Source of the DNA: Blasia pusilla
Lineage: Eukaryota
DNA: 64,000 nucleotides
Assembly: GCA_050084515.1 (NCBI GenBank)
Contig: CM114271.1
Span: forward strand, 18,662,001 to 18,726,000
Direction: 5' to 3'
Positions 1 through 64,000 of this stretch are shown piece after piece. A program made the position numbers and the translations under genes. The number at the start of each line of letters is the position of its first letter. Positions within the stretch are counted from its first letter, which is position 1. The notes beneath the pieces are model-generated. The model was not told the origin of the DNA. It did not search any database and saw only the letters and a list, made by a program, of their open reading frames with translations.

Positions 1-1662
1 TCGAGCCCCATAGCGGCACCTCTCCTCCACAGAATGATGCGGCTACCATAAAACTCCTCTCCATAGAAATGTCAAGAACGGGGTTATCCTCTGCATGGAC
101 ATGTCCCTCAATCAAATCACTAGGCCAAGTGATGGCACTGCTAAATGCTACTAAGGTCACCATCTCTCCTGGCCGTTGCTTGATCACTGCACCTGTGAAT
201 CAAATGGGTAGTGAGCTAAGGTGCCCATCACCTGACTACCATCCTGGTTTGTAGGACGCTCACTCCTCCCAGTAATCCAGGGAAAACCCCATCGGGTATA
301 ACATTGCTCTACCAACCAAGACATCGTAGGACTCTACATCACTCACTATCGCCTTGGCTCGTGCCACGGACTCATCTGTAAGATGTCCCGGGCGAATCCT
401 CACCACGACCTCATGTCGGGTGATAAACTGTGTGGTACTCGCTCCACCCAAGGATGTCTGTATCCGGAATGGACAACGCTCTACATCGGCTCTTGTCAAG
501 CCCAATCCTCTTAATGACACTTTCCCCAACATCAGGGGTTGCGCTCCTGAATCCAACAAGATGCGTTGCGGACTAAAAGCTCTACCTTTGGGACTCACCA
601 ACTCAAAGACCGCTCCTCGGTTATCTAGCAACACAATACCATAAGAAGCCATGGCAAACTCTATCGCGGGTCTAGCAGGCATCTCTGCCATCCTAGCAAC
701 CGCAGCCTACCATGAATCTAACATGGACGGCCCGAGCATCCGCTCCAAGGGCAGGTCCATCACCTCCTCTGCAATCACCTCTGAACGTGATGCAGGAACT
801 CCAACTCCGCGCTCACATAGTGAAGCAGCTAGCCGAAAAGCCTCAGCATGCGCACGCCCCAACGTCATAACATCAAAAGCAAAAAATAAAGGAGTGCAAT
901 ACACAACGGTGGCCACCCCCAACAACGTGCTTGACACATGCCCCTCCTGAGCATCAACAATAGGAGTCATCGTACTCGCTTCTCCCATCGCCCTCCGTGC
1001 CTGCACACCAACAACATCACCAACTCTAGAGGAACTTTGATGAGGACCCATCGATGGGGTCCTCATCGCTTCGGACAACGTGAAAGACTGAAGAAGCCTA
1101 GTCTATTTTCTGGTTTCCCCTCGCTGTGGATCCAACTCTAAGGCTGCTCCACGTGTCACAACTACGGCGGCCTCCATCTAGGAAACCCCACACATCCAAC
1201 CACGATCCTCCAAATCTTAGGCTGCTCCATATGATGTCGATGGCATCGATCCAACATCAGGTAACCTCAATGCCATACCGGAAATCTGCTCCTATAGCTG
1301 TTGTATCTGAGCAGCCATCCCAACCTCACGCTTGGTGTCTCCCTCGGCGCGTCTAGGTGGTGGTACTCTACCTCCTCCACGGGTAGCTCCACCACTATGT
1401 CGGATAACTCGAGCTCCTTGTCCCCCAACGGGACTACCTGGTGCACGATCTCTAGGCCCACTCGGACCAGCTGCTCACTGTGGTGCCCTCTCTGGCCCTC
1501 GGTTCGGACGTAACTCAAGATGTAAACTAAAACACCTAGCACGTGTATGACCATACGTCTGACTATAGTCACACACATAACCTCCTAGTGCAACACCATC
1601 TCCTCCTCCATGTTGAGGCACACGTCCATGACCGTGACGAGTGCAATCGCGTTGATGATGGA
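1..1662 (-). mobile_element. Family-B Ty3/Gypsy element B1, left part (gag C-terminus with Zn knuckle, aspartic protease); continues beyond window start
   Basis: ORF 260-691 has the protease motif ILLDSGAQPL; the sequence is colinear with B2 (about 18900-20430); it is interrupted at 1662 by A1 and resumes at 11488. Confidence 0.9.
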
Positions 1663-2245
1663 TGTCGTGCGAATCCACATCATCATACAACATACATCGC
1701 TGACATACCATACTCACATACATACATAACATAGACGAGAGCATCCACAAACACAAGTGTACCACAACTGAAATCCGTGGAAGACCTATTGTCATAAAAC
1801 ACGAATAGAATCACATACAATCGAGCCAAACCCAATCCACGATGGGAGAATCCAAGTCGAAGCTTGCGGGAACCACCATAGCCAAGAGCTCTACTCACTA
1901 CCAAGGCTAACTCCCAACGCAGCAGGCTCAACTCAAAGAACTAACTGTTCTTTGAGTGCACTCCACACTATATCCTCCAACTTAAGAGCGGGCCCTACTA
2001 GAAAAGTCACCCTCAACTGAGTAACCCCCAACCCTATGTATGAAACCGCATTTCTACCTGGACACCACGGCCCTACATAAGGTATGGCCTCTACAAGCAC
2101 ACTAAACTCTACAAAATAATCCGTATGGTCATGACAATTGCCGTACGAATCCATATCGTCATACAACATACATCGCTGATATACCATACTCACATACATA
2201 CATAACATAGACGAGAGCATCCACAAACACAAGTGTACCACAACT
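1663..2245 (-). repeat. A1 3' terminal repeat block: Y (1663-1769) + X (1769-2136) + AT spacer + Y' (2139-2245)
   Basis: 1663-1769 is repeated at 2139-2245; 1769-2136 is repeated at 11120-11487. Confidence 0.92.
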
Positions 2246-2256
2246 CGCCCCCTAAC
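2246..2256 (-). other. Polypurine-tract-like sequence (sense TTAGGGGGCG) immediately upstream of y
   Basis: Plus strand CGCCCCCTAA abuts Y'; the same is seen at 24661 (A2) and 54780 (A3), with GTCCCCCT at 45583 (C). Confidence 0.65.
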
Positions 2257-2416
2257 TGGCGGTTAGATCCCTCTAACTCCCAGGTAGCCCTATACATCTA
2301 CTACATGCTATACACCTTTGTGGGTGCACGAATTAGAAGGCCGGATGCTAGGTTGCCCCATCGTTAGTCGCATATCTGTAATCCATATCATGCAAAGTTC
2401 AAGTCATGTACCTCTC

Positions 2417-5400
2417 CTAAGTACATCGAGGACAAACCCACCTTCCAGTAGGAACAACATCCATACATGGAGTCAAACACATCATGTGCCAACCCCTAGA
2501 ACACCGATCACACACCAAAATACGGACTACGTTACCAACAGACCCACACAACATGAACCTCAAACTAGCACGTATCATGGCTAAGCTTGGGTCAACAGTA
2601 CCATCCACATTTGGAAGATGACATGACGCACAATTACGCATATGGTCCTTCCAAACAACTCCATCACGACCCTCCAACATGAGAACTCCAGAAGCTAACA
2701 ACTCGCGCACTCATAAAATAGTGCGGCCTGCTGTCACATCCAACGTTGTTGATGCAATCTGCTGCAAATAGACATAGTCCCCCACATGGAACCTACAAAT
2801 TGATGGTCGATAACCTCCATCCCAAATAGTTGCATACCGTAAAGTATCCCTGTGTTGAGCAATGGCAAGATTCTCAAAGGTTGTTGGCATAACTCTCCGA
2901 AAGAGCTCTGCCCGCTGAGAACACACTCTTATCCACATCTCTGGATCATCAAGGTTCACCACCTCACTAGACTCCCAAAAAATTGTTGTTGGCAAGTCTG
3001 GATCTCGGCCGTACAACAGAAAATAAGGTGAGAAGGAAGCCAAGGATGCTTGGCGATTGAACCTATACCCAATGGCTAACCATGGCAACTGAATATCCCA
3101 GTCTCCAAGATGCCCCTTCTGTAGGCCATACTTGCGCAATGCCCTCTTCATCGTCTGAACCACATGCTCAGCCAAACCATCCGCTTCTGGATGATCTTGA
3201 GACGTGGTCCGATGATCAATCAACGCCTTGTCACACAAGACCTGAAACTCACCCTGAAACTCTGTATCGTGGTCGGTCAGCACTTTTGCTGGTGCACCAA
3301 AATGACTAAGCACTCTATCAAGAAACGCATATGCCATTCCCTCACTTGCCTTGTCAGGTAATGCCACCAAATCAATCCACTTGGAGAAGTGCTCCACCAT
3401 CACCAACACATATCGATGATGTCGTACAGTCAACGGTAACGGTCCCGCAAAGTCCACACTCCAACGGTAACCCAACCCCATAATAGCCAAGGGGTGTAAT
3501 TGTGGTGTAGGGGCATTGAATGATGCCCTCACCTGGTCACAAACCATACAATGTGACGCCAACTGCTGCAACTGAGTATGCATGCCACGCCACCAATACT
3601 CACCAAGGAGTAAGCTATACGTATGCTTTACCCCAAAATGTCCCAACTCCTCATGGGCATGTCGCACAATGCGCTCTCTTTGAGCCAAATGGGGCACGAC
3701 TTGTACTCTACCATCCTCCCACACACGTAGAATATGTGTTCCCTCCAATCGATACCTCTTAGCACGTTGAAGAACACGGTCTCGCTCCTTGGCACTCACT
3801 ATGTCTCGCACCCTACTCGTCCGTAGGAACTCCAACACCAACGCATCATCATGAATATCACGCTGATCTGTACCACCATCTCCAACCTTAGGATCAGAAG
3901 GCTGACCATCTACCCTCTGACTAGAGTAAGATGTCATGTGGTCCTCCATACTAGAGTCCACCCCTAACCAACATAAAAAGGCACATGCATGCCAACCTGG
4001 CACCATCTCCTCATCAACCTTGCCATGCCACCTAGCCCCAGTTGCATCCTCTTGGCTAGTACATGGGTTCCTACTCAACCCATCAGCATCAAGGTTGGCA
4101 ACTCCAGGTCTATGTACCACCTGGAAGTCATACTCCTATAAGATAAAAGCCCACCGTGCAAGCTTCCCTGTAAGCTTGTCAGACTCCATCAACCACTTGA
4201 GCGGCTGGTGATCAGTAACAAGGGTAAATTTTGTGCCAAACAAGTAACACCTAAAGTGTGCCACAGCCCACACTACTGCCAAGCACTCTCCCTCATATGA
4301 ACTATAGCGCGACTCCGCTGCATCATTCGAACGACTTGCATAGGCCACCAAAAACTCCATATGCTCATCATCATGTTGTGTCAACGCCGCTCCAAGTCCC
4401 AACCTACTCCAATCAGTGTGTAACTGAAATGGGCGCCCTCTGATAGGTCTCCTCAAGATAGGCGCCGTCACCAATTGGGCTTTGAGCTCCACAAAAGCTC
4501 TCTCATGATCATCTCCCCAGTGCCACTCCTGATCTGATTTCAGAAATTGGTTCAAAGGCTTTGCCATAGCACTAAATCCCTTCACATACCTCCGATAGTA
4601 GTTCGCCAATCGCATGAATGCCCGAACTCTACTCACATCTACCGGACGAGGAATAAGTGCAATAGCATCCACCTTTGCTTGCTGAACTCCCAAACCACCT
4701 AGATAGATCACATGACCCAAGTACTCAACATCCTCATGGAAGAACTTACACTTTCCTCGATACAAATATAGACCATGAGCTTTCAACCGCTCAAACACAA
4801 TCTGCAAATGTATCTGATGCTCCTCCACCGTGTTACTGAATACCAAGATATTATCAATGTAACACCCAACAAAATCCAACTCTGCTAGGATCCTCTCCAT
4901 CACTCTCTAAAACTCGGCATGTGCATTCTTCAACCCAAAGGGTAAGAACTTCCACTGGTACAAACAATCTTTGCCATGAGAGTTGACACCCCAAAATGTT
5001 GTCTTGGCCTTGTCACTCTCTCGAATTGGCAACTGATGGTATCCTGCCCGAAGATCCAAAGTACTAAAAATATTTGCCTGTCCCACCACATCAAAGATCT
5101 CCTCAGTTGTAGGCATGGCATACCTATCGGCCTTGGTCTGCCGATTGATAAGACGCTAATCTCCACACATCCGCCTATCCGTGTAGTTGCCATGCATATC
5201 CTTTTTAGCAGGCATGACAGTGGCTGATGGATACTCTCCATGCGACAACTCCACTAATCCAGCCTCCAAAAGGTCCAACGTCCTACTCAGAATCAGGTCC
5301 TTCTCCATATCACTATATCGGTAGGGACGATAGAAGATTGGCGAATCACTAGCCAAATCAATGCGTATACCGGGTCCAACCAAAGCACCCAACTCCTTCA

Positions 5401-8400
5401 TGCTAAAGGCAAAACAACTCCTATAAGCACGTAGGAATTGTGTCAAGCGTCGTTTCTCACCTCCCCTAAGCTTGGGCCCAAGTAATGGCTCCCAAGTCTC
5501 CTCCACTAGTACACTAGAGGGAGAGGACGACACCATTGGCTGTTATGCAACCCCCTCACAAGATGGTACACCCTTAGCTACACCATCATCTGAGCAAATA
5601 ACTCCTCCACCAGCATGAGCAACCAACTCCACATGCCTAGCCATTACATCTCATTTACTCCAAGATGCAGAATACTATTCTCCTCGCCCCTAGCCGATGT
5701 CTCTACCATCCGGGTAACCATCGAGCTCATCACAAGGGATGGAAGACCCATAGACATAGTCCAAAGTTGACGCTCCTCGACCATCCCAAGACTCAAAATC
5801 CACGTCAAACAATTCAAGTCCATGGCCTGACCCAACACATGACATCGTGAAGCCACAGAAATGGAAGCAACCGTTGTCACACCAGTAGCAAATCCCATCA
5901 CACGCTCTCTCTCATCAGCGTTACGCTCCACCAACTGTCGCACATGAGAATCCCATACAAGCCTGGGACCACCTTCCTTGTAGGCATGTGACGAGGGAAA
6001 ACTCACAAATGTGGGTAGTGCCATCCTAGGCTGGCCCACACAGTTCATCACTGCCATGGGTGACCGATCAATAACCCTCACCACCTGAGAAAGTCGCCCA
6101 GTATCCAAGATACTATCCACCGTAAGGCAAGGATCCCGCTGCACTGCATCATATGTTGGACGTAGAACCTCCCTAGGCAACAAGTTTGTCCACCACAAGC
6201 GTGGACGATGTCCACGCGAGCCAACTCGCGCTGCATCCAACAACACCGCTGGTCCAATCCAAGACCGCACCTCATGAACACTCGCCATCATCCGGGTCCG
6301 ATTGTCACCCAACAATGGCACATTCTCCAAATGTAAGCTGGAGCACGTGCTTGATGAACCTGAAGATGTCATAACACCCGTAACATCTCCCAAAACAATC
6401 GAGACCTAGGGTCGTGTAATCCCTCACCACGACCAACACATGTATGACCCTCACATGGCCATCCAACAATCACCAAATCCACAGGACCAACCCTCTCAAG
6501 GTCTTGCGCCACCAACAATACAATGTGTGACGGCAAAGCACGCTGGTACCCACGAATAGCTTATGGCGGCAAAAACTCATGATATTTCCACATCAACTGA
6601 CCAATATGTCGAGATGAGACTCTCGGGGCCGTCTCATCTTGCTCCACTTACACTTATCTCTGCACAGGAATACCGGCCTGCAACACTGCAGCCAAACCAG
6701 TGCTAATCCCACCAAAGAGATCTAACACACAAATGCCCTCCGGTGGATACTGCCATATAATGGGTGTAGTATCCAAAGGGGATTATGCAACTGGACCAGA
6801 AGTAGGAGTCCGCGGTGGGGCCTCCTCTTCCTCGTGAGGTATAACAGCCTCACACCAAGCCTCCTACACTAGGCGATCAGCCTCCTACCGTAGTGCACCG
6901 CCTGAACTCCAAAGTGGCACATCCAACGATAAGGATGCCACTACTGCAAAACTAGGGACCTCCTCTATCTCCTCATGCACAGGGGAATCCATAGCATAAA
7001 GATTACCCTCCAAAAAGTCTCATGCCCAAGTGACTACTCCACTAAAACCAGCCACAGATGCTAACACCGTTGGAGAAGACCCTCCTGGTCGAGCCCCATG
7101 AATAAATCTCATAGGAACCTGGCTCATACGTCCATCCCCGGACTGCCAACCAGGTCTATGAGACGTTGTCTCAGTCCAATAGTCCATCTGAAAACCCATC
7201 GGGTACAATACTGCTCCTCCAACTAGTACATCATACGACTCGGCTGATGTGACCACTGTAGGTACTCCCAACCGTGCTCTATCAGTCGCATGATCTGGTC
7301 TCAAGTGTACAGACAACTTCTCCCGTGTCATGAATTGAGACCTATCATTGGCTCCTCCAAGTGATGTTTGAATCTAGAATGGGCAAGACTCAAGCTCTAA
7401 CCTCCGAATACCCAAACCAATACATGCCGCCTTTCCCAACATCAAAGGTTGGGCACCAGAGTCTAACAAGACTCTATCAGGTCTATACACCTGTCCTGTA
7501 GGACTCACCAATCGGAATATCCCACTTTGGTTGTCCAACATACATACACCAAGTGTAAGCCTCTCACGATCAATGGCTGGCCGGGCTGCTAATGCATCCA
7601 TCTTCGCCGTTGCTACCTGCCAAGTAGCACTGGTACTCAATGCTACATCTGACATAGAGGGTCGCTCCACCGCAACACCCTCATCCACCTCAGCACGTGT
7701 AGCAGTAACACCCCCACGTTCATACAACATACTTGCTAGCTGAAATACAGGAGCTAAGTTAACTCCTAAAGCCATCAGATCCGTGGCCAAAACAATGGGG
7801 ATCCCAACACTGAAGTTGCCATCCGCAATACTGCACTGGATGCTACATCCGTGTATACTACACGCAATGTAGATGCCTCAATACCCACTGTAGGCTCAAT
7901 AGGTTGCGTAGGAACCATGGATGGAGTCCTAAGCACCTCAGACAACAAGAATGACTGGGGAAACCTAGCCTGCCTCCCAGCCTTACCCCTCTCTGGGTCC
8001 AACTCCACAGTAGCATCACGTGGCTCTGACGCTCGAGTGGCTCCTCTCGTAACTCCAACTGATGCCTCAACCTGTGCTACACTCGCCAGATAAGAGAGAT
8101 CATCCCCTCCATAAGAGGTGGAAGCCCCTGCTCCCAAACCTGCTCTATGCTGGATACCAGCCATAGTAGCCAACTTCTGCTTTAAGTGCTCAATCCTGGC
8201 AGCCATAGCTGACTCTGTCGTAGTGGTAGGGGTAGCCACCGTAGGCTCTCCAACCACTGGTCCACCTCTACCACCCCTACCACCTCTACCAACTAGGCCT
8301 CTCGGAGCTACTCCACCACGGCCGCGGCCTAATCTCAACTCTGGATGAAGATCAAAGCAACGCTCTCGAGGATGACCTGGTCTCCCGTAATGATCACATT

Positions 8401-9600
8401 GAGTTGGGGCCGAGTGAGGCCCATCCTCCAAAGTCCGTCTCCCATCCTCTTGGGGACAAAACCTCCTAACATGATCACCTCCACATGTCCAACATGACTG
8501 TCCTTGCTGCGGGGCAGCAAATGAAGGCAATGGTCTCTGGGCAAGTGTCCCTCTATGACCTAATTGAGGTCGTGTGTACCCCCCACGACTCCCACTACTA
8601 CTACCACTACCATTACTACGAGACTGTGAGGTGGACTGCTGAACATGAGAAGTAGTAGTTGTATCCCTACTGAATGCGGATGTCACCACTCTCTCCTCCA
8701 TCATGTTAAGCTCAATCTTCTCAGATCGAGCAAACACATGGGTCAATATGGGTGAATCATCACTCATAAGAGTAGCATCACGTATCCTGTGGCGCAACTC
8801 TTTTCCAAGATCCCCTACCAAAGCTGGACTACATGAGCCTGAGTCACACCATGGGTAACTGAAATCAAGCGTCGCATACGAGTGTATGCCTCACGAAGAC
8901 TCTCACCAGTCTTTCGCTCAAATTCCTGAAGACTCCTCAACTTCTCTCTCTTCACTCCTTGATAGTTCTTCTTCAACCTCTTGAAGAACTCTGCAACCAG
9001 GCTTAACGATGGTGGGGCACGAGTACCTCCACTAGTACCCCCACTGGTACCCCCACTCCGGCTCGTACTCGTACCACTCAACGTCGGGTTGGTTGGCATA
9101 GTAGGAGCACTACTACCAATACCACCATGGATGATAGACACCTAGCCTGAAGACCAATATTGTCTCCACGCCTCAATCTCAGCAACATGGTCCTTCCTAA
9201 ACTCATGGTAATCATCCATGGGTGGTCCCTCCAAGTGCTGAAACAACCCCTTCTAAGCCAAGAAGGGTGTAAACAACGTGGCGTTCCGAAATATCTATAT
9301 ATCACACCACGTATCAAAATCCTGAATGAAGTCCTCCAACTCAATGGTGCCCACTACACCCAAGTATCGTCGTGGGCCCTTCATGGCCCCATATATCCTG
9401 TCGATGTCCCGAATCAATGGAGCTGCAACACTCGATAACAACGTAGAAGACTCGGTGTTTGGAACACCCTCGTCCTCCTCTTCATCAACCGTCGGAAGTG
9501 GAAAAGGTAGCCAATACCTCAATCAACTCCGTGTAAAACCACCACTATCCGCACCACCGTCCCCAACCAGACCAACAAATAGCTCCGTGATGACCAACGC
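2417..9600 (-). pseudogene. A1 gag-pol: gag (~8300-9600), protease (~7150-7540), DNMT (~5790-6745), RT (~4560-5350), RNase H (~4130-4460), integrase (~2711-3700), PHD (2417-2560); multiple stops
   Basis: Motifs CWTCGGDHVRRFC, LLDSGAQP, LPFGLKNA, CYIDNILVFS, FQLHTDWS..GLGA, TDHQPLKWL, HEELGH..C..C, WSVDFAGP, ADGLAE and C4HC3 PHD are spread over split ORFs. Confidence 0.92.
5790..6745 (-). pseudogene. C5-cytosine DNA methyltransferase domain (DNMT3-like) within A1 pol
   Basis: Motif I VLDLFGGIS (~6705-6735), motif IV DLVIVGWPCEG (~6445-6482), motif VI LENVP, motif VIII HRPRLWWTNL, motifs IX-X ERERVMGF...VLGQAMD. Confidence 0.88.
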
Positions 9601-11108
9601 CAATGCCGCACCACCACCAAATCACCACCACTAAGTAACCAAGTGACGTCGATGTCGCTGTACTATTCTAGCTCTACTAGTTATGGGTGTAGGAAACCTA
9701 ACCTATCATCACCACAAGAAGCCTCCCACGGTCTACTGGTCATCACTCCAACCTCACTACCAGTAGCACACAGGAGTAAAACTATTCTGGAAATCAGCGT
9801 CAACCCTAACAATGGGCGCGCAAGCAAGAAGCAATGATGGAGGGGATCCAAACACAGGAAGTCCAACGACAACCCTCCAATCGCAAATGGAAATCAAGGT
9901 AACACAATCCACCAAACATGGCGCCCCCTGAATCTACAGAATCCACCACACAATTCTAACGCAATAGCTACTCTGCCGTTGGTCGATGACGTGCTACTCG
10001 CACTCGCAGTCCCTGAAAATATCACCTGCGTGGAGAGGCTACACCGTACTTTGTGCTAGAGATCCATCAACCAAAAACCCAAGATGCATAAAGCACCTAA
10101 CACATCTCCAAACAGCACCAAATGAGCTACACCAGTGTGTACACTAGCATAGTTAAGAACGCAGCAGTTAAGCGTCTTCCAGGCAGAATAGCCCAAAGAT
10201 GGGTGACCAGTTATGCAACACTCAACTCACAAATCCTGGATAAACTGCCTCACGCCCAAGCAGCCAAGCTTGCTTGCTTGCTCCTTGGTCCTAAATCCGC
10301 CTCTCACGCCCACTTGCCCCGAGCTACCACGAGTTGCCTCGAAACCTCGAAACGCCGAGAAATGCTCGGGACACGCCCCATTCGCCACGCTTTGCCATAC
10401 TTTGCTATGGAGAGAGGCCCAACGAGGGTGCCCCCAACGGGATAGGCATCTCCAAAAACGGACGAATCACCAACCAACCAGCCCCTCCGATCTGTTGTCC
10501 ACCATAGCCAGACCTTGAGCTAGTCCACTAAATTTAGATCAGCAATTACTCCACAAATCCTCAACCAAAAGTGAATCTGTTTAACCAGAATTCAATTGGC
10601 CACCATAGCTATCTCTCCACAAACAATCGGCTCCAACCTAGTTTTGTACTCCGAGTTAAAAAACAGACAAACTTGTTGTCCATACACCTCCAGAATCGCA
10701 AATCCGACAGCGCTTCCGCCCACACTCATGCACACAAAAATCCGCAACACTCCACAAACTCAAGCAGATAGCTTCACATGAGATCAAAATACAGGTAGCA
10801 ACAAGAACCTCTTACCCAATCTGGATGAACTTCAAAAGAGCTTCCGCACTCCAAGCTCTCCACATCACAAAACCGTCGAACATGAACCAGAATCTTCAAT
10901 CCTTGATAACTTCCAACTTCCTTAACAAAATCCGGCGATCTAAAGCGCGTTGGAAAGCTCTCATCAAGGCACTTCTTTTCCAATCAACCATGCACCAGAT
11001 TCATACCTCCAACATAGGCCACAAGCCACGATCATCCACGGCTGAGTACACAATCAGCCCTAACCAGATCGTACTGATCCACGATCGAAGCTACCATCGA
11101 TCTACTCT

Positions 11109-11119
11109 AGTTCTTTGAG
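11109..11119 (-). other. Non-tRNA primer-binding-site position of A1 (sense CTCAAAGAACT), putative self-priming site
   Basis: Lies directly after the 5' x repeat and is complementary to sense AGTTCTTTGAG inside x (plus 1932-1942; 11283-11293 has one mismatch). Confidence 0.7.
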
Positions 11120-11487
11120 TGAAATTCGTGGAAGACCTACTATCATAAAACACACATAGAATCACATACAATCGAGCCAAATCCAATCTATGATGGGAGA
11201 ATCCAGATCGAAGCTTGCGGGAACCACCATAGCCAAGGGCTCTACTCACTACCAAGGCTAACTCCCAACACAACAGGCTCAACCCAAAGAACTAACTGTT
11301 CTTTGAGTGCACTCCACACTATATCCTCTAACCTAAGAGCGAGCCCTACTGAAAAAGTCATCCTCAGTTGAGTAACCCCCAACCCTATGTATGAAACCGC
11401 ATCTCTACCTGGACACTACGGCCCTACATAAGGTATGGCCTCTGCTAGCACACTATACTCTACAACATAATACATATGGTCATGATA
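11120..11487 (-). repeat. A1 5' terminal repeat x (LTR-like, ~368 bp)
   Basis: Direct repeat of 1769-2136. Confidence 0.92.
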
Positions 11488-13385
11488 TGGGCTCCACCAC
11501 ATGACCAACAAGTAATAGTAGGCGGCGGCTGCTGAGCCGCATATGAAGGCGCAGGTCTTTGTGGCACGGCCTCCTGGTATCCTCCGTGAGCTCGTGGTGC
11601 CATAGTCGACATATCTCGGAGTCCACGTTGCTGCACAGGTGGTGTAGACAGTCGCGACTGGTCTCGCCCAGAACCCATGGTGGCTACGCTCTCCTCCGCC
11701 ATGTTGCGCTCAATGTTCTCGGTTGTCCTAAAATCATCTCTCAATGTAGGGGAGGTATTCATAAGAAGCACCCCCTCCCGCACCCGTATCCGTAGGGTCC
11801 GGTCCAGCGACGAGTGACGTTGATCAACCGGCGCAAGCGAGTGTAAGCCTCACGCAAACTCTCACTCTGGCGCCTCTGAAAGTCATGGATGCTCCGCAAT
11901 TTCTCCGTCCGTACCCCTTGGTAGCTCGCCCTCAACTCAACAGAGAACTCAACCACAGGGTTGAACTTGGGACGAACACGACTAGACGGTGCAAGTACTC
12001 CCGTGCAAGTGACCCCTACTAAAACGTCACTAGTGGAAGAGGAAGTAGCCTCTCCTGACTCCTCCTACTCCTCATCTAGGAACGGCTCCGTCCATGACAC
12101 ATAATGTGGGTCATAGTAGACCCTCCACGTCTCGATCTCACGTGCATATCTCTGAGAGAACTCATGGTAATCGTCCATGGGCGCCCCCTCTAAATGCTAG
12201 AACATACCGTTCCATGTTGTAAACGGGTTGAATTCTCTAGAGTTCTTGACCCTCTGGGAGTCGCACCAACTCCTAAAATCTGCTATGAAATCGTGTAACT
12301 CAATCGTGCCTACTACACCTAAAAACCTACGCGGTCCTCTACCCCGGTCATCCATCTCGTACGCCCAAGTGGTAGGACCACTCACAATGTATGGCGATGT
12401 GCTCACAAACTCCTCTACATCCTCCCCCTTGTCTGACGATGACAAAAAAGGAGGTCGAGGTGGTCCCTCACATGGACACCCTCGGAATCTCGCGCCACTC
12501 CGTGTAAAACCTGTAGAGCTACTCTTGGGTTCACCACCTCGCCTCTCAAAGTCCCGAACGGACTCCATGATGACCCTTGTGTTCCTCTCACCCGATCACT
12601 CTAAACCTCGTGAGTAATCCCTCAATCACTCATCCCAAACATGCGGCACTGGATCTACACTCTCCCTCTCCGCAACGTGTAACGTGCGGCAACACGCGGC
12701 GTGGTGCGGAAAATCGACTAGGCTATCATCTCATCGACAACCTACCCTCAACTCTGGACATCCCAAACAGGTCTATGTCCCCTAAACCACACACATAAAT
12801 GATGTTCTCAGCATCCACACAACCCAATATCCCCAAATAAACTACCCAAATCCCATAATCCCTCACGCGTGCAGGATAAAGGACCAGAATGGGTAACCTC
12901 AACATATGTCGATGTCGCTCCTCAGCAACTCCAAATCTCGACCCCAACTCGGTCATGGAGACAACTCCTCCAATCAGCAAGTCATCCTCCTCCCGTACAA
13001 ATGTTGCTCAAAACCCCTCGATAGACAGTGCGGTTTCACCGGAACGGTGCGGCGTTGCAGGCGGCACGGAACGGCTACGAACAGCACGGCCTTCGATGGT
13101 AGGATGCGGCACTCAAGAGCATACCCTCCTCAATCAGCAATAAACCCACACTCTGCTCCACAATGATGGTGCGGCTCCGTGATCGAGACGGTGCGGTGTG
13201 GCCACGAGCGGCACGGTGCGGCAATCGGCGGCGCGTTGCGGCTACGGGCGTCACGGCACGGTACTCGATCGTCGTTGAATGGCTACCAATCACAACATAG
13301 CAACATGAAATCAAAGCTCAAACACCATAACCGGAGGTCATCTACCATCATAGGTTGATGACGAAATTGTGATGGCGGCTGGGCC
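11488..13385 (-). mobile_element. Family-B element B1, right part (gag N-terminus and 5' leader), 5'-truncated
   Basis: Colinear with B2 20431-22350; ORF 12197-12568 reads GPRRFLGVVGTIELHDFIADFRSWCD; no x repeat follows. Confidence 0.87.
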
Positions 13386-13433
13386 CATGAGATGAGGAGC
13401 TGATGCCGCCTCATCTCAATTGCGGAGATGAGC

Positions 13434-14207
13434 TGTCGTGCACATACACATCGGTACACAACATACATCGCTCTCATCAAACACACACACAAACACACAC
13501 GATCCCATGCTAACTCATGGCATCCATACACAGAGGCGAGAAGTACCAAAATATCTCCAATAAAATAAGATCAAATCTCTCTGTACACCATCTCACACCA
13601 TAGCTCTCAAAGGTGCACGTGTACTCTCCCTCATGTCGAACCAAACCCACTCTCCTAATGAGAGGCTTGGGTTACACTCACAATGCAAGAAACCATAGCT
13701 CGGCCGCCTCATGCCAAGAGGTTCAACAAAGAGAGAATGAGCTCTCAAGCTCCCTCTCTTGGAGGTATACCCCTTTCCCTCTCCCAAGCCCTCTCAACGG
13801 TAACCTATGCTCGCAGGTCACCTCCTTGTCTCTTGACCTACTATAGCGGGTCAAGGGCCACTTTCCAAAGTAGAAAGTCAACTATCCCCAACATGGAAAC
13901 TTACCCTAATAGTAAGTTTCTCTATATGGCTCCAAATGAGCCGAAACGAAGGGGAAACCTGCTCTCTCAAGTTTCCCGGGGCGTCAGCAGGTCATTCTCG
14001 ACCTCCTGGGCCTGTCCTCCACTACTTGTGAAGATGCTTTGCTAGATCCTACCCATCTATTCTAACAGTCGTGACAATTGTCGTGCGCATACACATCGCT
14101 ATACAACATATATCGTTGTCATCGAACACACACACAAACACACACGATCCCATGCTAGCTCATGGCATCCATACATAGAGGCGAGAAGTACCAAAATATC
14201 TCCAATA
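13434..14207 (-). repeat. B2 3' terminal block: Y (13434-13562) + X (13561-14076) + AT + Y' (14079-14207)
   Basis: Y is repeated after GTGACA-AT-TGTCG; X is repeated at 23160-23649. Confidence 0.92.
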
Positions 14208-14384
14208 GCTGGTGGTTAGGTCCCTCTAACTCCAGATAGCCATATATCCCTACCTACCATGACATACATATCTAGGACGCTAAGAGCAGAAAGGCCAGAT
14301 GCTCATGGGGCCCCATCGTAAGTCACCTTCCTCTCATCCATGTCACAGAAAAATTCGGAATCAAAATCTACCTAGTATCTCCTC

Positions 14385-17300
14385 TATGTACATCTGGGAC
14401 ACATCCATCATCCCTGAGGAACCCTAGTGAGAGGTGGTGTCAGACATGCCATATGCCAACCTCTCGAACATCCATCATAGACTAGGATCGTGGCCGCACC
14501 ACGGGCAGAACCACACAACATACAACGCAAGTTTGCAGGAACTACTGCTAAGCTCAGATCTATTGTACCATCAGTGTTAGGAAGGTGACATGGCGCACAA
14601 TTACGCACATGGTCCTTCCATATCATACCATTGCGTCTCTCTAGCAAGAGAACACAAAATGGCAAAACGTCACGCACTCTCAAGATAGTGCACCCTGCAG
14701 TCACATCCAACGTCGTCGGTGCCGTTTGCTGCAAGTAGACATAATCTCCCTGATGAAACCTCCGGATAGTTGGTCGATAACCACCATCCCAAATAGTCGC
14801 ATATCTCAACGTATCCCGATACTGCGCAATCGCCAAGTTCTCGAATGCCATGGGCATCTCTCTCCAAAACAACTCAGCATTTTGAGAACATGCTCGCATC
14901 CATACATCTGGGTCATTAAGGTCCAGGACCTCACTAGCATCTCGACAAATGGCCGCAGGTAAATTTGGCTCTCGGCCATAAAGTAGCAAGTACGGTGAAA
15001 AAGACGCTAAGGATGTCTGCCTGCTGAATCTGTATCCCATCGCCAACCACCGCAACTGGAGGTCCCAATCTCCTAGGTGACCTCTCTGCAAGCCATACTT
15101 GGGTAAACCCCTCTTCACCGTTTGCACAACTCTCTCCGCTAATCCATCCACCTCAGGATGATCTCGTGAAGTCGTGCAGTGGTCGATCAACGCATGATCA
15201 CACAAGGTGTGGAACTCACCGCAAAACTCGATACCCTGGTCTGTCAACACCTCAGCCCGTGCCCTGTAATGACTCAGTACTCGATCTAGAAGGCATACGC
15301 TACTCCCTCACTCGCTTTGTCAGGAAATGCAACCAACTCGATCCACTTCGAGAAGTGCTCAACCATCACCAACACATAAAGACTGTGACGCTCCATCAAA
15401 GGCAAAGGTCTTGCAAAATCCAAACCCCATCTATACCCTCAGCCCATGATCGGTAATGGATGCAGCTGTGGAGTCCAAGCATTGAACGATGCTCGGACCC
15501 GATCACACATCATGCACCTGGCAACAAACTGCTGAACGTTAGTCTGCATGCCTCGCCACCAATACTGAATCTAGAGCAAGCTGTACGTCCGCTTCACCCC
15601 AAAGTGACCCAACTCCTCATGGGCATGCTGCACTAGTCGTGCTCTCTGCGAAGGATGCGGCACTACGTGTACTCTACCATCCTCCCAAACCCTCAAAACA
15701 TGTGTCCCCTCCCAACGGAACCGTCTGGCCCTCTCGATCCGATCCCGCTCTCTAGCACCTACGGTGCTCGCATCGCTGCCGGTACGAAGGTACTCCAAGA
15801 CTACTCTATCATTATGAATATCTCGGCCACATGTCGTCTCCTCATTGGCCTCGGGATCCAAGGACTCTCCACTAGACCTCGCCATCGAAGTCTCCACACT
15901 CTGGCTCTCCATAGCCAACATGCCTAAATAGGCTAACGCATGCCATCTTGGCACTGACTCCTCATCACTCTCTCTATGCCATCGAGCTCCAGTCGCATCT
16001 TTCTGACTCGGGCATGGGTTACCACTCAACCCATCTGCATCTTGGTTGAGCGTCCCAAGTCTATGTACCACCTGAAAATCATACTCCTGCAACAACGGAG
16101 CCCATCTCGCAAGCTTCCCTCTAAGATTGTCGGACTCCATCAACCACTTCAGTGGTTGATGATCAGTGATGATGGTAAAGGGATTGCCGAATAAGTAACA
16201 CCTGAAATGCGCGACAGTCCACATTGCAGCCAAGCACTCACCCTCATACGAGCTGTACTTTGCCTCTGCAGCGTTGTTCGAGCGACTAACGTAAGCTACC
16301 ACGAACTCTCTACCCTCATCATCATGTTGGGTGAGCACCGCTCCAAGCCCCAACATGCTCCAATCTGTGTGCAACTGGAAAGGACGCACCCTGATCAGTC
16401 TCCTCAAGATGGGCGCGGACGTCAACCTATCCTTGAGCAACTGAAATGCTCGCTCTTGCTCATCTCCTAGTGCCACTCGTGATCCATCTTGGTCAACAAG
16501 GTTAGCGGCTTTGCAATCGAACTGAATCCCTTGACGTACCGACGATAGAAGTTTTCCAATCCCATGAATGCGCGAACACGGCTCACATCTGTAGGGCATG
16601 GAATGCGTGAGATAGCCTCTACCTTTGTCTGCTAAACACCAAGGCCCCTTGGGTATATTGTATGACCCAAGTACTCAATCTGGTCGTAGAAGAACCTGCA
16701 CTTGCTTGGATGTAGCTTCAGCCCATGTAAATGCAATCGTCGAAACACCTCCTCTAGATGTCGCTCATGCTCCTCAATCGTGGCGCTAAAGACTATGATG
16801 TCATCAATAAAACACCAAGCAAAATCCATACCAGCCAAGATCCTATCCAAAACTCTATGAAACTCAGCCGCGGCGTTTTGTAACCCAAATGGTAAGAACT
16901 GCCACTGGTACAACCAATCCTTCCCGTGAGGATCGATGCCCCAAAATGCCGTCTTCTGCCTGTCCTCCAATCTGATTGGCATTTGCTGGTATCCGACTCG
17001 CAAATTCAATGAACTGAAGACGTTTGCGTGACCAATCGCATCAAAGATCTCCTCAAGGGTGGGCATGGCATACCTATCGGACTTTGTCTACCGATTGATA
17101 GGTCGGTAATCCCCACACATCCGCCTATTCGTCCAGTTTCCATGCACATCCTTCTTGGCGGGCATGACAGTGGCAGATGCATACTCCCCATGCGATATCT
17201 CCACTAGTCCTACTCCGACCAAGTTCTAGCTCCTACTCTGAATCAGAGCCCTCTCCATATCACTGTACCTGTAGGGTCGTCGAAAGATTGGCGTATCACT

Positions 17301-20300
17301 CGACAACTCAATGTGGATGCCCAGTCCCTTCAACGTACCCAAATCCTCCATGCTAAATGCAAAGTAGCTCCTATAACTCCTGAGGAACTGATGTATCCGG
17401 CGTCGCTCTCCTCTTGTCAACTTAGGGCCCATATTTGGCTTCCAAGTCTCCATTGTGACTACGGTAGGACTCTCCGGCGCGGGTATTGGTGGATGCTATG
17501 GTGCAATCCCATCTCAAACAACAACACTCGGCCGCTCTCCTGCAGCCAACTGCAAACTCTGATCTCCTCCATGTGCAGTGCCCAAAACCACGCTCGATGC
17601 TCTGGCTATCATCTCTTGGCGTACCTGCAAAACATCCCAAGAAGTCCAAGGGTGTCTCTCCCAATCTCCCCTGGTATGTAGATCTCCTCGAGTCTCGCCC
17701 CCAGCCACTGCCTCCACCGTCTTGGTAGGCATGGGGCTCACCAACGCAACCGTTGTGATCTGTCGCGATCTCCTACGACGTTGCTCAGCCACTTTCAAGT
17801 TGAGGATGGATGTCAAGCAATTCAGGTCCATTGCCTGACCCAAGACATGGCGTCGTGATGCCTCTGACACTGACGGTACTGTCGTCATTCCTATGGGAAA
17901 TCCCATCGCTCGCTCTCTCTCATCGGCGTTGGGCTCCACCAACCGTTGAACCTGGTCATCCCAAGCCAAGCAAGGACCGGCCTCCTTGTATGCATAGGAA
18001 GCGAGAAAACTCACAAACGTGGGCAAGGCTGCCCGCGGCCTGCCTACCGTGTTGACCATAGTCAACAGTGGTCGATTGTGCCTCACTGCCTGTGATCGAC
18101 GACTTGGATCTAGAATGGAATCCACTAACAAATGGGAGGGACGATCCACTCTCGCATACGCCCTCCGTAACACCGCGTGGGGCACCAAGTTGGTCCACCA
18201 TAGACGCGGGCAATGGGCTCTAGAACCTACACTCCCCCACATCCAAGAGCACTGTTGGGCCAATCCAGGCACGCACCTGGTGAGCAATCGTCACTACCCG
18301 TGCCCCGAGTCTCCTAATATCGCACATTCTCCAGAATGTAGGCTGGAGAATGAGACTGGTGCTCGTGCAACTTCTGTAAGACCCTCAACATCTCCCAAAA
18401 CAACCTGGACTGAGTGTCAGCCAATCCGCTGCCTCATCCAGCACTCGATTGGCCCTTACATGGCCAACCGGCAATGACCAAATCAATGGTTCCTACCCGC
18501 TCTAAGTCCTGTGCCCCCAACAACGAAATATCCCTCTGTAGGGAACTTTAATTTGGTACCCCTGTACCGCGGACGCAGAAATAAGTCGGGAAAACGTAGG
18601 CGTAACTGTGCCACATATCGTAGTGAGATGCGCCTTGCAACATCATCACTCTCCACATACAGGTACTGATGTACTGGCACTCATGGGTGCAAAACAACAG
18701 CTAACCGGGTTCTAATCCCTCCAAAGAGATCTAACACTCGAATACCCTTCTCCGAGGTACACCACACAATGGGTGTGGTATCCAAAGGTGTCATCGTAGC
18801 ACTTCATGCTACCTAGAGTTCCTCAGACCCGTCACGCTCCGGTGCAAAAGCCTCGCTCCACGCGGTCTGCACGTGTTCCTCTGCCAATCGTCAAAGCTCC
18901 TCAGTCGAGCCCCACAACAGCACCTCTCCTCCACGGAATGATGCGGCTACCATAACACTTCTCTCCATAGAAATTTCAGGAACGGGAATATCCTCTGGAT
19001 GGACATGGTCCTCAATCAAATCACTAGGCCAAGTGATGGCACTGCTAAATGGTGCTAAGGTCGCCATCTCTCCTGGCCGTTGGTCAATCACTGCACCTCT
19101 GAATCGAGCGGGTAATGAGCTTAGGCGCCCATCACCTGACTGCCATCCTAGTTTATAGGACACTGACCCCTCCTAATAATCCAGGGCAAACCCCATCGGG
19201 TATAACACTCATCCACCAACCAAGACGTCGTAGGACTTTGCATCAGTCACTATCGCCTTGGCTCACACCACGGACTCATCTGTAGGATGTCTCGGGCGAA
19301 TCCACACCACGACCTCCTCTCGGGTGATATAATGTGTGGTACTCACTCCATCCAAGGATGTCCGTATCCGGAATGGACAACGCTCCACATTGGCTCTCGT
19401 GAAGCCTAGTCCTCTGAATGACGCTTTCCCCAACATCAGGGGTTGCGCTCCTGAATCCAAAAGGACTAGCAGCCGCAGCGTGCCATGAATTTGACGTGCA
19501 CGGCCTGAGCATCTGCTCCAAGGGCAGGTCCATTACCTCCTTTGCAATCACCTCTGAATGTGATGCAGGAACTCCAAATCCACGCTCACATAGCATAGTG
19601 GCTAGCCAAAATGCCTCGGCGGACGTACCCCCCAACGTCATAACATCGGAAGCAGAAAATAAAGGAGTGCGGTACACAATGGTGGCTGCCCCCAACAACG
19701 TGATCGACATATGCCCCTCTTGAGTATCAAAAATAGGAGTCGTCGCACTTGCTTCTCCCATCGCCCTCCGTGCGTGCACACCAACAACATTACCAACTCT
19801 CCAGGAACTTTGATCAGGACCCATCGATGGGGTCCTCATCGCCTCGGACAACGTGATAGTTGAGGAAACCTAGTCTATTTGGTGGCTTCCCCTCATTGTG
19901 GATCCAACTCTGCGGCTGCTCCATGCGTCATGACTACGGCTTCCTCCATGTGGGCAACCCCGCACATCCAACCAGGATCCTCCATATCTCTGGCTGCTCC
20001 ATATAATGTCGATGCCACGGATCCGACATCGGGTAATCTCAATGCCATAGCGGCAATATGCTCCTGTAGCTGATGTATCTGAGCAGCCATCCTAGCCTCA
20101 CGCCCGACATCTCCCTTGACGTGTCTAGGTGGTGGGACTCTACCTCCTCCACGGGCAGCTCCACCACCCTGCCGGGCAACTCCAGTTCCTCGTCTCCCAA
20201 CGGGACCGCCAGGTGCACGATCTCTAGGCCCACCCGGACCGGCTACTTGCTCTGGTGCCCTCTCTGGCCCTCGGTCCGGACGTAACTCAGGATGTAAAAT

Positions 20301-21550
20301 GAAACACTTGGCGCGTGTATGACCATACCTCTGACAATAGTCACACTCATAACCTCCTGGTGTAGCACCATCTCCTCCTCCATGTTGAGTCATACATCCA
20401 TGACCCTGACAAGTGCAATCGCGCTGATGATGGGCTCCACCACATGACCAACAAGTAATAGTAGGCAGCTGCTGCTGAGCCGCATATGAAGGCGCAAATC
20501 TCTGTGGCACGGCCTCCTGGTATTCCACCTAAGCTCGTGGTGCCACAGCCGACCTATCTCGGAGTCCACGTTGCTGCACATGTAGTGCAGACAATCGTGA
20601 CTGCTCTCGCCCAGAACCCATGGTGGCTACGCTCTCCTCCGCCATGTTGCGCTCAATGTTCTCGGAGGTCCTAAAAATATCTCTCAATGTAGGGGAGGTG
20701 TTCATAAGAAGCACCCCTCCCGCACCCATGACCGCAGGGTCCGGTCCAGCATCGCGTACCATGACTGGATAGCCTGAGCCTCTGTCACCCCCTGAGTGAC
20801 GTTGATCAACCGGCGCAAGCGAGTGTAAGCCTCACGCAAACTCTCACCCTGGCACCTCTAGAAATCGTGGATGCTCCGCAACTTCTCTGTCCGTACCCCC
20901 AGGTAGCTCGCCCTCAACTCAGCAAAGAACTCAACCACAAGGTTGAACCTAAGACGCACCTGACTAGACGGTGCAACTGCTCCCATGTGAGTGACCCCTC
21001 CAAAAACGTCACTAGTGGAAGAGGAAGTAGCCTCTTCTGACTCCTCCTCCTCATCTAGGAACGGCTCCGTCTATGACACATAGTGTGGGTCATAGTAGAG
21101 TCGCCATGCCTCAATCTCTTGGGCATATATGTGGGAGAACTCATGGTAATCATCCATGGGTGCCTCCTCTAAATGCTGGAGCATACCATTCCATGTTGTA
21201 AATGGGTTGAACTCTGTAGAGTTCCTAGCCCGCTATGAGTCACACCAACTCCTAAACTCCGCAATGAAGTCGTGTAGCTCTATGGTGCCTACAGCACCCA
21301 AAAACCTACGCGGTCCTCTACCTCGGTCGTCCATCTCATACGCCCAACTAGTAGGACCACTCAATGTGTACGGTGGATCACTAACAAACTCCTCTACACG
21401 CTCCCCTTCGTCTGAAGACGACACAAAAGGAGATCGAGGTGGTCTTTCACTTGGAGATCCTCGAAACCTCGCATCACTACGGGTAAACCCTCTAGAGCTA
21501 CTCTCAGGTCCACTACCTTGCCTCTCAAAATCCTAAAAGGACGCCGTGAG
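14385..21550 (-). pseudogene. B2 gag-pol with DNMT (~17800-18745) and C-terminal PHD (~14390-14525)
   Basis: CWSCGGAHHQRDC and CDYCQRYGHTRAKC knuckles, DSGAQP, VIAGWPCKG (~18455-18480), SRAHCPRLWWTN, LGQAMD, CFIDDIIVFS, LHTDWSMLGLGA, CMLCGS..C..GWHMACL. Confidence 0.9.
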
Positions 21551-23144
21551 GGCCCTTGTGTCCCTCTCACCCGATCACTCTCAACCTCGCGAGTTATCCC
21601 TCAATCACTCATCCCAAACATGGGGCACTCGATCTACACTCTCCCTCTTCGAGACGTGTAACGTGCAGCAACAAGCGGCGTGGTGCGGCAAATCGACCAG
21701 GCTATCATCTCATCGACAACCTACTCTCAACTCCGGACATCCCACACAAGTCTATGTCCCCTAAACCACATACATAAATGATGCTCTTAGCATCCACACA
21801 CCCAATATCCCCAAATAAACTACCAAAATCCCAGAATCCCTCATGCGTGTAGGATAAAGGACCAGAATGGGTAACCTGAACTCATGTCGATGTCGCTCTT
21901 CAATAACTGCAAATCTCAACCCGAACTCGGTCATGGAGATAACTCCTCCAATCAGCAAGTCATAACCCTCCCATACAGACGCTGCTCAAAACTCTTCGGT
22001 TGACAGTGCGGAACGGTGCGGCGTTGCAGGCAGCACAGAACAGCTACGAACGGCACGGACCTCGATGGTGGGATGCGGCACTTGGCGGCATAACCTCCTC
22101 AATCAACAATAAACCCACACTCTGCTCCACAATGACAGTGCGGTTCCGTGATCGAGATGGTGCGGTGCGGCTAGAGCGGCACGGCGCGGAAATTGGCGGC
22201 GCGTTGCGGCTACGAGCGTCACGGCATGGTACTCGATCGTCGTCGAGCGGCTACCAATCACAACATAGCAGCATGAAATCAAAACTCAAACACCATAACC
22301 GGAGGTCATGTGCCATCACTTGTTGATGACAAAACTGTGATGACGGTGGCGGCCAAAAAAAAGTACGTGTTGGCAACGCAGGTCAGAGAATCAACGAACG
22401 TTGTGGAAGATCCTCCAATCCGTAACGGCGGCAATGGCAACCAAAGGGTGGACAACGGACCGTGGACCGTTGACGGTGACGGTTCATCGTTGATTGTGAT
22501 GGCCGACCGCTGAAGGTGATGGTTGACCATTGATGGTGAAATTTGACCATCGATGGTGGACGGTTCGCGATGACTATAACGGGGACGGTAGTTATCGGCA
22601 TGGCGGGTGGTTTAGGGTTTGAACAATTTAACCCTAAAAACCGCCTTGCAATGGCAATTTTGCAAGATTGACCATAACTTTTTGCTCGCAACTCCAAATT
22701 GCGTACTGTTTATTGCACAACGTGTACAGCTTCATGATCTACAACAACATTAAAAAATATTTGGAATTAGACATTCCAATAAAAATTATAGGGACTGTTG
22801 TAAATCCCAATGTCTCTTTCTCCGACACAAAATTTGGCAGCGCTTCCGCGCTAATTTCTCCCAACAAAAATGTAAAACCTATAAAAATACAAATCAGCAA
22901 GCTACATGGTGCTCTTGAGAGCATTGGCATGGGGAAATATGCCCCAATAATCAATCCCTATCAGAAATTGGGCAGCGCTTCCGCACGCCACTCTTCCATA
23001 CGAAAAATTGGCAAATGCAAAGAACAATCAAAGCAGCCCTTGCTCCGCTGAGCACTCCCATGAGCCGCTGAATGGGGAACATGGTCCCCAACGTGCAAAA
23101 ACAGCGAGTGACCAGTGGGCTCCCCCATGAAGCTCTCTCACTCT

Positions 23145-23160
23145 CTCATTCTCTCTTTGT
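23145..23160 (-). other. B2 PBS-position sequence (sense ACAAAGAGAGAATGAG), putative self-priming site
   Basis: Plus CTCATTCTCTCTTTGT is the exact reverse complement of ACAAAGAGAGAATGAG at 23319-23334 and 13726-13741 inside X. Confidence 0.72.
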
Positions 23161-23649
23161 AAAGTAAGATCAAATCTCTCTGTACACCATCTCACACCAT
23201 AGCTCTCAAAGGTGCACGTGCACTCTCCCTCATGTCAAACCAAACCCACTCTCCTAATGAGGGGCTTGGGTTACAATGCAAGGGACAATAGCTCGGCCAC
23301 CTCATGCCAAGAGGTTCAACAAAGAGAGAATGAGCTCTCAAGCTCCCTCACTTGGAGGTATACCCCCTTCCCTCTTCCAAGCCCTCTCAACGGTAACCTA
23401 TGCTCGCAGGTCACCTCCTTGGATCTTGACCTGCTATAGCGGGTGAAGGGCCACTTCCCAAAGTGGAAAGTCAACTATCCCTAACATGGAAAAATAACCG
23501 AAATAGTAAGTTTCTCAAACGAAGGGGAAACCTGCTCTCTTAGGTTTCCCGCGGCCTCAGCACGTCATTCTTGATCTCTTGGGCTTGTGCTCCACTATTT
23601 GTGAAGACGCTCTGCTAGATCCCACTGATCTATCCTAATAGTCGTGACA
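23160..23649 (-). repeat. B2 5' terminal repeat x (~490 bp)
   Basis: Direct repeat of 13561-14076, with small deletions. Confidence 0.9.
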
Positions 23650-24077
23650 GAGCGCACAACAATTGGGAGATGCGTGATGAGTTGCATTTCAGTGAGCATT
23701 CATGTTTGAGAGAGACAGATAGAGAGAGAAGGAGAGGGAAAGAGTGGGAATGTGCGGGCAAGAGGCTTTCAGATACATAAAAATATCCAAAGAGAATCTC
23801 AACTAAGTTTAAGTGGCAATAAGTGATTTTTATCCTTCATTGATAATTTCTCTAGAACAACATCAGTATACTTCTTGAAAGAAAAGTCACAAGTATTTCA
23901 CATGTTCCATGATTTCAAGATTCCGATTAAGAATTTTTTTGGATGTTGGGGAGAGAGGGAAAGGCCACTGTTCATTGCGCAACAAGTATTGAGTCCAGCT
24001 TCATCGCTACACTAGAGCTTATGTGATTACGGATGTAAGTGTCGATAAATGATATCAGAAAAACCAAGCAGAAAACG

Positions 24078-24660
24078 TGTCGTGCGAATCCACATCGTCA
24101 TACAACATACATCGCTGACATACCATACTCACATACGTACATAACATAGACAAGAGTATCCACAAATGCAAGTGTACCACAACTGAAATCTGTGAAAGAC
24201 CTACTGTCATAAAACACGTTTACAATCACATACAATCGAGCCAAACCCACTCCACGATGGGAGAATCTAGGTCGAAGCTTGTGGGAAACACCATAGCCAA
24301 GAGCTCTACTCACTACCAAGGCTAACTCCCAACGCAACAGGCTCAACTCAAAGAACTGACTGTTCTTTGAGTGCACTCCATCTTATATCCTCCAACCTAA
24401 GAGCGGGCCCTACTGGGAAACTCACCCCAAACTGAGTAACCCCCAACCCTATGTATGGAACCGCATCTCTACCAAGCCACTACGGTCCTACATAAGGAAT
24501 GGCCTCTACTAGCACACTATACTCTACGACATAATCCATATGGTCATGACAACTGTCGTGCGAATCCACATCGTCATACAACATACATTGCTGACATACC
24601 ATACTCACATACGTACATAACATAGACGAGAGTATCCACAAACGCAAGTGTACCACAACT
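24078..24660 (-). repeat. A2 3' terminal block: Y (24078-24184) + X (24184-24551) + AC + Y' (24554-24660)
   Basis: Same layout as A1. Confidence 0.93.
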
Positions 24661-24832
24661 CGCCCCCCTAATTGGCGGTTAGGTCCCTCTAACTCCCAGG
24701 TAGCCCTATACATCTACTACATGCTATACACCTTCTTGGGTGCCCGAATTAGAAGGCAGGGTGCTAGGTTGCCCCATCGTTAGTCGCACATGTGTAATCC
24801 ATATCATGCAAAGATCAAGTCATCTACCTCTC

Positions 24833-27800
24833 CTAAGTACATCGAGGACAAACCCACCTTCCAGTAGGAACGACATCCAAATGTGGAGTCAAACACATCA
24901 TGTGCCAACCCCTAGAACACCGATCACACACCAACATACGGGCTGCGTTACCAGCAGACCCACACAACATGCACCTCAAGCTAGCACGTATCATGGCTAA
25001 GCTTGGGTCAACAATACCATCCACATTTGGAAGATGACATGGCGCACAATTACGCACATGGTCCTTCCAAACAACTCCATCACGACCCTCCAACATGAGA
25101 ACTCCAGAAGCTAACACCTCGCGCACTCGTAAAATAGTGCGGCCTGCCGTCACATCCAACGTTGTCGGTGCAATCTGCTGCAAATAGACATAGTCCCGCA
25201 CATGGAACCTACGAATCGATGGTCGATAACCTCCACCCCAAATGGTTGCATACCGCAACGTATCCCTGTGTTGAGCAATGGCAAGATTCTCAAAGGTCGC
25301 CGGCATAACTCTCGAAAAGAGCTCCGCTCTTGAGAACATACCCTCATCGACATCTCTCGGGTCATCAAGGTTCACCACCTCACTAGACTCCCGACAATTC
25401 TCCGGCAAGTCCGGATCTCGCCATATAACAAAAATAAGGTGAGAAGGAAGCCAAGGATGCTTGGCGGATCGAACCTATACCCCATGGCTAACCATGGCAA
25501 TCGAATATCCGGTCTCCAAGATGCCCTTCAGAGGCCATACTTGCGCAATGGCCTCTTCACCGTCTGAACCACACACTCAGCCAAACCATCCGCCTCTGGA
25601 TGATCTCGAGACGTGGTCCGATGATCAATCAACGCCTTGTCACACAAGACCTGAAACTCACCCGAAAACTCTATACCTGGTCGGTCAAGACTTCAGGTGG
25701 TGCACCAAAATGACTAAGCACTCTATCCGAAACGCATACGCCGTTCCTCACTTGCCTTGTCCGTAATGCCACCAACTCAATCCACTTGGAGAAGTGCTCC
25801 ACCATCACCAACACATATCGATGATGTCGTACAGTCAACGGTAACGGTCCCGCAAAGTCCACACTCCAACGGTAATCCAACCCCATAATAGGCAAGGGGT
25901 GTAATTGTGGTGTAGGGGCATTAAATGATGCCCTCACCCGGTCACAAACCATACAACTTGATACCAACTGCTGCACCTGAGTATGCATGCCACGCCACCA
26001 ATACTCGCCAAGGAGTAAGCTATACGTACGCTTTACCCCAAAATGTCCCAACTCCTCATGGGCATGTCGCACAATGCGCTCTCTCTGAGCCAAATGTGGC
26101 ACTACTCGTACTCTACCATCCTCCCACACGCGGAGAATATGTGTTCCCTCCAATCGATACCTCTTAGCACGTTGAAGAACACGGTCTCGCTCCTTGGCAC
26201 TCACTATGCCGGCACCCCTGGTCTCAGAGGAACTCCAACACCAACGCATCATCATGAATATCACGCTGATCCGTACCACCATCTCCAACCTTAGGATCTC
26301 AAGGTGGCCATCTACCCTCGACTAGAGTAAGATATCATGTGGTCCTCCATACTAGAGTCCACTCTAACCAACATAAAAGGCGGATGCATGCCAACCTGGC
26401 ACCATCTCCTCATCAACCTCGCCATGCCATCTAGCCCCAATTGTATCCTCTTGGCTAGTACATGGGTTCCTACTCAACCCATCCAGGTTCAACTCCTTAT
26501 GAGGGAGATCAAGGTTGGCAACCTCACAGTCTATGTACCACCCGGAAGTCATACTCCTCTAAGATAAGAGCCCACCGTGCAAGCTTCCCCTGTAAGCTTG
26601 TCGGACTCCATCAACCACTTGAGCGGTTGGTGATCGAACCCAGGGTAAACGGGTGCCAAACAAGTAACACCTAAAGTGTGCCCACACCCACACTATTGCC
26701 AAGCACTCTCCCTCATTTGAACTATAGCGCGACTCGCTGCATTTTTTGAACGACTTGCATAGGCCACCACAAACTCCATGTGCTCATCATCATGTTGTGT
26801 CAACACCGCTCCAAGTCCCAACCTACTCCAATCGTGTGTAATGAAATGGGCGCCCTCGATAGGTCTCCTCAAGATAGGCGCCGCCACCAATGGGCCTTAA
26901 GCTCCACAAAGCTCTCTCCCTGATCATCTCCCAAAGTGCCACTCTTGATCTGATTTCAGCAATTGGTTCAAAGGCTTTGCCATAGCACTAAATCCCTTCA
27001 CATACCTCCGATAGTAGTTCGCCAATCCCATGAATGCTCGAACTCTACTCACATCTACCGGACGCGGAATAAGTGCAATAGCCTCCACCTTTGCTTGCTT
27101 TGAACTCCCAAACCACCTGGATAGATCACATGACCCAAGTACTCAACATCCTCATGGAAGAACTTACACTTTCCAAGATGCAAACGTAGACCATGAGCTT
27201 TCAACCGCTCAAACACCATCTGCAGATGTATCTGATGCTCCTCCACCGTGTTACTGAACACCAAGATATCATCAATGTAACACCAAACAAAATCCAACCC
27301 TGCTAGGATCCCGTCCATCACTCTTTGAAACTCGGCAGAGTTCATTCTTCAACCCAAAGGGTAAGAATTTCCACCTGGTACAAACAATCCTTGCCATGAG
27401 AGTTGACACCCCAAAATCTTTGTCTTGGCCTTGTCACTCTCCCGAATCGGCAATTGATGGTATCTCGCCGAAGATCCAAATCTTGAAAATCTTTGCTTGT
27501 CCCACCACATCAAAGATCTCTCAGTGTAGGCATGGCATACCTATCGGCCTTGGTTTGCCGATTGATAGGACGGTAATCTCCACACATCCGCCTATCCGTG
27601 TAGTTGCCATGCATATCCTTTTTAGCGAGCATGACAATGGCTCGATGCATACTCTCTATCGACAACTCCACTAATCCAGCCTCCAAAAGGTCCAACGTCC
27701 TACTCAATCAGGTCCCTCTCCATATCACTATATCGGTAGGGGACGACGGAAGATTGGCGTATCACTAGCCAAATCAATCCGTATACCGGGTCCAACTAGA

Positions 27801-30800
27801 GAACCCAACTCCTTCATGCTAAAGGCAAAACAACTCCTATAAGCACGTAGGAAGGCGTGTCAGCGTCGTTTCTCACCTCCCGTAAGCTTGGGCCCAAGTA
27901 ATGGCTCCCAAGTCTCCTCCTTTGGCATACTAGAGGGAGAGGCGATGCCATTGGTCGCTACGCAACCCCTCACAAGATGATACACCCTTAGGGCTACACC
28001 ATCATCCGAGCAAATAACTCCTCCACCAAAGATGAGCAACCAACTTCACATGCCCAGCCATTACATCCCATTTACTCCAAGGATGCAAAATACTACTCTC
28101 CTCCCCTAGCCGATGCCTCTACCGCCCGGTAGCCATCGAAAGCTCATTACAAGGGGTGGAAGACCCCTGAACATAGTCCGAAGTCGATTTGCTCGCCATA
28201 CCAAGACTCAAAATCCAAGTCAAACAATTCAGGTCCATGGCCTGACCCAACACATGACGTCGTGAAGCCTCGAAATAGAAGCAAACATTTGCCACGCTTG
28301 AGAGTAAATCCCCATCGCACGCTCTCTCTCATCAGCGTTAGGCTCCACCAACTGTCATACATGAGAATCCCATACAAGCCTCGGACCACCTTCCCTGTAG
28401 GCATGTGACGCGGGAAAACTCACAAATGTGGGTAGTGCCATCCTAGGCTGGCCCACACGGTTCACCACTGCCATGGGTGATCGATCAATAACCCTCACCA
28501 CTTGAGAAAGTCGCCCAGTATCCAAGATACTATCCAATGTAAGGCAGGATCCGCCAGACCGCATCATATGCTCGACGTAGAACCTCCCTAGGCAACAAGT
28601 TTGTCCACCACAAGCGTGGACAATGTGCACGCGAGCCAACTTGCGCTGCATCCAACAACACCGCTGGTCCAATCCAAGACCGCACCTCATGAACACTCGC
28701 CATCATCCGGGTCCGAGTGTCACCCAACAATAGAACATTCTCTAGAATGTAAGCTAGATCACGTGCCTGATGAACTGAAGATGTCGTAACACCCGTAACA
28801 TCTCCCAAAACAATCGAGACCTAGGGTCATGTAATCCGACCACGACCAACACGTGTATGACCACGACATGGCCATCCAAAGCAATCACCAAATCCACAGA
28901 CCGACCCTCTCAAGGTCCCTGCGCTCAACAATGCAATGTGTGATGGTAAAGCACGCTGGTACCCACGAATAGCGATGGCGGAAACAACTCAAGGTATCTC
29001 TCATCAATCGACCAATATGTCGGGATGAGACTCTCGGGTCGTCTCATCTCGCTCCACATACACGTATCTCCAAGACAGAATACCGCCTGCAACACACTGC
29101 TGACCAAACCCGGTGCTAATCCCACCAAAGAGATCTAACACACAAATACCCTCCGCGGATATTGCCATACAATGGGTGTAGTATCCAAAGGGGATAACCT
29201 AATGGACGAAGTAGGAGTCCGCCGTGGGGCCTCCTCTTCCTCATGAGGTATAATGACCTCACACCAAGCCTCTGCACTAGGCGTCGACCTCTGCCGTAGT
29301 GCACCGCCTGAACTCCAAAGTGGCACATCCAACGATGAGGATGCCCCTTTGCTGCAAAAATAGGGACCTCCTCTACCTCTCATCATGCAGGAGAATCCAT
29401 AGCGAAACATTACCCTCCAAAAGTCTCTGGCCAAGTGACTACTCCACTAAAACCACGACCCACAGATGCTAACATTTGTTGGGGAAGACCCTCCTGGTCG
29501 AGCCCCGAAACAAATCTCACAGAACTTGGCTCATACGTCCATCCCGGATGCCAACCAGGTCTATAAGACATTTGTCTCACCCAGTAATCCATCTGAAAAC
29601 CCATCGGGTACAACATCGCTACTCCAACTAGTACATCATACGACCCGGCTGATGTGACTACCGCAGATACTCCCAACCGGGAGCTATCGGTCGCATGATC
29701 CGGTCTCAACTGCATGCAGAAACTTCTCCCGTGTCATGAATTGAGACCTATCATTGGCTCCTCTGAGTGATGTTTGAATCTGGAATGGGCAAGGCTCAAG
29801 CTCTGACCTCCGAATACCCAAACCAATACATGCCGCCTTTCCCAACATCAAAGGTTGGGCACCGAGAGTCTAACAAGACTCTATCTAGTCTATACACTGT
29901 CTGTAGGACTCACCAATTGGAAGATCCCACTCGGTTGTCCAACATACATACACCGGTGTAAGCCTCTCACGATCAATGGTTGGCGGGCTGGTAATGCATC
30001 CATCTTCGCCGTTCGCCGCCAAGTAGCACGGTACTCAATGCTACACCGGACATAGAGGGTCGCTCCACCGCAACACCCTCATCCACCTCAATATGTGTAG
30101 CAGTAACACCCCCACGTTCACACAACGTGGCTGCTAACTGAAATACAAGAGCTAAGTCAACTCCTAAAGCCATCACTCCGTGGCGAAAACAATGGGGATC
30201 CCAACACCGAAGTTGCCATCCGCAATCTTGCATTGAATCTTGCATCCGTGTCTACTACACGCGATGTAGATGCCTCGATCCCCAATGTCGGCTCAATAGG
30301 TGCGTGAGGAACCATGGATGGAGTCCTAAGCACCTTAGACAACAAGAATGACTGGGAAGCCTAGCTCGCCTCCCACCTCACCCCTCTGTGGGTCCAACTC
30401 ACAAAGAGCACCGCGTGGCTCGACGCTTTCGAGTGGCTCCTCTCAGAATCGCGGTGATGCCTCAACCTTTTGTCTTTGCACTCGCCATATAAGAGAGATC
30501 ATCCCTCCATAAGAGTTGGAAGCCCTGCTCCCGAACTCCGATCTATCCGGATACCGACCATAGTAGCCAACTTCGCTCCAACCGCTCAATCCTGGCAGCC
30601 ATAGCTCACTCTGTCGTAGTGGTAGGGGTAGCCACCGTAGGCTCTCCAACCACTGGTCCACCTCTACCACCCCTACCACCTCTACCACCTCGGCCTCTCG
30701 GAGCTACTCCACCACGGCCACGGCCTAATCTCAACTCTGGATGAAGATCAAAGCAACGCTCTCGAGGATGACCTAGTCTCCCACAATGATCACACTGAGT

Positions 30801-32017
30801 TGGGGCCGACTGAGGCCCATCCTCCAAAGTCCGTCTCCCATCCTCTTGGGGACAAAACTTCCTAACATGATCACCTCCACATGTCCAACATGATTGTCCT
30901 TGCTGTGGGGCAGCAAATGAAGGCAATGGTCTCTGCACAAATGTCCCTCTAGGACTTGACTGAGGTCGCGTGTACCCCCCACGACTCCCACTACTACTAC
31001 CACCACCACTACTACGAGACTGTGAGGTGGGCGGCTAAACACGAGAAGTAGTAGTTGTATCCCTATTGAATGCGGATGTCACCACTCTCTCCTTCACCAT
31101 GTTAAGCTCAATCTTCTCAGATAGCGCAAAACACATGGGTCAATGTGGATGAATCATCACTCATAAGAGTAGCATCACGCACCCCTACGGCGCAAATCTC
31201 TGTCCAAGATCCCATACAAAATCGATCGCTCGATCCTCGCCACACCTGGTAATCTGAAATCAAGCGTCGATACGCGTGTATGCCTCACGAAGACTCTCAC
31301 CGAGTCTTTTCGCTCAAAGTCCTCAAGATTCCTCAACTTCTCCGTCTTCACTCCTTGATAGTTCTTCTTCAACCTCTTGAAGAACTCTGCAACCGGGCTG
31401 AACGATGGTGGGGCACTAGTACCTCCACTAGTACCTCCACTAGTACCTCCACTGGTACCCCCACTCCGGCTCGTACTCGTATCACTCAACGTCGGGCTGG
31501 CTGGCATAGTAGGAGCACTACTACCAATACCACCATGGGTGATAGACACTGACACCGGAGACCAATATTGTCTCCACGCCTCAATCTCAGCAACATGGTC
31601 TTTCCTAAACTCATGGTATTCATCCATGGGTGGTCCTTCCAAGTGCTGAAACAACCCCTTCCAAGCCAAGAAGGGTGTAAACAACGTGGCGTTCCGCAAC
31701 ATCTGCATATCACACCATGTATCAAACTCCTGCATGAAGTCCTCCAACTCAATGGTGCCCACTGCACCCGAGTATCATCGTGGGCCCTTCATGGCCCCAT
31801 ATCCACCGTCCATGTCCCAAATCAATGGAGCTGCAACACTCGATAACAACGTAGAAGACTCGGTGTTTGGAACACCCTCGTCCTCCTCTTCATCAACCTT
31901 CGGAAGTGGAAAAGGTAGCGGATACCTAAATCCACTCCGTGTGAAACCACCACTGTCCGCACCACGGTCCCCAACCAGACCACCCGACAGCTCCGTGATG
32001 ACCAACGCCGATTCCAC
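24833..32017 (-). pseudogene. A2 gag-pol with DNMT (~28210-29150) and intact PHD (24833-24975); many frameshifts
   Basis: CMLCGSAGNAARMLVCDRCSRGWHMMCLTPHLDVVPTGRWVCPRCT*; WCYIDDILVFS; YILENVLL; SRAHCPRLWWTN; CWTCGGDH and CDHCGRLGHPRERC. Confidence 0.9.
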
Positions 32018-33201
32018 ACCACCACCAAATTACCACCACCAAATAACCAAATGACGTCGATGTCGCTATACTATTCTAGCTCTACTAGCTATTGGTGTAG
32101 GCAACCTAATTTGTCATCACCACAAGAAGTCTCCCACAGTCTACTCATCATCCCTCCAGCCTCAATACCGGTAGCACACAGGAGTAACACTACTCTGGAA
32201 ATCAGCGTCAACCCTAACAATGGGTGCGCAAGCAAGAAGCACGATGGAGGGGATCCAAACACAGGAAGTCCAACGACAACCCTCCAATAGCAAATGGAAA
32301 TCAAGGTAACACAATCCACCAAACGTGGTGCCCTCTGAATCCACAAAATCCACCACACAATTCTAACGCAATAGCTACTCCGCCGCAGGTCGATGACGTG
32401 CTAGTCGAACTCGCAGCACCTGAAAATATCACCTGCATGGAGAGGCTACACCGTACTATGCGCTAGAGGTACATCAACCAAAAACCTGAGATGCATAAAC
32501 CACCTAACACATCTCCTAACAACATCAAATGAGCTACAACAGTCTGTACACTGGCATAGTTAAGAACTCAGCAGTTAAGCGTCCTCCAGGCATAATAGCC
32601 CAAAGATGGGTGACCAGTTATGCAAAACTCAAATCCGAAATCCTGCAAAAATTGCCTCACGCCCAAGCAAGCAAGCTTGCTTGCTTGCTCCTTACTCCGC
32701 CTCTCACGCCCACTCGCCCCGAGCTACCACGAGTTGCCTCGAAGCCTCGAAATGCCCCTATCGCCCCGTTCGCCATGCTTCGCTATGGAGAGAGCTCCAA
32801 CCAGGGCGCCCCCAACGGGATAGGCGTCTCCAACAATGAACGAGTCACCAACCAACCAGCCCCTCCGATCCGCTATCCACCATAGCCAGACCTTGAGCCG
32901 ATCTGGATGAACTTCAACAGAGCTTCCGCACTCCAAGCTCTCCACATCAGAAAACTGTCGAACACGAACCAGAATCTTCAATGCTTGATAACTTCCAACT
33001 CCCTTGACGAAATCCGGCGATCTATAGCGCGTTGGAAAGCTCTCAGCAAGGCGCTTCTTTCCCAACCAACCACGCACCTGATTCACACCTCCCACATAGG
33101 CAACAAGCCGCGAACATCCACGGCTGAGTACACAATCAGCCCTAACCAGATCCTACTGATATACAATCAAAGCTACCATCGATCTACTCCTGTTCTTTGA
33201 A

Positions 33202-33569
33202 TGAAATCTGTGAAAGACCTACTGTCATAAAACACGTTTACAATCACATACAATCGAGCCAAACCCACTCCACGATGGGAGAATCTAGGTTGAAGCTTGC
33301 GGGAAACACCATAGCCAAGAGCTCTACTCACTACCAAGGCTAACTCCCAACGAAACAGGCTCAACTCAAAGAATTGACTGTTCTTTGAGTGCACTCCACC
33401 TTATATCCTCCAACCTAAGAGCGGGTCCTACTGGGAAACTCACCCCCAACTGAGTAACCCCCAACCCTATGTATGGAACCGCATCTCTACCAAGCCACTA
33501 CGGTCCTACATAAGGAATGGCCTCTACTAGCACACTATACTCTACGACATAATCCGTATGGTCATGACA
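33202..33569 (-). repeat. A2 5' terminal repeat x
   Basis: About 8 substitutions in ~368 bp versus 24184-24551, counted by eye. Confidence 0.93.
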
Positions 33570-33957
33570 AACGAGTGAGATTTCAAAATTTCTCTCCCTC
33601 CACTTCAGTAATTTTGCTCGTTGATTTTGCTCTGATTGTTGTTGCAGTAATCTTGAGTGGAAGTTCATAAACCTGTGAAGATCCAAATCGGACAACTTGC
33701 TGCAGATTAAATATGTGTTTTTCGAGGGGGGAAGAGAGAGTGGGGTGGTCGGATTGATGTTATGGTTGTTGGAGCCCTTCCATCATGTGCGATGCTCATT
33801 TTCTCATGGTCTACTTATCTCCATCACAACATACAATTCACGTTCAATATTCTGGATTCATTGCCCAAAGATAATGCATTTTTGAGTAACAGCTTCTTAG
33901 GGATACCAATGAGGTACGGTAGATAGTTTTAGTGTCGAGGAGAGTTTCTTGGTTGAT

Positions 33958-33975
33958 GCTCTCTCTCTCTCTCTA
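33958..33975 (+). repeat. (CT)n microsatellite
   Basis: CTCTCTCTCTCTCTCT run. Confidence 0.8.
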
Positions 33976-36900
33976 CCTCATTACTTACATTTTCGACCTC
34001 AAATTGAGTACACCATCCAAACAAGCACAATTGGGTGGATAGGAGTTACTTAGATTTGAACAAATGGGTCTCAAGTTTCATAAAAAAAAATGTGTGACTA
34101 AAAGAATTACCCATATGAATTAAGGTAACCCTCTTCAACCACCAATGAAGGCATGGCACGAGTTTGCTGGATTCGATCACCCAAAGAAAATAGTCCAGAC
34201 TGACAATTAATAATAGAGTGCTTCACTTGGCCCATGGAAAAATAGTACCCAATGACAATTATTTTTAAAATGCTTCACTTCTCATAGAGAGACAATTTTT
34301 CCTTTCTTTCCCCTTTTAGTAACCTCCCCATGCTCGGTTAATAGTAGACGTAGGAAAAGTTGAACATGAGACGTGTGGGAGCAGCTCCCCCACGGTTGAT
34401 AGACCCAACTGCTAGAACCCACCACCTTCCGTACCAGTGTCTCCCTTTCTAGTCCCAACATAGGAGAAAAAAGCAAGGAACGTTGCTATTTCAAATCTTG
34501 GTGCATCGTAAAACACACAAGTCATACGTCCACGACGCTCTCAAGTAAGTGATGGGAGTTGAAAGGATTAGAGAATGGCGCATGGACGGGGAGAAGATAT
34601 CTGAGCATATAGAGCCAAGCAGTAGAGCACGCGGACATCATCAAGCAGAGCATACGATTCGATTTGAACCTGGGCCAACAATACATGGAGCGCAACAATC
34701 TTCATAGAATGGCGGAGCCACCCGAATAGATGGGGCAACGAGAATGCAAAGCACAGAGAGAGCACTGGGAGGCAGCCATGACCAGCCAAGTGCCCATTGA
34801 ACAAGAAGCAGGGAATGGCAAAGTGTGAATAGTGCCCAACCTCTTAAACATTTGAAATTTGAAAAGAAAGCCATCCAAGGAAGATGACTCCATGACCCGT
34901 CCCTCCGCAACGGTCATGCGCATGGTATTCCCACCACCCATGGAAATCTCCGCTGCGGATATCGGCCCCATGCCAGCCCCGCGTACTCGCTTACCCTGCG
35001 GCCGGCGGTTTAAGGACAGCCGTCAACCTGGGAAATTTGCCGGCAAGTCGAGTCCCAACCGAACCGACGGAACCCGTCCCATGTCCCGCGACCGCACTTG
35101 CATTTAATGCACGGGGTTCTGGCTCAGCCCTCCTTCGAACCAGTAGAGAGGAGTGGTGATACACACCGGAGCCTGCACCACCATCACCAGAATCCGTCAA
35201 CATGTGATTCTCTATCTGCACGTTTCCGCTCTGGTTTTGATTTTTGAGGTAAAGAATTTTTTTCGGGTTTGATAGTAATTCGAGAGTAGAATTCATCGAT
35301 TCTGGTGTCGAACTCATCGGTTTCTTTTAGATTGGGATCAAAGGTGCCAGGCAAATTGCTCGCCCAGGGCTTTGCCTTTCCGCGCACTCGAGCCACGTGG
35401 TGACGAAACGCGTCTGAGATTCTTCCGCGGTGAAGTCCATCCCAGACTACATAAAGATTTGGTACTCTTTGGATGTTTGCAGCTTTGACGTGAATTTTCT
35501 CGTACCGATGGGGAATCATGGAAGCGTCTGCAGATCGTCAAAAGTGTTCACGTTGTTGATGAAAGAGATTGACCTGGAAAAAGCAGAAACGGCCTTGGAG
35601 TATAGAAGGCCGATGGAGATCATATTAATCACGAACTGTCATGACTGGCCAAGCGTCGGGTCTAGTTCTAGCTTGACCAGGTTTTAAAAAATGCAAAATC
35701 TCTCAGTTAAAGCTGTCCAGCATCCCAATACATGTTTTCTTTCCTTCGTGAAGTTACACAAGTCCACACTATATTCGGTCAGTTCTGTGCGTCGGTGGCT
35801 TAGATTCCGGTGATGAGTCTGAAAAGTCTTGTACGAATTGTATACAACGCCCGAGCCACGCTAGGAACCCCTATAGTCCCACAGGAGAGGCACTGTCGTC
35901 AAGGAACGCGATGAGACAATCGATTTTCCAGCGACTAGCAAAGGGAGCTCTTAGGACGTGTAAGCCTTAAGAAATTTCTCCACAAATTTAGCAGTATCTC
36001 TCGATAACTCGGTTCGCTAGACAGCTCGCATACGCCACGCTCCCTCCTTAGACGGATTCCTGTTTAAGGCTAGCTTCGATAAAGGCAGGCGGATCTCGAC
36101 AGGGAGACATGAGGATTATCTATCTTGTGCGTGATCCGAGGAGGTAAAGGCGAGAATTATCTTTAGCACTGAAAGCGGAAATTTGCCATCCAGATTCCCG
36201 GGCCCCGGGCCTCAGCACTGCCAGGGAATGTGGCCGGTTCCGTTATATACATGAATCGTCATGATGAGTGGTCATGGGCATGAGTCACTGAGAGGGTGAT
36301 GTTGTCATCAGAAATCCCTGGCAATCTCTTGCCTCAGAAGCCCGATATGGACAGGCCTGAGAACATTCCGAGTCTCTACATACACAGAAGCCGATTTTCA
36401 GAATGAGGAAGATCAATTACTTGAGCGTTCAGATGTCAATATCGAATGAAGGAGGTCTGGCGTGCGTTTTATCTGTACGGTAACTGGTATCCATTGACTC
36501 CTTTCCTGTCGAGCAAGTCACGGTCCACGCGATATGTGAACTCACAGGGTTTACCATAACATCAGCACAATCTCATCATGCGTGGGCGGGATAAATCTGT
36601 ACCATAGTCCACTAGGAAATACTGGACGGTAGAAAATGGCATGGCAAATTCGAAGGCCACAGAACCGAATGAAGCCGCAGAGGAGATTCAAGGTAATCTA
36701 CTCCGCAAATTGTTCACTTGATATTGCCACAATCGTGCGCAGAAACTGTCATCGTTTGACGAGGAAAGATCTTACTTATCGCGACGCTGGCCATAACTTC
36801 TGCCCTTCTGAACGCTTCTCAGACCTCGATCACGGACACCGGATCCACCGGTGGAAGGCCTTGGAAGATGCGCTTGTGACCTGTAAGCGCGTGACCCCTG

Positions 36901-37962
36901 CTAGGTCGCCATGTTCTGCAGGCTTCAGTTCAAAAATCCAGTTGACTTTCCAGATTTCCAAGAGCCCCACCTCCAGCCCAAACTCATCTCACAAAGCTTA
37001 CGCATATCTAGGTACACGACAAGTAAGATGAGACAGAGGCAGACACGCGTTATCGCACAGGATCAAATTTCTTTCGCAGCGAATCCGTTGTTCCTGATCA
37101 GAGGAAGTCAGCGGGTGCTTGTTTGATCGCGCAGACACGGGACTCGGCCGTCGACGCAAGTGGAAGATTTCAAAATCTGCAGGTACACCCTGAATTTGCA
37201 CCGCGAAGGAAGTAACTAGTCGAAAAAGCTACAGTGATTCAAGCGAAGTTGACAATCCTCCGCCTTATCCGCATGATTCTCATGTCTGTCGCCAATCTAT
37301 GTGCAGAAAGGGGCGGGCTGAGCCTCGAGGTGTAGTCGATGGCGTCAAAATGGAATGCTGCTGCTCCAACCGTGCCACGTTAGCTGCGTTCGGTGATCGG
37401 CAATCTTAGACTTCGTTGGATTCTCCCCTAGGGATCAGGTTTCCAATCCTACCTTCTCCGTTATCACCAGGCTGCACATACGCATGATCTTTTGCTCGAG
37501 TCTGTTCCCCGAGGGAGCGCTGAAAGCATTTCTCGAACCCAGCTTCTTATATTATCGCAGTGTGTGCCTTCCTTGAGCGATTGGTCTTGATCTTGGGAAA
37601 GCTACCAGGCCGTCTATGAAAGTGGGACAGATGCTATTCACCCCAATTAAACAAATCTCCCCGAGCAGGTGAATTCCCTCTGGAGTCTGATCTGACCCCT
37701 CTTTGGAAGAATCGAAGGGTCTTTCCCTTTCCTGACATGTTAAAAAAACCGTCCATGGTTCTCCATCTACTGTCGCTAACCCCTAAACAGTGCGATCAAT
37801 GAGCAATTACGTTTGATTCTTGATACACAGTATTTTTATTCTGGGTGTCTAGTCTGCTACTCACTCCGATGCAGTTGGTGTGTAGTTGATCACTTGAGTC
37901 GGAGGAAAGGCATACGACGGAGCAAAATTCTGCGCACCTTGTGTGCTGATAAAACCCCTAAA

Positions 37963-40900
37963 ATGGCGATTTGCTGGAAACTTAAATTGCTTATGTGGAT
38001 AAATCTACTGGTCTCTCTGCAGCGGGTTTGTCGAGCACAATCGAATGAGTCCGTGTTGCAGCAGTGCATCACCAATTTCGATTCCACTGTGAACTACTAT
38101 CAAAAGCTGATCCCAGCGGAAGTGCTGAATCAGCAGTACGTGCTACCACTTCCTCTTCAACTACAAGAAATAGTAACAGCCACTGGTTTCGCTGTCAATT
38201 ATGGAAAGTACTACAAGGTTGTGAAGAACCAAGTTTACAACGTCACTTACGTTCTCTATCAGGTATGTTTAGCTAATCCTGGTCGCTGACAGCTCTCTCG
38301 ATAGGTGTGTTGTCTATGTGCTCCAAGTGTTTCCCTTCTACTTTTTAAAAACTGCCCATAGTCGTATCGACACCGAATCGACAATTACCATAGTCAGCAT
38401 CGAGTAACACAGTGAAATAAGAAGGAATTCAGGAAATTATTGTGTACAAATTATGGAGTGGTTATTCATTATGTCTTTGTTTTGGTCTTAGTGTGGAGCT
38501 CCTCCTCCAAGTGTTGTTGCACTTGGTGTACCGGCCACTACGGCCACATTTCAGATTCCTGTCGGTAACCCTTCTACGGACTCGACAATTCCTGGTTAGT
38601 TGTTGTGCAGAAGGGATGTCCTCCCTAACGTTGTGGAGTCTAGATTGTACAGTTCTTACATCTGGACTTGTCAGATTTCACACTTCTCTGTTTCTCTAGA
38701 TAGGGGACCTCTTTATGGCCAGGATAGTAGATCGATCTTAGTCGTTCCATTATGCCAAGGTCAATTTTTCAGCGTGGAGAATGTGTTTGCTGTTCTCTGT
38801 CGTCGGAGCATTACAGTACTAGATGGTCTTCTTTTTATGTATACAACTCCTTGAAATGACTGGACGAAGCAGTTCATATGAGGATTCTCACTCGATTCTC
38901 ACATTATGTGCATGGAATCTACCGTTTGTTGGTGGCTGGTGTATTGTGGACAAATAGTGGGATATCTGGAGGTAAATGATCATTTGTGAGCGATTTTTTC
39001 ATGGCTTGTGCGTTGGTTTGAGCAAATTGAGCAGGTCTTATAATTTGTCAAGCATGATGCAAATTCAGTGCTTGCTCGTCTTGGGATAAGGTTTCATCAA
39101 GCTCCTAGCTATTAAATGACTCTTTTCCTATTTTGGGCCAAGTTTCTCCTACGAGGTTAGGTAGCCATGATTTCAGAGTGACGACATGATCAGGTTCTTA
39201 AATGTTCAGGAGCATGCTCACTGGTTTCATCATCGGAACTAACTTGAAGATTAACAGCTTCTCGGACAACTGAACAAGCTGAAATTGACTTCATCGGCAT
39301 CAGATTTCATTTCGTCATCATGTGTCCTGAAGTATATGGACGACAACAACATCACAGAGATTTCTGAAGAAGTGGCAAATATCACCACAGTGAAGTTCGA
39401 ATCCTCAAAATTACCAACAACTCTTGGTAGATATACTGTCAGCTTTGATGCTACAACTGACCCTGACAGTGGTCCATTGAAGGTAAGTTATCGCTACCTC
39501 TTCATCATACGAAAGATGTCTCGCTCATGAGCACAAAAAAAAAGTATTTTTCACCTGAGTCATATGAACAAAAATCATAGCCATCAAGTCGTTGCTAGGA
39601 ATAAAGCTGGTGGGCTCATCGGGAAACTAGCAACTGTTTCCCTTCAAATGGGCGTGGTTTGTTAACCACATAGCAGATCATGCTGAGCTCTGTTATAGTG
39701 TCAGAGCATTTTGTATGACTTGATATATGAAACGATGGAACTGCTTGATTAATGACTGCGTAAATAGTTTTCTTCTAAGTAGATTTAGAGAAATTGTGAC
39801 CCCTGGTAAGAATACTAAGTTTCAGATTTTAACCCGAGGTACCAGTGGTGAATAGCGATAAGGGTTATTTCTACTTTATTTTCTTGCGTTCTGGTAAGGG
39901 CAAGGATTGTAAGTCTTGCCAAAAGTACGAATTTATTCGCTCTCGTATTAAGGATACTTTGTGTGGGTAGCGTGCAGAGTGGATCAAATACTTGGGGACT
40001 TTTTTCAATCTTGAAGAAAAGGCAGAGGAAATATTTTCTCATGTAGGGTGCCAACCCGAATCTCATCAGCTCAGCACAATGGATATTTTTTATTTCGTTC
40101 TTCTCATTACTATTTATGATTGGAACCACTTTCCCATGGTTTCTATTACTGCTTTCTTCACCTACTCATTCAAGAAATAAAATCGTCAAATGCACTAAAG
40201 CGAATGAAAACGAAAGAGTGTTAGCCAAACTTGCTATGTAGTCGAAAATGATATATTGAGTTCGTGCATTGCAGATTAACAGCTCCTATCAATGTTTGAA
40301 TGCGAGTATAAGAGGCTCCACAACCAAACCCTCAATTGCCTGGATGAACTTTTATGGGGTAGGTTAGAAATGTGTTTGCGCATTCTATCCTTATTTTTAC
40401 ATATTTTGTGTACCTTCCATGTCTGCAAGAGACTGATGAATATGAATGCTTTCTGGTGAATTGTATTTCAGGGAGTTTGGTCCATGTCCAATGCGCCATA
40501 CAAACTACAGGTAACTGGCTCGTGTGATATATGTCTTAAGAAACACTTCTGCTCTTTTGGGTTCGAATGTTGTTCTATTTTATGCTCAAAGATTCCTAAG
40601 ACTATTCCACTTTTTCTGTTCTTTCAGTTTGATTCGGATGCCGGGGGAGTGAATTTGGATGCTACTACTCTGACCAAAAGTTTCAATATGTCTTTGAGTT
40701 CTGATGTGGAGCTTTTTAACGAAGTTTTAAAGGTAATACTAAAGGCTTTACGTCCGTTATTTTATGAGCAATTAACATGCGAGCTTCATTGTGAAAGAAA
40801 GTTCCGCCGCTACTTAAGCCCACATATCTCCTTTTCAAGTTTCTCAGTTTGCACTTTCTTGCCTGACGTAGGAATGTAGAGAGTGTACGTTCTTTAATCT

Positions 40901-42434
40901 GACCGAAGTGAGTTAAATCTGTCGTTCCTCTTTTGATCACCAAAAATTGATAGGCATCAGCTAGTTAGCTTGGCGCTCAATTTACTGAACTGGGAATTAC
41001 ACGTACTCCTCTTGAACTTGCAGCAACTAGATGTGGTGATTGATGAGTCATATGCCGAGGATCCGTTCAGCTATACTTTCGAGAACTTCACTGTTAATGC
41101 AATGGTGTCTCCTAACGATTCCAGCATTCCTTCTGTGGCACATAAACGAGTCTGGCGGGAAGACAAGCGTGTGGGTAAGGGTATGGGTCTAGGTATGTGT
41201 CCACACATTCAATCCCATCTCACAGAACTCCTTCAGATCGTCCTTTGAATATGGCTTTGGAAGTCATACAAACTGTGACTTTGTATGGTTGTTCAACCTG
41301 TGCAAAAAGCTTCTCGTTGTGTGCAACTAATAAGGTAAAAGCAGGTGCAACTTTTCTCAAACAGAATTTGTCATTGGATCATGAAGGGTATACGAGATTG
41401 TATCCTTTCAAGCTAACTATTGAGTGAAATTTGTCCCAGGCCATGGTTTATGGCGGTCCGGTAGGGACTTCTGGCCTACAAGAGAGGGAATCAACCAACT
41501 GATTTATCGTTTTTGGGGACCCGAGAGAGCTCCATATGATTTAGAATCGCAATACATTCATTCCTTGGGTTGGCTATATCATGGAAGATTTGGACAGTGA
41601 CACTAAAAGGCGCCTTTAAACTCTGCTACCTACATACTGATGTAAAACCGAGGAAATTTGAACCTGACTCCTCCAAACATTCATTTCAAGAATTTAAATC
41701 TGGATCCTGACGTTCAAACTTGGAGTTCTGCAGATTGGTTTGAAGGTGCAATTCCGCAACCACATGTTGTGCTGTATGATCTGATCGGCATTCTCTATCC
41801 TTCAAAAGGCTGGAACCAAACCTACTTCAGGAATGTTGCTCTGGTACACCTTCTTCCTTTCTTCTCTATTGCTGTTAACCTCTGCTGGTATGACATAGGT
41901 GGTGCCCGCGAGACGAAGTGGATGGGTTTGAATTTAAGATTCATTATTGTGAACCTAAACCTTGTTTTCACTTCATTCAGTGCATCCAGGGTCCGTGTCC
42001 ACCAACAGCGATAAAGAATCTTTCTTATCCAATTGAGGTGCAAAACAGAGAATAGTTTTAGAAATTGAAGATTGTCACGAAAACCTAACTCCCTTAGATT
42101 GACACATACATCTGCAGTAGTGTGAGTGAGTCTATTTCCTCGGTATGAGGATTCTCGAATCATTAGATGATTGCTCCACAGTCTCGTATCTTCTCAAATC
42201 TTTCATTGCCTGCAGGATGAAAAACCAGTGAATGTTAGTGCAGAGGTTTGCACTCGGTCGATTGACGAAGCGCTCCCTCCCACAGTCATCATAGATCCTG
42301 AAATTATGGCGTGTGTATCAAATGCTACTAAACCAGCTGTTCCGCTTAAAAATGCTGCATCCACAAAAGTTCCGTCCGTGCTATTTTCGTTTCTACTTGC
42401 CTTCACTTCCTCCTGCTTTGTTTTAAGGCTTTGA
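37963..42434 (+). CDS. 11-exon host gene, ~479 aa: secreted, probably GPI-anchored periplasmic-binding-protein-like (Fe/B12 substrate-binding, CBA1-like) protein. Exons: 37963-38262, 38492-38594, 38958-38971, 39258-39482, 39971-40042, 40275-40358, 40472-40510, 40628-40732, 41024-41192, 41734-41843, 42216-42434
   Basis: All introns are GT-AG and phases join into one 1440-nt frame; N-terminal signal-like MAICWKLKLLMWINLLVSLQRVCRA; motifs YKVVKN..YVLYQCG, YLELLG, PLKRAEWIKYLGTFFNLE, DVVIDE, VWREDKR, DWFEGAIPQPHVVLYDL, YFRNVA; hydrophobic C-terminal tail. The family was recognised from memory, not searched. Confidence 0.82.
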
Positions 42435-44807
42435 TCCAAATGGCGATGATGTCAAGCACTAGGCCTCTTCTCGAGGTTACATCACACAACGGGTGGCAAA
42501 ACCTAAATCCTTGGTGTCCTCTACATGGAGATAGGTTTGACATGCACTACGACTAGGACGATAAAATCCATAGTAATAATCGCCTCGAGGGACCTCAATG
42601 CCTTCCAAATGTACAGGAATGCTTTCCACTTTCATCTAGGTGTAGGCACGACTCCATCTTGCGACCTCTCCACATGGCACGCGTGGTCTCACACAACTGC
42701 CATCACAAAAATGTCTCAAAAATTGGTTGCATTTTGTCTCTTCGTCTATTTGGGTCCTTGATTCTTGACTGGCTCAATAAATCACTACATGACCTCAGAC
42801 GTGACGCTTACTCCCATTGGACCGGGTCCCCATTGTAGTCCAACTATGGAAATGTTGAATATTTATTGGAAACCAGCGAGGAGAAGAAAGTAATTATTAT
42901 ATAGTCTAGATGGCCAGAAAAAAACAGTGAGAAGTTGTAGAGGTGGTAAATATAACTTTATACCCCCATCTTCTACTATTAACTCACACAAAAGTCGGCA
43001 GTCATTGCTAGTAGGGATTAGGGGTTGTTAGGGGTTACTATGTCATGTCGTAGTGCATGCCAAACATTGTCTAATCTTGTACCAATTGAGATTTTTTGTA
43101 TTGAAGAGTTTTGAGAGATTTTGACTTCAGATTGTGAGGGTAATGTTGTCATGTTTTAATTAGTGATTTAGACTTCATTACATGGAAAGTCTGGTTATGC
43201 TTGTGGAATTGTTGTCGTTTGTAGTACTCACATCATCCCTCTTCAAAGTTTTGTATGTTCGCATCTTATGCTAGAGTGTAAAAACTAATGTCTTGGAAGT
43301 AGCTCATAGACGCCTGTAGTTTCTTGAACTTGACAAAAGAGAAACACAAAAGTGTGATTATTGTGGATCAAGATCGAACTTATGATAGTTGAGAGCAAAA
43401 TCTCTTGAATTTTTTTTCAATAGATTTTATTCTCCATCTTCATTATTATTGGAGAATTCATTTTTTATTTGCAAACACTTGTGTGCTTGACACCAAGCAA
43501 TTGGGCAGCAAGAAAATGTTTCCCAAACCACAGGCAAAAAAGTTTTTTAATTAGTACATAATATGGTTAGTCCTTCATGCCCAAGCATGGCACATGCTAT
43601 ACACTAGTCTTGTATAATTCCCATTGTCAATTTAGACTCTTTTTCTTGGTGGTGGTTGTCTTTTGGTGATATGTGACTATTGTTATGGTCTTAGATTCTT
43701 AGGATTTGACAAAGTGAGACGACCGGAATTTTCCTTCGGATCTTATTTGTTCATTTTTCCAACTTTGGAACAAGTGTCATAATGTGTATCAACCCACGCT
43801 TCCACAAGATACGTCTTGTATCTTCTCTAAAAAATAAAAAATAATGTTTATTTCCAGCCTTATCTAGATTGTTGTTTCTAAACTATTAAATCCAAATTTC
43901 ACATGCTAGTGTTGAATAACACATTTGACTAGTATTGATTCTCATAAGTCTTGTCATTGGTGATGTCTTTGTTGCATTTGCTCTAGCCCTTCTTGTGAGG
44001 TGATTTCTTTTGATCCAATATTTACATAGAGTAGCTAGCCGCCTCATAGGTCCCATATCTTGCCAATGCAAAGATTTCGTTATTTGCATTCAATAGATTC
44101 TATAGAATGAGAGTATTATTTAATGTCTACATATCACACTTCTGTGAGTACGACATTCATGGAATCAGGCTTTTATGGAATCTTTGCATCATCTTATCCA
44201 AAATATGACTTTATTTTCACTCCAAACTAAATCTAATAGATCAAAAACTCTCTTCTTTTTTTTCCCATCTAAACCTCTAAATAATAAATTTCTTTTTTAA
44301 AATGGAAGAAGATGAACAACATAAGGAATAAGGAGGCAAATTTCAATACTAGAAAATATTCAAAAAATATAATAGTATTTTAAGAAAAATTTCAATATAA
44401 TTACTATAACATTCTTCTTATTTTTCCTTTTGGCTTAGTCTAAAGCAAAAAAAAAATTTAAGAGATTTGATAGTCTTCACACAAGGCATTCATTGAAGCC
44501 TTGTCAAGAGGAGCTAATACAAATAATAGCATGATGATGATATGGATTTTCATTGTGTTGTTCAAACTTTGTATAAAATAGATGTTCATAAAGCATTACA
44601 CTAAATCTTAGATTCCTTGGAAAGTTGATGGTTTAGTAGAGAAAGTATTGTAGACATTGAAGAAAGGATTTAGGTAAAATGATTCATAACGGAACTTTAA
44701 AATAGAAAGTATGATAGTGAGATATATATTGTGTTATGCTATTAATTATGGAAATTCATGAGGTGGTAGACGAAGAATTCTTAAAATTATTTTCATCATG
44801 TCTCTCA

Positions 44808-46557
44808 TGTCGTGCGCGTACACATCGCTACACAACCCACATTGATCGCTCATCACATCTACACACCACACAACACCGATCTTCCCAAACATACGGGTAG
44901 ATCCACTCCTAAATGAAATGCACTCACGCATATACACCAAGATCCCATAACCAAAATCTGAGTAGTAAAAATGGCTCACCCGGCCCAAAAATCCACTCAT
45001 GAATCTACATCGGCATATCGAACCATATCCATCCTCTACTATGAGGGAATCTAGACGCTAGCACCCGAACTCCTCCACACCCACATACGTCTATGCAAGA
45101 GAGGTGATCCTAAGGCTCAACATGAGAAAGATGGCTTGAGAAAGCCATCTCTCTCACTCTTATACCCTTGAGAAGGGCCAAAAGGCTCTTACACCAAAAA
45201 TAGCCCTCCCTACGATAACCTGCGTGCACAGGTTATCAGGTGACCGTTGACTCGGTCAATGGGTCACCTGATGGACTAAGACAAAAATAGGGAAATTTCC
45301 ATAAACGATGTTTCCAATGCAACATACCTATCGCCAACCTCATCCAACATCTCAATATGAAGTTACACCCGAACAACCCGCTGACTCCCTATGTTGTCGA
45401 CGCAATAGAACTCTACGCACGTCAAAATAAGATGTGACAGTTGTCATGCGCATAGACATTGCTACCCAACCCACATTTCTGGTCACATCTACACACCACA
45501 CAACACCGGTCTTCCCAAACATAGGGATAGATCTACACATAAATGAAATACACTCACGCATATATACTAGGATCCCACAACCGTCCCCCTAGTTGGCAGT
45601 TGGATCCCCCTAGCTCCAAATAGCACACACATATCTACCTGACATGATCTACTATCCTATACATATAGCACAATCGTTGCCGTCATCCCGGAAACACTGC
45701 AACACCCCATCGTGTTGATCCCTTCGAAGAGATCTAGCTCTCGTGTACCCTGCTCCAAACATAGACTCGGCTCCACGCCTGCCTCACGAGCTTGTTTGCA
45801 ATCCATGCATCTCAAAGCTCATCCCCAACAACGATAAAGAAGCTCCGCACCATGGGAAGAGACACCTACCCTGGCATGTCTCTCCGTGGGATTATCCGCT
45901 ACGGGAATGTCCTCCGCATGTGTGCTCCTCTCCCCAAATCCTCTTGATCAGCTAACACCACCTGTGAATGTTGCTAACGTGGTCACCGTCTTCTCACATG
46001 GTCGACCACCACTACTCCCTGCAAATAACACCGGTAGATGGATCACCCGCCTATCACTTGATCGCCACTATGGCCGATAAGAAACCATCTCCTCCTAAAA
46101 ATCCTGAATAAAACCAAAAGGATATAACATTGTACTCCCTACCAACACATCATACGACTCTGCCAGTGTCATAATCGCTCGAGTGCGCACCATTGCACTA
46201 TCCAACTCATGCTCTGGCTGGAGTCTAACCACCAACTCCTGTCGAGTCATGTACAATATGGGTGATATGCCCCCAATAGAGGTATGTATCTGGAAGGGAC
46301 AATGCTCGATGTCGCCTTTCCGTAACCCCAACGCCAAACATGCCGCCTTCCCTAAAATCAAGGGCTGCGCTCCCTAATCAAGTAGCACGGCTGCGGTTGG
46401 TACACCGTACCTATGGGACTAAACAAGAAAAACACTCCTGCTCAATTATCCAAAAACACCACACATTGTGTGATCATGGCTTGCTCTATTGCTGGCCTAA
46501 CTGGCATATCTACCAATTAATGCCGCAACATACCATGACTCAATGGAGGATGTCCCG
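44808..46557 (-). mobile_element. Family-C element, 3' part only: split-repeat end, PPT, DNMT motif-I stub and protease; no RT, RNase H or integrase
   Basis: Y 44808-44952, X 44953-45439, GT spacer, Y' 45442-45582; ORF 46095-46361 is protease-like (GAQPLILGKAACLALG..CPFQIHTS..SYDVLVG); LDLFEGIN at ~45712-45737. Confidence 0.8.
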
Positions 46558-49500
46558 AGTGAGGGTATGCCGCTGAGTGCCGCACCCAATTCCTGAGTGC
46601 AGCACTGGCGGCACGGAACAGCTACAAAAGGCCCCATTTGTAGCCATTCCGTGCCGCCAATGCCGCACCGCACCGCTTGACCCGCACCACACATTAAGGA
46701 GAGTTAAGCATCGTCAGTACCAAGGGAGTACGACGTACTATTTGGAGGAGTTTTTTGCATGACCGAGTTGGGGTCAAGGTTTGCAGCTCCTGAGGAGCGA
46801 CCGACATTTATTCAGGTTACCCATTCTAGTCTTTTGTCTTGCAAGTGTTAGGGAATTCCGGGTATTGGGCATTTATTTGGGGATATTGGGTCGTGCAGAT
46901 GTTGAGAGCATCGTTGATGTATGGGTTTAGGGGACATAGACCTGTGTGGGATGTCCTGAGTTAAGGGTGTGTCATGTCGATGAGATGATAGGACAGTAGA
47001 AAATTTTCCGCACCACGCAGTTTGTTGCCGCACAACACACGTCTCACTGAGAGAGTGTAGATTGAGTGCCGCATGTTTAGTTGAGTGATTGATTGATTAC
47101 TCACGAGATTGAGATTGATCGTGTGAGAGGGGCACGAGGGTCATCACAGCGTCCTTTTAGGACTTTGAGAGGCAAGGTGGTGGACCTAAGAGTAGTTCTA
47201 GAGGGTTTACCCGGAGTGGTGCAAGGTTTCAAGAGTCTCCACGTGAGAGACCCCCTCGATCTCCTTCTATGGCATCCTTGCCATAGAAGAGTGTAGAGGA
47301 GTATGCTAGTGATCCACCGCACACATTGAGTGGTCCTACCCTTTGGGCGTACGAGATGGACGACCGGGATAGAGGACCGAGTAGGTTTCGGGTGTTATAG
47401 GCACTATAGAGCTACACAACTTCATTGTGGAGTTTAGGAGTTGGTGTGACTTACAGCGGGCTAGGAACTCTAGAGAGTTCAACCCGTTTACATCATGGAA
47501 TGGTATGTTCCAGCATTTAGAAGGGGCACCCATGGATAATTACCATGAGTTCTCCCACACATATGCCCAGGAGATTGAGGCATGGCGACTCTACTATGAC
47601 CCACACTACGTGTCATGGACTGAGCTGTTTCTCGATGAGGAGGAGGAGTCAAGAGAGGGTTCCTCCACCAGTGATGTTGGAGGAGGGGTAAGTCGCACTA
47701 GAGCAGTTGCATCATCCACTCGAGTTCGTGCCAAGTTCAACCCCGTGGTTGAGTTCTTTGTTGAGTTGCGGGCAAGCTACCAAGGGGTACGGATGGAGAA
47801 GTTACAGAGCATCCTCGACTTCCAGAGGCGCCCAGGTGAGGGTTTGCATGAGGCCTATACCCACTTGCATCAGTTAATTAACGTCACTCAGGGGGTGATA
47901 GAGGCTCAGGCTATCTAGTCATGGTACGCGATGCTGGACCGGATCCTGCGGACACGAGTGCGGGAGGCGGTGCTTCTTATGAACACCTCCCCTATGTTGA
48001 GAGATGTTTTTAGGACCGCTGAGAACATTGAGTGCAACATGGCGTAGGAGACCGTAGGCACCATGGGTTCTAGGCAAGAGCAGTCATGATTGCGTGCACC
48101 ACCAGTGCATCAATGTGGATTTTGAGATAGGTTAGTGGCACCAGGAGCTCAGGGAGGATACTGGGAGACCGTGCCACAGACACCTACGCCTTCATATACG
48201 ACTCAACAACAGCCGCCCATGATTACTTGTTGGTCATGTGGTGGAGTCCATCGTCAATGCGATTGCACTCGTCAAGGTCATGGGCGCGTGCCTCAACATG
48301 GAGGAGGAGATGGTGCTACACCATGACGTTATCAATGTGACTATTATCAGAGGTATGGTCACACACGGGCCATGTGTTTCAACTTGCACCCTAAGTTACT
48401 TTTGGACTGAGGGCCAGAGAGGGCACCATGGCAAGTTGCTGGTCCAGGTGGGCCTAGAGGTCGTGCACCAGGTGGTCCTGTTGGGGGACGAGGAGTTGGA
48501 TTCACCCGAGGGGGTGGTGGAGTTACCCATGTGAGAGATAGAGTCCCACCACCTAGATGCATTGAGGGAGACATTGGGCATAAGGCTGGGATGGCTGCTC
48601 AGATATAGCACCTATAACATCAGATTTCCACAATGGCATTGAGATTACCCAATGCCAGATCTGTGGCATCAACGTCTTATGGAGCTGCAGGAGATATGGA
48701 GGATCTTGGTTGGATGTACGGGGCTGCCCAGATGGAGGCCGCCGTAGTTGTTACGCATGGAGCAGCCGTAGATTTGGATCCACAGTGAGGGGAATCCAGG
48801 AAACAAACCAAGCTTCCTCAGTCCTTCACGTTATCTGAAGCGATGAGGACCCCATCGATCCTGATCAAAGTTCTCGAAGAGTTGGTGATGTTGTTAGTGT
48901 GGAGGCATGGAGGGCGATGGGAGAAGCGAGTATGACGACTCTTATTTCTCATGCTCACGAGGAGCATATGTTGAGCATGTTGTTGGGGGCGGCCACCGTT
49001 GTGTCCCGTGCTTCTTTATTTTCTGCTTCCGATGTTATGACGTTGAAAGGTACGCCCGCTGAGGTTTTCTGGCTGGCCCCTATACTCTGTGAGTGTGGAG
49101 TTGGAGTTCCTCCATCACGTTTAGAGGTGATTCTAGAGGAGGTGATGGAATGCCCTTGGAGCTCATGCTCGAGCTGTCCATGTCAGATTCATGGTAGGGT
49201 GTAGCTGTTAGGATGGCGGAGATGCCCGCTAGACCCGCAATAGAGCGTGCTATGGCTTCTCCTAGTGTTGTTTTGTTGGATAACCAGGGAGAGGTCTTCT
49301 AGTTGGTGAGTCCATGAGGTAGAGCTTTTAGTCCGTAGTGCGTCTTGTTGGAATCAGGAGCGCAACTCTTGATGTTGGGAAAGCGTTTTTTGGAGGATTG
49401 GGCTTGACGAGAGCCGATGTGGAGCGTTGTCCATTCCGGATACATACATCCTTGGGTGGAGCAAGTACCACAAAATATATCATCCCGCAGGAGGTTGTGG

Positions 49501-52500
49501 TGAGGATTCGCCCCAGACACCCTGCTGATGAGTCCGTGGTGCAAGCCAAGGCGATAGTGACCGATGTAGAGTCTTACGACATCTTGGTTGGTGGAGCAAT
49601 GTTGCATCCGATAGGGTTTTCCCTGGATTACTGGGGGAGCCAACGTCCTACAGACCAGGATGGCACTTAGGTGATGGGCGCCTTAGCTCATTCTCCATCC
49701 GATTCACAAGTTAGAGATTGGTGATCGAGCGCTTCACTTCACCATATGGCGATGCCTCTCTGTTTTCTCGGAGAGATGGCGACCTTGGCATGGAGCGAAT
49801 ATTTGCACCAAAGCGTGATGGGTTAGAGGAACCCGAGAGTGCTATACTTATGCCCATCACTTGTCCTAGTGATTTGATTGAGGACATGTCCATGCAGGAT
49901 TACGCATGGGATACTCTTGTTCCTAACATTGCTATGAAGAGTTGAGTGTCCCTACCATGGCGTTGGACTTGCATAGGGCGATGGAGCGAGATAGAGCGTT
50001 GGGTTAGGAGGAAGAGAGTGCTATACTTATGCCCTTGGATACCACATTGTGTGGCGCATCTCAGATCGAGGAGGGTGGAGTGTTGGATCTCTTTGGAGGA
50101 TCAAGCACTAGAGCAACTATTTTCGCATGGAACAATACTTGTATGTAGAGATTGGTGATGTTAAGGCGCTTCACTTCACCAGAGTTAGCCTCTGATATTT
50201 TTCAACGCTTAGCCATTGGGCATGTTGGACTTGGATCAGGTAGGGCGCATGGAGCGAGATATTTGCACCAAAGCGTGATGGGTTAGAGGAACCCGAGAGT
50301 GCTATACTTATGCCCTTGGATACCATACCCATTGTGTGGCGCATCTCAGATCGAGGAGGGTATTCGAGTGTTGGATCTCTTTGGAGGGATCAGCACTAGA
50401 TTAGCAGCTATTTTGCATGCAGGATTACGCATGGAACAATACTTGTATGTAGAGATTGGTGATGTTGCGAGGCGCGCTTCACTTCACCATATGGCGTAGT
50501 TATGCCTCTGTTTTCTCGACTTGTTGTCTACGTCCGTTGTCCAAGGATACCAGAGTTCCCTACCATGGGATATTTCATTGCTGGGGACGTTGGACTTGGA
50601 TCAGGTAGGGCGCATGGAGCGAGATATTTGCACCAAAGCGTGATGGGTTAGAGGAACCCGAGAGTGCTATACTTATGCCCTTGGATACCATACCCATTGT
50701 GTGGCGCATCTCAGATCGAGGAGGGTATTCGAGTGTTGGATCTCTTTGGAGGGATCAGCACTAGATTAGCAGCTATTTTGCATGCAGGATTACGCATGGA
50801 ACAATACTTGTATGTAGAGATTGGTGATGTTGCGAGGCACGCTTCACTTCACCATATGGCGTAGTTATGCCTCTGTTTTCTCGACTTGTTGTCTACGTCC
50901 GTTGTCCAAGGATACCAGAGTTCCCTACCATGGGATATTTCATTGTTGGGGACGTTGGACTTGGATCGGGTAGGGCCCATAGATGTGGTCTTTGCTGGTT
51001 GGCCATGTTAAGACAAATCTAGTGCTTGACGAGGTAGCCAGTTAGCTCACACTTAGTTGAGGTTGTTTTGGGAGATGATGCGGATTTTGCGACACTTGCA
51101 AGAGCATCAGTCTCGTTCTCCAACATACATTCTGGAGAATCTACCAATTTTGGGCGATTCAAGGTCCCGCGTGGTGACGAGTGCATATAAGGTGCGTGCA
51201 TGGACCGGCCCGGCAATGTTTTTGGATGCGGCAAGTGTAGGTTTCTAGAGCACACTGCCCGCATCTTTGGTGGACCAACTTGGTCCCACGTGAGGTTTTG
51301 CGGAGGGCGTATGCGAGAGTGGTGCGCCCCTCCGATTTGTTGATGGATTCTATTTTGGATCCAAGTCGTCGATCACACGTAGTGAGGCACGATGATCAAC
51401 CGCCGATGACTATGGTCAACAGGGATGGCATGCCATGGGCAACCTTTCCCACATTGGTGAGTTTTCCCGCTTCCTATGCATTCAAGGAGGCCGGACCTGG
51501 CTTGGTTTGGGATGACGAGTCATAGCGGTTGGTGGAGCCCAACGCCGATGAGCGAAAGCACGCGATGGGATTTCCCACATGAGTGACGGCAGTACCATCC
51601 CTCTCAGAGGCATCACAATGTCATGTCTTGGGTCAGGCAATGGACCTGAATTGCTTGACATGGATTTTCAGCATAGGAGTGGCATGGCAAGGTCGACTGA
51701 GGATGCGACAAATTACATCTGTTGCTTTGGTGAGCCCCATGCCTACCAAGACGGTTGAGGCAGTGGATGGGGGCGAGACCCGAGGAGATCAACACACCAG
51801 AGATGATCGAGAGAGATACCCTTGGACTTCTTGGGATGTTTTGGAGGTACGCCAAGAGATGGTAGCCATAGCATTGAACGTGGTTTTGGGTACTGCATAT
51901 GGAGATCCAATTTTGCAATTGGCTGCACGGGAGTAGTCAAGTTTTTTTGTCCGAGATGGGGTTGCACCACCTGCACCCGCACCGGAGAGTTCTACCATAG
52001 TCACGATGGAGACTTGGGAGCCAGATGTGGGACCTAAGTTGACAGGAGGAGAGCGGCGTCGGATACATCGGTTTGTGAGGAGTTATGGGAGGTGTTTTGC
52101 ATTTATCATGCATGATTTGGGTACGCTGAAGGGTCCAGGGATCCGCATTGAGTTGTCAAGTGACACACCGATCTTCTGACAACCCTACAAGTACAATGAC
52201 ATGGAGAGGGCTTTGATTCAGAGTAGGAGCCAAGACTTGGTTGGAGCAAGACTAGTGGAGATGTCCCATGGAGAGTATGCATATGCCATTGTCATGCCCG
52301 CCAAGAAGGATATGCATGACAACTGGACGGATAGGCGGATGTGTGGAGATTACCAACCTATCAATTGGCACACGAAGTCCAATGGATATGTCATGCCCAC
52401 CCCTGAGGAGATCTTTGATGCAATTGGGCATGCAAAGGTCTTCAATTCATTGAATTTGCGAGTCAGATACCATGAGCTACCTATCAGATTGGAGGACAAG

Positions 52501-54197
52501 CGAAGAGCGGCATTTTGGGGCATCGATCATCACAAAAAGGATTGCTTGTACCAATGGCGGCTCTTACCATTCGGGTTAAGGAATGCCTTGGCTGAGTTTA
52601 AGTGGTTCATGGATAGGATCTTGGCAGGTCTGGATTTTGCTAGGTGTTATATTGATGACATCGTAGTCTTGAGCGCCATGGTTGAGGAGCATGAGCGACA
52701 TCTAGAGGAGGTGTTTCGACGATTGTAGTTATATGGGCTGAAGCTACTTCCAAGCAAGTGCAAGTTCTTCTATGACTAGATTGAGTACTTCGATCATACG
52801 ATACATCCAGGAGGCCTTGGTGTGCAGCAGACGAAGGTAGAGGCTATTTCACGCATTCCTTCCACGCCCTATACATGTAAGTAGAGTTCGTGCATTCATG
52901 GGATTGGCGAACTTCTATCGATGGTACGTCAAGGGTTTCAGTTTGATTGCAAAGTCACTAACCTTGCTGACCAAGGTGGATCAAGAGTGGCATTGGGGGG
53001 ATGAGTAGGAGAGAGCATTTCAACTGCTCAAGGATAAATTGGTGTCTGCACCCATATTGAGGAGACCAATCAGGGGACGTCCTTTCCAATTGCATACTGA
53101 TTGGAGCATGTTGGGGCTTGGAGCCGTGCTCATCCAACATGACGATGATGGTAGAGAGTTTGTGGTGGCTTACGCTAGTGGCTCGAACAACGCTGTTGAG
53201 GCGAAATATAGCTCATATGAGGATGAGTACTTGGTTGCGGTGTGGGCTGTCGCACATTACAAGTGTTATTTATTTGGCAACCCCTTTACCATCATTATTG
53301 ATCATCAGCGACTTAAGTGGTTGATGGGTCCGAAAAGCTTACAGGGAAGTTTGCAAGGTGGGCTCTTTTATTGCAGGAGTATGACTTCCGGGTCGTGCAT
53401 AGACCTAGAACACTCAACCAGGATGTAGATAGTTTGAGCCGTAACCCATGCTTGAGTTAGTAAGATGCAATTGGAGCTCGTTGGCATGGTGAGAGCAATG
53501 AGGAGTTGGTGCCAGGATGGCACCCGTCAGCCTATTTGGGCTTGTTGGCTATGGAGTGCCAGATTGTTGAGACTTCGATGGCGAGGTATGATGGAGAGGC
53601 CGGTGAGGAGACGACAGGTGGCTGAGACATTCACGACGATGGAGTGGTCTTGGAATACCTGCGTACTGGCAGCGTCGCGAGCACAATGGGTGCTAGAGAG
53701 CAGGATCGGATCCTACAACAAGCCAGAAAGTTTTGGTGGGAGGGGATAGATGTGTTGCGAGTTTGGGAGGATGGTAGAGAGCGTGTAGTGCCTCATCCTT
53801 TGCAGAGAGCACGTTTGGTGCATCATGCCCATAAGGAGTTGGGTCATTTTAGAATGAAGCGGACGTACAGATTGCTCTGGATACAGTATTAGTGGTGAAG
53901 CATGCAAACTGACGTTCAACAATTTGTTGCCAAGTGTATGGTGTGTAATCGAGTCCGAGCATCGTTCAATGCTCCGACTCCACAATTGCATCCACTTCCG
54001 ATTATGGGTTTAGGTTATAGATGGAGTTTGGATTTTGCAGGACCTTTGCCTTTGACGGAGCGCTATAGTTGTTATGTGTTTGTGATGGTTGAGCACTTCT
54101 CAAAGTGGATAGAGTTGAACTTTGATGATCATGATGTATGGATGCGAGCATGTTCTCACAGGGCTGAGTTGTTTCGGAGAGTGATGCCCATGGCGTT
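46558..54197 (+). mobile_element. Family-B element B3 (plus strand), 5'-truncated; gag-PR-DNMT-RT-RH-INT pseudogene; interrupted by A3
   Basis: Reverse complement of B1/B2; EFRSWCD, CWSCGGVH, IRVLDLFGGIST, FAGWPC, YILENLP, LGQAMD, CYIDDIVVL, LHTDWSMLGLGA, WSLDFAGP. Confidence 0.9.
50246..50975 (+). repeat. 365-bp tandem duplication (two near-identical units) covering DNMT motifs I-III of B3
   Basis: ORFs 50299 and 50664 are near-identical and 365 bp apart; partial scrambled copies lie upstream at 49712-50245. Confidence 0.9.
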
Positions 54198-54779
54198 TGT
54201 CGTGCAAATCCACATCGTCATACACATACATCGATGACATACCATACTCACATACATACATAACATAGATGAGAGCATCCACAAACACAAGAGTACCACA
54301 ACTGAAATCCGTGTAAGACCTACTATCATAAAATACGTATAGAATCACATACAATCAAGCCAAACCCACTCCACGATGGGAGAATCCAGGTCGAAGCTTG
54401 CGGGAACCACCATAGCCAAGAGCTCTACTCACTACCAAGGCTAACTCCCAACGTAATAGGCTCAACTCAAATAACTAATTGTTCTTTGAGTGCACTCCAC
54501 ACTATATCCTCCAACCTAAGAGCGGGCCCTACTGGAAAAGTCACCCTCAACTGAGTAACCCCCAACCCTATGTATGAAACCGCATCTCTACCTAGACACT
54601 ATGGCCCTACATAAGGAATGGCCTCTACTAGCACACTATACTCTACGACATAATCCGTATGGTCATGACAATTGTCGTGCGAATCCACATCGTCATACAA
54701 CATACATCGCTGACATACCATACTCACATACATACATAACATAGACGAGAGCATCCACAAACACAAGTGTACCACAACT
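54198..54779 (-). repeat. A3 3' terminal block: Y (54198-54303) + X (54303-54670) + AT + Y' (54673-54779)
   Basis: Same layout as A1 and A2. Confidence 0.93.
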
Positions 54780-54952
54780 CGCCCCCCTAACTGGCGGTTA
54801 GGTCCCTCTAACTCCCAGGTAGCCCTATACATCTACTACATGCTAAACACCTTCTTGGATGCACGAATCAGAAGGCCGGGTGCTAGGTTGCCCAATCGTT
54901 AGTCGCCCATCTGTAATCCATATCATGCAAAGATCAAGTCATCTACCTCTCC

Positions 54953-57900
54953 TAAGTACATCAAGGACAAACCCACCTTCCAGTAGGAACAACATCCATA
55001 TGTGGAGTCAAACACATCATGTGCCAACCCCTAGAACACCGATCATACACCAACATACGGGCTGCGTTACCAACAAACCCACACAACATGCACCTCAAGC
55101 TAGCATGTATCATGGCTAATCTTGGGTCAATAGTACCATCCAAATTTGGAAGATGACATGGCGCACAATTACGCACATGGTCCTTCCAAACAACTCCATC
55201 ATGACCCTCTAACATGAGAACTCCAGAAGCTAACACCTCTCGCACTCGTAAAATAGTGCGGCATGCTGTCACATCCAACATTTTCGGTGCAATCTCTTGC
55301 AAATAGACATAGTCCCCCACATGGAACCTACGAATCGATGGTCGATAACCTCCACCCCGAATGGTTGCATACCACAACGTATCCCTGTGTTGAGCAATGG
55401 CAAGATTCTAAAAGGCTGTTGGCATAACTCTCCAAAAGAGCTCTGCCCGCTGAGAACACACTCTCATCCATATCTCTGGGTCATCAAGGTTCACCACCTC
55501 ACTAGACTCCCGACAAATTGCTGCTAGAAAGTCTGGATCTCGGCCGTATAAAAGAAAATAAGGTGAGAAGGAAGCCAAGGATGCTTGGCGATTGAACCTA
55601 TACCCCATGGTTAACCATGGAAACTGAATATCCCAGTCTCCAAGATGCCCCTTTTGTAGGCCATACTTGCGCAATGCCCTCTTCACCATCTGAACCACAT
55701 GCTCAGCCAAACCATCCGCCTCTGGATGATCTCGAGACGTGGTCCGATGATCAATCAACGCCTTGTCACACAAGACCTGAAACTCACCCTGAAACTCTAT
55801 ACTCTGGTCGGTCAACACTTCCGCTAGTGCACCAAAATGACTAAGCACTCTATCAAGAAATGCATACGCCGTTCCCTCACCTGCCTTGTCAGGTAATGCC
55901 ACCAACTCAATCCACTTGGAGAAGTGCTCCACCATCACCAACACATATTGATGATGTCGTACAGTCAACGGTGACAATCCCGCAAAGTCCACATTCCAAC
56001 AGTAACCCAACCCCATAATAGGCAAGGGGTGTAACAGTGGTGTAGGGGCATTGAATGATGCCCTCACCCGGTCACAAACCATACAACCTAACACCAACTG
56101 CTGCACTTGAGTATGCATGCCACGCCACCAATATTGACCAAGGAGTAAGCTATACGTACGCTTTACCCCAAAATATGCCGACTCCTCATGGGCATGTCGC
56201 ACAATGCGCTCTCTCTAAGCCAAATGCGGCACTACTCGTACTCTACCATTCTCCCACACATGGAGAATATGTGTTCCCTCCAATCGATACCTCTTAGCAG
56301 GTTGAAGAACACGGTCTGGCTCCTTGGCACTCATTATGCCTGGCACCCTACTAGTCTGTAGGAACTCCAACACCAACGCATCATCATGAATATCACGCTG
56401 ATCCGTACCACCATCTCCAACCTTAGGATCTGAAGGTTGGCCATCTACCCTCTGACTAGAGTAAGATGTCATATGGTCCTCCATACTAGAGTCCACCCCT
56501 AACCAACATAAAAAGACGGATGCATGCCAACCTGGCACCATCTCCTCATCAACCTCGCCATGCCATGTAGCCCCAGTTGCATCCTCTTGGCTAGTACATG
56601 GGTTCCTACTCAACCCATCAGCATCAAGGTTGGCAACTCCAGGTCTATGTACCATCTGGAAGTCATACTCCTGTAAGATAAAGCCCACCGTGCAAGCTTC
56701 CCTGTAAGCTTGTCAGACTCCATCAACCACTTGAGCGGCTAGTGATCAGTAACAAGGGTAAACTGTGTGCCAAACAAGTAACACCTAAAGTGTGCCACAG
56801 CCCACACTACTGCCAAGCACTCTCCCTCATATGAATTGTAGCGCGACTCCGCTGCATTACTCGAACGACTTGCATAGGCCACCACAAACTCCATGTGATC
56901 ATCATCATGTTGTGTCAACACCGCTCCAAGTCCCAACCTACTCCAATCAGTGTGTAATTGAAATGGGCGCCCTCTGATAGGTCTCCTCAAGATAGGCGCC
57001 ATTACCAACTGGGCCTTGAGCTCCACAAAAGCTCTCTCCTGATCATCTCTCCAGTGCCACTCCTGATCTGATTTCAGCAATTGATTCAAAGGCTTTGCCA
57101 TTGCACTAAATCCCTTCACATACCTCCGATAGTAGTTCGCTAATCCCATGAATGCCCGAACTCTACTCACATCTACCGGATGAGGAATAAGTGTAATAGC
57201 CTCCACCTTTGCTTGCTGAACTCCCAAACCACCTGGATAGATCACATGACCCAAGTACTCTACATCCTCATGGAAGAACTTACACTTTCCAAGATGCAAA
57301 CATAGACCATGAGCTTTCAACCGGTCAAACACAATCTGCAAATGTACCTGATGCTCCTCCACCGTGTTACTGAACACCAAGATATCATCAATGTAACACC
57401 AAACAAAATCCAACCCTGCTAGGATCCTGTCCATCACTCTCTGAAACTTGGCAGGTGCATTCTTCAACCCAAAAGGTAAGAATTTCCACTAGTACAAAAA
57501 ATCCTTACCATGAGAGTTGACACCCCAAAATGTTGTCTTGGCCTTGTCACTCTCTCGAATTGGAAACTGATGGTATCTTGCCCAAAGATCCAAAGTACAA
57601 AAAATCTTTGCCTGTCCCACCACATCAAAGATCTCCTCAGGTATAGGCATGGCATACCTATCGGCCTTGGTCTGCCGATTGATAGGACGGTAATCTCCAC
57701 ACATCCGCCTATCCGTGTAGTTGCCATGCACATCCTTTTTAGCAAGCATGACAGTGGCTGATGCATACTCTCCATGTGACAACTCCACTAATCCAGCCTC
57801 CAAAAGGTCCAACGTCCTACTCTGAATCAGGTCCCTTTCCATATCACTATATCGGTAGGGACAACGGAAGATTGGCGAATCACTAGCCAAATCAATCCGT

Positions 57901-60900
57901 ATATCGGGTCCAACCAAAGCACCCAACTCCTTCATGCTAAAGGAAAAACAACTCCTATAAGCACGTAGGAATTGTGTCAAGCGTCGTTTCTCACCTCCCG
58001 TAAGCTTGGTCCCAAGTAATGGCTCCCAAGTCTCCTCCACTGGCACACTAGAGGGAGAGGATGCACCATTGGCTGCTACGCAATCCCCTCACAAGATGGT
58101 ACACCCTTAGCTACACCATCATCTGAGCAAATAACTCCTCCACCAGCATGAGCAACCAACTCCACATGCCCATCCATTACATACCATTTACTCCAAGGAT
58201 GCAAAATACTACTCTCCTCGCCCCCAGCCAATGCCTCTACCGTCCCAATAGCCATCGAGCTCATCACAAGGGGTGGAAGACCCACAGACATAGTCCGAAG
58301 TCGACGCTGCTCGGCCATACCAAGACTCAAAATCCAAGTTAAACAATTCAAGTCCATGGCCTGATCCAACACATGACGTCGTGAAGCCTCAGAAATGGAA
58401 GCAACCGCTGTCACACAAGTAGCAAATCCCATCGCACGCTCTCTCTCATCAGCGTTAAGCTCCACCAAATGTCGCACATGAGAATCCCATACAAGCTCGA
58501 GACCACCTTCCCTGTAGGCATGTGACGAAAAAACTCACAAATGTGGGTAGTGCCATCCTAGGCTGGCCCACACGGTTCACCACTGCCATGGGTGACCGAT
58601 CAATAACCCTCACCACCTGAGAAAGTCGCCCAGGATCCAAGATACTATACACAATAAGGCAAGGATCCCGCTGCACTGCATCATATGCTCAACGTAGAAC
58701 CTCCCTAGGCAAAAAGTTTGTCCACCACAAGCGTGGACGATGTGCACGCGAGCCAACTTGCACTTCATCCAACAACACTGCTGGTCCAATCCAAGACCGC
58801 ACCTCATGAACACTCGCCATCATCCGGGTCCAAGTATCACCCAACAATGGAACATTCTCCAAAATGTAAGTTGGAGCACGTGCTTGATGAACTTGAAGAT
58901 ATCGTAACACCCGTAATATCTCCCAAAACAATCGAGATCTAGGGTCATGTTATCCCTCACCACAACCAGCATGTGTATGACCCTGACATGGCCATCCAAC
59001 AATCACCAAATCCACAAGACCAACCCTCTCAAGGTCCTGCGCCCCCAACAATGCAATGTGTGATGGCAAAGCACGCTGGTACCCATGAATAGCTGATGGC
59101 GGCAACAACTCAGGATATCTCTGCACCAACTGACCAATATGTTGGGATGAGACTCTCTAGGCCGTCTCATCTCGCTCCACATACACGTATCTCTGCACAA
59201 GAATACCGGTTTGCAACACTGCAGCCAAACTAGCGCTAATCCCACCAAAGAGATCTAACACACAAATGCCCTCCGACGGATATTGCCATACAATGGGTGT
59301 AGTATCCAAAGGGGATAACCCAACTGGACCAGAAGTAGCAGTCCGCCGTGGAGCCTCCTCTTCCTCGTGAGATATAACAGCCTCATACCAAGCCTCCTGC
59401 ACTAGGCGATCACCCTCGTGCCGTAGTGCACCGCCTGAACTCCAAAGTGGCACATCCAACCATAAGGATACCACTGTCACAAAACTAGGGACCTCCTCTA
59501 CCTCCTCATGCACAGGAGAATCCATAGCAGAAAGGTTACCCTCCAAAAAGTCTCCTGGCCAAGTGACTACTCCACAAAAACTAGCCACAGATGCTAACAC
59601 TGTTGGGGAAGTCCCTCCTGGTCGAGCCCCATAAATAAATCTCACAAGAACCTGGCTCATACGTCCATCCCCGAACTGCCAACCAGGTCTATAAGATGTT
59701 GTCTCAGTCCAGTAGTCCATCTGAAAACCCATCGGGTACAATACTGCTCCTCCAACTAGTACATCTTACGACTCGGCTGATGTGACCACTAGCAGTACTC
59801 CCAACCGGGAGCTATAAGTCGCATGATTTGGTCTCAACTGTACAGACAACTTCTCCCATGTCATGAATTGAGACCTATCATTGGCTCCTCCAAGTGATGT
59901 TTGAATCTGGAATGGGCAAGGCTCAAGCTCTGACCTCCGAATACCCAAACCAATACATGCCGCCTTTCCCAACATCAAAGGTTGGGCACCAGAGTCTAAC
60001 AAGACTCTATACATACATATACCAAGTGTAAGCCTCTCACAATCAATGGCTGGCCGGGCTGGAAATGCATCCATCTTCGCCGCTGCTGCCTGCCAAGTAG
60101 CACTGGTACTCAATGCTACATCTGACATAGAGGGTTGCCCCACCGCAACACCCTCAACCACCTCAGCACATGTAGCAGTAACATCCCCACGTTCACACAA
60201 CGTGGCTGCTAGCTAAAATATAGGACCTAAGTCAACTCCTAAAGCCATCAGCTCAATGGCTAAAAACAATGGGGATCCCAACACTAAAGTTTCCATCCGT
60301 AATATTGCACTAGATGGTGCATCCGTGTCTACTACACACGATGTAGATGCCTCAGTCCCCACTGTAGGCTCAATAGGATGCGTAGGAACTATGGATGGAG
60401 TCCTAAGCACCTCAAACAACAAGAATGACTGGGGAAGCCTAGCCTGCCTCCCAACCTCACCCCTCAGTGGGTCCAACTCCACAGTAGCACCACGTGGCTC
60501 TGACGCTGGAGTGGCTCCTCTCGAATCGCACTGGTGATGCCTCAACTTTTGTCTTTGCACTCGCAATATAAGAGCGATCATCCCCTCCATAAGAGGTGGA
60601 AGCCCTTGCTCCCAAATCTGCTCTATGCTGGATACCAGCCATAGTAGCCAACTTCTGCTCCAACTGCTCAATCTTGGCAGCCATAGCTGACTCTGTCGTA
60701 GTGGTAGGGGTAGCCACCGTAGGCTCTCCAACCACTGGTCCACCTCTACCACCCCTACCACTTCTACCATCTCGGCCTCTCGAAGCTACTCCACCATGGC
60801 CGCAGCCTGATCTCAACTCTGGATGAAGATCAAAGCAACGCTCTTGAGGATGACCTTGTCTCCCGCAATGATCACACTAAGTTGAGACCGACTGAGGCCC

Positions 60901-62099
60901 ATCCTCCAAAGTCCGTCTCCCATCCTCTTGGGGACAAAACCTCCTAACATGATCACCTCCACATGTCCAACATGATTGTCCTTGCTGCGGGGCAGCAAAT
61001 GAAGGCAATGGTCTCTGCGCACGTGTCCCTCTAGGACCTAACTGAGGTTGTGTGTACCCTCGACGACTCCCACTACTACTACCACCACCACTACTCCGAG
61101 ATTGTGAGGTGGAATGCTGAACACGAGAAGTAGTAGTTGTATCCCTACTGAATGCGGATGTCACCCCTCTCTCCTTCACCATGTTAAGCTCAATCTTCTC
61201 AGATAGAGCAAACACATGGGTCAATGTGGGTGAATCATCACTCATAAGAGTAGGATCACATACCCTACGGCGCAACTCTCTGTCCAAGATCCCATACCAA
61301 AACTGGACTGCCTGAGCCTTTGTCAACCCTGGGTAACTGAAATCAAGCGTTGTATACGAGTGTATGCCTCACGAAGACTCTCACCAATCTTTCCCTCAAA
61401 TTCCTGAAGACTCCTCAACTTCTCTATCTTCACTCCCTGATAGTTCTTCTTCAACCTCTTGAAGAACTCTGCAAGTGGGCTGAACGATGGTGGGGCACTA
61501 GTACCTCCACTAGTACCCCCACTGGTAGCTCCATGGGTGCTTCCACTAGTACCCCCACTCCGGCTCGTACTCGTACCACTCAACGTCGGGCTGGCTGGCA
61601 TAGTAGGATCACTACTACGAATACCACCATGGGTGATAGACACATAGCCTGGAGACCAATATTGTCTCCACGCCTCAATCTCAGTAACATGGTCCTTCCT
61701 AAACTCATGGTAATCATCCATGGGTGGTCCCTCCAAGTGCTGAAACAACCCCTTCCAAGCCAAGAAGGGTGTAAACAACATGGCGTTCCGCAACATCTGC
61801 ATATCACACCACGTATCAAACTCCTGCATGAAGTCCTCCAACTCGATGGTGCCTATTGCACACGAGTATCATCGTGGGCCCTTCATGGCCCCATATATCC
61901 CGTTCATATCCGAAATCAATGGAGCTACAATACTTGATAACAACGTAGAAGACTCGGTGTTTGGAACACCCTCGTCCTCCTCTTCATCAACCGTCGGAAG
62001 TGGAAAAGGTAGCCGATACCTCAATCCACTCCGTGTAAAACCACCACTGTCCGCACCACGGTCCCCAACCAGACCACCAGACAGCTCCGTGATGACCAA
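54953..62099 (-). pseudogene. A3 gag-pol with DNMT (~58330-59270) and PHD (~54953-55095)
   Basis: EGICVLDLFGGISASLAAVLQTGILVQRYVYVERD; DLVIVGWPCQG (GWPCQ at 58983-58997); YILENVP; SRAHRPRLWWTN; ERERAMGF; WCYIDDILVFS; integrase HHCC and DDE remnants. Confidence 0.92.
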
Positions 62100-63596
62100 C
62101 GCCGATGCCGCACCACCACTAAGTAACCAAGTGACATGGATGTCGCTGTACTATTCTAGCTCTACTTGCTATGGATGTAGGCAACCTAACCTATCATCAC
62201 CATAAGAAGCCTCCCACGGTCTGCTGGTCATCACTCCATCCTCACTAATGGTAGTACACAGGAGTAACACTACTCTGGAAATCAGCGTCAACCCTAACAA
62301 TGGGCGTGCAAGCAAGAAGCAACGATGGAGGGGATCCAAACACAGGAAGTCCAAAGACAACCCTCCAATCTCAAATGGAAATCAAGGTAACACAATCCAC
62401 AAAACGTGGCGCCCCTTGAATCCACAAAACCCACCACATAATTCTAACGTAATAGCTACTCCGTCGCGGGTCGATGACGTGCTAGTCGGACTCGCAACAC
62501 TTGAAAATATCACCTGCATAGAGAGGCTACACTGTACTATGCGCTAGAGGTCCATCAACCAAAAACCTAAGATGCATAAAGCGCGTAACACATCTCCAAA
62601 CAACACCAAATAAGCTACACCAGTGTGTACACTGGCATAGTTAAGAACTCAGCAGTTGAGCATTTTCCAGGCAGAATAGCCCAAAGATGGGTGACCAGTT
62701 ATGCAACACTCAAATCACAAATCCTGCAAAAATTGCCTCACACCCAAGCAAGCAAGCTTGCTTGCTCCTTGCTCCTTACTCCGCCTCTCACGCCCACTCG
62801 CCCCGAGCTACCACGAGTTGCCTCGAAACGCCGAGAAATGCTCGAGACATGCCCCGTTCGCCACGCTTCGCCATGCTTTGCTATGCAGAGAGGCCCAACC
62901 AGGGCACCCCCAATGGGATAGGCATCTCCAATAACGGACGAATCACCAACCAACCAGCCCCTCTGGTCTGCTGTCCACCATAGCCAGACCTTGAGCTAGT
63001 CCGCAAAATTTTGATCAGCAATTACTCCACAAATCCTCAACCAAAATTGAATTTTTTTCAACCAAAATTCAATTGACTACCATAGCTATCTCTCCATAAA
63101 AAGTCAGCTACAACCGAGCTTTGTACTCTGAGCTAAAAATCAGAGAAACTTGCTGTCCATACACCTCTAGAATCGCAAATCCGACAGCGCTTCCGCCCAG
63201 TTTCATGCACGTAGAAATCCGCAACGCTCCACACACTCAAGCAGATAGCTTCACATGAGATCACAATACAAGTAGCAACAGGAACCTCTCACCCGATCTG
63301 GATGAATTTCAACAGAGCTTCCGCACTCCAAGCTCTCCACATCAGAAAACCGTCGAACACAAACCAAAATCTTCAATCCTTGAGAACTTCCAACTCCCTT
63401 GACAAAATCCGGCGATCTAAAGCGCGTTGGAAAGCTCTCAGCAAGTTTCTTCTTTCCCAACCAACCACGCACCAGATTCCTACCTCCAACATAGGCCACA
63501 AGCCACGAACATCCACGGCTGAGTACACAATCAGCCCTAACCAAATCCTACTGATCCACAATCGAAGCTACCATCGATCTACTCCAGTTCTTTGAG

Positions 63597-63962
63597 TGAA
63601 ATCCGTGAAAGACCTACTGTCATGAAACACGTAGAGAATCACATACAATCGAGCCAAACCCACTCCACGATGGGAGAATCTAGGTTGAAGCTTACGGGAA
63701 ACACCATAGCCAAGAGCTCTACTCACTACCAAGGCTAACTCCCAACGCAACAGGCTCAACTCAAAGAACTAAATGTTCTTTGGGTGCATTCCACTATATC
63801 CTCCAACCTAAGAGCGGGCCCTACTGGGAAAGTCAGCCCCAACTGAGTAACCCCCAACCCTATGTATGAAACCGCATCTCTACCTATCCACTACGGTCCT
63901 ACATAAGGTATGGCCTCTACTAGCACACTATACTCTACGACATAATCTGTATGGTCATGACA
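63597..63962 (-). repeat. A3 5' terminal repeat x, preceded on plus by the PBS-position sequence AGTTCTTTGAG (63586-63596)
   Basis: Repeat of 54303-54670; complementary ACTCAAAGAACT at 63759-63770. Confidence 0.92.
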
Positions 63963-64000
63963 CGTTTGAGAACTTGGCGATTACGCAACATTGGGATACG
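63963..64000 (+). mobile_element. Continuation of B3 integrase C-terminal region
   Basis: Reads (A)FENLAITQHWDT, matching FENLAIAQHRDT of the other copies. Confidence 0.88.

Follow-up and report, generated by a model that had tools for sequence, protein, structure and literature searches.

Gypsy-type retroelements with split direct repeats in Blasia pusilla suggest that a DDE integrase cuts inside the repeat

Introduction

In textbook LTR retrotransposons, a linear cDNA integrates via the LTR ends and circles are regarded as dead ends. Split direct repeats, for their part, are regarded as the mark of a tyrosine recombinase. A 64,000-nt stretch of Blasia pusilla CM114271.1, called the window below, holds elements that combine split direct repeats (x and y) with a DDE integrase of Gypsy type. 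This raises the question of how such a layout is copied and inserted. The answer has a bearing on the old circle-junction model of retroviral integration, on the origin of the DIRS, PAT and Ngaro elements and on the function of circular extrachromosomal retroelement DNA.

The integrated form

Four complete minus-strand copies in the window (A1, A2, A3 and B2) read x-internal-y-2 nt-x-y, and the 3' end of a third family, D (formerly 'C'), has the same order (Table 1). The original prediction had described this layout, which is confirmed, and all its A1 coordinates hold. In A1 the x copies are 92% and the y copies 95% identical. Within each of 10 complete copies, identity is 86-98% for the x pair and 92-97% for the y pair, and the two values rise and fall together, which indicates that both pairs date from insertion. 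A2 is the youngest copy, with an x pair 97.8% identical. Repeat comparison within the window found no y beside x1 on either side.

Target duplications lie outside x...y in all four complete copies (sense strand: A1 CCCA/TCCA, A2 CGTT/CGTT, A3 AACG/AACG, B2 GCTC/GCTC). Those of A1 occupy 1659-1662 and 11488-11491 (plus strand TGGA/TGGG). The corresponding empty site, with a single TGGR, is present in two uninterrupted relatives, B2 near 20425 and a plus-strand copy near 48250; consequently, the inserted A1 unit corresponds exactly to 1663-11487. When the collected copies were examined for the same feature, a 4-bp duplication surrounded x...y in 13 of the 14 with both flanks readable: 11 duplications are exact, A1 and L066 have one mismatch each and L067 lacks a duplication. 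Since the duplications flank the entire unit, x...y is the integrated form and not a tandem duplication, as had been proposed.

Among metagenome copies, at least 22 distinct ones share the layout, with protein identity as low as 41%. The order recurs across at least six families that differ in sequence, and assemblies made independently show it too. The element ends TGTCATG...CACGACA are conserved across families over the same range of protein identity; x1 of A1 begins TATCATG, other copies TGTCATG. The spacer measures 2 nt in 30 of 30 junctions examined, and the abutted inverted ends at the y-NN-x junction form a quasi-palindrome. All copies examined are decayed.

As the window is crowded with nested relatives, mostly in one orientation, the layout might be thought secondary, a product of later tandem duplication, nested insertion or faulty assembly. 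This is very improbable and is refuted for practical purposes: x...y is exactly bounded by the empty site and the duplications, the same order recurs in the distinct families and independent assemblies, RNA reads cross y1-NN-x2 without a break, and the x and y pairs of each copy are of similar age. As anticipated, LTR finders that expect identical terminal repeats will mis-delimit these elements: they will pair x1 with x2, so that the 3' boundary is set wrong by one y length and the target duplication escapes them.

Coding content and classification

Pfam matches on the minus strand of A1 are RVT_1, RT_RNaseH(_2), Integrase_H2C2 and rve, in Ty3/Gypsy order. The order RT-RNase H-integrase also occurs in A2 (read through with X) and in L009. 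At the integrase C-terminus of both these copies there is a PHD finger instead of a chromodomain, which was not found there, and PF00628 is recorded for most homologues. Strings resembling CxxCxxxxHxxxxC were seen by eye in the A2 read-through translation, where Pfam gave no match for a gag zinc knuckle. The elements are DDE-integrase Ty3/Gypsy-type retroelements and belong to a green-lineage clade in which a PHD finger lies at the integrase C-terminus; the Gypsy identity proposed at the outset is borne out by RVT_1, RT_RNaseH, Integrase_H2C2, rve and PHD.

With Ty3/Gypsy elements they share the pol order, the DDE integrase, the short target duplication and the TG...CA ends; two identical terminal LTRs are absent, the 5' end being x only and the 3' end y-NN-x-y. 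The Gypsy domains combined with a DIRS/PAT-like repeat order are those of the KnitGypsy-Dnmt3 type. With PAT/Ngaro elements they share the split direct repeats A1-internal-B1A2B2, an order described as the hallmark of the PAT/Ngaro/TOC groups in the relevant part of PMC4157794. One could therefore ask whether these are tyrosine-recombinase retroelements whose recombinase gene was missed, a notion we find scarcely credible. For A2, a scan of the three sense frames across the whole internal region (read through with X) gave no Phage_integrase match at E<=0.01, and the 10 plus-strand L009 ORFs scanned gave none at E<=0.05. A DDE integrase is present, with which the 4-bp duplications and the TG...CA ends agree. 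Neither of the two findings named in advance as fatal to the original prediction was encountered: none of the copies carried y-x at each end, and a tyrosine recombinase was not detected in the frames scanned.

Signals for reverse transcription

A TATA-like box and a presumed transcription start are located in x1 of A1. The A1 primer site is complementary to x positions about 193-204, and that of B2, CAAAGAGAGAATGAG, has its complement at x position 316. In 12 of 17 copies the sequence following x1 has an exact complement of at least 9 nt inside x, each of the 12 being reached by at most 13 of 2000 shuffles; in A2 the complement is 8 nt long, at the same place. Primer site and complement covary between families (CTCAAAGAACT, CAAAGAGAGAATGAG, a 16-mer and TAGAAAAACTA). 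In group 2 copies the complement lies about 25-30 nt 3' of TATAAAAG and 5' of AATAA(G/A). A G-run adjoins the start of y1 in 25 of 26 alignment rows, B2 being the sole exception, and also in L040 and in D, where CTAGGGGGACG precedes y1.

Judged from sequence, these signals are placed as they would be if y-NN-x were a conventional repeat. Reverse transcription looks conventional, with y-NN-x as the functional repeat, and priming is probably self-priming of the Tf1 kind. Relative to the cDNA predicted in this way, the integrated copy is circularly permuted. The idea of a non-canonical replication and integration route is supported, with the refinement that integration is most likely the unusual step.

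RNA coverage and the x/y joint

Reads from three stranded RNA runs were mapped on the 3' part of A2. Sense depth was 93-320 from the internal part through y1 and the spacer to the head of x2, 0.7-18 over y2 and 0 in the flank, and reads span y1-NN-x2 unbroken. The RNA passes y1-NN into x2 and barely reaches y2, its end within x2 being only approximate. If the packaged RNA also lacks y2, the x2/y2 joint must form anew in each cycle.

In X21, 20 reads link the x tail to primer-site sequence. A single RNA contig extends from the side of the primer site as far as x position 183, the predicted start in A2 being 195, so that the RNA 5' end is only roughly placed. There was no clear doubling of depth at the place expected for terminal redundancy. 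Also in X21, 29 molecules start at 24390 (x position 162), for which the model offers no account.

The length of the joint varies where the model predicts that it is formed. In group 2 the joint reads CAAT+ATACATG in 5 of 14 rows, CAAT+ACATG in 5, CAT+ATACATG in 2 and CAA+ATACATG in 2. Measured against the end of x1 and the start of y1 in the same copy, L070 and L074 are 2 nt short, and L007 shows a 22-nt loss with CCGA filler. Indels are also found outside the joint (an alignment of 12 copies, 747 columns long, contains 20 indel runs), and some joint variants may be inherited within subfamilies.

A possible route of integration

The features observed, namely layout, duplications, domains, signal placement and the scarcity of RNA over y2, suggest that the integrase cuts a site inside the repeat and not the repeat ends; from them we infer self-priming, the form of the cDNA, end-joining and junction cleavage. 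Transcription would begin within x1, about 25-30 nt past the TATA box. The first ~11 nt of the RNA would pair with the primer site adjoining x1, and the plus strand would be primed by the G-rich purine tract directly 5' of y1. Together with the extent of the RNA, these positions lead to an expected cDNA (y-NN-x)-internal-(y-NN-x). In such a molecule the putative integrase recognition sequences, TGTCATG at the x start and CACGACA at the y end, would be internal to the repeat, abutted in inverted orientation across the fixed 2-nt spacer.

The best reading, to which we assign a probability of about one half, is that the cDNA ends are joined before the integrase opens the palindromic junction inside the repeat. 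Either the host or a template jump would connect the outer ends (x end and y start), as happens in a 2-LTR circle. At the abutted junction that lies upstream of the primer site, the integrase would nick each strand after CA; two such nicks across the spacer would leave 2-nt 5' overhangs, like those of normally processed integrase substrates. Insertion of the opened molecule with a 4-bp stagger would give x-internal-y-NN-x-y. A circle of the 2-LTR type would contain two identical junctions, and cutting the other one would yield x-y-NN-x-internal-y. This form was seen at 0 of 17 5' ends, so that an unexplained bias is required. For retroviral-type integrases, linear ends are the usual substrate. 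The stronger proposal, that the clade integrates obligately from end-joined (circle-type) cDNA and that its attachment site consists of two inverted ends built into the LTR and separated there by the 2-nt spacer, much like an insertion-sequence circle junction, is put forward with somewhat less confidence than the route itself.

Extra template switches have been proposed for PAT/Ngaro-type elements, and reverse transcription could here build a linear x...y-NN-x-y cDNA through such switches, the integrase acting on ordinary TG...CA ends. The integrated TG...CA ends, the short inverted repeat and the 4-bp duplication are those of any linear integrase substrate. Moreover, a directional reverse-transcription pathway needs no cutting bias to account for the missing permutation, and the x/y length variants, including a 2-nt AT/AT overlap, fit a microhomology-guided template jump. 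Such a pathway, however, needs the plus strand to start at the first base of x and the minus strand past the final base of y. No purine tract and no primer-like complement is present at either point (the y end reads GATTCGCACGACA-NN), and the signals that can be recognised are elsewhere: the G-run adjoins y1 on its 5' side, and the covarying primer site follows x1. With so little y2 RNA, a non-homologous jump from the x end to the y start would still be required. We therefore consider this explanation unlikely, though it is the foremost competitor of end-joining and junction cleavage.

About 17 distinct metagenome copies stop after a single y, and the three of them with both flanks show exact 4-bp duplications (TACA, TGTT and CCAA). 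They could point to an integrase that nicks the outermost half-sites of an ordinary linear cDNA (left x start and right y end), the flanks being trimmed as in phage Mu to leave x-internal-y, and x-internal-y-NN-x-y arising from minority cDNAs with an extra right repeat unit. But x-internal-y is devoid of the 3' x needed in the next cycle and cannot be the propagating form, and y-NN-x-y is present at 5 of 5 readable 3' ends in the window. The single-y form is known only from short-read metagenome contigs and could come from y1/y2 recombination or from assembly collapse. One such copy, L004, is 99.4% identical to L001 up to the y end, and its y resembles y1 in the 5' part and y2 in the 3' part. 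We regard nicking of the outer half-sites as improbable.

A widespread green-lineage Gypsy clade has its predicted integrase sites inside the repeat used for reverse transcription. If opening of an end-joined junction is the true route, joined cDNA ends would be the normal substrate of a DDE integrase. Should the stronger proposal hold, split direct repeats would be the sign that a repeat-flanked circle had been opened internally, irrespective of the enzyme, and the clade would offer a living model of how DIRS/PAT/Ngaro architectures could arise from Gypsy elements or converge with them.

Comparison with known systems

The literature check that had been recommended turned up a partial precedent. 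The layout has been noted in print once before, without analysis: in a figure legend of 2018, de Mendoza et al. ascribe a DIRS-retrotransposon repeat structure to a related Gypsy element of Klebsormidium (PMC5890265, Fig. 4c legend). New here is the placement of the reverse-transcription signals relative to the integration ends. The element, KnitGypsy-Dnmt3 of Klebsormidium nitens, resembles ours in Gypsy domain composition and DIRS-like repeats; as far as its figure legend goes, the paper gives no duplications, signals or mechanism (PMC5890265). The K. nitens protein P0024 (RT, RNase H, DNMT, integrase) is 46% identical to the window integrase ORF over its full length. Our elements, by contrast, show no clear DNMT: a weak DNA_methylase match at L009 5627-6097 stays below threshold (20.4 bits versus a curated cut-off of 22), and Pfam found none in A2 (read-through).

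Gypsy-7a_cRei of Chlamydomonas reinhardtii is likewise a Gypsy element with a PHD finger in Gag-Pol and, compared by description, has an asymmetry equal to x1 without y (Craig et al. 2022, PMC9940879). Its extra piece is 8 bp, versus 97-181 bp here, and the description consulted does not say whether this piece also precedes the right LTR; the element is active in laboratory strains, whereas the copies here are decayed (PMC9940879). It may thus serve as a direct test system.

The PAT/Ngaro/VIPER/TOC elements have split direct repeats A1-internal-B1A2B2 (PMC4157794, section on these groups), and in them too the integrated copy permutes a repeat-flanked unit. They differ in encoding a tyrosine recombinase, where our elements have a DDE integrase, TG...CA ends and 4-bp duplications. 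They are not known to produce a target duplication on integration.

Self-priming has been described for Tf1/sushi and predicted for the plant elements Tcn1 and TAR (in the part of PMC6317226 that deals with priming). As in the Tf1/sushi and Tcn1 chromoviruses, the primer site by the 5' repeat is complementary to the start of the element's own transcript, here a presumed start, and not to a tRNA; those elements have ordinary identical LTRs and a chromodomain, ours a PHD finger and no chromodomain.

Cleavage of the palindromic LTR-LTR junction of 2-LTR circles is described for foamy-virus integrase (PMC1180852) and reported for HIV-1 integrase (PMC1905944). There, a DDE integrase nicks abutted inverted ends in a circle to give processed linear ends, as may occur here. 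In retroviruses the junction arises only on circularisation, as a side route, whereas here it is built into the repeat and would be an obligatory substrate. Circle junctions of the IS3/IS30/IS256 type offer a parallel: a DDE element has its inverted ends brought together with a few bp between them, and the transposase cuts there when the element inserts. These insertion sequences, however, are bacterial, move as DNA without an RNA stage and take their spacer from the donor flanks.

Element inventory

Table 1. Positions of the elements and their parts in the 64,000-nt window of Blasia pusilla CM114271.1
Feature	Position	Strand	Basis or remark
A1, whole integrated unit x1-internal-y1-NN-x2-y2	1663..11487	-	repeats, empty-site comparison, 4-bp duplication
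A1 x1, 5' repeat	11120..11487	-	repeat comparison
A1 primer-binding site CTCAAAGAACT, directly 3' of x1	11109..11119	-	
A1 pol remnants: RT end, RNase H, integrase zinc domain, DDE core	2711..4906	-	Pfam
A1 purine tract GTTAGGGGGCGA, directly 5' of y1	2245..2256	-	
A1 y1, internal y copy	2139..2245	-	3' end CGGCA (other copies CACGACA)
A1 spacer AT, 2 nt, separating y end from x start	2137..2138	-	
A1 x2	1770..2136	-	
A1 y2, terminal y copy	1663..1769	-	CACGACA closes element 3' end
A2, whole element	24078..33569	-	target duplication CGTT
A2 y2	24078-24184		
A2 x2	24185-24551		
A2 spacer	24552-24553		
A2 y1	24554-24660		
A2 x1	33202-33569		
A3, whole element	54198..63962	-	target duplication AACG
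A3 y2	54198-54303		
A3 x2	54304-54670		
A3 spacer	54671-54672		
A3 y1	54673-54779		
A3 x1	63597-63962		
B2, whole element, second family	13434..23649	-	target duplication GCTC
B2 y2	13434-13562		129 nt
B2 x2	13561-14076		516 nt
B2 spacer	14077-14078		
B2 y1	14079-14207		129 nt
B2 x1	23160-23649		490 nt
D, 3' end of third family	44808..45581	-	
D y2	44808-44952		
D x2	44953-45439		487 nt
D spacer	45440-45441		
D y1	45442-45581		
B1, older B-type copy split by A1	1..1662 + 11488-13378	-	
B-like plus-strand copy	46634..54197	+	second empty site for A1, A3 target

The host of A3 is the plus-strand B-like copy, the 3' end of which is outside the window. The window as a whole is a dense nest of related elements, most of them in the same orientation.

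Layout and insertion boundaries

On their sense strand, the elements read x1–internal–y1–NN–x2–y2, where x and y are the parts of a direct repeat and NN is a 2-nt spacer. The repeat coordinates of three family A copies (A1, A2 and A3), of B2 from a second family and of D, the 3' end of a third, bear out the order x...y-x-y proposed in the original prediction, and all five readable 3' ends of the window have y-NN-x-y. No y is present beside A1 x1. The two x copies of A1 are 92% identical and its two y copies 95%; across ten complete copies the x pair shows 86–98% identity and the y pair 92–97%, which indicates a similar age.

Repeat-bearing elements of the window, with the parts of A1
Feature	Position	Strand	Description
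A1 x1	11487-11120	minus	repeat comparison
A1 y1	2245-2139	minus	repeat comparison
A1 spacer AT	between y1 (2245-2139) and x2 (2136-1770)	minus	
A1 x2	2136-1770	minus	repeat comparison
A1 y2	1769-1663	minus	repeat comparison
A2	24078-33569	minus	family A, same order as A1
A3	54198-63962	minus	family A, same order as A1
B2	13434-23649	minus	second family; x 490/516 nt, y 129 nt
D, third family, 3' end	44808-45581	minus	x 487 nt

The insertions are nested, A1 in B1 and A3 in a plus-strand copy. B1 is an older B-type copy, two uninterrupted relatives of which provide an empty site with a single TGGR, versus TGGA...TGGG around A1. Exact 4-bp duplications flank A2 (CGTT), A3 (AACG) and B2 (GCTC). 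The inserted unit is therefore x...y-NN-x-y, and the earlier claim that the duplications enclose the whole x...y unit, making it the integrated form, holds.

Encoded proteins and relatives

Pfam domains comprise a reverse transcriptase (RT), RNase H, an integrase zinc domain, a DDE core and a C-terminal PHD finger; no tyrosine recombinase was detected at E≤0.01 in the three sense frames of the whole A2 internal region, translated with X at stops. The interpretation originally offered, a DDE-integrase element with split repeats, is thereby supported overall. Homologues of 831–2370 aa carry the same domains, some with an additional cytosine methyltransferase domain, and those with a name all come from green algae (Klebsormidium, Haematococcus, Pleodorina, Tetrabaena and Volvox). 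Every copy examined is decayed, with mismatches that are mostly transitions.

A related metagenome locus, L009, has a weak cytosine-methyltransferase match upstream of RT (5627-6097; 20.4 bits against a cut-off of 22). DIRS elements, which are tyrosine-recombinase retroelements, also carry a methyltransferase-like domain, and the presence of PF00145 in many homologues here is a second parallel with that group.

Distribution of the layout

Metagenome contigs were scanned with an integrase alignment; 600 stretches matched, 509 were confirmed and the best 80, with 41–85% identity, were kept. Among these best 80 of 509, at least 24 loci (at least 22 distinct) have y-NN-x-y downstream of the integrase, and four more are truncated, either at the edge of their contig or by an insertion. 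Six of the y-NN-x-y loci extend to x1, and in these 4-bp duplications flank x...y (AAGG, AATC, ATTA/ACTA, ATGT, ACCT and TGAC). Two further families (L040 and L025/L027) share the junction or the entire 3' layout. The alternative permutation, with x-y-NN-x at the 5' end, was seen in none of 17 copies. The structure is a real, lineage-wide variant of Ty3/Gypsy; secondary rearrangement, artefact and a hidden recombinase are excluded for practical purposes.

A 3' end with a single y was found at 20 loci (about 17 distinct) among the best 80 of 509; the duplication is exact in three such copies and missing from one, L067. Integration at the outermost half-sites in a Mu-like manner would account for these copies, but a family inserting in this way could not propagate, and we consider the explanation improbable. 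L004, a single-y locus, is 99.4% identical to L001 over 2713 nt up to the end of y, where the two part ways, L001 continuing into x-y and L004 into an unrelated flank. As the y of L004 is y1-like on its 5' side and y2-like on its 3' side, this locus appears to derive from a copy resembling L001, either by y1/y2 recombination or as an assembly chimera. We do not build on the single-y form, because it occurs in short-read contigs only, the window has y-NN-x-y at five of five ends and L004 is suspect. Its use as proof of 1-LTR-type circle integration was likewise dropped, the form being inseparable from y1/y2 recombination or assembly collapse.

Two other loci are irregular. In L034 (3321-3602) the x tail (positions 177-339) runs straight into the y that occupies the y1 position, as though a deletion had removed precisely the length of one y-NN-x unit, and L038 has an inverted x head after x2 (3699-3878).

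Reverse-transcription signals and integration ends

The predicted primer site lies directly 3' of x1. For 12 of 17 copies it has an exact complement of at least 9 nt within x, and in each of these cases no more than 13 of 2000 shuffles did as well. The complement in A2 is 8 nt long and in the same place; pairing fails in four decayed copies of the 17. The primer-site sequence varies by family with pairing maintained. In group 2, a set of the aligned copies, the complement lies ~25-30 nt after TATAAAAG and ~40 nt before AATAA(G/A), and a TATA-like box stands equally far from it in families A and B2. This putative primer-site complement in its promoter context fits self-priming, which is described for Tf1/sushi and predicted for the plant Tcn1 and TAR elements in passages of PMC6317226. 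A G-run, the purine tract, abuts the start of y1 in 25 of 26 aligned copies. Family A and L009 have a hairpin in x, immediately before the start site, but B2 and group 2 lack it, and it was dropped as a functional candidate.

The x start TGTCATG and the y end CACGACA are conserved in all families. At the y1-NN-x2 junction these ends abut with exactly 2 nt between them (30/30 junctions), and the spacer is purine-pyrimidine, GC yielding a perfect palindrome, ACAGCTGT. Its variants (GC, AC, GT, AT and one AA) fit transition decay from GC, and at the GT spacer of A2 about half of the RNA reads show GC (218/387 first-mate-on-+ reads at 24552); the idea that the spacer is made anew in each cycle was dropped on these grounds.

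Transcripts

Reads of three stranded RNA-seq runs, which share their species label with the best-matching DNA data, were aligned on 23950-25250, the 3' part of A2. Sense depth is 117–320 in the internal part, 93–173 in y1 and 112–208 over the head of x2; it drops through the x2 tail to 0.7–18 over y2 and to 0 in the flank. Loose read ends (20 reads in run X21) spell the primer-site sequence, which traces coverage of the x tail to the 5' leader, x1, and one RNA contig extends from the side of the primer site as far as x position 183. The transcript, its start and end placed roughly and not to the base, thus consists of internal–y1–NN–x2 head and almost lacks y2. Should this also be the RNA that is packaged, each cycle would have to copy y2 from y1 and build a fresh x2|y2 joint. 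Depth in the three runs does not clearly double anywhere in this interval, as would be expected over a terminal redundancy.

Several other read classes were observed. A start point at 24390 (x position 162, immediately ahead of the TATA-like box) is shared by 29 molecules, all from run X21, against a depth of 114; these could be PCR copies, or could mark a genuine RNA 3' end that lies 5' of the presumed start site. Within 24230-24518 (A2 x2), 18 reads from three runs, with 12 start places, join x position 322 back to 34 (a step of 289 with 4 nt shared), which could reflect a family variant with a 289-nt tandem duplication in x or a template switch. Thirteen reads skip 97 nt at 24610-24706, a segment made up of 46 nt from the end of the internal region, purine tract included, and 51 nt from the start of y1. 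The same joint also aligns onto y2, and because its ends are not GT-AG on the sense strand it is probably a deletion variant among genomic copies. At 24660 and 24663, 42-110 reads per run leave the end of the A internal region for a B-family y (TTGGAGATATTT...), so B-type copies are transcribed too.

Proposed integration route

By these signals, the cDNA should have the ordinary form (y-NN-x)–primer site–internal–purine tract–(y-NN-x). Relative to this predicted molecule the integrated copy is circularly permuted: the opening falls at the abutted ends within the left repeat, and what were the outer ends now meet at x2|y2. The x|y joint is mostly a clean abutment, though its length varies: group 2 shows four variants in its 14 rows, L070 and L074 have 2 nt fewer than their own x1 end plus y1 start, L007 has a 22-nt loss with filler and L001 one extra base. 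Such variation looks like that of end-joined circle junctions. It falls short of proof: the idea that indels are confined to the joint was dropped in view of 20 indel runs, and the length variants therefore lend support and no more.

The predicted cDNA, the permuted copy and the joint variation lead us to propose that the cDNA ends are joined and the junction is then nicked. Host end-joining or a template jump would first unite the outer ends. The integrase would then nick each strand after its CA, on either side of the spacer, to give 2-nt 5' overhangs as usual, and would insert the opened molecule with a 4-bp stagger. We give this route about even odds. Its weakness is that, of the two junctions, apparently just one is ever used. 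That directionality would be explained by an RT pathway in which extra jumps make a linear x...y cDNA, but no primers are visible where they would be needed, and we consider it unlikely. For junction cleavage there are retroviral precedents: foamy-virus integrase can cleave palindromic LTR-LTR junctions (PMC1180852), and HIV-1 integrase reportedly does so too (PMC1905944).

Comparison with published elements

Split direct repeats are treated as a feature of the recombinase elements PAT, Ngaro, VIPER and TOC in the relevant parts of PMC4157794 and PMC8557442. Gypsy domains with DIRS-like repeats are noted once, for KnitGypsy-Dnmt3 in the Fig. 4c legend of de Mendoza et al. 2018 (PMC5890265), the accompanying section of which gives the repeats without further analysis; the integrase ORF of the window shares 46% identity with such a protein. 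In Gypsy-7a_cRei, a PHD-finger element, the left LTR lacks the last 8 bp of the right one according to the text of Craig et al. 2022 (PMC9940879), and at the level of that text this asymmetry may be a small-y version of the present layout.

Judged by titles and the start of abstracts, no paper on split direct repeats with gypsy concerned an integrase-bearing Gypsy element. Those on circle junctions were retrovirus papers only, among the matches listed, and a 2026 preprint on adenine methyltransferases in retrotransposons does not mention repeats. In the text of the literature searched, we found no description of duplications that flank x...y, of where start site, primer site and purine tract lie in such elements, of abutted ends at a fixed 2-nt distance, of this layout being shared by many families or of a permuted-LTR reading.

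Composition of the window

Eight ORFs of at least 110 aa at 34991-42193, inside the stretch 33600-46700, matched no Pfam family; five of them (39815-42193) lie in the A+T-rich region 38000-46000 (GC 0.39-0.42). GC skew is strongly and uniformly negative (-0.17 to -0.28) over 1-34000 and 54000-64000, where the elements are on the minus strand, near zero at 22001-24000 and positive across most of the plus-strand copy (48001-54000). The skew tracks element strand, and the sense strand is therefore G- and T-rich.

Follow-up and report, generated by a model that had tools for sequence, protein, structure and literature searches.

The window, a 64,000-nucleotide stretch of Blasia pusilla DNA (contig CM114271.1, positions 18,662,001 to 18,726,000), contains Ty3/gypsy retrotransposons whose reverse-transcription signals and integration sites disagree in a fixed and conserved way. 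In the textbook account LTR retroelements integrate by the two ends of their linear cDNA, and circles are deemed dead ends. In the elements described here the disagreement between signals and sites can be reconciled only if the cDNA ends are joined and a palindrome lying inside the LTR is cut. That a circle, or an equivalent end-joined molecule, is cut by the integrase in this manner is given a little better than an even chance.

Repeat anatomy and target-site duplications

The window holds nested retrotransposons, most of them on the minus strand, and has a strong skew of C over G. In a blastn self-comparison each element reads a-b-NN-a...b on the plus strand; in A1 the a repeat (107 nt) occupies 1663-1769 and 2139-2245, and the b repeat (367 nt) 1770-2136 and 11120-11487. 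On the coding (minus) strand, where a and b are called y and x, the order in the complete copies A1, A2, A3 and B1 is x-internal-y-NN-x-y. The copies and their target-site duplications (TSDs) are as follows.

1663..11487, minus strand: A1, complete; 3' y 1663-1769, 3' x 1770-2136, NN 2137-2138, internal y 2139-2245, 5' x 11120-11487 (blastn self-comparison)
1659-1662 and 11488-11491: TSD of A1, TGGA/TGGG; uninterrupted target paralogue at 20425-20434
13434..23649, minus strand: B1, complete; 3' y 13434-13562, 3' x about 13563-14076, NN 14077-14078, internal y 14079-14207, 5' x 23160-23649
13430-13433 and 23650-23653: TSD of B1, GAGC
24078..33569, minus strand: A2, complete; 3' y 24078-24184, 3' x 24185-24551, NN 24552-24553, internal y 24554-24660, 5' x 33202-33569; TSD AACG
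54198..63962, minus strand: A3, complete; 3' y 54198-54303, 3' x 54304-54670, NN 54671-54672, internal y 54673-54779, 5' x 63597-63962; TSD CGTT
44808..46741, minus strand: C, 3' part only; 3' y 44808-44952, 3' x 44953-45439, NN 45440-45441, internal y 45442-45582

All four complete copies have TGTC...GACA outer ends and 4-bp duplications. Since the duplications flank the start of x and the outer end of y, the outer y belongs to the element and y is truly absent from the 5' end. The topology x...y-NN-x-y, put forward in a preliminary description of this DNA, was thus found to be correct by both the self-comparison and the TSDs. An element with x as its LTR inserted into a y target was ruled out by the same position of the duplications. 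A2 is the youngest copy, with 97.8% identity in its x pair and 97.2% in its y pair. C is truncated at about 46741 by a B-type element of opposite orientation, and its 3' block alone is checkable.

The nesting extends to older copies. A1 lies in an older B-type copy (1-1662 and 11488-13382 of the window) and A3 in a plus-strand B-type copy (46742-54197 and 63963-64000), the one that truncates C. The region 34000-44800 has a lower G+C content (0.39-0.47) and no skew, and may be host sequence between the elements; its part 34000-39000 has no repeat matches within the window.

The internal junction in the window and in metagenome relatives

On the plus strand the internal junction reads GACA-AT-TGTC in B1 (14073-14082), GACA-AT-TGCC in A1 (2133-2142), GACA-AC-TGTC in A2, GACA-AT-TGTC in A3 and GACA-GT-TGTC in C, and all five junctions quoted in the preliminary description were recovered at their positions. 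The motif TGACANNTGYC was matched seven times in the window against 1.86 expected, a count reached in 1 of 100 shuffles, but one of the seven matches (932) is unrelated and the palindromic junction of C is counted twice. The real support for the junctions is structural rather than a matter of motif count.

A scan of metagenome contigs by integrase alignment yielded 80 loci, 35 of them with less than 1300 nt past the integrase. Among the other 45, a y pair together with the junction ...ACA-NN-T(G/A)TCATG was present at 17 loci, which comprise 11 distinct sequences with the same repeat order and with integrases 43-80% identical to those of the window. Junction-like motifs 3' of the integrase in L026, L029, L045, L049, L053 and L058, uncorroborated by repeat copies, were left out of the junction count. 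The five window copies and the 11 metagenome sequences make 16 distinct elements, and the proposed conservation of the internal junction with its 2-nt spacer held in every one of them as CA-NN-T(G/A): CA and the 2-nt spacer were found in 16/16, followed by TG in 12 and TA in 4, with AT, AC, GC or GT as the NN of the coding strand.

Five of the relatives are complete, with x at the 5' end; L003, L027 and L050 are flanked by the TSDs AAGG, AATC and GGTC, respectively, and in L067 and L079 three of the four bases match. TSDs are thus present in all nine complete elements (four in the window and five relatives), with one mismatch in three of the nine. The window is densely nested and metagenome contigs can collapse repeats, so that nested insertions, tandem arrays, misassembly or chance palindromes had to be weighed as the source of the pattern. 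Such an artefact is hardly credible: the nine independent complete copies come from two kinds of data, their duplications match at the start of x and the end of y, and the architecture is identical across integrases as divergent as those of the relatives.

Both ends are known for 11 elements, nine of the full form, two of the form x-I-y (I, internal region; L001 with the TSD TACA and L012 with the TSD TGTT) and none of the form x-y-NN-x-I-y. A single y followed by unrelated DNA was seen at 16 metagenome loci (L001, L012, L005, L014, L025, L026, L029, L046, L053, L054, L058, L063, L066, L068, L071 and L077) and in none of the five window copies. These loci may be y-y recombinants, products of a cut at both palindromes or in a 1-LTR circle, or loops collapsed in short-read assemblies; if they are real, x-I-y may be a common product that forms without end joining. 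Two other arrangements were noted among the metagenome loci. A deletion in L036 and L056 fuses the tail behind the integrase to the inner part of the 3' x, and L049, L051 and L061 carry a candidate y-x-y-like block about 2.7 kb past the integrase, behind tandem repeats.

Replication signals

Two signals for reverse transcription were located in A1 next to the repeats.

11108..11120, minus strand: A1 primer-binding site of the self-priming type, beginning on the final base of the 5' x; complement of x positions about 193-204
2246..2258, minus strand: A1 polypurine-like tract, ...TTAGGGGGCG on the coding strand, immediately 5' of the internal y

The reverse complement of an inner segment of x stands at the x end in three unrelated sequence versions, namely ACTCAAAGAACT in A3, a 16-mer in B1 and AATTCTAGAAAAACT in L050 and L079. 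It always begins at the last base of x or a few bases from it; the inner partner is preceded by a TATA-like box at about 30-35 nt, and the x end follows at about 125-175 nt. The exact complement is 10 nt long in A1, 12 nt in A3, 16 nt in B1 and 15-17 nt in L003, L050 and L079. In six of 11 elements the match was longer than in any of more than 1000 control windows (10 nt was reached in 0/1174 windows for A1, and 16 nt in 0/1213 for B1), and in the remaining five it was equalled or exceeded by the controls: A3 with 12 nt (equalled, 1/1166), L027 with 10 nt (2/1350), A2 and L067 with 8 nt each, and L001 with 6 nt.

A complement of this kind is a signature of Tf1-type self-priming and, as far as sequence alone can tell, would place the RNA start inside x and the origin of the minus strand at the x end; the complementarity and its co-variation between families were both observed, and the 5' end of the RNA is located to about 300 nt. 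The primer-binding site that had been expected to follow x was borne out directly after the 5' x, with the difference that it is complementary to inner x and not to a tRNA. No tRNA genes were found in the window and no primer site of the tRNA type was recognised by eye; tRNA priming, considered as a candidate, was replaced by the self-priming site. The placement of the primer site directly after x, and not after y, also ruled out an LTR of the form x-y with y-NN-x as the circle junction.

A G-run (e.g. TAGGGGGGCG or TCTGGGGGGGG) adjoins the internal y on its upstream side in families A and C and in all three metagenome clades. The polypurine tract proposed to precede y was therefore upheld for these groups but not for B1, which has no purine run next to y.

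Copy-specific variants are common to both x copies and to both y copies of one element along their length (7 x sites and 3 y sites in A2), and the position-specific differences between repeat copies come down to one site, an artefact of coordinate setting. The shared variants indicate that, like LTRs, both repeat pairs are copied afresh from a single template in every round of transposition.

Stranded RNA reads from runs X21 and X22 were mapped over the A2 region (23800-33900). They cover the coding strand, with zero depth in the 5' flank and a depth that rises towards the 3' end and then, around the 3' x/y border, drops from 47-74 to 0.6-1.2, a change measured, at a resolution of about 300 nt, from the bin with the 3' x to the bin with the outer half of the 3' y and the flank. 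Read starts pile up at 33408 (24/48 and 16/56). Most reads are 90-99% identical to A2, so other, related copies are the source of this RNA.

Some RNA joints skip 25223-31727 (6 and 7 reads) or, with replaced letters, 25296-26320, which suggests deleted relatives. Differences between the reads and the window over 23800-33900 are dominated by C>T and G>A (e.g. 304 and 206 places in X21), an excess that fits the decay of methylated cytosines in these copies.

The primer site after x, the G-run before y, the renewed repeats and the RNA coverage together identify y-NN-x as the LTR in terms of replication, the same LTR that the preliminary description had derived, and in agreement with the placement of the primer site and the polypurine tract. 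This LTR is never found at the outer ends of an element, where the 5' end consists of x alone and the 3' end of y-NN-x-y.

The x|y junction

The sequence of the x|y junction is that of the x end followed by the y start. In the L050 group it includes three bases of the primer-site start in L050 and L067, two in L059 and none in L079; L079 also lacks 4-5 bases of y, and L006 has about 18 extra bases. The junction is identical among eight A-type copies. Its variability, against a palindrome spacer fixed at 2 nt, makes x|y look like joined cDNA ends, but it could also reflect later mutation. In retroviral 2-LTR circles the joints of cDNA ends show such variability. The predicted cDNA ends of families B and C do miss the CA, as had been claimed. 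Splicing as a source of x|y was ruled out, since the borders are not GT...AG in any register.

Coding capacity and classification

On the minus strand the Pfam domains follow the Ty3/gypsy order RVT_1, RT_RNaseH, Integrase_H2C2, rve and PHD finger. Two segments of the A1 polyprotein were assigned as follows.

2711..4135, minus strand: A1 integrase ORF, zinc-binding H2C2 and DDE core (PF17921 2e-13, PF00665 8e-12)
5644..6405, minus strand: DNMT3-like cytosine methyltransferase segment of A1 Pol, decayed, between protease and RT; weak PDB matches to DNMT3A/B alone, best E 0.07, and no Pfam match

The integrase residues D228, D288 and E323 are invariant in an alignment of A1 with 13 relatives. 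The best named relatives of the A1 integrase ORF are proteins of Calypogeia (76-83%), Riccia (72%) and Marchantia (up to 90%, over partial length), and the identity of the window integrase to Klebsormidium nitens proteins is 40-50%.

A PHD finger (PF00628, down to 1e-10) forms the C-terminal end of the integrase at 14408-15307 and 24833-25474, both on the minus strand, and at L050:10490-11647. Chromoviruses carry a chromodomain at that position of the integrase. The C-terminal PHD finger suggests chromatin-guided targeting.

In L050 the segment 7388-9931, at the same position of Pol upstream of RVT_1, matches PF00145 at 2e-9 (37.8 bits, cut-off 22), and the domains of this element are gag-asp_proteas, DNA_methylase, RVT_1, RNase H, Integrase_H2C2, rve and PHD. 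A further, likewise decayed Dnmt3-type methyltransferase segment lies in the window at 17514-18290 on the minus strand. Its presence in the window and in L050 places DNMT-carrying Gypsy elements in liverwort-like genomes, beyond Klebsormidium.

The elements are members of the DNMT3-carrying group of Ty3/gypsy, with protease, cytosine methyltransferase, RT, RNase H, DDE integrase and PHD finger. They have the Pol domain order, the TG...CA ends and the short TSD of Ty3/gypsy elements, but not an identical LTR at each end with the integrase sites at the LTR ends. The C5 cytosine methyltransferase in Pol between protease and RT that characterises the Gypsy-DNMT3 group is present in L050 and decayed in the window copies. 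Of the features of the DIRS order they show the split direct repeats, but neither a tyrosine recombinase nor the absence of a TSD; an ORF-wise scan of 31 ORFs from A1, B1, A2 and L050 gave no match to the tyrosine recombinase family (PF00589, Phage_integrase).

These features bear on the idea that the elements replicate like DIRS elements, with a near full-length RNA copied whole and y-NN-x serving as the template or bridge that restores the ends as in DIRS-1, in which case the primer and polypurine assignments would be wrong. The repeat order is indeed that of the split direct repeats of PAT and Ngaro elements, going by the passages on these repeats in PMC7192593 and PMC5890265, and the RNA, at its coarse resolution, is without the outer start of x and the outer y. 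We nevertheless regard DIRS-like replication as very improbable, since the self-priming complement co-varies in three versions exactly at the x end, the G-runs stand exactly at the y start, both repeat pairs are homogenised over their whole length and not only at the tips, and the elements carry a DDE integrase and 4-bp duplications, with no tyrosine recombinase in the ORFs scanned.

Proposed route of integration

In the route that we infer, transcription would start inside the 5' x, about 30 nt past the TATA-like box, and stop close to where the 3' x ends. The opening bases of the RNA would anneal to the site that adjoins the 5' x and prime the minus strand, the G-run directly before the internal y would prime plus-strand DNA, and reverse transcription would yield linear DNA with the LTR y-NN-x at both ends. 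In this DNA the integrase sites (TGTCRTG...CA) would lie not at the cDNA ends but within each LTR, abutting to form the palindrome CA-NN-TG. If the cDNA ends were joined once to give x|y, and one palindrome were cut with a stagger, the result would be x-I-y-NN-x-y. A cut after each CA would leave recessed CA-3'OH ends with 2-nt 5' overhangs, to be inserted with a 4-bp duplication; recessed ends of this type are the normal substrate for strand transfer. The simplest physical form of the intermediate would be a 2-LTR circle cleaved by the integrase.

The integrated form equals two copies of y-NN-x minus one NN, and so corresponds to the predicted two-LTR DNA after one end joining and one cut in a palindrome. 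In the preliminary description it had been taken for a 2-LTR circle opened at one internal NN, which is right as regards the integrated form but leaves unaccounted for that one of the two permutations alone is seen, the other being found in 0/11 elements. A symmetric circle carries the same palindrome twice, which makes a plain 'circle cut at either site' incomplete as an explanation. The element's own cytosine methyltransferase might account for the single permutation if it marked one of the palindromes. Neither a circle nor an end-joined molecule was seen; DNA contig joints from 33566-33570 to 24084-24561, obtained in run X1, are indistinguishable from the internal junction of other copies.

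The observed spectrum of forms would also follow from reading around by the reverse transcriptase, or from cutting before joining with a bias to the left LTR. In the first case no closed circle is formed: a third jump of the reverse transcriptase, or read-around, gives a linear three-LTR molecule y-NN-x-I-y-NN-x-y-NN-x, of which the integrase takes the outermost TG and CA. This would yield x-I-y-NN-x-y and x-I-y but never x-y-NN-x-I-y, in agreement with the 9, 2 and 0 of 11 elements, and x|y would still be the U5 end joined to the U3 start. End joining accounts better than templated copying for the bases gained or lost at x|y in L006 and L079, however, and to our knowledge no three-LTR intermediate has been described for Ty3/gypsy elements; we consider read-around rather unlikely.

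In the second case integration comes first, the integrase cutting the palindrome in the left LTR of linear cDNA and inserting the new ends, and host repair then joining the original cDNA ends. The same product and the same variable x|y would arise, a free circle would be unneeded, and the distance from palindrome to DNA end, about 110 bp on the left against about 370 bp on the right, might bias the choice of LTR. Such a sequence of events would leave a chromosome break to be mended at every insertion, and we know of no precedent for a route with integration first and joining second. Its topology is the same as that of the circle model, so that the two cannot be separated on sequence grounds, and we hold it to be improbable.

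For the end-joined intermediate the question of generality arises. Obligatory integration through end-joined DNA (a 2-LTR circle or its equivalent), with the integrase serving as a nuclease specific for a palindromic att site within the LTR, could be a property of a whole DDE-integrase clade from streptophyte algae to bryophytes; we advance this tentatively, as having somewhat less than an even chance. If it is true, the once-discarded route with the circle junction as att site would be the normal pathway, convergent with that of the DIRS elements and their tyrosine recombinase. Confirmation of the end-joined route itself would make these elements a natural case of a DDE integrase at work on an internal att site. 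It would also provide a mechanistic link between LTR elements and DIRS elements, account for a repeat order so far noted without explanation, and assign extrachromosomal circular DNA a productive part in the life of a plant-lineage transposon. Because related copies are transcribed, the hypothesis can be put to a direct test.

Comparison with known systems

The closest described case is KnitGypsy-Dnmt3 of Klebsormidium nitens (de Mendoza et al. 2018, Nat Commun, PMC5890265), which the legend of Fig. 4c of that paper presents as having a DIRS repeat structure (A-coding-B-A-B) with Gypsy domains. To judge from this legend, the window elements share with it a Ty3/gypsy Pol with a Dnmt3-type methyltransferase and a DIRS-like repeat order; they differ from it in that their closest named relatives are liverwort proteins, at 72-90%. 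In the main text of PMC5890265 the terms 'circular' and 'target site' are absent, and no junction sequence, duplication, primer site or integration mechanism is given. A 2026 preprint names 'streptophytes (Gypsy-DNMT3)' with the repeats undescribed, and a literature search, with supplements outside its scope, found no paper that explains this repeat arrangement in a Gypsy element. The family and the repeat order were thus known already; what appears to be new is the anatomy of the junction, the site for self-priming and what follows for the mechanism.

Self-priming Ty3/gypsy elements of the Tf1/sushi type were reportedly described by Lin and Levin in 1997. As in Tf1, the putative primer-binding site of the window elements could pair with what are presumed to be the first bases of their own RNA. 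The LTRs of Tf1 are ordinary, with the integrase sites at the cDNA ends. In the window elements, by contrast, the LTR is permuted.

TOC1 of Chlamydomonas is a non-autonomous element, later assigned to the DIRS/PAT-like elements. Day et al. are said to have noted in 1988 its 'unusual arrangement of long terminal repeats'. Like it, the window elements belong to the green lineage and have their LTRs in a split arrangement.

Elements of the DIRS order encode a tyrosine recombinase and are not known to make a target duplication. The account of repeats in PMC7192593 gives the PAT-like and Ngaro elements of this order split direct repeats A1...B1-A2-B2, and cites Cappello 1985 for the 'internal circle junction' of DIRS-1. 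Judged by that account, the window elements have the same repeat order, and in both groups an internal junction stores ends that are missing from the transcript. They differ from the DIRS order in the DDE integrase, the TG...CA ends, the 4-bp duplications and the primer-site and polypurine signals.

The integrases of foamy virus and HIV-1 cut the palindromic LTR-LTR junction of 2-LTR circles, according to the parts of two reports that deal with this cleavage (Delelis 2005, PMC1180852; 2007, PMC1905944). The route proposed here would share with the viral reaction, as presented there, a DDE integrase that cuts at an internal CA...TG palindrome and leaves 3'-processed ends. In the two viruses, on that account, the palindrome arises where the cDNA ends meet, and its cleavage merely restores the linear form, whereas in the window elements the palindrome lies inside each LTR with a 2-nt spacer, and cutting it would permute the element.

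Follow-up and report, generated by a model that had tools for sequence, protein, structure and literature searches.

Self-priming of reverse transcription is established for Tf1 of S. pombe, in which the first 11 nt of the element's own RNA prime the minus strand and the 5' end of that RNA folds back over U5, and it has been proposed for the Tf1/sushi group of retrotransposons. It has also been predicted from sequence in the Tcn1 clade of moss and clubmoss and in the TAR lineage of Ty1/copia (Neumann et al. 2019, PMC6317226); these are the only two lineages that the main text of that survey names in this connection, the word "Marchantia" is absent from that text, and the LTR-FINDER filter described there demanded TG/CA at the LTR ends beside the duplication. 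A different arrangement of repeats characterizes the split-direct-repeat elements of the DIRS order (PAT-like elements, Ngaro, and TOC1 in Chlamydomonas), which read A1-internal-B1-A2-B2. Elements of the PAT and Ngaro type are described in PMC8969392 as encoding a tyrosine recombinase and making no target duplication. According to the description in PMC9940879, Gypsy-7a_cRei is an active PHD-finger Gypsy element of Chlamydomonas whose left LTR lacks the final 8 bp of the right one. Palindromic LTR-LTR junctions are reported to be cleaved by the integrases of HIV-1 (PMC1905944) and foamy virus (PMC1180852), and Ginger elements are reported to move by cut-and-paste through gypsy-type integrases, Ginger1 having TGTNR ends and 4-bp duplications (PMC2836005).

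The window analyzed here, a stretch of 64,000 nucleotides from contig CM114271.1 of Blasia pusilla, is a nest of decayed Ty3/gypsy retrotransposons in minus-strand sense, as detected by comparison of the window with itself, an open reading frame (ORF) scan and a Pfam scan. Domains found in its ORFs are reverse transcriptase, RNase H, H2C2 and rve integrase, with a PHD finger in element B and a weak match to gag; the pol order, reverse transcriptase, RNase H, then integrase with rve core and H2C2 finger, is that of Ty3/gypsy. Coordinates are collected in Table 1, where x is the repeat found at both ends of an element, u is a second repeat unit, found at the 3' end, and the tract is the part of x complementary to the predicted primer-binding site (PBS). 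An older B-like copy hosts the insertion of A1, and its halves (window positions 1-1661 and 11486-13378) are 85-88% identical to B (18905-20433 and 20425-22346); only 55 nt separate the 3' end of B from this split copy. A third B-like copy, on the plus strand at 46634-54117, is about 81% identical to B, is truncated on its 5' side and carries an internal tandem duplication of about 260-370 nt (49961-50983). Between the A1 PBS and the first weak gag signal (8815-9141) lies a leader of about 1.7 kb (9400-11108), in which no ORF has a Pfam match.

Table 1. Features of the retrotransposons in the window, in window coordinates.
Feature	Position	Strand	Remarks
Full-length element A1	11485 to 1663	minus (sense)	
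A1 5' x	11120-11485	minus	PBS ACTCAAAGAACT at 11109-11120; tract decayed to AGTTCTTTGGGT
A1 3' end	1663-2245	minus	internal u 2139-2245, spacer AT, x 1769-2137 (carries the tract, 1931-1942), terminal u 1663-1769
Full-length element B	23649 to 13434	minus (sense)	
B 5' repeat x	23161-23649	minus	TGTCACGACT...CTTACTTT[A]; 87% identity with B 3' x
B TATA-like box GGTATACC	23357-23364	minus	28 nt before the tract
B tract CTCATTCTCTCTTTGT in x	23319-23334	minus	predicted first 16 nt of the RNA, candidate self-primer
B predicted PBS ACAAAGAGAGAATGAG	23145-23160	minus	abuts the x end
B internal u	14079-14207	minus	129 nt, ends ...GCGCACGACA; spacer AT at 14077-14078
B 3' repeat x	13563-14076	minus	
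B terminal u	13434-13562	minus	93% identity with internal u; element ends ...GTGCACGACA
B target-site duplication GCTC	5' copy 23650-23653, 3' copy 13430-13433	minus	
Full-length element A3	33569 to 24078	minus (sense)	
A3 5' x	33202-33569	minus	97.8% identity with A3 3' x; decayed PBS TTCAAAGAACA just downstream
A3 3' end	24078-24660	minus	internal u 24554-24660, spacer GT, x 24184-24552, terminal u 24078-24184
A3 target-site duplication CGTT	33570-33573 and 24074-24077		
Family C, 3' fragment only	44808-45582	minus	PPT-like AGGGGGACG, u, spacer AC, x, terminal u
Full-length element A2	63962 to 54198	minus (sense)	
A2 5' x	63597-63962	minus	tract 63759-63770, PBS 63586-63597
A2 3' end	54198-54779	minus	internal u 54673-54779, spacer AT, x 54303-54670, terminal u 54198-54303
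A2 target-site duplication AACG	63963-63966 and 54194-54197		

The proteins most similar to those of the elements are from liverworts (Calypogeia, Riccia, Marchantia), Sphagnum, Klebsormidium and green algae, and the lineage is common to liverworts, mosses, streptophyte algae and green algae. A PHD finger (PF00628) follows the integrase core in many relatives and no chromodomain occurs, according to the Pfam lists of the 120 relatives listed; the C-terminus of the B integrase is likewise a PHD finger. Base composition is asymmetric over the elements (1-34000 and 54000-64000), with a GC skew of about -0.24 and an AT skew of about +0.12 on the plus strand, so that the sense strand of the elements is rich in G and T. 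This is unusual, as retroelements are generally A-rich on the sense strand.

The initial annotation had reported that no PBS of the TGG type follows x, and that the sequence next to x is instead complementary to a tract inside x. The first point holds for the families checked, window elements and relatives included. As for the second, all of the coordinates given are right when read on the minus (sense) strand. The inverted repeat of B is perfect over exactly 16 nt and extends no further (Table 1), and in family A ACTCAAAGAACT, present at the PBS of both A1 and A2, matches AGTTCTTTGAGT, present in the 3' x of A1 and the 5' x of A2, over 12 nt. The end of x was set independently of this pairing, from the point at which the 5' x, running into the PBS, and the 3' x, running into different sequence, cease to match; complementarity in the window elements begins 0-2 nt from that end. 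As a chance control, other windows of the same element, 844-849 per element, were tested against x. For B the observed 16 nt compares with a control maximum of 10, none of the controls reaching 16; for A1 the values are 10 observed and 9 at most in controls, none reaching 10. One control equals the 12 nt of A2, and 39 reach the 8 nt of A3, a decayed copy.

Family A also carries the PBS sequence CACTCAAAGAAC within x, 4-5 nt upstream of the tract (11283-11313, 1931-1961 and equivalent positions), and this internal copy together with the tract yields a local 11-bp hairpin at the predicted start. At the same place family C has the hairpin GATGGCTT-TCTC-AAGCCATC (45121-45160), and B has a 5-bp palindrome only. 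By analogy with A, the pairing tract of family C, which the initial annotation had taken to be ATCTTTCTCATG, might be the hairpin arm AAGCCATC; the PBS word predicted from the former occurs after no x in the window or in the 80 loci described below, which hold no 5' end of family C.

Relatives were obtained by integrase alignment, 80 loci on metagenome contigs being recovered with identities of 40-85%; among these, L004/L021, L045/L050, L073/L074, L065/L067 and L039/L043 are loci assembled twice. Eighteen 5' ends were compared, from 14 loci with a 5' x and the four window elements. An exact complement of at least 10 nt lies at the boundary in 11 of the 18, measuring 17 nt in L007 and L003, 16 in B, 15 in L037 and L064, 12 in A2, 11 in L050, and 10 in each of A1, L020, L006 and L061. 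In nine of the 18 the observed length exceeds that of every one of the 844-849 control windows taken from the element concerned. The seven that do not rise above their controls (A3, L073, L067, L002, L053, L058 and L077) differ from intact relatives mostly by transitions, and we read their failure as apparent decay by transitions.

Three unrelated sequence classes hold the pairing at the same place: AGTTCTTTGAG with CTCAAAGAACT, CTCATTCTCTCTTTGT with ACAAAGAGAGAATGAG, and AGTTTTTCTAGAATT with AATTCTAGAAAAACT. Families A, B and C share a conserved TTGARCC after the variable tract, and A and B show the same register from two independent anchors, the x end and TTGARCC. Because MAFFT put the B PBS out of register, covariation between A and B was counted by hand from these two anchors; six of the 12 pairs carry compensatory changes, with both partners altered. 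The argument in the initial annotation that complementarity kept with different sequences speaks against chance is supported by the controls, by the three classes and by the compensatory changes.

The tract lies 28-32 nt after a TATA-like box, much as had been claimed, although the box assigned to A2, GATATAAG, is in fact the A3 version. The first T of the box stands 28 nt before the tract in A2 (GGATATAG) and in B (GGTATACC), and 32 nt before it in family C, where TATAAG precedes ATCTTTCTCATG, and in elements of the L037 type, which have the canonical TATAAAAG. RNA reads from expressed B-like copies have CATATATATCC at the place of the B box. When the predicted RNA stretch that begins with the tract and ends with the PBS was folded by minimum free energy, the 5' tract closed on the PBS in six of seven elements, L020 being the exception. 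The RNAalifold consensus of seven A and B sequences, with B mis-registered by MAFFT, closes in the same way.

RNA from three raw stranded runs with the same species label, plus one contig set, was compared with positions 22700-33700 at 88% likeness, depth being taken in bins of 367 nt. First mates fall almost everywhere on the plus strand in the three runs, which, as in usual stranded libraries, indicates minus-sense RNA; such sense reads cover A3 and the 5' part of B. In run X21, depth over A3 is about 75-160 in the 3' two thirds and about 25 near the 5' end; it is 59 in the bin of the A3 3' x and 1.3 in the bin that holds most of the terminal u plus flank, so few transcripts reach the terminal u. 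Over B, depth is 55 in the bin of the predicted 5' part of the RNA against 10.6 in the bin of the upstream part of x. At this 367-nt resolution the reads are compatible with the predicted start. On the side where they are expected, molecule ends pile up only at 33344, and there weakly (5 of 9, in a single run); this position is 31 nt downstream of the start predicted for A3. Two observations count against the predicted starts. In each of the three runs, many first mates have their first base at 33408 (24 of 48, 16 of 57 and 15 of 46), at the border of the TATA-like box and some 33 nt upstream of the A3 start. Should 33408 be a poly(A) site, most RNAs would have a very short terminal repeat R or none, and the first strand transfer would then need explaining. 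Across the predicted B start run 53 B-like reads, with a loose end at 23349; such read-across is expected for RNA from the 3' LTR or for read-through RNA, yet lends no support.

The same reads show rearranged forms. Some join 25223 to 31727, a skip of 6.5 kb (6, 7 and 6 reads in the three runs), and others have a 39-nt stretch in place of 25297-26319 (14-25 reads); both point to expressed family members that are internally deleted or variant. Reads that join x position ~322 to ~34 (24230/24518 and 33536; 6 + 6 reads, 4 nt shared) reflect either a tandem or rearranged x in an expressed copy or a template-switch product.

We consider it likely, from the position and covariation of the pairing, that the RNA of these elements starts at the tract, that the 5' end of this RNA anneals to the PBS and, once cut off, serves as the minus-strand primer, and that minus-strand DNA is made from the x end. 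The steps would be as follows. The RNA would start about 30 nt downstream of the TATA box inside x, near 23334 in B and near 11294, 33375 and 63770 in A; its first 12-17 nt would be complementary to the sequence directly after x; the 5' end would fold back onto the PBS; and the element's RNase H would free the 5' oligonucleotide, which would then prime minus-strand DNA. With the minus-strand primer site at the PBS, x would end exactly there. The suggestion of self-priming in the initial annotation has gained from the relatives, in which tract and PBS remain complementary although their sequences differ, with the pairing again at the x boundary and a TATA box upstream of the tract.

A primer acting in trans, a small RNA cut from the LTR transcripts of other copies and bound to the sequence after x, would leave the same complementarity and covariation, and its source is at hand in families that are transcribed and exist in many copies. 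It is nonetheless an unlikely explanation, because the tract occupies the place expected of the RNA 5' end itself, 28-32 nt after TATA, and because the folds close in cis. The pairing could instead be an RNA structure for packaging, dimerization or translation control, or a repeat used in strand transfer, with another primer doing the priming. We give this reading a similarly low probability: a primer predicts pairing 0-2 nt from the independently set x end, as seen in every family, whereas a packaging helix need not lie there, and there is no other candidate PBS. The repetition of the A PBS in x, with its local hairpin, and the similar hairpin at the same place in C would fit such a structure, as would RNA 3' ends that seem to fall near the tract region, but the hairpin is absent in B. 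That the PBS matches an internal fragment of a host tRNA, or another host RNA, with the match to x secondary, is very improbable; half-tRNA primers are described for plant Ty1/copia lineages in PMC6317226, but three unrelated PBS sequences here each match their own x and none starts with TGG, so that one would have to assume three host RNAs and as many coincidences. A tRNA scan returned no gene for the window or for the 755 kb of the loci. Chance inverted repeats in low-complexity LTR sequence are scarcely credible, even with a CT-rich tract in B and seven of 18 copies failing to beat their controls, because in nine of the 18 the observed match is longer than any in about 845 control windows, its position is constant, and it persists between families whose integrases share 41-80% identity.

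Self-priming from the RNA 5' end, our preferred reading, would account for one boundary of a terminal repeat system of which x is only a part; x is not a full LTR, a point missed in the initial annotation. All four window elements end in u-NN-x-u on the 3' side and have x alone on the 5' side. The layout x-PBS...PPT-u-GC-x-u (PPT, polypurine tract) occurs in all four, and u-x-u follows the integrase gene in 23 of the 80 loci, which span families at 41-80% integrase identity. Two equal LTRs at both termini beside a target duplication, as expected of Ty3/gypsy elements, are therefore not what these elements have. Their outer ends do agree with Ty3/gypsy in having TG...CA termini and a short target duplication. 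Specifically, x starts with TGTCAYGAC... and u ends in ...GCACGACA, together the integrase-type TGTCAYG...CRYGACA. In 14 complete elements, 4-bp duplications at the x start and the u end are perfect in eight (CGTT, AACG and GCTC in the window; AAGG, AATC, ACAA, TACA and GTAT in the loci), one letter off in four and lacking in two.

The unit u is 107 nt long in A and 129 nt in B. A G-run polypurine tract stands directly before the internal u (ctgggggggg before ATACATG; aggggggcgag before TTGTGG), with no clear one in B. The spacer between internal u and x is always 2 nt, GC, AT, GT or AC. As these spacers differ by one or two transitions and CAGCTG contains two CHG sites, we infer an ancestral palindrome, GACA-GC-TGTC. 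The palindrome at u-GC-x, GACAGCTGTC, is conserved, and the same palindrome lies 3' of the integrase gene in the further lineages L017, L029 and L035.

At the terminal joint of x and u, the base next to the PBS is set against the base next to the polypurine tract, and the joint looks like joined termini of reverse transcription. It reads ...TTCAAT/ATACATG in most copies of the L037 type and is 1-2 letters shorter in L031, L033, L034 and L038; in L005, x has lost about 22 nt at the joint and CCGAG, resembling the tract end, stands before u. Because the joint varies between copies, we read it as made anew at each insertion. In the L037 type, 1-3 nt at the joint equal the first letters of the PBS (A, AT or AAT), which is what variable cutting or retention of the primer would leave.

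A form with a single u (x...u, then unrelated sequence) is as frequent as u-x-u, being found in another 23 of the 80 loci, duplicates included and L026 and L072 doubtful. Complete examples have the duplication TACA in L002, GTAT in L077, one with a letter off in L064 and none in L053. This form could be a direct product, made by an integrase that takes one end from the left palindrome and the other from the right, or could arise later by a deletion through recombination between the two copies of u. None of the 18 5' ends shows the mirror form x-u-x-PBS: at the 14 loci, the 300 nt to each side of the 5' end are free of u, and in the window no u precedes any of the four 5' ends.

Two simpler schemes were rejected. 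An LTR consisting of x+u or u+x at both ends is ruled out by the junctions and duplications, and random cutting of a 2-LTR circle, as the sole route, predicts copies of the form x-u-x-PBS, absent as just described. A scan of 16 ORFs revealed no tyrosine recombinase domain, an absence that carries little weight because the copies are decayed. A literature search, with supplements and the REM1 paper outside it, gave no account of x...u-x-u in elements with an integrase, and an earlier description may exist.

A route to the permuted layout can be put forward tentatively. Plus-strand DNA would start at the G-run polypurine tract upstream of u, which would make the LTR of reverse transcription u-GC-x; since the integrase-type ends lie elsewhere, genomic copies would be circular permutations. 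The integrase would recognize and cut the internal palindrome GACA-GC-TGTC of the left LTR, not the DNA termini, and would do so early, while only the left LTR is double-stranded. The plus strand would then reach the right x end and switch end-to-end onto the released u piece, or the host would join the ends, and the product in either case would be x...u-GC-x-u, the right end having gained a u. Such an early cut at the left palindrome would explain the missing mirror form. We hold this route, from plus-strand start at u to the gain of u at the right end, to be possible rather than probable. Much the same caution applies to the broader proposal that circular permutation of the reverse-transcription product is how a whole integrase-bearing lineage, present in liverworts, mosses and streptophyte algae, replicates, with self-priming and with a DDE integrase making the split-direct-repeat layout hitherto associated with tyrosine recombinases; this too we hold to be possible rather than probable. 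On our reading, self-priming here would be a known mechanism in a new lineage, and the permuted architecture is the more unusual result.

Clean covariation supports self-priming in a different and widespread lineage with a PHD-finger integrase, which suggests for it either several origins or a greater age than had been supposed. Annotation programs that rely on a tRNA PBS and on equal LTRs beside the duplication would miss or mis-bound the elements that fill this window, and the TG/CA filter used with LTR-FINDER in PMC6317226, as described there, should miss the permuted layout. If the model is true, x...u-x-u is a natural case of a retroviral-type integrase acting on an internal palindrome, and the layout links LTR retrotransposons, DIRS-like elements, Ginger transposons and the cleavage of 2-LTR junctions by retroviral integrases. 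The families are still transcribed, so the model of the permuted layout is testable.

As in Tf1, Tf2 and the Tf1/sushi group, the PBS of these elements directly follows the LTR sequence, is complementary to the start of the RNA (here a predicted start), and is not of the tRNA type. A complement of at least 11 nt lies directly 3' of the 5' LTR sequence, measuring 16 nt in B, 12 in A and 15-17 in relatives, and the pairing of 12-17 nt compares with 11 nt in Tf1. The elements differ from Tf1/sushi in having a PHD finger and no chromodomain at the integrase C-terminus, and in combining a 4-bp duplication with the permuted repeats x...u-x-u. Because of the PHD finger and the lack of a chromodomain, we count them outside Tf1/sushi, set apart by domain content; the label "Tf1-like" given initially therefore suits the mechanism and not the membership. 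Like Tcn1 and TAR as treated in PMC6317226, they are a case of self-priming predicted from sequence in non-seed plants. With Gypsy-7a_cRei, as described in PMC9940879, they share membership in Gypsy, a PHD finger and an asymmetry of the LTRs; the extra right-hand piece is 98-181 nt here against 8 bp there, and is present also upstream of the 3' x. The 8-bp asymmetry may be the same phenomenon in miniature. The internal palindrome of two abutted ends resembles the LTR-LTR junctions reported for HIV-1 and foamy virus, its cleavage being inferred in our case, but unlike those junctions it is a permanent, transcribed part of the element and has a 2-bp center. The repeat topology is identical to that of the split direct repeats of the DIRS order, with x as A and u as B, and here too the internal B1/A2 joint mirrors the joint of the element's two ends; the elements described here differ from that order in their DDE integrase (rve, H2C2), their TG...CA ends and their 4-bp duplications.

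Follow-up and report, generated by a model that had tools for sequence, protein, structure and literature searches.

A predicted DNMT3-type cytosine methyltransferase domain within the Pol region of decayed Ty3/gypsy-like retroelements in Blasia pusilla

Hosts defend themselves against transposons chiefly by methylating cytosines, and for this reason a transposon with a de novo methyltransferase of its own presents a paradox. The paradox is raised by a stretch of 64,000 nucleotides from Blasia pusilla (GenBank assembly GCA_050084515.1, contig CM114271.1, positions 18,662,001 to 18,726,000 of the forward strand; here called the window), in which an original prediction, made from the letters alone, placed a DNMT3-like cytosine-5 methyltransferase (C5-MTase) inside pol, between protease (PR) and reverse transcriptase (RT). 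This article considers what the predicted enzyme is, to what kind of element it belongs, and what it might do there. The interval 58,331-59,270 is very likely the decayed C5-MTase domain of a dead Ty3/gypsy-like copy, A3, whose Pol is organized as gag-PR-[DNMT3-type MTase]-RT-RNase H-DDE integrase-PHD, and for which a role in active relatives can be proposed.

The MTase of copy A3 is encoded on the minus strand (Table 1), where a single frame from 59,765 to 58,535, continuous with the upstream PR frame, contains motifs I (VLDLFGGIS), II (YVYVERD), IV (DLVIVGWPCQG), VI (ILENVP), and VIII (SRAHRPRLWWTN). Motif IX (ERERAMGF) sits in a different frame (58,076-58,534), with one frameshift near 58,529-58,535 (tblastn: frame -3, then -1) and another at ~58,076-58,088, ahead of RT; in-frame stops occur at 59,157-59,159, 58,950-58,952, and 58,686-58,688. 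The window contains five copies of the domain, belonging to family A (copies A1, A2, and A3) and family B (copies B2 and B3), which share their position and frame within the element and are 66-93% identical in nucleotides. The predicted motif strings and coordinates were confirmed, and the canonical, non-permuted order of C5-MTase motifs is common to the five copies: motifs I and X are located at 6,722 and 5,832 in A1, at 29,135 and 28,247 in A2, and at 18,731 and 17,840 in B2 (minus strand in each case), and at 50,739 and 51,631 on the plus strand in B3. Motif X is LGQAMD in A1, A2, B2, and B3, and LDQAMD in A3. The PCQ of motif IV is intact in A3 only, the other four copies carrying PCE, PCR, PCK, or PC followed by a stop. 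In B3, the motifs have decayed with their order kept (ILENLP, SRAHCPHLWWTN, ADERKHAMGF, and LGQAMD), and motif I is repeated at 50,374 via a 365-bp tandem duplication (50,217-50,881).

The DNA_methylase family of Pfam (PF00145) is absent from every single open reading frame (ORF) fragment (86-258 aa), even at E<=1, because a stop splits the matching stretch, which comprises motifs IV-VI. A match had been expected of a frame-corrected reading, and when A3 was translated with X at each of its three in-frame stops, PF00145 was indeed obtained at E 5.6e-8, with 33.0 bits vs a curated cut-off of 22; it also exceeds the cut-off in six of the eight relatives scanned (29-45 bits). With the C-terminal 253-aa fragment of A1 as query, 28 longer proteins were found (E 7e-89 to 3e-11), PF00145 being present in 25 of these. 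When a family profile was compared with PDB sequences, the top ranks were taken by DNMT3A (8.8e-21), DNMT3C (2.8e-18), and DNMT3B (7.6e-18; 77-66 bits for the three), below which came DRM (3e-14 to 1.5e-12, 56-50 bits), M.HhaI (1.8e-7, 33 bits), and DNMT2 (~1e-6, 31 bits); DNMT1 was not found among the 54 PDB sequences at E<=0.01. The alignment of the profile to DNMT3A is colinear over motifs I-VIII and then IX-X (chain residues 14-181 and 245-285), and the predicted parallel to the motif VIII region of DNMT3 (IDAKEV-SAAHRARYFWGNL) can be seen in alignments with DNMT3. The AF2 model of an intact relative, P0003, has a pLDDT of 80.8, with the PR-MTase linker at low confidence, and all 33 Foldseek matches listed for this model (ranks 1-49) are DNMT3A, DNMT3B, or DNMT3C, with TM values of 0.79-0.84 on catalytic-domain chains.

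In host DNMT3 proteins, the catalytic domain is preceded by two readers, PWWP and ADD; neither was found by Pfam between PR and MTase in A3 or the relatives. The best 150 relatives in an exhaustive search are all members of the retroelement clade, and two word-based profile searches likewise returned clade members, with no named DNMT3 or DRM among the matches listed. By Pfam, profile rank, colinearity, modeled fold, and domain order, the original prediction stands in its central claim, and the A3 stretch can be described as a predicted DNMT3-type, non-permuted C5-MTase domain within Pol, where "DNMT3-type" denotes rank among solved structures and not position in a tree.

Table 1. Positions in the window of the components of copy A3 and of the other methyltransferase-bearing copies (repeats A1, A2, B1, and B2 of copy A3 are distinct from the copies so named).
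Feature	Position	Strand	Basis or remark
Copy A3, DNMT3-type C5-MTase core, motifs I to X (predicted)	58,331-59,270	minus	Pfam, tblastn, motif reading
Copy A3, PR-to-RT interval	58,076-59,765	minus	Linker of ~150 aa, poorly conserved, plus MTase and C-terminal tail
Copy A3, gag region, two CCHC-type zinc knuckles	60,457-61,868	minus	Split over several frames; zf-CCHC found in relatives
Copy A3, protease region	59,766-60,212	minus	Aligned to relatives with Asp_protease_2 (P0024, P0044); no Pfam match on the fragment itself
Copy A3, RT and RNase H, two ORF pieces	56,739-58,088	minus	RVT_1 1.4e-22, RT_RNaseH_2 7e-32
Copy A3, DDE integrase	55,408-56,214	minus	Integrase_H2C2 and rve
Copy A3, integrase C-terminal extension	54,961-55,407	minus	PHD finger ~54,964-55,092, 27.4 bits vs cut-off 24
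Copy A3, repeat A1 (5' terminal repeat)	63,597-63,962	minus	Sense start TGTCATGACC
Copy A3, 3' repeat block	54,198-54,778	minus	Sense order B1 (54,778-54,672), A2 (54,670-54,303), B2 (54,302-54,198)
Copy A3, target-site duplication CGTT	54,194-54,197; second copy 63,963-63,966		
Copy A1, DNMT domain	5,797-6,797	minus	Element 1,663-11,485, nested inside B1; 5 stops, frameshift ~6,330
Copy A2, DNMT domain	28,212-29,165	minus	Element 24,078-33,570; 6 stops, several frameshifts
Copy B2, DNMT domain	17,805-18,790	minus	Element 13,434-23,649; 3 stops, frameshifts
Copy B3, DNMT domain	50,721-51,666	plus	Element ~46,634-54,117; 6 stops, frameshift ~51,243
Truncated PR-linker fragment	45,882-46,786		Degenerate motif I near 45,734

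The element that constitutes copy A3 spans 54,198-63,962, and the domain order gag-PR-DNMT-RT-RNaseH-INT is common to the five copies. Its PHD extension is in frame with the integrase, with one stop between them, and in copy B2 a single ORF (14,408-15,307) encodes both the last part of rve and the PHD finger. The PHD finger is also present in relatives of both architectures, PR-DNMT-RT and RNase H-DNMT-INT, and the nearest solved PHDs are those of DPF3, KDM5B, KAT6A, KDM5A, AIRE, ATXR5, PHF21A, and UHRF1. In keeping with Ty3/gypsy elements, a gag with CCHC knuckles, aspartic protease, RT, RNase H, and DDE integrase occur in that order, the element ends are TG..CA, and the target-site duplication (TSD) is short; 4-bp TSDs flank three of three A copies (AACG/AACG, CGTT/CGTT, and TGGA/TGGG, where the last pair differs at one base), and the empty insertion site is visible in B2.

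The terminal repeats depart from this pattern. The layout of two simple identical LTRs with PBS and PPT was not found in A3: the right end is repeat B2 and not A, a purine-rich run (54,779-54,818) lies directly 5' of repeat B1 and not of A2, and no TGG-type PBS was found directly after repeat A1. The repeats are split direct repeats of the form A1-...-B1-A2-B2, which were seen in copies A1, A2, A3, and B2 and also in metagenome loci L044 and L036, two of the six loci with a long-spaced repeat pair among the 15 examined; the direct-repeat scan was empty for L051 and L020, the contigs of which may stop short of the element ends. Canonical LTR readings, in which the LTR is taken to be A, A+B, or B+A, are each contradicted by one observation. 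Membership of the DIRS/PAT/Ngaro group was also rejected, the split direct repeats being the only feature in common; Pfam found no tyrosine recombinase in the window copies or relatives, where rve and Integrase_H2C2 were found instead, and TSDs of 4 bp are present, whereas members of that group insert with no duplication of the target. How replication yields split repeats together with target duplications of the integrase type is unexplained and deserves a specialist's attention.

The window holds a nest of DNMT-bearing gypsy-like copies, often inserted into one another, and includes a further family B copy, B1, whose DNMT part lies beyond the left edge. A low-GC stretch at 33.6-45.9 kb has short ORFs only, without obvious meaning. 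Copy A2, with A repeats that are 97.8% alike, is the youngest. All five DNMT copies in the window are pseudogenes, each domain having between three and six stops plus frameshifts, and C>T and G>A dominate their decay, together making up 187 of 357 polarised changes in A1 and 168 of 291 in A3; no window copy is intact, and therefore none here can be active. The dN/dS between A1 and A3 is 1.2. Between families A and B, DNMT has a dN/dS of 0.165-0.294 and RT-RH one of 0.13-0.16, values that are rough because dS is saturated (1.4-2.7) and that for DNMT, as the prediction required, are not near 1; the uncorrected pN/pS of DNMT is 0.39-0.48 in frame vs 0.80-0.91 and 1.44-1.57 in two shifted frames. 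By these codon comparisons, the DNMT domain was kept under purifying selection during the divergence of A and B. The PC and ENV motifs have not been lost: both persist in the copies with the least decay and in relatives that are intact.

Outside the window, some relatives are intact and others nearly so. At least 504 clusters of relatives at 50% identity are present in public data; their named hosts among the matches listed are liverworts and Sphagnum only, and the only organism name carried by 20 environmental clusters is Sphagnum (S. jensenii and S. troendelagicum). Persistence across three diverged families in a land-plant-like genome had been proposed; the land-plant setting agrees with these hosts, and the number of DNMT families in the window is reduced to two. 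In Marchantia, the DNMT domain is found within single annotated polyproteins together with RT and RNase H, the 2,163 codons that encode gag-PR-DNMT-RT-RH-INT on metagenome contig L026 include 2 stops, and independent contigs have open frames of 1,847 and 2,074 aa that contain the domain. There was no Klebsormidium protein among the matches listed (28, 34, and the best 120 of 209), proteins of a kind that a word-based search may miss. The stretch was found in no sequencing run recorded as RNA. Contigs of 330-700 nt from three runs, X16-X18, which are RNA only by guess, extend over most of the element including DNMT with ~5-7% differences and a depth of 4-13; DNA carry-over is possible, and they have no bearing on transcription. 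Joints 54,778/63,597 in these contigs are the A|B junction aligned with the other repeat copies.

DNMT retrotransposons have been described from a charophyte alga (KnitGypsy-Dnmt3 in Klebsormidium nitens) and from the dinoflagellate Symbiodinium, with Ka/Ks < 0.2 (de Mendoza et al., 2018; PMC5890265), in agreement with the prediction. A text search of PMC5890265 gave no mention of Marchantia or liverworts, and no paper describing such elements in Marchantia, other liverworts, or mosses was found in a literature search, the scope of which stopped short of subscription journals and supplements; the supplements of PMC5890265 and PMC12344493 may list bryophyte sequences. DNMT-bearing retroelements are known from a green alga, and land plants have apparently gone undiscussed so far.

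What an element would gain from such an enzyme can be framed as follows. In active relatives, the MTase would be translated within Gag-Pol, enter the particle, and be either freed by the protease or left on RT. Its action would then fall on the element's own DNA, that is, on new cDNA or on the fresh insertion and its borders; among the functional options this commands the largest single share of our confidence, a share that stays somewhat below an even chance. The idea that a packaged DNMT would methylate cDNA or the insertion site was put forward in the 2018 paper and repeated in the original prediction. The choice of cDNA as the substrate, in preference to host DNA or RNA, is pure inference on our part. 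The PHD finger of the integrase would steer insertion to chromatin with an unmodified histone H3 tail, a preference that it would share with the matched PHD proteins. Through PHD steering and self-methylation, the element would thus land in silent, repeat-rich chromatin and mark itself as such, and a silent landing may lower the cost to the host and let the lineage persist.

Several other explanations have to be weighed against self-methylation. The most radical, that the domain is a fragment of a host DNMT3 gene broken by transposons, or an assembly chimera, has a negligible probability: bryophytes do have host DNMT3 genes according to the text of PMC6453930, but the recurrence of the domain in one position and frame across five copies and two families is enough to rule this reading out, and it is further opposed by the Marchantia polyproteins, the open frames on independent contigs, and the TSDs that bracket the whole element. 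It is also improbable, if far less so, that the domain is a pseudo-enzyme that Pol has retained for a structural role or for binding DNA or SAM. Motif IV in the wider clade is often not PC (among 174 domains, EC occurs in 76, PC in 64, and no match in 19, and SC, DC, and AC also occur), which leaves the chemistry of those relatives open, and 74 of the 174 carry ENT or ENA as motif VI. The catalytic Cys of motif IV, however, is present without exception in 30 diverse clade members, and in the bryophyte clade, which includes the window copies, PCQ and ENV are kept, as is the motif VIII R.R; CG methylation in yeast is also described for a related enzyme, SymbioDIRS-Dnmt3 (text of PMC5890265).

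An active enzyme might alternatively work in trans, on host loci, on competing transposons, or on RNA (genomic RNA or the tRNA primer) as DNMT2 does. RNA methylation by a LINE-borne DNMT and effects on the host genome in Symbiodinium are both raised in the discussion of PMC5890265, DNMT2 is among the profile matches (E ~1e-6), and the present data do not fix the substrate. We nevertheless regard trans action as rather unlikely, in that DNMT3A/B/C rank about 40 bits above DNMT2 in the profile comparison with the PDB, the domain model superposes on DNA-bound DNMT3 structures, and fusion within Pol beside RT would favor the particle or pre-integration complex. Methylation of the element's own DNA remains our preferred function. 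There is also a broader reading, to which we give a minor chance: that the copies in the window belong to the bryophyte part of an integrase-bearing clade that is old, very large, and active to this day and that carries a chromatin kit (a DNMT3-type MTase and a histone-tail-reading PHD finger), that the MTase moved once between the PR-DNMT-RT and RNase H-DNMT-INT arrangements, and that the B|A joint of the split repeats represents both termini joined by two bases, i.e., DIRS-like end regeneration combined with integrase insertion.

If this broader reading were true, land plants would harbor self-methylating, self-targeting retroelements, and the enzyme of these could supply a share of the de novo methylation of peat mosses and liverworts. 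Of the precedents, one has been handled experimentally (dinoflagellate) and one is descriptive (charophyte alga); with many copies in liverwort and Sphagnum genomes, the question moves to Marchantia, where genetics, methylomes, transformation, and some nearly intact relatives are to be had. The questions for this plant concern methylation of the element's own cDNA, PHD-guided insertion, and the share of the element's DNMT3 in the host methylome. There is also a warning for annotation, as many bryophyte gene models labeled "DNA (cytosine-5)-methyltransferase" or "hypothetical" are Pol fragments and not host genes.

Among known systems, the closest likeness is to KnitGypsy-Dnmt3, as far as the text and a figure legend of PMC5890265 describe it and not on the basis of the alga's sequence: both have an intron-less, non-rearranged Dnmt3-type domain inside a Gypsy-type Pol ORF, retained key residues with purifying selection (Ka/Ks < 0.2 there; 0.17-0.29 here), a DIRS-like repeat arrangement together with Gypsy domains (Fig. 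4c legend there; A...B-A-B here), and a streptophyte host, the hosts here, unlike the alga, being land plants (liverworts and Sphagnum). Vertebrate DNMT3A, DNMT3B, and DNMT3C (2qrv, 5yx2, 6kda, and 8tci) are the best profile and fold match, with colinear motifs I-X, similar motif VIII and IX strings, and a VIII-IX region that is likewise short, though spanning ~88 profile positions here vs ~63 residues in DNMT3A; they differ from the element's domain in that identity is only ~20-22% and in that the latter has no adjoining PWWP or ADD and is embedded in a retroelement polyprotein. Plant DRM2 (4onj and 7l4c), a related plant de novo MTase, belongs to the second-best profile group; DRM is circularly permuted whereas the element's domain is not, and the match covers profile positions 145-274 only (I to ~VI), which in DRM are located C-terminally in the chain.

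Other retroelements with a captured C5-MTase are SymbioDIRS-Dnmt3 (PMC5890265) and the EpiLTRs (bioRxiv 10.64898/2026.05.21.726589), as described in the text of each source. SymbioDIRS has a tyrosine recombinase, whereas the window elements use a DDE integrase. EpiLTRs similarly combine an MTase with a chromatin reader, a chromodomain in their case and a PHD finger here; their DNMT, however, is reported as sister to DNMT4, lies at the 3' end of pol, and is accompanied by an adenine MTase, in contrast to the DNMT3-type domain between PR and RT described here. The A1-...-B1-A2-B2 repeats, in which the internal ones follow the coding region, recall PAT/Ngaro-type elements as portrayed in the text of PMC4157794, from which the present elements are set apart by a DDE integrase, TG..CA ends, 4-bp TSDs, and the lack of a tyrosine recombinase.

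Copy A3, one of the decayed Ty3/gypsy-like retroelement copies of the window, carries a C5 methyltransferase (DNMT) domain in frame in Pol, between protease (PR) and RT, and this domain is DNMT3-type, a term that denotes a ranking against solved structures and not a phylogenetic placement. The layout of the copy, taken in sense order from stop-to-stop ORFs at 54-62 kb, is listed in the table with the other features. Motifs I, II, IV, VI, and VIII lie in one frame (59,765-58,535) that three stop codons interrupt, and motifs IX and X lie past a shift of frame near 58,530. When all six frames were scanned for the motifs, an ordered series was recovered at four further window sites, with the motifs of copy B3 decayed but their order kept. 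These four series have the coordinates, and the five single-frame motif strings of copy A3 the exact wording, of the original prediction of a DNMT3-like domain embedded in pol in five copies; its observation is confirmed, and its interpretation is supported. The N-terminal part of the copy B3 domain also holds a 365-bp tandem duplication (99% alike) that gives it two copies of motif I.

Coordinates of the retroelement copies and their features (window positions)
Feature	Position	Strand	Basis or remark
Copy A1, family A	1,663-11,485	minus	self-comparison
Copy A2, family A	24,078-33,570	minus	self-comparison
Copy A3, family A	54,198-63,962	minus	self-comparison
Copy B1, family B	1-1,662 + 11,486 to about 13,434		self-comparison; split by copy A1
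Copy B2, family B	13,434-23,649		self-comparison
Copy B3, family B	about 46,634-54,117	plus	self-comparison
PR-linker fragment of further, more diverged copy	45,882-46,786 (45,734-46,786 with motif I)	minus	
gag with zinc knuckles, copy A3	61,868-60,457	minus	stop-to-stop ORFs
Protease region, copy A3	60,212-59,766	minus	stop-to-stop ORFs
DNMT stretch, copy A3	59,765-58,076	minus	stop-to-stop ORFs
RT + RNase H, copy A3	58,088-56,739	minus	stop-to-stop ORFs
DDE integrase, copy A3	56,214-55,408	minus	stop-to-stop ORFs
C-terminal piece with PHD finger, copy A3	55,407-54,961	minus	stop-to-stop ORFs
PHD finger, copy A3	54,964-55,092		after integrase
ORF with PHD finger, copy B2	14,408-15,307		after integrase
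Tandem duplication, DNMT domain of copy B3	50,217-50,881		
Repeats, copy A2	24,078-24,660 and 33,202-33,570		
Repeats, copy B2	13,434-14,207 and 23,160-23,649		
Target duplication, copy A1	1,659-1,662 / 11,486-11,489		TGGA/TGGG, G/A mismatch
Target duplication, copy A2	24,074-24,077 / 33,571-33,574		AACG/AACG, perfect
Target duplication, copy A3	54,194-54,197 / 63,963-63,966		CGTT/CGTT, perfect

In the self-comparison by which copies were delimited, the three members of family A are 90-93% alike and families A and B show 66-71% nucleotide likeness. Every window copy is dead, and all are fossils: the DNMT domain has five stops in copy A1, six in A2, three in A3, three in B2, and six in B3, and at least one frame change in each. 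The A repeats within one element are 91.8% (copy A1), 97.8% (copy A2), and 92.7% (copy A3) alike. Most post-insertion changes are C>T or G>A, at 187 of 357 polarised single-copy changes in copy A1 and 168 of 291 in copy A3, and they occur alike in CG, CHG, and CHH contexts, as expected of heavily methylated repeats. Elements A1-A3 in the window further display strong strand asymmetry (sense strand G 31%, C 18%, T 29%, A 22%) and a CpG observed/expected ratio of 0.55-0.72. The family is extremely repeated in the organism of one DNA sequencing run (X1), 204,393 contigs of which match the 9.8-kb copy A3 at 90% likeness or more; the window copy has A where others in that run have G, and T where others have C. 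The truncated PR-linker fragment has a degenerate motif I (ELDLFEGIN) and ends in low-GC sequence, and its PR and linker are 30-48% identical to Marchantia proteins over matched pieces. Between the element nests, 33,571-45,880 has lower G+C (0.39-0.49) and short ORFs only, with no recognisable coding signal.

Single unbroken fragments of 86-258 aa were blank in the Pfam DNA_methylase search on which the original prediction had staked itself, even at E<=1, because a stop cuts the part of the model that matches (motifs IV-VI in the DNMT family), but copy A3 with X at stops passed the cut-off of 22 bits with 33.0 (E 5.6e-8). A 253-aa fragment of copy A1 matches 28 proteins longer than itself, at E 7e-89 to 3e-11. 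PF00145 is present in 25 of the 28, and the hosts named among the 28 are Marchantia polymorpha (13), Calypogeia fissa (2), and Sphagnum (2). Six of eight of these relatives, scanned afresh, exceeded the PF00145 cut-off at 29-45 bits, and two relative proteins (P0011 and P0016) have RT and RNase H within the same protein as the DNMT domain.

When a profile of 14 family sequences was searched against all PDB chains, DNMT3A ranked highest (E 8.8e-21, 77 bits), followed by DNMT3C (2.8e-18), DNMT3B (7.6e-18), plant DRM (3e-14 to 1.5e-12), M.HhaI (1.8e-7), and DNMT2 (about 1e-6), with no DNMT1 among the 54 PDB sequences at E<=0.01. The plant DRM match is confined to the block from motif I to about VI, whereas the profile is colinear with residues 14-181 (motifs I-VIII) and 245-285 (IX-X) of the DNMT3A chain, and the domain is therefore not permuted. 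An AlphaFold2 model of an intact relative 69% identical to copy A3 (P0003; mean pLDDT 80.8, 308 residues at 90 or above) was compared with solved structures by Foldseek, in which all 33 rows listed (ranks 1-49) were DNMT3A, 3B, or 3C, with TM 0.79-0.84 against catalytic-domain chains.

Selection was assessed on unrepaired sequences, with the codons of each copy paired via tblastn to Marchantia protein P0011. Between families A and B, dN/dS was 0.165-0.294 for DNMT at saturated dS (1.4-2.7), and 0.13-0.16 for RT-RNase H at dS 1.4-2.4, with one pair too saturated to compute. As a control without distance correction, pN/pS for DNMT and RT-RNase H, respectively, was 0.39-0.48 and 0.27-0.32 in the true frame, 0.80-0.91 and 1.1-1.2 in frame +1, and 1.44-1.57 and 1.2-1.5 in frame +2. 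The DNMT domain was therefore constrained while the lineages were active, somewhat more weakly than RT. Between copies A1 and A3, dN/dS was 1.2 (DNMT) and 0.64 (RT-RNase H), which is what post-insertion decay predicts.

Searched exhaustively with a profile, 1.84 billion representatives gave 13,958 matches at E<=1e-3, of which 2,739 reach 1e-10 and 504 reach 1e-30; each of the best 150 scored at least 253 bits, many being polyproteins of 1,000-3,456 aa, and Sphagnum was the sole organism name on 20 clusters looked up. Hosts named across all searches were the liverworts M. polymorpha, M. paleacea, Riccia sorocarpa, and C. fissa, and S. fallax, S. troendelagicum, S. tenellum, and S. jensenii, with no Klebsormidium among the matches listed. 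Two Pol layouts occur, PR-DNMT-RT in the window and bryophytes and RT-RNase H-DNMT-INT-PHD in most environmental members. In a quick, unrooted FastTree of 174 domains (54 rows without layout type), they are separated by a single branch (SH-like support 99), with PR-DNMT-RT in all 26 typed rows of a 54-row clade and RT-RNase H-DNMT-INT-PHD in all 94 typed rows of a 120-row clade; so clean a split suggests one relocation of the DNMT domain within Pol. The Cys of motif IV is kept in every one of 30 diverse family members and was found by pattern in 155 of the 174 domains. The residue before it is Glu (EC-Q) in 76 of the 174 domains and Pro (PC-Q) in 64; EC-Q, which keeps the Cys, is an unusual form of a catalytic loop that otherwise reads PC-Q almost universally. 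Among 56 metagenome loci with relatives, 27 are at least 6 kb and most of those are decayed, but L026 (gag-PR-DNMT-RT-RH-INT) is nearly intact with two stops in 2,163 codons, and L050 (1,847 aa) and L051 (2,074 aa, PF00145 not passed) have uninterrupted RT-RH-DNMT-INT-PHD frames; the clade therefore has members that are active or were so until recently.

Instead of plain LTRs, copies A1, A2, A3, and B2 have split direct repeats at their ends, with sense order A1-[coding]-B1-A2-B2 (block labels distinct from those of the copies). A repeat scan of 15 metagenome loci of at least 9 kb found a long-spaced pair in six, two of which (L044 and L036) have this layout. In family A the A repeat measures 369 bp and the B repeat 107 bp; in family B they measure about 516 and 129 bp. 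At the internal joint B1|A2, both termini (..CGACA, TGTCATG..) meet across a two-base spacer. A run of purines is found 5' of repeat B1 and not of A2, no TGG-type primer site directly follows repeat A1, and none of the replication schemes tried accounts for this combination of features. All three family A copies have TG..CA ends flanked by 4-bp target duplications, and copy A1 lies inside copy B1, its empty site readable in copy B2 near 20,425-20,433; family A insertions are integrase-type and nested in sister elements.

The DNMT domain was constrained during the life of lineages that inserted by integrase, often into each other. A PHD finger is borne by both clade architectures (relatives P0036, P0049, P0052, L050, and L051), and the solved PHDs nearest to this integrase-side finger are those of DPF3, KDM5B, KAT6A, KDM5A, AIRE, ATXR5, PHF21A, and UHRF1, most of which bind the H3 tail in its unmodified form. 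Active relatives may produce the enzyme with Gag-Pol; it would travel alongside RT and integrase and then methylate either newly made cDNA or a fresh insertion, and the PHD finger could bias insertion towards chromatin without H3K4 methylation; the element would thus hide in, and reinforce, silent chromatin. This account, which in essence follows the hypothesis discussed in de Mendoza 2018 (PMC5890265), is the likeliest of the functional options but tentative as a whole, its chances falling somewhat short of even. Action of the enzyme in trans or on RNA is unlikely by comparison, and a non-catalytic role for the domain is more improbable again.

Gypsy-DNMT3 elements of 'streptophytes' are already known from passages of PMC5890265, and passages of PMC12344493 and of a 2026 preprint (bioRxiv 10.64898/2026.05.21.726589) cite them as streptophyte. 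The literature searched, whose supplements and figures may list them, yielded no description of DNMT-bearing retrotransposons in liverworts or mosses, and public databases label the relative proteins as hypothetical protein or 'DNA (cytosine-5-)-methyltransferase'; the window elements are therefore a further case of a known kind. Of interest to specialists are the clade's size, its two Pol layouts, and the combination of split repeats with target duplications. Chromoviruses have a chromodomain at the post-integrase place where the window elements have a PHD finger, and PHD fingers borne by retrotransposons have been called widespread (PMC6673714). The Klebsormidium element, with DIRS-like repeats and Gypsy domains according to the legend of Fig. 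4c (de Mendoza 2018, PMC5890265), fits the anatomy of the window elements. PAT and Ngaro elements, as described in passages of PMC4157794, follow the same A1-B1-A2-B2 logic but use a tyrosine recombinase, whereas the window elements encode a DDE integrase.
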